Source: an archaeon (GTDB lineage Archaea; Asgardarchaeota; Thorarchaeia; Thorarchaeales; Thorarchaeaceae). From it: a DNA stretch of 32,000 bases. The position numbers and the translations under genes are program-made. The stretch spans positions 39,492 through 71,491 of the forward strand of contig JAJRZD010000042.1 of NCBI GenBank assembly GCA_024275415.1, read 5' to 3'. Shown in pieces: positions 1-32,000 of the stretch; position 1 is the first letter of the stretch, and every line of letters starts with the position of its first letter. The notes below the pieces were generated by a model. That model ran no database searches, was not told the DNA's origin, and saw only the letters and a program-made list of their open reading frames with translations.

Positions 1-607
1 CATCAAGGGTCATCCCATGTGCGACAGCAACAGATATCCTCTTTGGGTCGGGTTTCTGGCAGGTCATGATCCAGTCATGGTATTCTTCCAGAAGATTAGA
101 AGATTCGAGGACATGCTTGTCTATGAAGGGGTAACAGAACACATCAAGACTCTCAAAGGTACGTACGACAGGCTTTTCGCTAACTATTGCCCTCTTTAGT
201 TCCTGTTGCGTAACAACATGAAGACCAGGTACAGCCATCTGAAGTCCGTCCAACAGGGAAACGTCCCAGTTGCGATATAGGCCGTGATTCCCCTCGATAA
301 TTAGAACTGGGATTCCTGTGGACTCGATAAAATCCTTTAGGACAGAGATAGCTACTTCTTGGGATACAACAGGGGGTTGAAGTGGATTGCCCTCCCAAGG
401 CGAATTGTAAAGGTCTCCAGAATGGATGACAATGTCGACTCTTGGCTCAAGTTGTGATATGATCTTGAACAGCTCGGCAAAACGCTCATAGAAGTCGTTC
501 TCAAGCAGCTGGGTTCTCATCTCAATGCCCCACACATTCTGCCTGATGCCATCTCTGGGTCTGGTTCCAAGATGAGTATCCGAGATATGAGCGATTCGTA
601 CTTGCAT
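1..607 (-). CDS. mre11: Mre11/SbcD-family DNA repair exonuclease (3'-truncated by the window edge; missing from the ORF track)
   Basis: Manual translation from ATG at 607: MQVRIAHISDTHLG...IVIHSGDLY...LIIEGNHG...VAVAHG, i.e. calcineurin-like phosphoesterase motifs I-IV. Open to the window edge; starts 11 nt after the herA stop. Confidence 0.88.
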   Translation of the reverse strand, partial: MQVRIAHISDTHLGTRPRDGIRQNVWGIEMRTQLLENDFYERFAELFKIISQLEPRVDIVIHSGDLYNSPWEGNPLQPPVVSQEVAISVLKDFIESTGIPVLIIEGNHGLYRNWDVSLLDGLQMAVPGLHVVTQQELKRAIVSEKPVVRTFESLDVFCYPFIDKHVLESSNLLEEYHDWIMTCQKPDPKRISVAVAHGMTLD

Positions 608-618
608 TCAAACTGACC

Positions 619-2382
619 TCAAATGACATGTTTCTCCTTTTTCTTCTTTGTACCTTTCGACGCATACCGTTCTTTGTCTTTCTTGAAGATTTTGTCAAAT
701 TTGGGAATCTTTACAGGTAGAGGCAGTTCCCGGTAAGAAGCGGTCACTATCGCCTCCCCACGGGACATCACGTGGAACTCCTCCTCAAACCCTGAGATAT
801 TCACACTTGCATTTTCAATACAAGCACGAATCTCTTTCTCATTCCCAAGACGTAGATTAATCTCTGTATTCATCTGTGAAAGAATCACATTGTCCAAGAC
901 GCTGACCTGCTGACTGACTACAAGAAGTCCGATATGGAACTTTCGTCCCTGTCTTGAGATGTCCTTGAAGACCGATTGTCCTCGCATCAGCTCAGGGTTC
1001 AAGATGGAGGGTGCTTCTTCCACAGTGATTAGGATTACTGGAAGGTCTCGTGGATCCTTTGTAGGCGAGCTATCATTATTCCCAGATGCCCCATAGAAGC
1101 TTCGTGCTTTAGCCTTGATGCGACTAAAGAAGGGCCTTGGGAGCCTTATCTCAGCTTGTCTGTCAAAGTCGCCAAGAGTGCCACTGCTTTTCAACGCCCT
1201 GCGCAAGTCCGAGAGCGTCCTAGTCACAATCGTGGTCAGGAGGAACTGCTCTCTGTCACTCATCAGACTTGTATTGACCACAAGGATGCGTCCGGTTTCC
1301 ATTGCCTCAAAGATATGGTCAAGAACCGATGAACATTGCTCCTCAAAGATAGGACTTCGTTCTAGGAACCGGAGCCGTCGCTGTACTGCTCTGAGTGTGC
1401 CAACAGGAGTGCCATGTGGGTCTCCGTCCATTGACAAGATATCGGATATCCAATTCTCGCGAGCAGAACCATATACAGCATCTATAAACGATGCCATCGG
1501 TGGGGAGAACTCCATAATGGAGTACAGGTCACGGGGCAAAATCTCATCCCATCGTATGCGAATGTCTTTGCCATATCTCTGTATTTCCCTTGGTGTTGCG
1601 GAAAGGGATGTTGTTAGATAATAGAAATTACCAAGCACTTGTTGACGTGTGGTGGCATCCATCATCTCGACAATATCTTGGATACCGTACGTATCAGTGC
1701 CCTTCGCAAACTCATCATGAGGATCGATGCAAAAGGCAGACACCTTGCAGGCGTCATTCAACTGACCTTGGTTGATGGCAAGATTCGTGTCAATCATCGA
1801 CTTGATTAGAACCATCATCAGATTGCTTTTTCCAGAACCTGTCGAACCAAAGATTCCAAGGTGCATTGGAAAGAACTTCGTAGGAATCATAATGGGGACA
1901 TCGAGTGAATCCTCTCCAATTTGGAGGTCGCCTACGTAAATCTCACCACCTATCTGGTCTTCAAGCATTTGTTGGACATTTGAGTCTGAAGTGCCAGGAC
2001 GCGGACGATATACATCTGCAAGATGGTCTGGAAGTCTGCGCGGAGAATGGAATTTCCATGTGCCATCGTCCTTTTCCGCATAGCCAAGCATCTTGCCTGC
2101 GACGTAGAGGAGCATGTTTCGCTCAATGCCCGAAAGATACGAGTCACCCTCTACCATCAATGTGCTAGCGATCTGAGCCATATCATCAATCTGTCGCAAA
2201 TAGTTCTCAAGACCTAGAACCCTAAAGAAGAAGACACGTTCGTGCCCATCGCGACAGCTGTAGATCAGGAAAATCTCACCCACACTGACATCGCGGTTAT
2301 TCCCCATGATGCCGAGCAGGGTCTGGTTTCCAACACCAACCTTGCCATAGAGTTCACCAAGTTCGTCCTTTTTCAATGTCAT
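619..2382 (-). CDS. herA: HerA-family bipolar DNA helicase/ATPase
   Basis: N-terminal HAS-like barrel, HLGIFGSTGSGKSN (Walker A), IDPHDEF, ITVEEAP (Walker B), SRQGRKFHIGLLVVSQ (arginine-finger motif); lies between nurA and mre11. Confidence 0.9.
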   Translation of the reverse strand: MTLKKDELGELYGKVGVGNQTLLGIMGNNRDVSVGEIFLIYSCRDGHERVFFFRVLGLENYLRQIDDMAQIASTLMVEGDSYLSGIERNMLLYVAGKMLGYAEKDDGTWKFHSPRRLPDHLADVYRPRPGTSDSNVQQMLEDQIGGEIYVGDLQIGEDSLDVPIMIPTKFFPMHLGIFGSTGSGKSNLMMVLIKSMIDTNLAINQGQLNDACKVSAFCIDPHDEFAKGTDTYGIQDIVEMMDATTRQQVLGNFYYLTTSLSATPREIQRYGKDIRIRWDEILPRDLYSIMEFSPPMASFIDAVYGSARENWISDILSMDGDPHGTPVGTLRAVQRRLRFLERSPIFEEQCSSVLDHIFEAMETGRILVVNTSLMSDREQFLLTTIVTRTLSDLRRALKSSGTLGDFDRQAEIRLPRPFFSRIKAKARSFYGASGNNDSSPTKDPRDLPVILITVEEAPSILNPELMRGQSVFKDISRQGRKFHIGLLVVSQQVSVLDNVILSQMNTEINLRLGNEKEIRACIENASVNISGFEEEFHVMSRGEAIVTASYRELPLPVKIPKFDKIFKKDKERYASKGTKKKKEKHVI

Positions 2383-2398
2383 CAGATTTCCTCCGTGT

Positions 2399-3742
2399 TC
2401 ATACTCCTAAATCATCTCGTAATGGGTTGATTCGCTTAGGGTCATACCCCAGCTCGTGATACACATCTTTTGCAATCGCACGCGCTAGACGTACATCCTC
2501 ATAACTGACCCGACATGCCTCATGTGCCAGAGCAAGCGCCACTGGATATCCATAGTATCGTGCATCCCTAGAAATGAATTCCAGTTCTGAGAAGAGCCTG
2601 ATCTCATTCTCCCGAGTTGTTTCCGGGTCATTTGGCACGAAGATATTCTCCAACCACCAGACCCTGTCAAAGTCAATCCTTGAGGGTCTGTTGTCGCTGG
2701 AAAAACTGAAGAGATAGGGCACTGCAAGGACAGGAGGGATATATGTGCGATCCTCATAGATATGAAGACCACCGCCTGGTTCATGTTTGCTGGGAAGCAG
2801 GCAGAACCATTTCATGCCATCACCAAACTTCTCATTTGCCATCTTAGCGATTCTATGAGCAAATGGAATAGTATGATTCTTGCTTACTGCTGCCAGTGTC
2901 ACTCCGTTCTTTCGTGCTAATTGACACAGCTCTCTAAGGATGAACCCGCTAGGCATTGAGGGATACTTCCGTACGAAATGCAAGAAGATAGAAAGAGCGC
3001 CATCAAGCAGCAGGTATTTGGGCCTCAACTTGCTAGTCAGTATGTTTCGAGCCGCTGCATATTCCATGACAACCCTGAGTTCATCATGGACAATTGGGTT
3101 TGTGAGAAGCTGTTCGCGAGATATCAACCCTTCCATACTTTTCAGGTCTGGGACATATTTGTGATACTCGACCGATTTGACAAGATCCTTCAGACTACTA
3201 ATACTCCCATTCGTATGGTCAATGAAGAACGGAAGCACGACCTCAGAAATGTCATTGATCGGATATATCTGCTCCAATGACTCAGCTAACTTCTTCTTGG
3301 CATCACCACGGACACCTGTGTGCCAATGTAGCTCGAGGAGAGGTTGTTCGCCGAGTTCTGCCTCTATAACGGGCCTATCTAGAGGTTCGAGCAAACGACC
3401 TGTGCGAGTTCCAGTAGATAGAACTATTGTGGCCGAACTTAGAAGATGAACGCGGATATCATCAAGGGTTGTCAGATCGGGTGTGCCAGACCCGTCAATT
3501 GCGGCGACAAGAAAATCTTCATCAATCTGTGGGTTCTTTGGGTAGCAATCAATTTGTGTAAGAAGGTCGTTCATAATTCGTCGCTTGTCTTTCGCAAACT
3601 CCTCCTCAGTTCGCTTATCCTGTTGATTCTTGATATCCTTGAAGGTATACTCCAGTTTCTTCCGGAAGTCCTCTGTAAGGATTCGTTCTAGCATGATACC
3701 CCTCTTTGTCAGTTTAAGAATAAGAAAGCTGATAGCTTTCAT
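2399..3742 (-). CDS. nurA: NurA-family 5'-3' nuclease
   Basis: VAAIDGSG, LLLDGAL and C-terminal YGYPVALALAHE motifs; directly upstream of herA. Alternative start at ATG 3694, which follows a GAGGGG SD-like motif. Confidence 0.88.
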   Translation of the reverse strand: MKAISFLILKLTKRGIMLERILTEDFRKKLEYTFKDIKNQQDKRTEEEFAKDKRRIMNDLLTQIDCYPKNPQIDEDFLVAAIDGSGTPDLTTLDDIRVHLLSSATIVLSTGTRTGRLLEPLDRPVIEAELGEQPLLELHWHTGVRGDAKKKLAESLEQIYPINDISEVVLPFFIDHTNGSISSLKDLVKSVEYHKYVPDLKSMEGLISREQLLTNPIVHDELRVVMEYAAARNILTSKLRPKYLLLDGALSIFLHFVRKYPSMPSGFILRELCQLARKNGVTLAAVSKNHTIPFAHRIAKMANEKFGDGMKWFCLLPSKHEPGGGLHIYEDRTYIPPVLAVPYLFSFSSDNRPSRIDFDRVWWLENIFVPNDPETTRENEIRLFSELEFISRDARYYGYPVALALAHEACRVSYEDVRLARAIAKDVYHELGYDPKRINPLRDDLGV

Positions 3743-3925
3743 AACAACTTACGGACTAGATAATAAAAACATAGCACTCGGAATAGTCGAGAGAAGGGAT
3801 TGATTCAAACCGTCGTCGGTGCATTGGATGCAGTGGAAAAGCGAATTGAAACCTGTTTTTGTCTGTCGATGGCAAATTACTTTTTAAGAAACGAATCAAT
3901 GAAGAAGCAATAGCGCATATCTGAC

Positions 3926-4657
3926 TTGTCGCTGTCAGAAGGGACTATGGGAAGTGGTTCATTGCTTAAAATGACTTACATGGGTCATACGACTTTCAGG
4001 TTTGAAACGGATGAAGTATCACTACTTGTCAACCCAGGAATCTGGGATGACGAGCCAGTTGTTCCTGCTGACCATGATGTAAGAGTCATTGCAGTGACAA
4101 ATCATGTGAATGATGCATTGGGCAATGCCACAGAGATTGCAGAAAATGCAAAGGCTTGGATACTCGGAAATGAAGCTACGATTCAGAAGGCACAGGCTCA
4201 AGGAGGGAAGCCGTGGCTACTCCATGTACTGCGATCGGAAACACCCTATGAGATTCCTGGGATGAAACTCACTCCTTTCTCACTCTCGAGGAACGATATT
4301 GAGAGAGGCGGGCGTTTCGAGAATCTCGGGTTCTATATCGAGATGGGAAAGATGAAAATTGCATACTTGGGTGATACCGTGGTAAGAGGTCCGTTCGGCC
4401 AACTTGAGATCGATATCATGATCACCCCGATTGGGGGGAATGATGTCTTCGAAGTGAAGGATGCCACAAGCCTGTGTATCGATGCAAAGCCAAGAGTCGT
4501 CTTCCCGATGAGATGGACCTCACCTGAACAACCAAAGAAGTTCATGCGCTATATTGACCAGTTCGGTCAAGGTACAAACGCCCTTGTTCTTGAACCGGGA
4601 CAAGTGTTTCAGGCGGAATGGGCTGCCGGAAACGAATTCAGATACAAGGTAGACTGA
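3926..4657 (+). CDS. Metallo-beta-lactamase-fold protein (UPF0173/UlaG-like) with degenerate metal motif
   Basis: KMTYMGHTTF start, YLGDT, DIMITPIGG and VVFPM match the family. HxHxDH reads TNHVNDA. Start may be ATG 3947. Confidence 0.75.
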   Translation: MSLSEGTMGSGSLLKMTYMGHTTFRFETDEVSLLVNPGIWDDEPVVPADHDVRVIAVTNHVNDALGNATEIAENAKAWILGNEATIQKAQAQGGKPWLLHVLRSETPYEIPGMKLTPFSLSRNDIERGGRFENLGFYIEMGKMKIAYLGDTVVRGPFGQLEIDIMITPIGGNDVFEVKDATSLCIDAKPRVVFPMRWTSPEQPKKFMRYIDQFGQGTNALVLEPGQVFQAEWAAGNEFRYKVD

Positions 4658-4729
4658 TATTATCAAATCCCGTTATCTAGATGACCAAACCATCATCTGG
4701 ACAAGCATAGGATAAGAAGGTGACTCCTG

Positions 4730-6511
4730 TTGAGTGAACACAAATCGATAATAATTGATCTGGAAGAAACCGAAATAGCGAATCTCAGTGAGTTTGGAGA
4801 TCTATCGACAATCAAAACCACTGGCATATTGAGTGTGAACAATGTTTCGGAACGATGTAGGGTCTGGAACGTCAGGGTTTTGGTGCCTGATGAACGTGAG
4901 GGCACAGATATCCAAGAAGACACTCTTATTGCAGGGGAAATAGAAGCCGGTGGAAAATGGGAACACGCCTACACTGTAGATGTGAGTGCACCCATAGTCA
5001 CGCTCACCGAAACGTATGATACATGTAGTGACTTTGGAGGTGATCTGCCGAATTGGGCATATGTCCACGGAAAAGAAACCAAAGTGAAGGTCACTCTGCA
5101 TCTGAAAAATGAAACAGATGCCCAGCTTGAGAATGTTATTTTAAACAAGACCATTCCTCCAGAGCTAACGAATGTCGAGATATCAAGTGTGAAGTCCGGC
5201 AACGCAGAGTATGATGAAGGAACCAGACAAGTGGTTTGGAGAGATCTGGTGATATATCCCAATGAAGAATCCACATTGGTATTGACAGGGATTAGTCGTG
5301 TGGATGATGTTGAGATCAGAAATGCCGGAGAGATTGTCGTTACCTACAAAGCGGAGAACCTTCAGAGATCATCACTCAAACCAGATATGACTGCCCTGAC
5401 CGAGTTCCTGACAGGAATAGAAACAGCCGAAACCGAGCCAAACGAGTGGGAGTGTACCTTAGAATGCTCAAACGAAAGCGACCTCATGGTCAGGCTTGAT
5501 AAAGCAGAGGTCTACCTGATTCCCGAGGATGGAGGCGAGAAAGTAAAGAAAATCGAGGAAGCCCCCGCATTGGAGATGATCCCTGGTCAAGAATGGTCTT
5601 CGACTTTTGAGGTCAGCAGCAAGTCACCACCAAAATGCACTCAAGAAGTGATATACACGCCCATGAATAGAGTCACTTCGCGTGTCATTGGAACCATTGA
5701 GAAGGCAGGTCAACCAATACCTGTTGCACATATCACATATACGAAGGTGTTCGATCCTCCCGAGGTGAACAGCTTTGACAAGACACCTGTCGAAGTTGAT
5801 ATCGAGGTGAAGAATGCAGGAACAGCCAAGCTGAATTCCATCAAAATCGTCGATAAATTACCTGACGATGTGATGCCTCCCAAGACAGAACATGTTTCTA
5901 TCTGGGTACGGGGCGAAGAATACACAGGCGAATTCAAAGTCACAGTTGATCCGGACGACCAAAATCCCGAAACCCCACATACAATGACATTTGAGATACT
6001 AAACCTAAAAGATACCGTAGGCGAGCTGGAGCCTGGCGAGTCGGTGAAAGTGAATTATGCGATTATGGCATGGAGAAGCAGACCTGAGAAGGAGTACCCG
6101 AGCCCTATCGAGATTTATGCAAATACTCATCCTGAAGGAGTCACCGCGGACGCCATCAGCGAGCCTGACACGCACAAGATCGGGATTCTCTATAAGAAGC
6201 GGAGGATTTCCGTAAAGAAGGCCATCAACAAGGGAGCGAACGCAGGAGAATACATCATCTTGTTGGTGGTCGAAAACAAGGGTGAGGTGACAGTCGAGAA
6301 TGTTAAGGTCACTGATTGGATTCCATCCGCTTTTGAATATGTTTCGACTGACCCGATGGAGGAAGAGCCGAGTGTGACCGAGGTCGAGGACTGCTCGGCC
6401 ATGACATGGATTTGGACAAGGATGAACCCTGGAGATCAAAAGAAGCTACGGGTTTCGGTGAAAGGCGAAGGGGAATACGAACGCAGAGAGCCCGAAGTCG
6501 TATCAGACTGA
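4730..6511 (+). CDS. Acidic multi-beta-sandwich protein: N-terminal mu-homology-domain (adaptin mu/delta-COP)-like region plus DUF11-like Ig domains
   Basis: 593 aa with no signal peptide or TM segment. Repeated 'V.N.G...+.NV.+.D.+P' DUF11-type strands. By-eye alignment to the mu-adaptin C-terminal domain (see findings). The CDS is confident; the domain call is inference. Confidence 0.6.
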   Translation: MSEHKSIIIDLEETEIANLSEFGDLSTIKTTGILSVNNVSERCRVWNVRVLVPDEREGTDIQEDTLIAGEIEAGGKWEHAYTVDVSAPIVTLTETYDTCSDFGGDLPNWAYVHGKETKVKVTLHLKNETDAQLENVILNKTIPPELTNVEISSVKSGNAEYDEGTRQVVWRDLVIYPNEESTLVLTGISRVDDVEIRNAGEIVVTYKAENLQRSSLKPDMTALTEFLTGIETAETEPNEWECTLECSNESDLMVRLDKAEVYLIPEDGGEKVKKIEEAPALEMIPGQEWSSTFEVSSKSPPKCTQEVIYTPMNRVTSRVIGTIEKAGQPIPVAHITYTKVFDPPEVNSFDKTPVEVDIEVKNAGTAKLNSIKIVDKLPDDVMPPKTEHVSIWVRGEEYTGEFKVTVDPDDQNPETPHTMTFEILNLKDTVGELEPGESVKVNYAIMAWRSRPEKEYPSPIEIYANTHPEGVTADAISEPDTHKIGILYKKRRISVKKAINKGANAGEYIILLVVENKGEVTVENVKVTDWIPSAFEYVSTDPMEEEPSVTEVEDCSAMTWIWTRMNPGDQKKLRVSVKGEGEYERREPEVVSD

Positions 6512-6520
6512 ATGTGAAGA

Positions 6521-6544
6521 AAGGGAGCTATGTATCGCTCCCTT
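6521..6544. terminator. Hairpin between convergent genes (possible bidirectional terminator)
   Basis: AAGGGAGC-(8 nt)-GCTCCCTT perfect 8-bp inverted repeat between the stops at 6511 and 6567, with T-rich sequence downstream. Confidence 0.45.
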
Positions 6545-6566
6545 CATGTTTCTTTGTTCCGCTGAA

Positions 6567-6932
6567 TTATGAAACAGTTTCTTCTTTTTCTATTTCTTGT
6601 AGCTCTTCTTCGATTTTCTTCAATTCTTCATCAATTACGTCCAGTGGCACAAAATCCCCAACCTCATCAGCAGGATGCGTGGCCAACGTGTAATGTACAT
6701 TGAATCCGGATAGTGTTTCGTGGAGAGCATTGGCAGTTTCAAGGATGGCAGTGGTCAAATCAGCACCACTCATTTCTCTTGTCGAATCATGATAGTACAC
6801 AAAATCGTAAGCTCCACGCACGAGTGTGAATCCCATCTCGAGCAGTTTCTTGATTATTATGGCAGGGGACGCACCCTCGCTACTAAACCAGATTGATACG
6901 CGTGTCACGTATGACATATCTTCAGACCTCAT
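6567..6932 (-). CDS. Small hypothetical protein of archaeal type with acidic coiled-coil tail
   Basis: SIWFSSEGASP...GF...GAYDFVY pattern resembles a small archaeal hypothetical family (recalled, not searched). Last gene of the helicase-arcS-raSEA run; likely start ATG 6917. Confidence 0.7.
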   Translation of the reverse strand: MRSEDMSYVTRVSIWFSSEGASPAIIIKKLLEMGFTLVRGAYDFVYYHDSTREMSGADLTTAILETANALHETLSGFNVHYTLATHPADEVGDFVPLDVIDEELKKIEEELQEIEKEETVS

Positions 6933-6953
6933 TATCTAAGTAAAGGAACGCCA

Positions 6954-8090
6954 TTATGCTTTCGCTATAAGGCTTTTCAAGCGGTCTTTATGCCTATCAG
7001 TATGCACCAGTGATGAGAATTCCTCATGCTGAATGACATGTTCCCACTGCAACAGGCAATCACAGGACAGGTCATCAAGTACCGCGACTGATTGGGACAA
7101 CGAGAATGACTTGATCGAGTCTGCGATGATATTGTCGCATTTCCCGCAGTTGTGGACACCTCGCGATTTGCCTACGGCGACAGGGTCGCATATGATATTG
7201 ATGTTCGAATCAATCTCTTTACGGGCACGTTTCAGGAGTTCCACTAGGCTCCACAACCAAGGCGGCCTGAATTCGCCTCGATGCCATAGCCTCTCAACAA
7301 GAGTGTGTTTCTGTATATTGACGGGGTTCACTGATACCGTTGTAACACCCATCCTTTCACAGTCGAGAACCGTCTGCAATGCGTCATCCAATGCAGTCTT
7401 TTCAGATAGAAATGGTGGCTTCAATAAGACGTATGCCCGAACACCAATATCATTTTCACGCGCAACCCGAGTCGCATCCATGAAGTCCTGCTTGCTGAAC
7501 CCCTTGTTGATGCACAGTCTTCTGATATTATCGTTGCTGCTCTCAAGTCCGATACCTATCTCCACTCTCCGAGTTCCAAGAGCCCTTCTCAATGCCTCCA
7601 TAGATTTGGATGTGACATAGTCTGGACGGGATTCGATAACTACTTCCGTGACACGCTCATCTTTTGCCAACAACAACAGTATCTCTTCTCGGACTGGAAT
7701 AGGAACCTCATCGGGATCCAAGAAACTTCCACTAGTATACAGCTTCACTGAGAGGGGAGCCTGTTTTTTTTCAAGTTTTGACATTGCATTCTGAAACTGC
7801 TTAATTATCTGTTCACCAGAGGGGGGCGTTTCAGAGCCATCTAAGAGATAGGAACACATCGTACAACCGCCAGAGATTCCTCGGGCATGGCTACATCCAA
7901 TTGTTGCCAACACAATCGAAAGGGCAGTCCCATCCGTTCCTCCAATGCGTGTGGTCGAGAGCCATGCTGCGGCAGGCTGAGATAGATCCTTGCTCTTCCT
8001 TCGTTTAATTGAGTCTTGCCGGGCATCCATTGATGCTCTGGCGATTGCTTCCTGTATCGATACTATATGGTCAGGGCACATAATCGTCAC
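6954..8090 (-). CDS. raSEA: Archaeosine biosynthesis radical SAM protein RaSEA
   Basis: GCSHARGISGGCTMCSY cluster motif, KLYTSGSFLD, IESRPDYV, IGLES, GEFRPPWLWSL, HNCGKCD; ATGA overlap with arcS. Confidence 0.92.
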   Translation of the reverse strand: MTIMCPDHIVSIQEAIARASMDARQDSIKRRKSKDLSQPAAAWLSTTRIGGTDGTALSIVLATIGCSHARGISGGCTMCSYLLDGSETPPSGEQIIKQFQNAMSKLEKKQAPLSVKLYTSGSFLDPDEVPIPVREEILLLLAKDERVTEVVIESRPDYVTSKSMEALRRALGTRRVEIGIGLESSNDNIRRLCINKGFSKQDFMDATRVARENDIGVRAYVLLKPPFLSEKTALDDALQTVLDCERMGVTTVSVNPVNIQKHTLVERLWHRGEFRPPWLWSLVELLKRARKEIDSNINIICDPVAVGKSRGVHNCGKCDNIIADSIKSFSLSQSVAVLDDLSCDCLLQWEHVIQHEEFSSLVHTDRHKDRLKSLIAKA

Positions 8091-10015
8091 TTCTCCTTGT
8101 GGCGGATTCGCACAGCAATCCCATTTGTGAAATCACACATCTCTTGTCCGCTCATCTCACTTCTGCCCACTCCAAGGACACGATCATTGGAATCAACCAC
8201 AATGACTTCGTCACCAGGGCGGATTGCTGTGTCTGCCGAACTCACACCCACTGCGAATATGGAACTCCCTTCAATTTGAGGGGCATCGAACCTGACCCAG
8301 TAACGGCCCAAAGATGCCAGTCTTTTACCACCCTCGAGGGTCAGGGACAGACGACCATTTATACCGGAGTACAGACAGGTTTGTGCATTACTGACTCGAC
8401 ATATTATAGAGCCATATACCTTCCCACGTACGCTCGCATCAGACGGCGCCAAACAATCTCCTGCACCCTCTCCAAACATGAAATCAGCAGTAGCCCGAAT
8501 CGTGTCCAGTAGAGTGCTGCGTTTTGGCAAGAGAGTGATGATGTCAAGCAAATCAGAGATGGTGTCTTTCAATGCTGCTAATGCAGTGTTACTTGTGGGG
8601 GATGCCTCGTGTGCTGTATAGATGATGCTTTGACGGATTTGAACCTCTGCTTGCCTGACGACATCAAGATAACCTCCTGATACATGAGCGATGACGACAA
8701 CAGACTCATCAAATTTGGAAAGATGCGTTACGAGAGCTTCAGCCGCAATCGTGGTTTCTTCAGCATCCCATTGCCCGGTCACTGGAATGTCATAATATCC
8801 GGCGGGGTAAATACGTTCCAGCTCTCTGGGAACCAGTCCCAATGGCGAAGTGATTATCGTTTCGGCCACAGCATCCCGTTTGTTACCAAGAATACGGTCA
8901 AGTACAGCGGAGAATCTACGATGTGACTTAGAGTCAGAATAGGGTTTTCTCGCAGAACAGGGGAACAATACGACTAGTTTCTTGTCATCAGAAGGCTTGT
9001 ATCTGCGGGCAACAAACTCTCTGAAACGAATGACTGTGGGTGAATAATATGATTCTGTGCCGATGAAAGGAATCTTCGTCCCGACGTGATTGGGGGTGAA
9101 CTCCTCAAGAAAAGAATACAGGGATGAATCGATTCTGCGAAGGAACGATGCTGCCTCTGGGCTTGCATGTGTCTTGGACTCCACAAACCACCGCAAGTTC
9201 CCATTGGCCGCAAAATGGATGGCTGAGGACAGTACCTGTGCATAGATGCTCGCATTGTGCTTCTCCAAGAGAGTTCGAGGGTCAGTGGATTCCTTCTCGG
9301 TTCCCATGCAATAGACACAGGAGCAATACCTCCGCTCGGATCCGAAACCTACAGGTTCTTCGTCCAGCCCCCACAGTCTGAGATTCCTACTGGCTGCTTC
9401 GAAGGCATATCCAAAATCGATCACATCGAACCCGACATAGTACAAGAGCGGGAGCATGGAAGGGGGAATTCGCCCTAGTGCAATACACAAGACATTACGC
9501 GGGAGCATGGATCGTAGAGTGAGATTTCTGAGGTCAGGTGGCCCATTCTCACCATTGAAAGTGAAGGCAACAACGGTAATCTCAGATGCTTTGATGAGTT
9601 CGACCAACGCATGCATGTCAGAATCGGAGATGTTAGACGGGATTCGGATAGCGAAACAAGAGCGGTCAGATTGGTCACCAGGGATTGCAGGCAATTGAGC
9701 CCGAACGTAGTTGATACCTATTTCAGATGGCATTGCAGAGAGTCCTGTCATAGATGGAAGTAGATAGATCATGTTTGCTCTTTTGATATCGTAAGAGATT
9801 GCTCCTTCTTGAAATAAAGAACCTGTGCTGCACATGTAGAACCCACTAGTAGATTCATTCAGGGCTGATACAGTGCAATACTGGATCTTAGAGTATGCCG
9901 AAGAAGCAGGTCCAAGTAATGCGGGAGTTTCTAGTCTTTCTTCTGCAAAGTGAAGAAATCCTCGTCTTGCCGGACCGTCATGACCTTTACGTATCATAAA
10001 GCGTACCAAAATCAA
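8087..10015 (-). CDS. arcS: Archaeosine synthase alpha subunit ArcS (TGT-like N-terminus, DUF5591, PUA)
   Basis: GFLHF...LETPALL TGT-like start, LFPCSARKPYSDSKSH, ITSPLGLVPRELE..YP..YYDIPVTG.W, C-terminal PUA (IRPGDEVIVV...GVGR); adjacent to raSEA. Confidence 0.92.
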   Translation of the reverse strand: MILVRFMIRKGHDGPARRGFLHFAEERLETPALLGPASSAYSKIQYCTVSALNESTSGFYMCSTGSLFQEGAISYDIKRANMIYLLPSMTGLSAMPSEIGINYVRAQLPAIPGDQSDRSCFAIRIPSNISDSDMHALVELIKASEITVVAFTFNGENGPPDLRNLTLRSMLPRNVLCIALGRIPPSMLPLLYYVGFDVIDFGYAFEAASRNLRLWGLDEEPVGFGSERRYCSCVYCMGTEKESTDPRTLLEKHNASIYAQVLSSAIHFAANGNLRWFVESKTHASPEAASFLRRIDSSLYSFLEEFTPNHVGTKIPFIGTESYYSPTVIRFREFVARRYKPSDDKKLVVLFPCSARKPYSDSKSHRRFSAVLDRILGNKRDAVAETIITSPLGLVPRELERIYPAGYYDIPVTGQWDAEETTIAAEALVTHLSKFDESVVVIAHVSGGYLDVVRQAEVQIRQSIIYTAHEASPTSNTALAALKDTISDLLDIITLLPKRSTLLDTIRATADFMFGEGAGDCLAPSDASVRGKVYGSIICRVSNAQTCLYSGINGRLSLTLEGGKRLASLGRYWVRFDAPQIEGSSIFAVGVSSADTAIRPGDEVIVVDSNDRVLGVGRSEMSGQEMCDFTNGIAVRIRHKEK

Positions 10016-10027
10016 GTACCTCCGTTC

Positions 10028-12664
10028 CTAAACCAATGGCTGATAGGTTCGATAGTCTTTAAGATTAACATCGGTCGAAGCGCCTTTCAGAATTTTCTGG
10101 ACACTCTCGAGAGCACCATATCGGAAGAGGGGACGGTTATTGTTCCCACAGTAATATGAATAGGTGCATAGAGGGCACCCATCATCCGTTCTGCAATCAC
10201 ACTTCGCCAGAATGACCTCAGTTCGATGCAGGGCTTCCTCAAACCGCCTGAAGAGGAGTTTGGACGCACCATTTCCTCCAGGACTCGCATCATGGACGAA
10301 TATGATACCAGAATCGCCCATTGAAACTCCCCCAATCTCACGTGCACCTCCTCCAGTCAGCATATCGCTAGACTCTATCACAACATGCTCGAGTGCATGG
10401 AATGACCCTCCGAACAGTTCGACAGGCCCCATTGTTGGACCAGAAGAACGCTTCAAACGGCCGGCAAGGTACTCGCTAATCGATGTTCCAGGCTCGGGAG
10501 CTCTAAATGTGAAACCACGAGTCAGGTATTTGTAAGTCAATGGTGAGGGAAGTTCGGAGCTTTGGAGTACACGCCAGCTCCTCGTGTCCTTTTTGACATA
10601 CCCAAAAACGGTCTGGGTCATTTCCAACGTGCAATAGGACATGGTCATCCCATGAACCCTTCGTGTTTCGTGGACCTCGATGATTCTTGGCATAGTGCCG
10701 TAGAGAGGTTTTGTATGTGCACTTCGGTCATTAAGTGGAACTACAGTGGCCTTTCCCAGCCCGGGTCGGTATTTGAAATCCACAGAAAGGTAATTCTTGC
10801 CACCGTGGAGATAGATTGCCCCTGGATGCAGTTCTTGGGCCGCCATTGGCATCGTCCGTTCACCAAGCTTTCGGCCCTGGAGCTTGATCTCTACTGTGTC
10901 GCCAATCCCACGGATGCTATAGCCTCGCCATTCCTTTCTAGCCTGTTCAAAGTCTACAACACGCACTTTACCAGAATCATCAATGTACAGCAAGTCTTCG
11001 CCTACGAGCTCTTCAAGTATCTTCTTTTGCTTTGGGAAAAGGGACACATGCAGCTTGCCACTCATCGCAGCAGCCAATAATTGGTATCTCCCAACTACCT
11101 CATTCTCGGGCTCCATGTAAGCTGCGTCCACATCAGTGAAGTACTTCTCGGGTTTGTGGCGGTAGAACGAGGATATTGGATCCTTCTCTCGAAGGGCTAG
11201 TACTGCTACACTTTCCTGCCCTTTTCTCCCAGCACGCCCAATCCGTTGTGTCAGCCGTGTGATAGACACTATCATGCTGACAACCGCATCGAGGTCACCT
11301 ATGTCAATTCCTAGTTCAAGAGTTGGCGTGGAAACTAGGACAGGGAGTTTTCCAGAGCGGAACTTGCTCTCAACTTCATTCCGGTAGGACTTGGAAAGCC
11401 CAGCACGGTGTACCATCGACCGTATCCCAGTATCACTGATCAGGACATTAAGTACCTCTGCCTCAGAATGGGTATTGCCAAAGACAAGGGTCTGGAATTT
11501 ACCACGGTTCAATGCCTTGACGATATCTACTATCATACTGTACTTGCTTCTGTGTCCGGGATAGTACATGAGAAAATGGATAGGGCCTCTCTTTGCACTC
11601 TTTGATTCTATCAGGCGTACCTCTCCATCGAAAAGCATCTCGGCATACTCTTTTGGGTTTGCAATGGTAGCCGAAGCACCTATCCGTTGGAACCTGCCGG
11701 TTTCCATCTCAAGTCGCTTCAGGATGTAATAGATGTTCGTTCCCATCGAACCGGTGTAGAGGTGTATCTCATCGAGGACGACGTACTTGACTGTTCGTAA
11801 TAAGGGAACAAGACGTGAGCGGCTCCAACCGAGATGGTAGTGTAAGACATCAGGATTTGTGAGGAGAATGTCTGGTGGTGAGTCATACATCTTCTGTCGT
11901 TGCGTGGTAGAAACATCCCCATCAAAGATTCCAGCCTTGAGGCTGGCAATATCACAGAGTGCCTTGATTTTCTCGAATTGATCACGTGCCAGTGCCTTAG
12001 TGGGATACAGAAGCAGTGCCCGGACTCCCGGATTACCAACTGTTTCTTGAACTGCAAGTAGTATGTTCCGGATGATGGGGAGGACGAATCCCTCGGTCTT
12101 TCCCTGTGCGGTCGGTGCAGCAATGATGACATCATGACCGTTGCAAATCGCATCAAAGGATTCCTCTTGGAATTTGTAGAGGCGTTTGAACCTTTTTGAA
12201 ACGAGATAGTCCTTCAATCGGTGTGGCAGCTTGAGGTCGTCTAGACTAGCACCATATTCTGCTTTACTTGCAGGGATGTACTTGTAACTTACGAGAAAGT
12301 CCCTACCCATCAAAACCATGTCACGAACGGCATCGGGTAGATCATCGATATCCAGCCCACCCTCACGAATAATCTTTAAGATCTCAGACTCGGGCTGAAC
12401 CCTATCGCCGGAATATGCCTTCTTTTGTACCCGACTTCCTTTCGAAGTGATTATCGGCCCTGATAATCGGTTCGGACGGCTAGAAGATGAAAGAGTCTCA
12501 TTTGTCAAAGCTGTGATATAGGCGTCATATGCATCAAAGAAATCCTTATTCTTTCCGGCTACCTTTGTTTCTGCGTTGCACCCATAACATCGTACAGTCC
12601 ATATATGTCCCCCTCTCTGGATTTCCAGCTTTGAGCCACGCTTTGGGCAATGCATGACTGGCAT
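10028..12664 (-). CDS. DEAD/DEAH-box SF2 helicase with DUF1998 zinc-binding C-terminus (Hrq1/SftH-like)
   Basis: APTAQGKT, YPTKALARDQ, DEIH, SATIANP, STPTLELGIDIG, QRIGRAGR, FHALEH, DASPGGNG and C-x-C-x4-GCPLC. Confidence 0.9.
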   Translation of the reverse strand: MPVMHCPKRGSKLEIQRGGHIWTVRCYGCNAETKVAGKNKDFFDAYDAYITALTNETLSSSSRPNRLSGPIITSKGSRVQKKAYSGDRVQPESEILKIIREGGLDIDDLPDAVRDMVLMGRDFLVSYKYIPASKAEYGASLDDLKLPHRLKDYLVSKRFKRLYKFQEESFDAICNGHDVIIAAPTAQGKTEGFVLPIIRNILLAVQETVGNPGVRALLLYPTKALARDQFEKIKALCDIASLKAGIFDGDVSTTQRQKMYDSPPDILLTNPDVLHYHLGWSRSRLVPLLRTVKYVVLDEIHLYTGSMGTNIYYILKRLEMETGRFQRIGASATIANPKEYAEMLFDGEVRLIESKSAKRGPIHFLMYYPGHRSKYSMIVDIVKALNRGKFQTLVFGNTHSEAEVLNVLISDTGIRSMVHRAGLSKSYRNEVESKFRSGKLPVLVSTPTLELGIDIGDLDAVVSMIVSITRLTQRIGRAGRKGQESVAVLALREKDPISSFYRHKPEKYFTDVDAAYMEPENEVVGRYQLLAAAMSGKLHVSLFPKQKKILEELVGEDLLYIDDSGKVRVVDFEQARKEWRGYSIRGIGDTVEIKLQGRKLGERTMPMAAQELHPGAIYLHGGKNYLSVDFKYRPGLGKATVVPLNDRSAHTKPLYGTMPRIIEVHETRRVHGMTMSYCTLEMTQTVFGYVKKDTRSWRVLQSSELPSPLTYKYLTRGFTFRAPEPGTSISEYLAGRLKRSSGPTMGPVELFGGSFHALEHVVIESSDMLTGGGAREIGGVSMGDSGIIFVHDASPGGNGASKLLFRRFEEALHRTEVILAKCDCRTDDGCPLCTYSYYCGNNNRPLFRYGALESVQKILKGASTDVNLKDYRTYQPLV

Positions 12665-12886
12665 GATACCACCGATGTTATCTCATTGCATTTGCTGCGA
12701 CTTAAAATCTTGTCATTATGTTACTTTTCGAGGTCATATGAACAATTACATAAGCCAATGTTGGAGTTATCCGCGGGACACACGGTTGTTCATAACCATT
12801 GCACAACTCTTATAAGCTTAGGTTTTGAGTGTCAATTGTGCAGTATTAATGCACAACCGAATAATCCGTAAAGGGAGATAAATCAA

Positions 12887-13249
12887 ATGGTCGAAGAAAT
12901 AACAGCGGATCAACTAAGCGAGGTCTTAGAGTCAAACAGGGTTGTGTTCGTGGATTGTCATGCTACTTGGTGTGGTCCATGTAAGACATTGTCGCCCATA
13001 ATGGAAGAGATTGACGCTAAGTATGGCGATAAAGGCGTGAAAGTTGTCAAGATTGATGTTGATCAGAACAGGCAGTTCAGCATGGAAAACCAGATTACAG
13101 GCGTTCCTAGCGTGCTTGTATATTCCGAGGGCAGAAGGGTCGTTTTCGATGATGGAAGCGGACGCAAAATGGACAAATTGGTCGGTGTAATGCCACCTGA
13201 AGTGTACAGCCAGATAGCTGAGAACCTCCTTGAGGAAGCTCCGGCATAG
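12887..13249 (+). CDS. trxA: Thioredoxin
   Basis: WCGPC active site, VKIDVDQN, GVPS cis-Pro motif; GGAG SD upstream. Confidence 0.92.
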   Translation: MVEEITADQLSEVLESNRVVFVDCHATWCGPCKTLSPIMEEIDAKYGDKGVKVVKIDVDQNRQFSMENQITGVPSVLVYSEGRRVVFDDGSGRKMDKLVGVMPPEVYSQIAENLLEEAPA

Positions 13250-13378
13250 GACAGAAAACACACGGGGGAACACGGGATCCCCCATTCTATTAATTTTTCA
13301 TTTCAACGAATCAGAGTAGTACGCAGATACATTCATAGGGTGCCTTTGAAAAAGCCTCTTAGAAGGATGTGAGAAAAC

Positions 13379-13744
13379 GTGGTTCGTGATATAACACCCG
13401 ATGAAGCAGCTGAGATGATTGAGAATACAAAAATCCTATTCATAGACTGTTGGGCACCGTGGTGTGGGCCATGTCTTGCCTTGGCCCCAACAATGGAGGA
13501 GTTGGAAGAGAAATACAAGGACAATAGGGACATCGAGTTTGTGAAGATTAACACGCAGAATCACAGACAGTTCGCCATGGACAATAATATCGTAGCGATC
13601 CCTTGTGTCCTTGTGTTCAAGGACGGAAAGCCTGCATCCTTCAAGATTGAGGATGCCAGATCCAAAAATCAAGTCACAACTGATAGATTAATTGGTCTGC
13701 GGCCCATAGAACATTATGAGGCAGTGATTGATCAACTGCTGTGA
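13379..13744 (+). CDS. trxA: Thioredoxin (tandem paralog)
   Basis: WAPWCGPC, FVKIN, AIPC; GTG start. Confidence 0.9.
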   Translation: MVRDITPDEAAEMIENTKILFIDCWAPWCGPCLALAPTMEELEEKYKDNRDIEFVKINTQNHRQFAMDNNIVAIPCVLVFKDGKPASFKIEDARSKNQVTTDRLIGLRPIEHYEAVIDQLL

Positions 13745-13754
13745 GGTGTTAAGG

Positions 13755-14279
13755 ATGCCAATTCTACCATTCGGAAACCATGCACCAAAGATAGACCCCG
13801 ATGCTTATGTAAGTGCACAAGCAACCATCATCGGCAATGTGGAGATTAGCTCTAATGCCAACATTTGGCCGGGTGCGGTAATCAGGGGGGATCAAGCTCA
13901 AGTAAGGATAGGAGAGGGCTCTTGCATTCAAGACAGTGTCGTTATTCACGCACATAATCCAGACAATCCGGCGATACTTGGAAATAGCACCATAATAGGG
14001 ACAGCAGCGGTATTGCATGGAGTATACATAGGAGATTATGCCAGCGTTGGTGAGGGATGTGCCCTTTTTGATGGAGCGACTCTAGGAGAGGGAGTCCTTC
14101 TTACACCTGGAAGCATCGTCCCCGGAAATGTCGTCATACCTCCAAGAAGCCTCAACTCGGGTGTGCCAGCAGCTCAGATTCGGGAGATAACCCGAGAAGA
14201 AGTAGAAAAGCAAAAGGCAAAGGCAGAAACTATCGCCGCAGTCTTTCAGAAGCTCAAGGGCTGGCAGCTAACAATCTAA
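13755..14279 (+). CDS. Gamma-carbonic-anhydrase-like hexapeptide-repeat protein (YrdA/CaiE family)
   Basis: PKIDPDAYV, IIGNVEI, IWPGAVIRGD, IQDSVVIH, VLHG and left-handed beta-helix repeats; GAGGTG SD before ATG 13755. Confidence 0.88.
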   Translation: MPILPFGNHAPKIDPDAYVSAQATIIGNVEISSNANIWPGAVIRGDQAQVRIGEGSCIQDSVVIHAHNPDNPAILGNSTIIGTAAVLHGVYIGDYASVGEGCALFDGATLGEGVLLTPGSIVPGNVVIPPRSLNSGVPAAQIREITREEVEKQKAKAETIAAVFQKLKGWQLTI

Positions 14280-15407
14280 TCAAACTATATCACGAGCAAG
14301 GGTGTTGCTACTCTCATATCCATCTTCAGTGATGAATACTACATCGGCAATCTTCGAACCACCTAACGAGGGATCATAGCATGAAGGATGGATAGAAAAG
14401 ACCATTCCAGGCCGAAGAGTGGTCTGCCCACCTAGCAATATATGAGGTGGTTCTCGCAGATCAAGCCCTATTGAGCTACCAAGTGGCTGTAGGATATTCC
14501 TGTGAGAACAGACTCCTTCAGCCACCGAAACCGCATTCTGTGCAAGCTCATCAACTAATACACCTGGCGCAAGATGTTGTTGGATAGCTTCAAAGACACG
14601 CAGATTTGTTTGAAACATCTCGTTTTGCATCTTTGATGGTTTGCCTAGATGTATCGTTCGGGCGACTTCTGCAAAATAGCCCCTGTGGCTAACCGTGATG
14701 TCAATCACTACAAGTTCATCATCACTGAGTCGCTGCGGCCCAGGGGTTGCAATGGGGAAACGGGCGGACTTGCCTGACAGAATGGCAGCTCTGATACCAC
14801 GAAGATGCCCACCCGCGTTGCGCATAGCAGACTCGACTTCTATCGAAACGTCGATTTCCGACTTTTCTGGCGACACTATCTCAAGTGCGGTCATGATGCC
14901 AATCTCAGCTATACGGACTGCATTGGATATCATGTCGATTTCTGATGGGTCTTTTATCTGCCTCAGTTTCCACAGTGATGACGAGAAATCTTTGAAACCT
15001 GCCTCTGGTAGTGCAGCCTTCAGCCGTTCAAATTCCCTGACAGATAGCCATTCCAGTTGTAATCCAATCATCCCAGACTGCATGCCTGTTGCGGCTATTT
15101 CTGAAACCACATGATCCCAGAAAGCGGTGCTATGTTGGGGATACCAAGTGTCCGTGTCATTGTTCGTGAAAGGACGGATCTCGGACATCACCGAATTCTG
15201 CCCAAGCAGTTCTGATTGCATCTCGGAGATTAGAAGTCGAGGAATGTCATTGGCAGAAACGATGCATGCAGTAGGGAGGTATTTCTTCTGCGCCTGATAT
15301 CCTGTCAGGTATTGCACATCCTGAGTGCGAGTAATGAGAAGAAGATCGACCTCTTCATGCTGCATTGAGTGGTGTACTCGATCTAGTCGTTGAGAAGTGA
15401 ATAGCAT
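14280..15407 (-). CDS. Xaa-Pro peptidase/creatinase (M24B)-fold protein with degenerate metal site
   Basis: Creatinase-N domain (DVQYLTGY), RQIKDPSEI, GY.AEVART, GLDLREPP, LRPGMVFSI.P. Metal ligands largely substituted. Confidence 0.85.
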   Translation of the reverse strand: MLFTSQRLDRVHHSMQHEEVDLLLITRTQDVQYLTGYQAQKKYLPTACIVSANDIPRLLISEMQSELLGQNSVMSEIRPFTNNDTDTWYPQHSTAFWDHVVSEIAATGMQSGMIGLQLEWLSVREFERLKAALPEAGFKDFSSSLWKLRQIKDPSEIDMISNAVRIAEIGIMTALEIVSPEKSEIDVSIEVESAMRNAGGHLRGIRAAILSGKSARFPIATPGPQRLSDDELVVIDITVSHRGYFAEVARTIHLGKPSKMQNEMFQTNLRVFEAIQQHLAPGVLVDELAQNAVSVAEGVCSHRNILQPLGSSIGLDLREPPHILLGGQTTLRPGMVFSIHPSCYDPSLGGSKIADVVFITEDGYESSNTLARDIV

Positions 15408-15573
15408 TCTTTGAGGACTCTCGCTAATAGATTGTTTCTTCTCATCTGACAGGCGAGAAGAGTTTTTTCTCCTGCCGACTTTGTTCCACTTTTAAGCATC
15501 ACGACGTCGAACTCGGACTTGTTCCCGAAGAGCATCATCATCATCACCCGAATGCACCGGAAACGAGAAGCGA

Positions 15574-15684
15574 TGGTGGGACCGCCCGGATTCGAACCGG
15601 GGAAAACCAACTCCGCAGGCTGGCGCCTTATATGCATCTCACCACCAATGAAGTGTGATTGAGACCATGCTAGACTACGGCCCC
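15574..15684 (-). tRNA. tRNA-Arg(GCG) with 33-nt D-loop intron (15632-15664) and encoded CCA
   Basis: Acceptor GGGGCCG/CGGTCCC; D stem GTCT/AGGC; anticodon arm CCAGC-CTGCGGA-GTTGG; T arm CCCGG-TTCGAAT-CCGGG. Removing a BHB-bounded intron gives a 78-nt mature tRNA with D-loop AGCATGGATA. Confidence 0.93.
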
Positions 15685-15705
15685 AAGCCGTCGGCTCAAG
15701 ATTCA

Positions 15706-15713
15706 TTCATAAA
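15706..15713 (-). promoter_or_regulatory. Putative TATA box of tRNA-Arg(GCG)
   Basis: TTTATGAA 22-29 nt upstream of tRNA G1. Confidence 0.35.
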
Positions 15714-15818
15714 GATTGTTGTTAGAAAGCCTGAAGTCCAAGGAGAACTCATCAGGTTTCACAATGACGATTCCACACTTCTTCTGGTATAACGAATTGG
15801 GTTAGAATCGTGTTACTT

Positions 15819-16433
15819 CTAAGAGGAGTATGTGGCATTAAGGCTTTGAATTCTCAAAGAACAGGGATTCTCCAACGAGGTTCCACCAATGGCGGAAGAA
15901 CCACTAAGAATGATTGTTAGTCTTACACCAATCCAGTATTGAGAGTTCTCCAAAACTGTAAAGTGGCTGTTGGCGCTCACCGACCTCGATACGTTTGCTT
16001 GTTTGGTATTTGAGGAAACAGATGCATTAAACACATCCATTCGATCTATTTCGTTGTAATACGCTCCAAAGATCAAATAGCTTACTATCAAAGTGACACT
16101 TGAAAGATAGCCTGATTGCATATAGTAGGTAAGATTCCATTCAGAGGTTATCGAGATGATGCTCTGGGCCGTTGAGTTAAACGGAATTGTATACTGAACA
16201 TAAGAGGATTTATGGGAGGAGAGATATCCTTGATTTCCTCTAATAGTTAGGACTCTTTCTTCTTGGTTCATACCCACATGAACGAACACACGTGCATCCT
16301 GATTGTAAAAATTATCACCTTCAATTGTATCCATCCGTGAGTCCCAGATCAACCAGCTTGTAGGAATAAGTATCAAGAACAACACACAGATGCCAAATAC
16401 CAGCTTTTTCCTAGACGTTATTCCCGAGTTCAT
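15819..16433 (-). CDS. Secreted/membrane-anchored beta-rich hypothetical protein
   Basis: Basic residues followed by a hydrophobic N-terminal segment (RKKLVFGICVLFLILIP); S/T/N-rich with several N-x-S/T sequons. Confidence 0.75.
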   Translation of the reverse strand: MNSGITSRKKLVFGICVLFLILIPTSWLIWDSRMDTIEGDNFYNQDARVFVHVGMNQEERVLTIRGNQGYLSSHKSSYVQYTIPFNSTAQSIISITSEWNLTYYMQSGYLSSVTLIVSYLIFGAYYNEIDRMDVFNASVSSNTKQANVSRSVSANSHFTVLENSQYWIGVRLTIILSGSSAIGGTSLENPCSLRIQSLNATYSS

Positions 16434-16727
16434 TTTCTGACTGCCTTACGAGAATTTGATCTTTTACATTTCTCGTGCGAATTTCTTGTTTCAAGGAGTT
16501 ATAATTCTATCTTCAAAAGGGGCCCTGAAAAGCCAAGAAGAATTTGCTCAGTCTTAGTGGTACCGAAAATTAACCAACGCACGTTCATATTTGTTGAATA
16601 TCTGTTTCATTCTACTCTGCTTATGATAGCAAATTCAGACATTTCAAACAACTCTGATTTGTAAGGTAACAAAACATTTGAGACAAGTGGGAGCCACAGG
16701 AGACCATCACATGAAAACGTGATTAAG

Positions 16728-16892
16728 ATGATGAGCTCCGTGACTCACCGAGAACGAATTGTGAAGTATGCCCTTAAGAAATCTGTGACTGCCGCCTCCA
16801 TGGTGTTCAGTGTTTCGAGGTCCTCCGTCTACCCTTGGCGCAAATTGGTGCTGTATAAAGTGATTGTTTTCAAACAGGCAGGAGATTTGTAA
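16728..16892 (+). pseudogene. Truncated transposase N-terminal HTH (IS481/IS630-like) remnant
   Basis: Manual translation MMSSVTHRERIVKYALKKSVTAASMVFSVSRSSVYPWRK... matches the 'R.RIV......GV..AA..F.VSR.+VY.W.K' transposase HTH pattern. No DDE core follows; 54 aa, below the track cutoff. Confidence 0.6.
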
Positions 16893-17567
16893 TTGAAGAA
16901 GCAGAATAATAGATTAATTGTGATTGGAATTACAATCCTCTTTCTAATGCCCCATCTGAGTACAATACTAGCAGGTTCCTCATCAAACCTTACTAAAAGG
17001 CATTTGATCCCTGCATACTTAGAGTCCACACCATTCGATGAGGATAGAGCTTATGAAACTCCAGTTTCCGGGGTTATTACAGTTGTTAGTGCTGATTCAA
17101 GTACTGGCGATGCACAAATAGAAGGATCTACGAATTGGCCATTGACTGGATTGGGCACTTGGCATGCGTATGTATATGTACACATACAGATTATCCCTAC
17201 ACTGCTCAATCAGAAAGTGAAGATTGGATTTTCGGGATTGCTAAGTTACAAACTGGAAAGTTTTTGGCAAGGATCCGGTTCCATTGATATATCAGTAGTC
17301 TTACTCTCGGCCGCAGAAACTGAGCTGGATAGTCATTTGATATGGGCAGACTCGGTTTACGATTCGGAGGCATCGGGAACACCAGTCTGGAGTTCAAGCA
17401 CTACATATAAACTGGACGGCGAATTTACTCTTCAATATGGTCAAACGTATTATCTAGCTGTTCGATTACATGTAGTACTTGATAACAATGGCGGGATTCA
17501 CTCAGCGACAGGTGTAGACCCTGCATACCTTGATGTAAGCGCAATTCGGTATTATTTCTACACATAA
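16893..17567 (+). CDS. Secreted beta-rich hypothetical protein (paralog of 15819-16433)
   Basis: Signal-peptide-like MKKQNNRLIVIGITILFLM; C-terminal FT......YYLAVRL motif shared with the 204-aa protein. TTG start. Confidence 0.75.
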   Translation: MKKQNNRLIVIGITILFLMPHLSTILAGSSSNLTKRHLIPAYLESTPFDEDRAYETPVSGVITVVSADSSTGDAQIEGSTNWPLTGLGTWHAYVYVHIQIIPTLLNQKVKIGFSGLLSYKLESFWQGSGSIDISVVLLSAAETELDSHLIWADSVYDSEASGTPVWSSSTTYKLDGEFTLQYGQTYYLAVRLHVVLDNNGGIHSATGVDPAYLDVSAIRYYFYT

Positions 17568-17576
17568 CAGATTAGT

Positions 17577-17600
17577 TGAAGATGCGCTAGTGCATCTTCA
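17577..17600 (+). terminator. Hairpin after secreted-protein gene
   Basis: TGAAGATGC-(6 nt)-GCATCTTCA perfect 9-bp inverted repeat, starting 9 nt after the stop. Confidence 0.4.
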
Positions 17601-17714
17601 CATTTATCTTATTCAGATGCTCAGCGAATTAATAATTGAGGTTTCAAATCACAAGCATGAGGAATTTAAGCAATTACATGCGCAATATTATCGTATAGTG
17701 TAGGGGCCTGAAAG

Positions 17715-20381
17715 ATGAGTTACTTCGAACTTGGTACATCAAATAAAGTTCTAGTCTTTTGCTTTGTCCTGTCATGCTTAATCCCATCTATGACGTATAT
17801 TCTAATAGATACTTCAGCAGGAGCTAACTGGATAAAATCCATTGAGAACTTGCCAATAGATGCATCAATTATAACTACGAAGAAACAAGATCAAATTCTT
17901 CAGACGGCACGAGGATTAGAAGTCGTAGCAAGCATCGAGAAGAGCATACTTGGATATTTACAAGTGAATGCTACAGAAACGCTCGCTACTACTCAGTATG
18001 GATCAGTAGAGTATTTTGGCTTATTTCCAAGATTGGTTTCTCTCATATCAGGACATCTTCCGATGAATTCTTCTGAGGTTGCCATTGAGATTAATTATTC
18101 TCGATATCATGGTTTCAATCTGAGTGACGTTCTAAGTTTCGGGAATAATGAATCTACGTCATTTGATATCGTAGGTTTCTTCGAGATAAAATCCAAGCAT
18201 CCATACTCAGGGGGCTTATTGAATGGTCGTCCAACTATTATCTTAGATATGTCATCATTCGAAAAAACCAGAAACCTGCTAGAAACTTATCGGTTCTTTT
18301 ATGATATCGATATAAAGAATGAATTACTTACTCCTATTGTCTACGATTCGCTAGACACGATCCTTAAAGAGATTTCAGAACCTATCATACAAATTGGATC
18401 TGCCTATGGAGAAACAGAAATTCATATCCTAAGGGTTTTTCAGGAGTTTGAGATACAACAGGAGTTAGCAAATAGGCAGCTTGTTTACATCGAGATGCCA
18501 ACATGGGTAGTTACAGTTGTTCTTGTATCGATGGGCGTTCACTATGTTCAGGCTTCACATCAATCATTGATTCGTGTTTTCAAGTCGAGGGGTGCAAGCC
18601 ACCGACAAATTATACGATTTGAACAACGAAATCTTGTCAAGAGCTTTTTTACGGGTGCACCACTTGGAATAATTATGGGCAGTGTACTTGCACTCGTAAT
18701 GGCTACTATAAGCAATATGACCGATGAATCAGCCATTGAAACCATCACACCCTTGTTCATTTCATCTAGGTCAATCATCAATATTCTATCTCTTGGATTT
18801 GTTCTACCATGGGTCATTTGGATGATAATATTCTTTATCTCTGATATTCAAAGAACCTCAAAGAGAATTTCTGATTCTGGTTTGAATGACTATTTGATAA
18901 AGGGGCTATTAGTGACATTATTCTTTGTTGGAATGGTTAGCATCGTTCTTTCGATATCTTCCAAGATACGGCCTTCTCAGAATCCTTGGATTGTGAATGG
19001 ATTATTGATGGGTAGTATCCTTGTGACTCCGCCAATCATTTGGATTGCTTGGAAAAGTATTGCTCACATTGGATTCAAGTCGAGGTCTAGTAGCGATATA
19101 CGAACAAAGAGGATGTCATCTCTTTTAGGTTCAGCTAGAGTAATCTTGGTTAGGAAAAGGATGTTAGTTACAGTCACGGTGGTAACACTGGCAATATCAT
19201 CCTCACTCATAGTAGGAAATGTCAGTGAGATGGTTATCATATCTCGCATCAATCAAGCACGCCAAGTTCTTGGAAGCGATGTCACATTTACGGTATTCCC
19301 TTCGAAACTGGAAGACTTGGAAGAAAATCTGATACGGCTTCGGAGTATTGAATATGTAAAAGATGCGACCTACGTCACATATCGTCAAGCTAAAGTGGGC
19401 GACGAATTGTATGCAGATTTGATAGGGATAAGACCAATTGAATTCGGTAAAACCGTATATACACAGCTTGGAAAGGATATGGAGGACTCGGCTATCAAGC
19501 CATATTTAGATGTGATGAAGAATACGACCAATGGCTTGATAATAAGCCAAGACTTGGCAGACATTCTTCATGTTTCGATTGGAGATACATTACGAGCGGC
19601 TCTGTTTGTTCAGCAAGAAGGGGATTTTCTTCATATCCCTGTGGATTTCCTCATTCTATTCATATCCGAAGAGTTGACGAATCCGGAATTGCTTATGGAA
19701 TACAATAACAACCACGAACTGATTTCAGAGAATCTTGGAAAGCGAATAATGTGGGCAAATATGGAATACATTCTAAGCTTGTCAGATTTTGATATCTCTT
19801 ATGGCATTATATTAGCAAAGACAGATAGCCATGTTCAGGAAGACCAACTTGCTGAACTCATCAGTGATATCAATATTGAAAACTATAGTCCAAAGGGGTA
19901 TTCAGCGTGGGTCTACGCTAATCCAGCCGAGATCATCTATGTTGATTCACTGAGAAGAACTGTTGGGACAGTAGCACTAGTTGGGACTTTTATCGTGTGC
20001 TTCACCCTACCATTGGTATATTTTCACTCTGACCGGGAATCAAGAGATCGTGAGATTGCCATACTCAAAGCGCTAGGAGTGTTGGATTCATCAATATTCA
20101 AATCATACTTCATCGAGTTCCTATATCTTGTGTTGGTAATGATGGAGTTGCTTGTTCTATTTATCCCTGTGTTCTTAATGACATCACTTACGATTGGAAT
20201 CGATGGGGCCTGGAATTATGTTAGGTTGGAAACAAACATCCTGTATGCATATCTACTAGCTCCGATAGCGGTATTCTTGTTTGCGGGCATCCTATCCATA
20301 ATATTCAGTCTGAGGAAACGCTCAGAATCTATTAGATTGATGTTACGCAGACAAGAGATGTATCATTTGGAGGAATGGTAA
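17715..20381 (+). CDS. FtsX/MacB-type ABC transporter permease (two FtsX modules)
   Basis: Repeated TM1-large extracellular domain-3TM layout; FKSRGASHRQI and REIAILKALGV motifs; LGSDVTF periplasmic-domain start. Confidence 0.85.
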   Translation: MSYFELGTSNKVLVFCFVLSCLIPSMTYILIDTSAGANWIKSIENLPIDASIITTKKQDQILQTARGLEVVASIEKSILGYLQVNATETLATTQYGSVEYFGLFPRLVSLISGHLPMNSSEVAIEINYSRYHGFNLSDVLSFGNNESTSFDIVGFFEIKSKHPYSGGLLNGRPTIILDMSSFEKTRNLLETYRFFYDIDIKNELLTPIVYDSLDTILKEISEPIIQIGSAYGETEIHILRVFQEFEIQQELANRQLVYIEMPTWVVTVVLVSMGVHYVQASHQSLIRVFKSRGASHRQIIRFEQRNLVKSFFTGAPLGIIMGSVLALVMATISNMTDESAIETITPLFISSRSIINILSLGFVLPWVIWMIIFFISDIQRTSKRISDSGLNDYLIKGLLVTLFFVGMVSIVLSISSKIRPSQNPWIVNGLLMGSILVTPPIIWIAWKSIAHIGFKSRSSSDIRTKRMSSLLGSARVILVRKRMLVTVTVVTLAISSSLIVGNVSEMVIISRINQARQVLGSDVTFTVFPSKLEDLEENLIRLRSIEYVKDATYVTYRQAKVGDELYADLIGIRPIEFGKTVYTQLGKDMEDSAIKPYLDVMKNTTNGLIISQDLADILHVSIGDTLRAALFVQQEGDFLHIPVDFLILFISEELTNPELLMEYNNNHELISENLGKRIMWANMEYILSLSDFDISYGIILAKTDSHVQEDQLAELISDINIENYSPKGYSAWVYANPAEIIYVDSLRRTVGTVALVGTFIVCFTLPLVYFHSDRESRDREIAILKALGVLDSSIFKSYFIEFLYLVLVMMELLVLFIPVFLMTSLTIGIDGAWNYVRLETNILYAYLLAPIAVFLFAGILSIIFSLRKRSESIRLMLRRQEMYHLEEW

Positions 20382-23078
20382 TTGTTTCTATCTGAAAGAG
20401 TGACATTCAACACTAATATTACTATTCTCGGAATAGTATCGTGGTTACTACTATCATCCGCCGTTAGTGGAAGTATTACTATTATCGCGATATTTGAGTC
20501 GAACATCACAATGGATTATTTAGATTCAGTATCATTGGACATTGGTGTCAGTGCACAGAAAGAGTACAAAACTCAAACTACGATGAAGATTGGCGATGTG
20601 GTTGCGATAATTGAACGACTGGGAATGTCCAATCGAGTAGAAGCTATCGGTCGATTATTGGTGTCAACTAGTTCAATTTCATGGAACCCTATTACACTAA
20701 TAGGAGTCAATGACTCCTTTTTTTATTCATTCGATGATTCCTTCACAATTCAAACCTCATCTAGTCTTGACCCATACTCGTGCATAGTGGATCTCGAATA
20801 CTTATTGGAACAGGGACTTCATATCGGAGATAACATCACATTGACACTTTTCGGAACTAACGAGAATGAGAAAAGCATCTCAAAGGAGTTTCGAATAATT
20901 GGAACATATGATTCGACATTCTTGGATGCAGAGAAGAAAATTAATCCATATGATGACTGGATTGAGCCAAGAATAATTACTTCATATAATGGAGTTCGTG
21001 CTAGATACAATGATAGCTATTTTGGAGAGTCAAATGGTGTCAATGTGGATATTCTCATAAGAATCCGAAGGGACTTGCTAATTGGTAAGGATGTAGATCA
21101 CATACTTGGTTTTATTCAGGAAACGCAAAGTGAAATTGATCAATTGCTATTACCGTACTTCTTTGTCTATTTGAGCGGACTTGAGGATGCTATATCTTCG
21201 TTGGAGGGTTGGAGGAATGCTGCGTATGGACTGTTTGGAGTTGTTTTCTTGCCAGGGGTAATATCATCTTTTTTGCTCACAATTTCCTATTTATCATTCC
21301 ATAAAGTGAATTCTTCAAAACGCTTTGTTGAATGGCGAGGCGCAAGTAAAAAACAAAGAGCGCTATGGGAGTGTACACCTTTTATCTTCTGTGGAGTTAC
21401 TGGTATTCTCATCTCAATTGTCATAGATGTTGTTCTAATATACGCACTTCTGAATACTCGATCATTAAACTATATTCTTAATATTGCATCCACAGCATCC
21501 TTACCTGCATCATTCTTATTGCTAGTGCCATTACTTGTTATAACTGGATCGTATTTTCTGTGGGATGAAATCAAAAAGAAGCCCACTATCAGATTCGCAA
21601 ACTGGCACAAGATGTTCTTCTCCACGGTTTTCATTCTATTGCTTGTGTATAGTGGGGTTTCAGTAAGCATCCTCTCACAATCTTTTTGGTCAAACCTTGG
21701 ATATTCTGCAACATATATTGTTACGTACCAACTAATCCTATCACTTGTTGTATTCTTAGTTCTAGGAATCTCAGGATTCGCAGTCGTTGGAAGGAACATG
21801 TATTCATCGATAATGCATTATATCGGCTTTAGAAAGCAGAATATTCTATTTCGCATCATTGTTCGTAGATTATCAAGAAATGGGATTAGATTCATTTTGT
21901 CATTGTTCTTTATCATCCTCGTTACTGCATCTATAGGATATGGGCAGATAATTTCTCAAACTTCTCACAGACACATCCATGATACAATTTGGTTCTCAAA
22001 TGGAGCTGACCTTCGAGTGACCAGCGATTCAGACCCTGATTCGATTCTTCAGGTTCTTGATAACTCGAATAGTATCAGCTCAATGAGCAAGGTAGACATC
22101 TACCAAGCATACTTTCTAAGTCAGGGTGAGATGGTACACACTTTACTATTTGGGCTTTCCGAATCGTGGTGGGATACTGTATTTCTACGAGATGATTTCT
22201 TTATTGGTCAAAGTCAGCAAAATGCAAGGGATGCCTTTCTCAAAAGTAACTTTTCGGCAATAACTAACTTTGGCAAAGTCATCGGGTTCGACTCAACAGG
22301 GCCGTTAGTAGACAACTCCGTACAGCTCTTTCTAACAGAAAACTCATCAGATTACATATCTTTGAATGTCGTAGATAGATTAGCTTTCTTTGATATTGAA
22401 TCAATGTCATTTAGTCAGAGTTTCCTGCCAGGTCATCCAAGGTTCTCGGGAAATTTCATTTTGGTTCGTGACATGGTTTTTGAGTCGTTCAACATTTCAG
22501 CAAGCAGTTTCGAAGTCTATGCATCATTTAAGGAGGATATCACACCTAGAGAGATGGAGGCGATTGAAGAGGCTTTACCTGCCAAAAGTAAGATACAATA
22601 TGCGTCAGAACTATTGGACGAAAGTTTTCTGAACAAAAGTTTTGAAGCAATGATTGATTTGGTAGACATTGCTGCGGTACTTGGTTTTTTAGCGCTTATC
22701 ATCAGTTGTCCAATTTTGGTTTCAACACAACTGGAATCTACAAGAATTGATTATGCTATTCTCAAAACATATGGTTATGAAACAACAAAAAGCAAAGTGG
22801 GGTATGGACTGGCAACTATATTGGAAATCTCTTTAGGGATGTTCTTTGGAATGATCCTTTCAATCTTCTTTGCTTTATCAATTGGAACATGGCCACTTCA
22901 AGCTCTTGTGATCGTTTCAGATATAAACTGGAATCGTATCCCTGAATCTCTTGTATTCCCATGGGATACACTCCTTCTCACTTTGGGAGGTCTTCTAGTT
23001 CTGTGGCTATCTATATCTGAGATAATACTAATGAAGCTACTGAACAGAACTTTAGTGAGTCTCCTTCCGGATGAATAG
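20382..23078 (+). CDS. FtsX/MacB-type ABC transporter permease (two FtsX modules)
   Basis: EWRGASKKQ and DYAILKTYGY motifs, NGADLRV; GGAGG SD 8 nt before the TTG start. Confidence 0.85.
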   Translation: MFLSERVTFNTNITILGIVSWLLLSSAVSGSITIIAIFESNITMDYLDSVSLDIGVSAQKEYKTQTTMKIGDVVAIIERLGMSNRVEAIGRLLVSTSSISWNPITLIGVNDSFFYSFDDSFTIQTSSSLDPYSCIVDLEYLLEQGLHIGDNITLTLFGTNENEKSISKEFRIIGTYDSTFLDAEKKINPYDDWIEPRIITSYNGVRARYNDSYFGESNGVNVDILIRIRRDLLIGKDVDHILGFIQETQSEIDQLLLPYFFVYLSGLEDAISSLEGWRNAAYGLFGVVFLPGVISSFLLTISYLSFHKVNSSKRFVEWRGASKKQRALWECTPFIFCGVTGILISIVIDVVLIYALLNTRSLNYILNIASTASLPASFLLLVPLLVITGSYFLWDEIKKKPTIRFANWHKMFFSTVFILLLVYSGVSVSILSQSFWSNLGYSATYIVTYQLILSLVVFLVLGISGFAVVGRNMYSSIMHYIGFRKQNILFRIIVRRLSRNGIRFILSLFFIILVTASIGYGQIISQTSHRHIHDTIWFSNGADLRVTSDSDPDSILQVLDNSNSISSMSKVDIYQAYFLSQGEMVHTLLFGLSESWWDTVFLRDDFFIGQSQQNARDAFLKSNFSAITNFGKVIGFDSTGPLVDNSVQLFLTENSSDYISLNVVDRLAFFDIESMSFSQSFLPGHPRFSGNFILVRDMVFESFNISASSFEVYASFKEDITPREMEAIEEALPAKSKIQYASELLDESFLNKSFEAMIDLVDIAAVLGFLALIISCPILVSTQLESTRIDYAILKTYGYETTKSKVGYGLATILEISLGMFFGMILSIFFALSIGTWPLQALVIVSDINWNRIPESLVFPWDTLLLTLGGLLVLWLSISEIILMKLLNRTLVSLLPDE

Positions 23079-23129
23079 AATAGTCGAACATCTCGTGAGC
23101 TAATGAGTGGCCTGACTGTGTGGAAATAA

Positions 23130-23193
23130 CCGCAGGCTGGCACCTTAATGTATATTCCAATACAGAGAGTCTGCAATTAGAATCATGCCAGAC
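23130..23193 (-). pseudogene. Degenerate 5'-half copy of tRNA-Arg(GCG) (positions ~10-37) with its own 33-nt hairpin intron; att-like island boundary
   Basis: GTCTGGCATGA vs GTCTAGCATGG (9/11); 33-nt insert at 23150-23182; TAAGGTGCCAGCCTGCGG vs TAAGGCGCCAGCCTGCGG (17/18). No acceptor strand and no 3' half. Confidence 0.8.
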
Positions 23194-23249
23194 ATTTGTA
23201 TTTGCTTTGGAGTCTTAGCTGCGGAATATCGTCCATGTGCGGATTTCGA

Positions 23250-23450
23250 CTAGGAGATTGATAATAGGTTGACGATTGCACGGCTGTTCCGCTTTGTGAC
23301 TCGGAGTGTATGTTCAGATGTCTGAAGGATGAAGCTTTCGCCTTCATCCAAATTCTCAAGGACTTTCTTCCCCATTGGGCCGTTGAGGTATCTGGCATAT
23401 CGTTCCACAACGGGGTGTTTCGAGGCACCGACCTCTTTGGTTATTGGCAT
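23250..23450 (-). CDS. Small hypothetical protein (66 aa)
   Basis: MPITKEVGASKHPVVERYARYLNGPMGKKVLENLDEGESFILQT...; protein-like composition, AGGT SD-like motif upstream of ATG 23450. Confidence 0.55.
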   Translation of the reverse strand: MPITKEVGASKHPVVERYARYLNGPMGKKVLENLDEGESFILQTSEHTLRVTKRNSRAIVNLLSIS

Positions 23451-23583
23451 ATGAATCGACCTCATCTTATCATGTAGTCGTTAGCTTGCCTTTTAAACCA
23501 CAATCAAAATGTGCCGAAGATAGGTTATTATAGAAGAGCTTAAAGGGCATTCGAAATTGATGCAACTGCGAATTGGTACAGCA

Positions 23584-23661
23584 GGGCGTGTAGTCTAGTC
23601 TGGATAGGGCGCTTGCCTCCGGAGCAAGATGTCCCAGGTTCGAATCCTGGCACGCCCGCCA
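23584..23661 (+). tRNA. tRNA-Arg(CCG), intronless, encoded CCA
   Basis: Acceptor GGGCGTG/CACGCCC; D arm GTCT-AGTCTGGATA-GGGC; anticodon arm CTTGC-CTCCGGA-GCAAG; T loop TTCGAAT; ends G-CCA. Confidence 0.96.
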
Positions 23662-23723
23662 CTCCCAATCTGCCAGCCAGTCCGATGGTCGGATTGCTGT
23701 CCGAACGTTCTCATACAGAGCAT

Positions 23724-24272
23724 CTATGACATCAGTTCGTTCGGATCGATGGGCCACCATGCGCCACGTTTACCATCGCGTTCACCACGCTCGAAACGAA
23801 GAATATGATTTCCAGTGACCTCTTTCGCACGCTGGTTCAGTTTACCGAGCCTGTCAAGAACGGTTCTTCGTTTTGTGGCATCACCCAGAATCTCTTCAGC
23901 TAGGTCTGGGGTGGTAGCTCCACCGTGCATGATAATATATGCAAGTAGTTTCCTATCGAGTTCATCGCGGCACACCTTGAGCTTTATGGTTTCGTTGAGT
24001 TCTCCCCGATAGACGCTGGTATCTCTGAGTCGCTCAAGGTAAGAAACACGAGCCTTCAGATCCTCAACCTCAAGTATGAGCTCATTTACCACAGGAGGTA
24101 ATTCTGCATCCAATCGGGAAACCACGGAATCCCGAATGAATTTTTGCCGCCCAGATTCTCCAACCAACCGGTCAATCCTGTCAACAAGTTCTCTCGGCAA
24201 ACGAACCCGAATGCTAACAGTTCCGCTCTCTCTGGGGTCTGGCAAGATACCGATCAACCACCTTAACCTCAT
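23724..24272 (-). CDS. Ribbon-helix-helix + coiled coil + winged-HTH putative DNA-binding protein
   Basis: TVSIRVRLPRELVDRIDRLVG...RQKFIRDSV (RHH); ILEVEDLKARVSYLERL (coiled coil); DRKLLAYI...GATTPDLAEEI...RRTVLDRLGKL (wHTH). Start may be TTG 24245. Confidence 0.75.
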   Translation of the reverse strand: MRLRWLIGILPDPRESGTVSIRVRLPRELVDRIDRLVGESGRQKFIRDSVVSRLDAELPPVVNELILEVEDLKARVSYLERLRDTSVYRGELNETIKLKVCRDELDRKLLAYIIMHGGATTPDLAEEILGDATKRRTVLDRLGKLNQRAKEVTGNHILRFERGERDGKRGAWWPIDPNELMS

Positions 24273-24345
24273 TATGCTAACGACACAGTTATAACAATTA
24301 GGAAAGAAGGGGCAAGAAGATATGCTTCATAGGAGATGAGCTTCT

Positions 24346-24654
24346 ATGGTGAACACAAGGAAAGCGGTTCTACGTGAAAGAACAAGATTGAGAAAAGGCC
24401 AGAATCCGCACCAGATTGATTTCAAGAGGATGCGCAAGGCCAGAAAAACAAGAACTGAGTATTGGAAGCTTATGAAACGAACTAGAGTCAAAGTGAGTCT
24501 GGAAGAAGAGCCAAAGTCCAAGAAAAAGGCAAAGAAGGAGAAAAAGCCAAAGAAAGATACGAAACCCGAAATCGAGGTCATTGATGAGGATCTTGAGGAG
24601 ATCTATTCACTGGACGAGGACTTGGACGAACTCGATGAAGAGGGCTCAGACTGA
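24346..24654 (+). CDS. Small protein with basic N-terminus and acidic C-terminus
   Basis: R/K-rich first ~75 aa and D/E-rich tail; GGAGATGA SD-like motif upstream. Confidence 0.7.
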   Translation: MVNTRKAVLRERTRLRKGQNPHQIDFKRMRKARKTRTEYWKLMKRTRVKVSLEEEPKSKKKAKKEKKPKKDTKPEIEVIDEDLEEIYSLDEDLDELDEEGSD

Positions 24655-24730
24655 TTCCGGCACTTGGCTAGGAGTGCAAGCAACGATTTATTGAATGGAG
24701 AGGTAGTAGCATACTGAAGAGTTGGTGGTC

Positions 24731-27142
24731 ATGTCAGTAAGAAAAGCAATTGTTCTAGGATGTATGTTGATGCTTGTGGTGATATCACTGGGGCCGACAG
24801 TGACAACACCACGAGATAACCATTCAGGAAACCTTAAACCCGCGGAAACTGCCGTTAGTAGTACCGTTTCGGGCAGGATTCTTGTAGACGAGTCGCATAC
24901 TGCTAGGGATACAGAGCTGTGGACTCCTGGAAACGCGTCGCGATTTGGAAGCATGATGATGGACTATGGACATACTATCGTGACCAATTTCGATAGCCCG
25001 TTGGACTCGGGCATCCTTGATTCGTATGACATCCTCATGCTCTTCTTCCCACAAGTGGAGCTGACTACGGCAGAGGTGTCTGCGGTACACAGTTTTGTTG
25101 ACAGCGGAGGAAATCTTGTACTAGTAGGAATTGACAATCGACCAACCGTTTCGAACTACACATCACAGCCGTTGAATGCAGTTTCAGAGGTTTACGGTAT
25201 CACATTCAATCAAGATTCATTAATGGGTCGTGCGACAAGAAGTGACGGCGAACTCGTTGACCATCATATCACATACGACGTCGACTCAATATTGGCACGA
25301 GCAGGTAATTTCTTGCAAAGTTGTTCCCTAGATGTATCAAGCCCTGCAACTTCAATTGCAACAGTCAAAGGCAATGATTACTTGGCGGTTGCAGAAGTGG
25401 GGACAGCAAAGGTCGTAGCAATTGGATCCGCATCACCATTCTTTGTTCTTGACAGGGATGGTTGGTTAGTGTCTAACGATGACAGCCATCAACTGAGTCT
25501 GAACATCATTGATTGGTTACTGGGTGAACCTGAGAGAAAAGTCGAAGTACCTGATGAATATGTAATCTCAATCAGGGACGGGCCAAACTTGTCACAAGCG
25601 GAACTGGAAGAATACCAGATGTTCGTTGGGTCTATCCATGACCATACAACATACAGCGATGGTGGAAACACAGCGAAAGAAATGCTTCTTTCTGCGGTGG
25701 AATCCCAGTTAGATTTCTTGGTCATGACAGACCACTCGTGGGAAACCCCGTCGCAGGTCGGAATCTATGGTGGCTTGGAAGTAAAGTCCCATGTAACACG
25801 CTATGGCTTGGACATTCTTCCGGTTGTCGGCGCAGAGCTCTCCAATGGACCTCACGTTATCGGATTCCCGCTTACGGAGAATATTTATTCTGGGGTCATG
25901 GAAGAGAGAGTTGGTGGGATCCATGATCAAGGGGGTATTGCGATTCTTGCACATCCATTACTTGGTCAAGGTTATATCGAGCCGTGGGACAAATATGATG
26001 ACTACGGGTTCGATGCCTTCGAAGTGATTAATACTGAGTACTTTTACGGCGAAGGCGAGTCTGCGTATTATCGACAGTTTGTTGTAGCAGACGATGCACA
26101 TTCAACGTCCATTCTGGGACAAACAGTGAATGCTATCTTTGTTAAGAACCCCACAGGGCCGGGGGGCACATTGTCAGATGCCGACATCGTTGACGCAATA
26201 TTAAACCGCAGGGTTGTTGGGCTCGTCAGACCATTGAGTGTCGTGATTGGCGACAACGTATGGGTTCAAAGATACCTTGACGTTCGCGGGAACGCACAGA
26301 CTGCAATTAGCGATGCCGAAGCCGTAATCAACCAAGCCATCAATGATGGAGATTCAGTGAACCTCGCAAGAGCGTACCTTGCTGCTGCGAAAGACGCATT
26401 TGCAAGCCAAAATCCCGCAAGAGCTATATCACATGCGACTGCTGCGTCTTCCGAGTTCATCCTAGGCATTGACATCACTCTTGATGATGGATTCGGAACA
26501 CTGAGTCCAAATACTGATGCCAGTCTCACACTGACGTTATCAAATACTCTTGTTTCTGATGTCAGTTTGAATGTCACACCATTCTTTGGAACAAACATCA
26601 TAGTTGACCAACCATATGTTCGCCTTGAGGCTCAAGCTGGAAAGTCAGGAACAGTTGAAATTACTGGTAGTGTGGGGAGCTTCGGGTATACTGACCTGTT
26701 TCTTAACCTGAAGAACTACAGCGCCAATGACTATATCCGGCCTGTGATTCTTGGAACCGGCGGGTTGATTGCAAATGTGTCACTGGCCGTGAGCTGGAGT
26801 ACCGACGGGGCAAATATCGATGTTCAGCTACGTCTTGATAGAGGGGATAATAGCTACCTCAAATCAGCAACTATCACATATGATAGTGGTGATGGCGAAA
26901 CCACAGAAGATATGGAGTACATTGGCGGTGCCTATGCCGTTACATTGGGGCCAATCGCCGCGGGAACTAACGTCACATTTACAATCACAGTAGACGACAT
27001 CTATGGGAATACGTTTATCATCGGTGAACAGAACTATCTTGTCGAGGGGACAACTATACTTGATCCTGTTCTAATGGTGGTAACCATTGCAGCTGTGATT
27101 GGCATTGTGGCATTGGTAGCTGTAATCAAGCTAAGAAAATGA
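24731..27142 (+). CDS. Cell-surface PHP-family (CehA/McbA-like) metallohydrolase with GATase-like (DUF4350-type) domain and C-terminal membrane anchor
   Basis: Signal peptide; ILVDESH...LDSYDILML.FP...FVDSGGNLVL (GATase-like); PHP motifs HDHT.YSDG, TDH, GAELS, AHP, FEVIN, DDAH; C-terminal TM helix followed by KLRK. Confidence 0.82.
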   Translation: MSVRKAIVLGCMLMLVVISLGPTVTTPRDNHSGNLKPAETAVSSTVSGRILVDESHTARDTELWTPGNASRFGSMMMDYGHTIVTNFDSPLDSGILDSYDILMLFFPQVELTTAEVSAVHSFVDSGGNLVLVGIDNRPTVSNYTSQPLNAVSEVYGITFNQDSLMGRATRSDGELVDHHITYDVDSILARAGNFLQSCSLDVSSPATSIATVKGNDYLAVAEVGTAKVVAIGSASPFFVLDRDGWLVSNDDSHQLSLNIIDWLLGEPERKVEVPDEYVISIRDGPNLSQAELEEYQMFVGSIHDHTTYSDGGNTAKEMLLSAVESQLDFLVMTDHSWETPSQVGIYGGLEVKSHVTRYGLDILPVVGAELSNGPHVIGFPLTENIYSGVMEERVGGIHDQGGIAILAHPLLGQGYIEPWDKYDDYGFDAFEVINTEYFYGEGESAYYRQFVVADDAHSTSILGQTVNAIFVKNPTGPGGTLSDADIVDAILNRRVVGLVRPLSVVIGDNVWVQRYLDVRGNAQTAISDAEAVINQAINDGDSVNLARAYLAAAKDAFASQNPARAISHATAASSEFILGIDITLDDGFGTLSPNTDASLTLTLSNTLVSDVSLNVTPFFGTNIIVDQPYVRLEAQAGKSGTVEITGSVGSFGYTDLFLNLKNYSANDYIRPVILGTGGLIANVSLAVSWSTDGANIDVQLRLDRGDNSYLKSATITYDSGDGETTEDMEYIGGAYAVTLGPIAAGTNVTFTITVDDIYGNTFIIGEQNYLVEGTTILDPVLMVVTIAAVIGIVALVAVIKLRK

Positions 27143-27163
27143 GAGGGCTTTTCCCCTCTCATT
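27138..27163 (+). terminator. Hairpin at stop of PHP gene
   Basis: AATGAGAGGG-CTTTTC-CCCTCTCATT perfect 10-bp inverted repeat overlapping the stop codon. Confidence 0.45.
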
Positions 27164-27273
27164 CTGTTTCTGTTAGCGATGCTTGTTTATATGATATGTC
27201 AGAAAGCCTTTAGAGCAATAGAGAGGCTATCAGTCCCTGAGCCCTTGGTACTCTAGGTTTCGGTGGTAAAAAA

Positions 27274-28104
27274 ATGGCATCTCTCCTTGAACTTCTCAAA
27301 TACATTGACATTATTTCACCGAGAAACTATGAGATTCTAGGCAAAGAGGGGTATGTTGAGGTAGGCCCAGAAACGGTAAGAGAGCAGAAAAAGACCACAA
27401 TCAATAGGGTTCTAATTACTGTCTACCCTTCATCGAAGGCAATCGCCAAGGCATCTCAGGATAAGGCGAACCTCATTATCACCTATTATCCAATGTTCAA
27501 TGCTCCAACCAGAAAGATTGTAGGGCTTGATTTAGTGCGTTTGAGGTTGCTGGTCAAGAATTACATATCCATGTATGTGATTGGGAGCTCATGGGTTGCT
27601 GCGAAGGATGGGCTTACTGATGCACTCTCAGATGTGCTGGATCTCAATGTCTTGAGAGAGTTCACCGTCAAAGGTGCCGGGGAAAACCTAATCCCCATCG
27701 GCAGAATATGTAGGATTGATCAGGACATGAATCATTCTGGGTTCATCAACTATGTATCATCTAAGCTCGGCATAGAGAGTGTTTCATTTACGGGGGTAGT
27801 AGATGATGAAGTAGGAGAAGTGATGCTTTGTGCAGGAGATCTCCTTAACGGGCAACTGCTTTCCAAATGCGTACAAGAAGAAGTCAAGACCATTGTTACT
27901 GGACACCTATTTCCTGAAGACAAGTTGAAAGCTCATACCTTCGGATTGAACATTATCGAACTGGGGCAGTTTATAACCGAAACGCCAGGCATGAGGAGAT
28001 TAAAGAGTGTTTTGAGCATAGAGTATCCCGACCTCAAGATCGAGTTCGTTGAAACAGAACCTATCACTCAAACACTCAGGACGTATCAGGCGGATATGGC
28101 ATAA
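27274..28104 (+). CDS. NIF3/DUF34-family protein with degenerate metal ligands
   Basis: EGYVEVG...INRVLITV, ANLIIT..P, GLTDALSDVL, IGRIC, EVMLCAG, LG.FITETPG overall NIF3 pattern. Confidence 0.78.
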   Translation: MASLLELLKYIDIISPRNYEILGKEGYVEVGPETVREQKKTTINRVLITVYPSSKAIAKASQDKANLIITYYPMFNAPTRKIVGLDLVRLRLLVKNYISMYVIGSSWVAAKDGLTDALSDVLDLNVLREFTVKGAGENLIPIGRICRIDQDMNHSGFINYVSSKLGIESVSFTGVVDDEVGEVMLCAGDLLNGQLLSKCVQEEVKTIVTGHLFPEDKLKAHTFGLNIIELGQFITETPGMRRLKSVLSIEYPDLKIEFVETEPITQTLRTYQADMA

Positions 28105-28112
28105 CTGACCTT

Positions 28113-29018
28113 TCATCGCAGTAATATGACATTCTTGTTTCTTTCACACCCCACATGCGTAGCGACTGGAATACATTTGGTTCTCATGATGTGTACAACG
28201 GGACTGGGTAGGTCGATTTCTGTCATGGATTCGTAGTTCCCCATCCCTTTGGCCACAATCAACTTTGCATTATACAGTAATGAGATGAATTCCTCCGAGT
28301 CACGTTCCAGATTGACCCCGATTGCAGGAGCACCAGTATCAAGAACACTATCAGCGTGTTCATGAAGTCCTACTTCATCAGCATCAAGAAGTGTGGCATC
28401 ATTGAGAATGGGCCCTCCTTTCACTACAGCGTATACTTTAGGGCCTAGTCGCTTGATCTCCCTGATGAGGATGATATCGAGAACAATCTCACCAGCATTG
28501 TCCAAGAGATACACGACCTCTGAAACATCATTGCAGTACCTGTAGAACTCGGTAGTCTGGTCAATCGCTAGGTCCTCTTCAACCCGTTCGATTATGCTTC
28601 TCAGCTCATGTATATCAAAGTCCCGTCCAGACACATCAAACTCGATGGCATTGGCAGCAGCAGCAATTAGTGTTGCTTTTCTAAAACGGCGAAATGCATC
28701 GGTTTCTTCTTCGACAATGCCCCATAGTTCAGGAAGAATCGAAAGGGCCATGGTGTTCGAGAGGTGCTTGAGTTCCTTGTAGGGGTCTTTCCCTGTTATC
28801 TGTTGGACAATAAGGTCTCTGTCAGTCCCGATATGACTAGGCACCGATTCGCTTGTGAACTGCATACTCAGCATGTGTAGTATTTCAGAAACCACTTTCA
28901 TGTGGACAGACGTATCATCAGATGCTAATTTGGCTTGGTTGACTGCACGCTCTAATAGGCAATGAGCACACTGCATTTGTACTTTCATAGATAGGAACCT
29001 ACTCATCCAGTCAGTCAT
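28113..29018 (-). CDS. DUF89/ARMT1-like damage-control phosphatase
   Basis: CAHCL, DPYKELK..SN, ANAIEF, YLLDNAGEIVLD, VKGGPILNDAT, AKGMGNYESMTE; TAATG coupling to tpiA. Confidence 0.92.
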   Translation of the reverse strand: MTDWMSRFLSMKVQMQCAHCLLERAVNQAKLASDDTSVHMKVVSEILHMLSMQFTSESVPSHIGTDRDLIVQQITGKDPYKELKHLSNTMALSILPELWGIVEEETDAFRRFRKATLIAAAANAIEFDVSGRDFDIHELRSIIERVEEDLAIDQTTEFYRYCNDVSEVVYLLDNAGEIVLDIILIREIKRLGPKVYAVVKGGPILNDATLLDADEVGLHEHADSVLDTGAPAIGVNLERDSEEFISLLYNAKLIVAKGMGNYESMTEIDLPSPVVHIMRTKCIPVATHVGCERNKNVILLR

Positions 29019-29704
29019 TAATTGATAATCGGTTCGATAAGACCAAGAAGCACGTCCTCTGGTTTGTCAGACTTGGCGACTGCGGACGCCAAAAGGACAC
29101 CTTGAGAGCCCAAGTCAATGGCGGCTTTAACATCGGTTCCAGTACTGATTCCAGCACCACAAAGTATTGCTACATCTTTGTTAACGTCACGGATCATATT
29201 GACAGTGTCAGTGATAATCTCAGGTTGGGCTTGAGAAACTGAAATGCCTGACCCGATGAGCTCGGGGGGTTCCACAGCTACAGCAGAAGGCTTGATGCTC
29301 GCTGCAGCAACACTGACCACAGGATTATTGGTACAGACAATGGTGTAGAGACCTAGGTCGTCGGCTTTTCGGACGGATGCATCTACATCCGCCAAAAGCA
29401 TTCGGTTCTCTGAATGATTGAGAAGGGTTCCGACAACACCATTCTCAACGAGTGTTTCCCCAAGAACATGTCCGGTGAACCTGCCAGGATCCCCAGCATC
29501 CATGTGCTGTGAGAATACAGGAATGTCCACCGCTTCGGCGACTCGAAACAAATCGGGTATCTGGGGTGCAACAACAATGGACACAGCATGTTCCTTTGCG
29601 ACCTTCTCGCAGGTGGTTGCAAGAGCGACCGCTCGTTCTCCGGTAGCTTGAGGATAGGTCTTGAAATTGATGGCAATGACTGGAAGTCCTATTTTTGTCA
29701 TCAT
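29018..29704 (-). CDS. tpiA: Triosephosphate isomerase (archaeal type)
   Basis: INFKTY, SQH, LLNHSE, AVEPPELIGSG, LCGAGI, GVLLASAV; AGGAG SD before ATG 29704. Confidence 0.96.
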   Translation of the reverse strand: MMTKIGLPVIAINFKTYPQATGERAVALATTCEKVAKEHAVSIVVAPQIPDLFRVAEAVDIPVFSQHMDAGDPGRFTGHVLGETLVENGVVGTLLNHSENRMLLADVDASVRKADDLGLYTIVCTNNPVVSVAAASIKPSAVAVEPPELIGSGISVSQAQPEIITDTVNMIRDVNKDVAILCGAGISTGTDVKAAIDLGSQGVLLASAVAKSDKPEDVLLGLIEPIIN

Positions 29705-29781
29705 ACTCCTTCCTGCTGGAGCTGTTGATGAATGCTCCAACAGGCATTGGCAAACCCAAGTGCAATATTAAGGTTGTTTCA

Positions 29782-30402
29782 TCACCTGACTGCGCCAATC
29801 AGGAGTTTCAGAGGGGGAATCCGAGCATAACCTCGACGGTTCAGTTCGGTGATTGGCTTTCGCAGCTCGATCTTTACGAACTTGCCTGGTTCCGCGTTCT
29901 TGTAGTACTTCATGTAAAGCGTAGAGAACTCTGAGAAGTTGGCAGCGCTGAGGAGGTCTCCTACAGCATCATTCCCAATACGGATGAAGACATCCTCATC
30001 GGGAGCAGTCCCAGTCCCGATCTGTACCTCGCCCATGGATGCCTTGGTAATGGTAAATCGTTCACCCATTGCCATGAGCTCAAGACGGAACTCATCTGGA
30101 GCTTGTATCGACTCGGCAAGTGGACCCTCAGTTAGCATGTATTTTAGTCGATCCTGAATTGTCGCATGATAGGGTATGGTAATAGTAAGCCCTTCTGATG
30201 TGACTTCTTCAGCCCCCTCTGGTTCTGATTCTTCTGCCTCGGCCGCGTCTGGTACTGACTCTTCGGCCTCAGTAACTTCTGACTCAGCGGCTGCTTCTGG
30301 TTCTTCGTCGGTAGCAGGTTGTTCAACTACCTCATCAACCACTTCTTCTTCAGAGGGCTTGTCATCATCTTTCTTCTTTTTCCCAAATATCCTTCGCATC
30401 AT
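29782..30402 (-). CDS. Hypothetical protein: acidic low-complexity linker plus SCP2-like (sterol-carrier-fold) C-terminal domain
   Basis: MMRRIFGKKKK, ~60-aa E/A/P-rich tract, then LELMAMGERFTITK...EVQIGTGTAPDEDVFIRI resembling the SCP2 fold (by eye); AGGTGA SD before ATG 30402. Confidence 0.6.
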   Translation of the reverse strand: MMRRIFGKKKKDDDKPSEEEVVDEVVEQPATDEEPEAAAESEVTEAEESVPDAAEAEESEPEGAEEVTSEGLTITIPYHATIQDRLKYMLTEGPLAESIQAPDEFRLELMAMGERFTITKASMGEVQIGTGTAPDEDVFIRIGNDAVGDLLSAANFSEFSTLYMKYYKNAEPGKFVKIELRKPITELNRRGYARIPPLKLLIGAVR

Positions 30403-30512
30403 TTTCCAATTCACCTTGACATAACTGCCATACGTTCGTGTACGTATTATGGTCCCATTCAAGCCAAACGTAGTGAACATTAATAGAAAAAGGTAATTCA
30501 GTTGTATAGGTC

Positions 30513-30740
30513 TTAGGGTTTCTTAGTGACCGACTCTGCAGCCTTAGCAGCCAGGGCTTCGATTTGAGCAATGAGCGGTCCGACATTCGTTTGTCTTCGG
30601 TCGCCCCAAAGCTCATCTACCAATAAATCCCTGATGGCAATACGGATGACCTCAGACCGATTGGGATACATCCCTTGCTCGATGAGCTTGTCAACTCCTT
30701 CGACATATGACTCTGGCATGCAGATTGTGACTACTCTCAT
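30513..30740 (-). CDS. Ribbon-helix-helix (CopG/Arc/MetJ) transcription regulator, CdrS-like
   Basis: MRVVTICMPESYVEGVDKLIEQGMYPNRSEVIRIAIRDLL. Confidence 0.88.
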   Translation of the reverse strand: MRVVTICMPESYVEGVDKLIEQGMYPNRSEVIRIAIRDLLVDELWGDRRQTNVGPLIAQIEALAAKAAESVTKKP

Positions 30741-30832
30741 TGTATACCGATACATCCTATGGAATACGGAGTAATGAAAGGGTGTCTGATGGAGGTGCGT
30801 ATCTAGGTAATACACACTCCGGTACTGAGATA

Positions 30833-31885
30833 TCAGGGTCGAAGGACTATCTTTCCGAACTGCTTTCCTTCCTCCAAGAATATATGCGCATCCCCTGCTT
30901 CAGATAGAGGGAAGATTCGATCTATAACAGGACGTACACGGTTCGTCCAGACGAGCTTTAATACCTCGTGTAGTTCGCCGCGACTTGACATCGTGCTTCC
31001 CAGTATCTCAAGCTGCTTCCAGAAGACAAGGTTCACGTTCGTCATCGCCATAGGACCAGAGGTCGCACCAGGAGTTACCAGTTTCCCGCCCTTCCGTAAG
31101 CTCTTGAGGCTTCGTTCCCAAGTAGCCTGTCCGACCGAGTCAAGAACTACATCCACACCACGCCTATTGGTGACCTTCCATATCTCCTTATGATAGTCGG
31201 GAGTTGTGTTGTGATTGATCAGTACGTCAGCACCCAATAATCGTGCCTTTTCTAATTTCGTATCAGAAGAGCTTGTGACAAATACTCTGGCGCCTGCTAC
31301 CTTGGCAATCTGTAATGCGGCAAGAGCTACACCTCCACCAATACCAATGACCAGCACATCATCTCCAGCTCTAATCTGACCTTTTGTCATCAGGAGCCTC
31401 CATGCGGTCATGAAAGTCAATGGTGTTGCAGCGGCTTCAGCATAATCCAGCGCGCATTCCTTGGGAACGGAAATGACATTCTCAGAGTTCACAACGATGT
31501 ACTCTGCATAGCCACCTCGGACATGCTCTCCGATGATCCTATAGGTTGAGCATAGCGATGTTTCGCCGATTCTACAGAACTCGCAAGTCCCACAGGATAG
31601 CCCGGGATCGATGACGACCTTCTGACCTACCTCATAATCCGCCTCGACTGATGAGCCTATTTCCTTGACTACACCAGAGATATCACTTCCGAGAATGTGG
31701 GGCATTTCTACTGTCATTCCCGGAATGCCACCTCGGACAAAAAGGTCGAGATGATTTAGCGCCACTGCTTTTATTTCTACCAGCACTTGATCCGGCTCTG
31801 GACTAGGAGTAGGAAAATCAGTATACTCTAACACATCCGGACCGCCATGTTCATGAAACAGACTTGCTTTCATCCTGCACATCAC
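30833..31885 (-). CDS. Zinc-binding MDR-family alcohol dehydrogenase/quinone oxidoreductase
   Basis: ALNHLD, PHILGSDISG, structural Zn CGTCEFC...LC, GIGGGVA Rossmann motif, GVDVVLDSVG, FGKIVL. Confidence 0.92.
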   Translation of the reverse strand: MMCRMKASLFHEHGGPDVLEYTDFPTPSPEPDQVLVEIKAVALNHLDLFVRGGIPGMTVEMPHILGSDISGVVKEIGSSVEADYEVGQKVVIDPGLSCGTCEFCRIGETSLCSTYRIIGEHVRGGYAEYIVVNSENVISVPKECALDYAEAAATPLTFMTAWRLLMTKGQIRAGDDVLVIGIGGGVALAALQIAKVAGARVFVTSSSDTKLEKARLLGADVLINHNTTPDYHKEIWKVTNRRGVDVVLDSVGQATWERSLKSLRKGGKLVTPGATSGPMAMTNVNLVFWKQLEILGSTMSSRGELHEVLKLVWTNRVRPVIDRIFPLSEAGDAHIFLEEGKQFGKIVLRP

Positions 31886-32000
31886 ACCTTCCCAAGGTAT
31901 AGTAATTGTTCATCTACCGATAAAACAATTACATTATGGCAAGAAAGCCATTTGGACAGACTTAACTTGACCTTTGCAGAGAGCAGTAATAACCACATCA

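Follow-up and report, generated by a model that had tools for sequence, protein, structure and literature searches.

The window analyzed here, 32,000 nucleotides from a Thorarchaeaceae genome (GCA_024275415.1, contig JAJRZD010000042.1, positions 39,492 to 71,491; G000 below), carries an intact tRNA-Arg(GCG) gene and, 7.4 kb away on the far (5') side of that gene and in the same orientation, a decayed copy of its 5' half. Low-GC DNA lies between the two, and the following features make up the locus:

14280-15407, minus strand: M24-family peptidase-like gene, the right synteny anchor
15574-15684, minus strand: live tRNA-Arg(GCG) gene, the sole GCG copy in the genome, with encoded CCA (exon 1, 15665-15684; D-loop intron, 15632-15664; exon 2, 15574-15631)
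15685-15729, minus strand: P_E, putative foreign promoter and leader, containing AACAACAATCTTTATGAA and GACGG.TT
15730-23129: low-GC cargo (39% GC), inserted relative to the sister species
15819-16433, minus strand: cargo open reading frame (ORF), 204 aa, no family match
16657-16843, plus strand: 'IS scar', a 5'-terminal fragment of an HTH+rve (DDE) insertion sequence
16893-17567, plus strand: cargo ORF, 224 aa, no family match
17715-20381, plus strand: cargo ORF, 888 aa, FtsX-like permease C-terminus
20382-23078, plus strand: cargo ORF, 898 aa, likewise a large membrane protein, ending 52 nt from the relic
23130-23193, minus strand: relic of the resident tRNA-Arg(GCG) 5' half, nucleotides (nt) 10-37 plus a D-loop insert (exon-1 bit, nt 10-20, 23183-23193; intron-like hairpin insert, 23148-23182; exon-2 bit, to G37, 23130-23147)
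23205-23221, minus strand: remnant of P_H, the ancestral tRNA promoter, mutated (CAGCTAAGACTCCAAAG vs CAGCGAAGACTCTATAAG)
23250-23465, minus strand: conserved small ORF (64-71 aa), the left synteny anchor, adjacent to the tRNA gene at every empty site

The live gene was missed or misread by ARAGORN and Rfam because of its non-canonical intron, whose limits we set from intron-less relatives, in which gene nt 1-20 run straight into ATAAGGCG. The intron is 33 nt long and lies in the D loop, and the pre-tRNA is predicted to fold into a cloverleaf with an intron hairpin in the D loop. Based on the GCAU/AUGC and CUCA/UGAG helices in this fold, the existence of intron-less orthologues and the restoration of the cloverleaf upon its removal, it is a candidate intron of the bulge-helix-bulge type. 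In the relic, the exon-1 bit (GTCTGGCATGA vs GTCTAGCATGG) matches the live gene at 9 of 11 positions and the exon-2 bit (TAAGGTGCCAGCCTGCGG) at 17 of 18, and similarity stops exactly after G37. The insert of 34-35 nt occupies the same D-loop site as the live intron, differs from it in sequence (22/38 aligned) and still forms a hairpin of 13 bp, which contains one bulge and two G-U pairs (sequence ATTGCAGA...TCTGTAT, frame GCAU/AUAU). Decay is evident in the mutated TATA box, in substitutions at about 10-20% of conserved positions and in the absence of tRNA nt 1-9, which belong to a stretch of about 19 nt deleted between the relic and the P_H remnant. A preliminary description made from the sequence alone had correctly recognized the intact gene starting at 15574, the decayed 5'-half copy upstream of it in the same orientation, its lack of nt 1-9 and the different, still hairpin-folding insert at the same D-loop site. 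The shuffling test that it proposed for the relic match gave a significant result, as an 18-nt block with at most one mismatch arose in 0 of 2000 composition-preserving shuffles of the window.

The same description had called the intervening DNA AT-rich cargo with an IS scar and no remaining integrase, and all three points stand. The GC content of the cargo is 39.1%, compared to a genome mean of 47.0% (SD 1.9), and lies below that of all 2779 other 7.4-kb windows of the genome. The IS scar comprises the initial ~185 nt of an insertion sequence, of which the genome contains at least five other copies (77-91% identity). The 888-aa protein shares only 22-26% identity with ~930-aa paralogues that are common in the archaeal family, and no close relative was found among 5.8 billion proteins. 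No integrase was detected by Pfam or PHROG matching of the island ORFs and the ORFs overlapping the junctions, or by tBLASTn with the genome's own integrases against the island; similarity to TnpB or to a guide-RNA scaffold was absent from 15000-24000, and there are no exact direct repeats longer than 12 nt. A split integrase of the SSV type was considered and rejected: neither Pfam nor PHROG gave a match for the junction-crossing ORFs at 15383-15706 and 22898-23176 (minus strand), and the space is taken by the 898-aa gene on the opposite strand.

The ancestral layout of the locus is seen in relatives in which the site is empty. The sister species G005 shows the M24 gene followed by tRNA-Arg(GCG), 85 bp containing P_H, and the small ORF, colinear with 12785-15685 and 23265-23508 of the window, and the same empty layout is found in three metagenome contigs (L077, L078/L079 and L080). 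The relic sits at the exact place that the tRNA gene occupies at the empty sites and adjoins a mutated copy of P_H, a promoter conserved across genera, at a match score reached by only 8 of 1936 windows. The empty sites and the P_H remnant show that the island was inserted into the tRNA gene and that the relic is the resident promoter and 5' half, as had been supposed. Whether cargo-less relatives carry the relic had been named as the check for an old duplication, and none was seen there. An alternative in which the relic stems from an old partial duplication, or resembles a tRNA by chance, and the island arrived separately could appeal to the lack of a recombinase and of long exact repeats; it is hardly credible given a match far beyond chance, at the empty-site position of the tRNA gene and beside the ancestral promoter, in a lineage whose cargo-less relatives have no such copy. 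The nearest empty-site relative is distant (~70% amino acid identity in the flanking proteins), so the pre-integration allele is not directly readable; closer relatives did not emerge from an M24-based scan of metagenome contigs (none close) or from a protein search (none above 68% identity).

The 45 nt upstream of the live gene cannot be aligned with the P_H of the empty sites. They instead share an 18-nt identical block and a second motif with the region upstream of the live tRNA-Arg(GCG) gene of G003, a genome that is not a sister of G000, and an exact-pattern search recovered P_E in these two genomes only, out of 86 in the family. The tree of the two flanking proteins pairs G000 with G005 (support 97/95) and G003 with G006 (99/99), and the site of G006 is empty. 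At its own occupied site, G003 has a separate relic (P_H and nt 1-65, ending at about nt 60-65), a different 1.45-kb cargo and an extra 610 bp downstream of the live tRNA, while its trailer and T-arm intron match those of its own clade. By sequence comparison, P_E thus recurs in an independently occupied site of an independent lineage, and the live promoter in G000 is foreign and non-ancestral, having taken the place of the conserved P_H; the claim that the promoter and 5' part of the live gene are not ancestral is borne out by P_E being common only to G003. The rebuilt tRNA is accordingly predicted to be driven by an element-supplied promoter. With the pattern 'P_E TATA box + 15-30 nt + tRNA 5' end', a search for the source element returned zero matches in viral contigs, zero in metagenome contigs and, in species-representative genomes, G003 and one chance match only, so that none of these collections yielded the P_E arm in free form or together with an integrase.

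Other members of the family are disturbed at the same place. The P0004 contig (run SRR13394437) is a third occupied site, with a 1388-aa ORF between the small ORF and the M24 gene, and G013 shows a break at nt 37/38 of this tRNA-Arg(GCG), the 5' stump lying directly against a TnpB gene's guide-RNA-like scaffold end. The interval from the small ORF through tRNA-Arg(GCG) to the M24 gene is a recurrent insertion hot spot in this Thorarchaeota-type family. G012 was discarded as a clean replicate: synteny with G094 extends over the 2.6 kb upstream of its live tRNA, which places its 5' copy away from the ancestral position, and the history of the locus is more complex.

At the other end of the live gene, the 3' trailer is host-like: its 10 nt (TCGCTTCTCG) are identical at L078, an empty site with P_H. 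No orphan tRNA-Arg 3' half exists within 13-25 kb, and a GTTCGA downstream of the live gene, examined as a possible 3'-half remnant, is attributable to chance (327 of 1000 shuffles scored equally high). The host-like trailer together with the lack of an orphan 3' half indicates that the tRNA was rebuilt by a crossover inside the gene and not replaced whole. Wholesale replacement would have the resident gene broken after G37, by a non-rebuilding integrase or an IS607/TnpB-type insertion of the kind present elsewhere in the family, and its role assumed by a complete foreign P_E-tRNA-Arg gene on the inserted DNA, with later deletion of both the element that made the break and the resident 3' half. 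The break at nt 37/38 beside a TnpB scaffold end in G013, the extra 610 bp downstream of the live tRNA in G003 and the non-rebuilt junctions documented as tRNA-dependent lysogeny (PMC10865867) speak for such a course, but it needs at least two extra deletions, finds neither an orphan 3' half nor a TnpB or scaffold remnant in the island, and conflicts with a live trailer shared with an empty site of P_H type in the same genus and with the clade-specific trailer and T-arm intron of G003. We regard it as very unlikely.

Taken together, these observations show that a foreign 7.4-kb island entered the sole tRNA-Arg(GCG) gene, whose old promoter and 5' half persist as a decaying relic, and make it probable that the island gave the gene its new promoter and 5' part. 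The element, circular or otherwise able to recombine, would have carried an attachment arm consisting of P_E and tRNA-Arg(GCG) nt 1-37, including a D-loop intron, and would have integrated into the resident gene, within its 5' half, by Campbell-type recombination. The upstream junction would then have joined the resident P_H and nt 1-37 to element DNA, yielding the relic, and the downstream junction would have joined element DNA, P_E and the element-derived 5' part to the resident 3' half and trailer, yielding the live gene. The relic would subsequently have decayed through mutation of the TATA box, loss of ~19 nt including nt 1-9 and substitutions, while the recombinase and any mobility genes would have been lost, leaving four cargo genes and the IS fragment. 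We infer that the agent was a site-specific recombinase; it may have been a tyrosine recombinase, as considered in the preliminary description, although none remains in the island.

The position of the crossover determines which intron is the resident one. By an established rule, elements that target tRNA genes bear an arm bounded by the crossover and by the gene end that they have to restore (PMC8371274); since the arm here ends at G37, the crossover probably lay in the anticodon loop, where similarity ends. The architecture thus suggests a crossover 3' of the intron and a live intron that was likely borne by the element. A crossover 5' of the intron (within nt 1-20) in the same integration would likewise have exchanged the promoter, but would leave the live intron as the resident allele and the relic insert as the element's copy, possibly already non-functional. 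Architecture alone cannot place the crossover, and over the whole intron the live allele is nearer to G005 (24/35, 0 of 500 shuffles) than the relic insert is (21/36, 56 of 500 shuffles). This likeness, however, sits in the functionally constrained splice-motif ends, in which the G005 intron is equally similar to other genera (22/34), and we dropped whole-intron identity as a test of the resident allele because it is dominated by these ends. In the hairpin interior, the relic scores 4 against G005 and L077 (p ~0.2), with TGCAG...CTG in common with both, whereas the live intron scores 1 (p ~0.95) and is unlike them; the relic's edge is not significant. With the arm ending at G37 also pointing to the anticodon loop, we consider a crossover 5' of the intron doubtful, and favor the reading in which the intron was probably replaced along with the 5' half, toward which the interior comparison leans slightly. 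The intron exchange proposed in the preliminary description therefore stands on the nominal resemblance of the relic interior to G005 and L077, with whole-intron identity favoring the opposite assignment; likewise, its prediction for an empty site held for the small ORF next to an intact tRNA-Arg(GCG) (85 bp away in G005), and its expectation of a relic-like intron there is only faintly echoed in the data.

The endpoint within the tRNA is not the same in the two P_E events (G37 in G000, about nt 60-65 in G003), which is unexpected for one site-specific integrase. A more speculative idea is that the 'promoter + 5' exon(s) + intron' of tRNA-Arg(GCG) forms a portable cassette, repeatedly carried to the same site by unrelated recombinase-less islands (G000, G003 and the P0004 contig), with breaks made at the 3' side of the anticodon loop by RNA-guided TnpB using tRNA-derived guides and foreign tRNA-bearing DNA captured in repair. 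We think this quite unlikely; if true, gain, loss and allele turnover of Asgard tRNA introns would mostly reflect nuclease-triggered repair and not classical integrases.

How the non-canonical introns of archaeal tRNAs originate, move and are replaced is largely an open question, and the leading idea, delivery by mobile elements that recombine in tRNA genes, is backed by very few natural examples. The preliminary description overstated the novelty of element-driven intron turnover at this locus: the same route has been proposed for Caldiarchaeum subterraneum (PMC3293823), and integration into a tRNA 5' half with an element promoter is known for pTN3-like elements (PMC8371274). What we describe is a natural example of a process already proposed in other archaea, and it establishes no new type of event or mechanism.

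Among the known systems, TnpB guide RNAs (PMC11061315) are relevant to G013, where an IS607/IS605-type TnpB lies at the broken tRNA: the break falls at nt 37/38 and a 5' stump is left there as well, but TnpB and its scaffold are present in G013 and absent from the island. In the tRNA-dependent lysogeny of actinobacteriophages, integration leaves the tRNA unrestored at the junction and the loss is complemented by a complete tRNA gene of the phage (Guerrero-Bustamante and Hatfull, 2024; PMC10865867); the resemblance lies in an element within a tRNA gene and a cell dependent on tRNA sequence that the element supplies, whereas here the host-like trailer and the missing orphan 3' half point to a gene that was rebuilt. 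In a survey of 39 Thaumarchaeota elements that target tRNA genes, CalSub-E1 was the only case of 5'-distal integration (Krupovic et al., 2019; PMC6563490). It is a similarly rare instance of an element entering an archaeal tRNA gene at its 5' part, in another phylum and another tRNA and with no analysis of intron or promoter exchange; some of the tRNA genes entered by elements in that survey also contained introns. The pTN3-like (and TKV4/MVV-type) elements of Thermococcales and Methanococcales use a tRNA 5' half as attB and express the rebuilt gene from an element promoter (PMC8371274). Our locus follows the same logic: the tRNA 5' part flanks the inserted DNA on either side as a direct repeat, the downstream copy belongs to the intact gene, relatives have empty sites, an uninterrupted tRNA is restored and, as predicted here, the promoter is element-borne. 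In those elements a tyrosine (SSV-type) integrase can be recognized beside attP or spanning it; the island has none, so membership in this group cannot be claimed.

The closest parallel to the intron exchange is the tRNA-Thr-F/tRNA-Thr-II locus of C. subterraneum, for which intron delivery by the attP arm of a mobile element was proposed (Sugahara et al., 2012; PMC3293823). Both loci have an orphan 5' fragment upstream of an intact gene, inserted DNA between the two and a differing intron state in the D arm. The C. subterraneum case is an intron gain, with a 1.8-kb insert encoding a putative recombinase and heterogeneity within one population (PMC3293823), whereas here one allele faces another at a single site, the promoter is exchanged as well, no recombinase is present and the evidence comes from comparisons between species. 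With an occupied site, several empty sites, a displaced P_H and 5' half and a recurrent P_E, the locus is a well-documented Asgard case, in which the promoter of an essential single-copy tRNA gene proves exchangeable by an island.

The 3.5-Mb Asgard genome that holds the window has one copy of tRNA-Arg(GCG), a live gene that ARAGORN and Rfam overlooked or misread, and a decayed relic of its 5' half lies upstream in the same orientation. The features are as follows.

15574-15684, minus strand: intact tRNA-Arg(GCG), CCA encoded, with a 33-nt D-loop insert
16657-16843: scar of an HTH+rve insertion sequence, truncated 5' end, at least five further copies in the genome
23193-23130, minus strand, as the live gene: relic, GTCTGGCATGA + 34-35-nt insert + TAAGGTGCCAGCCTGCGG
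23205-23221, just upstream of the relic: mutated copy, CAGCTAAGACTCCAAAG, of the ancestral host promoter (P_H), identified by motif comparison with the sister species G005

The limits of the live intron (15632-15664) were set by insert-free relatives, where GCATGG runs straight into ATAAGGCG, and the precursor is predicted to fold as a cloverleaf plus an intron hairpin, clamped by GCAU/AUGC and CUCA/UGAG helices. Between relic and live gene, 9/11 and 17/18 positions of the exon bits are identical, with the likeness ending after G37, and the match is significant, as the 18-nt block recurred at one mismatch or fewer in none of 2000 window shuffles. The relic insert and the live intron are distinct sequences (22/38 aligned); the former is still predicted to fold into a hairpin of 13 bp, interrupted by one bulge and including two G-U pairs. 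The preliminary description of the locus (relic, live gene, second insert, hairpin, AT-rich DNA and insertion sequence scar) holds throughout.

At 39.1% GC (genome mean 47.0%, sd 1.9), the intervening island (15685-23129) lies below all other 7.4-kb windows of the genome. It encodes four ORFs (204, 224, 888 and 898 aa), the 204-aa and 224-aa ones having no family match. The 888-aa protein has an FtsX-like C-terminus, and its family has members in 75 of 86 related genomes, yet its identity to any of these members, including the copy encoded elsewhere in the same genome, is just 22-26%, and no close relative was found among 5.8 billion proteins, which marks the cargo as foreign. Searches of the island with Pfam, PHROGs and tBLASTn revealed no integrase, transposase or TnpB, in line with the earlier remark that no integrase remains; no recombinase is left in the island, and the two Phage_integrase-family genes of the genome reside on different contigs from the island and are not close to tRNA genes.

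In G005, from the same genus, the region runs colinear with either flank of the island in the window, and the tRNA-Arg(GCG) gene lies 85 bp from the small ORF (23250-23465 in the window). The same order of small ORF, tRNA and M24-family peptidase-like gene occurs on metagenome contigs (L077, L078/L079 and L080). P_H (consensus CAGCGAAGAnTCTATAAG) precedes tRNA-Arg(GCG) at all these empty sites and is found in other genera too; windows scoring as well against the G005 motif as the mutated copy beside the relic number 8/1936. Relative to G005, about 19 nt between the P_H box and tRNA nt 10 are gone, a later deletion that explains why the relic lacks nt 1-9, as previously noted. Taken together, the promoter remnant and the empty-site layout show that the relic sits where the gene originally lay and retains its ancestral promoter.

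No alignment to P_H is possible for the 45 nt that precede the live gene. This stretch has an identical 18-nt block, AACAACAATCTTTATGAA, and a second motif, GACGG.TT, in common with the region upstream of tRNA-Arg(GCG) in another species, G003. An exact-pattern search located this putative foreign promoter (P_E) beside a tRNA-Arg 5' end in only these 2 of the 86 family genomes, and extending it to one genome per GTDB species added only one chance match. A tree of two flanking proteins groups the window genome with G005 (support 97/95) and G003 with G006 (99/99; 89% amino-acid identity), and G006 has an empty site with P_H. In G003, a relic (P_H, its TATA box mutated, then nt 1-65 with changes in acceptor and anticodon) is followed by 1.45 kb of cargo encoding a geranylgeranyl-reductase-like gene and then by the P_E-driven live gene. 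The two carriers of P_E are not sisters, so two lineages acquired the same foreign promoter-tRNA front, each with cargo unrelated to that of the other.

Was the gene rebuilt by crossover or replaced whole? The 10 nt that directly follow CCA in the live gene (TCGCTTCTCG) recur unchanged in the trailer of L078, an empty, P_H-type site; the G003 trailer and T-arm intron agree with those of its own clade (G006, L080); and no orphan 3' half of the tRNA was detected in 13-25 kb. With host-like trailers and no orphan 3' half, the simplest reading is a crossover within the gene that joined a foreign front to the resident back. The T-arm intron of this clade (L037, 4590-4724, in G003; L038, 5975-6091, in G006; L080, ~8756-8866) has a 3' part (GGGGCGGTAGTCT in G003) that resembles tRNA nt 1-13 (GGGGCCGTAGTCT) and could be a recombination scar turned intron.

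Whether the intron also turned over, as had been claimed, hinges on whether the crossover fell 3' or 5' of the D-loop intron. The arm carried by a tRNA-targeting element extends from the crossover as far as the gene end that has to be restored (PMC8371274); by this rule, an arm ending at G37 points to a crossover in the anticodon loop. The expected resemblance between the empty-site intron and the relic insert is nominal in the hairpin interior, where the relic, G005 and L077 have TGCAG...CTG in common (score 4, p ~0.2) and the live allele has no likeness to G005 or L077 (score 1, p ~0.95), and it is not found at full length, where G005 has more identities with the live allele (24/35) than with the relic (21/36). 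Because the splice-motif ends are conserved, the G005 intron is just as close to introns of other genera (22/34). We consider it likely that the intron was exchanged along with the front half. Element-driven replacement is supported by the empty sites, the P_H remnant and P_E in its architecture and direction, with the intron exchange less firm; the observation is confirmed and its interpretation partly supported.

Related arrangements were seen elsewhere. Gene calls on the Logan contig that carries P0004 (run SRR13394437) show the small ORF and the M24 gene separated by a 1388-aa ORF (~4.2 kb) on the opposite strand, which would make a third occupied version of the site, with a different load again. 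Two genomes of genus g6 (L073 in G065, L074 in G057) have, 0.45-1.2 kb upstream of their live copies, decayed tRNA-Arg(GCG) copies that are full-length, carry a P_H of their own and are mutated in the acceptor 3' strand. In G012 (L040, C10; 2372-2470 and 8102-8228), P_H plus tRNA-Arg(GCG) nt 1-43, both introns included, occurs a second time at a distance of 5.7 kb upstream from the live gene; by synteny this copy is off the ancestral position, and its canonical intron resembles that of the sister genome G094 (L071) and differs from that of the live gene. Within the window, the neighbouring tRNA-Arg(CCG) (23584-23661, plus strand; flanks 23466-23730) is divergent (79-82% identity) and points the opposite way from its counterparts in G004, G005 and G006, which have CCG and GCG in tandem in one orientation. 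Between it and the promoter of the small ORF, a promoter-like CCTTTAAGCT remnant keeps the old orientation, suggesting a second replacement or inversion at this locus. On contig C10 of the window genome (L070, C10:71000-75500), a decayed full-length, intron-bearing tRNA-Met copy (~74440-74540) lies 2.6 kb upstream of the live tRNA-Met (71870-71976), with a solute-binding-protein gene (SBP_bac_5) between them; it looks like another replaced tRNA gene.

TnpB could instead have broken tRNA-Arg(GCG) in the window, as a locus in G013 (genus g8; L072, C37:26000-36072) illustrates: the tRNA-Arg(GCG) beside the M24 gene is reduced to nt 29-76 (6048-6096, minus strand), and an inverted stump ending at nt 37/38 (6941-6957, plus strand), 850 bp off, directly adjoins the conserved 3' scaffold that ends a TnpB gene (ORF 7089-8759, minus strand). 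No intact GCG gene matched an exact pattern in that assembly. This TnpB is 67% identical to one on contig C82 of the window genome, where a 2.4-kb element (L069, C82:4500-8000) with a single 558-aa TnpB-like ORF (Cas12f1-like TNB domain) is bounded by a perfect 89-nt repeat of a tRNA 3' part (tRNA C82:4969-5086, repeat 7488-7576; Thr according to ARAGORN, the anticodon arm reading Leu(UAG)). Directly past the conserved post-ORF scaffold, an 18-nt segment antisense to nt 23-40 of the neighbouring tRNA (16/18) occupies the position where a TnpB guide would lie. The window island itself has no likeness to TnpB or its scaffold, so TnpB remains a rival explanation and a lead.

Compared with known systems, the crossover reading makes the locus a mirror image of the customary 3'-half integration, and it resembles pTN3-like elements in that transcription of the restored tRNA would start at a promoter brought by the element (PMC8371274), here judged from P_E. 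The novelty first attached to it was overstated: integration into tRNA 5' halves is rare but documented (PMC6563490; PMC8371274), and the model was already proposed for C. subterraneum, in which 1.8 kb of inserted DNA separates an orphan 5' fragment from an intact gene that has an additional D-arm intron (Sugahara et al., 2012, PMC3293823). The window locus exemplifies this known model in Asgard archaea, adding to these precedents an intron-for-intron confrontation, the exchange of a promoter and a single hot spot that was occupied more than once.
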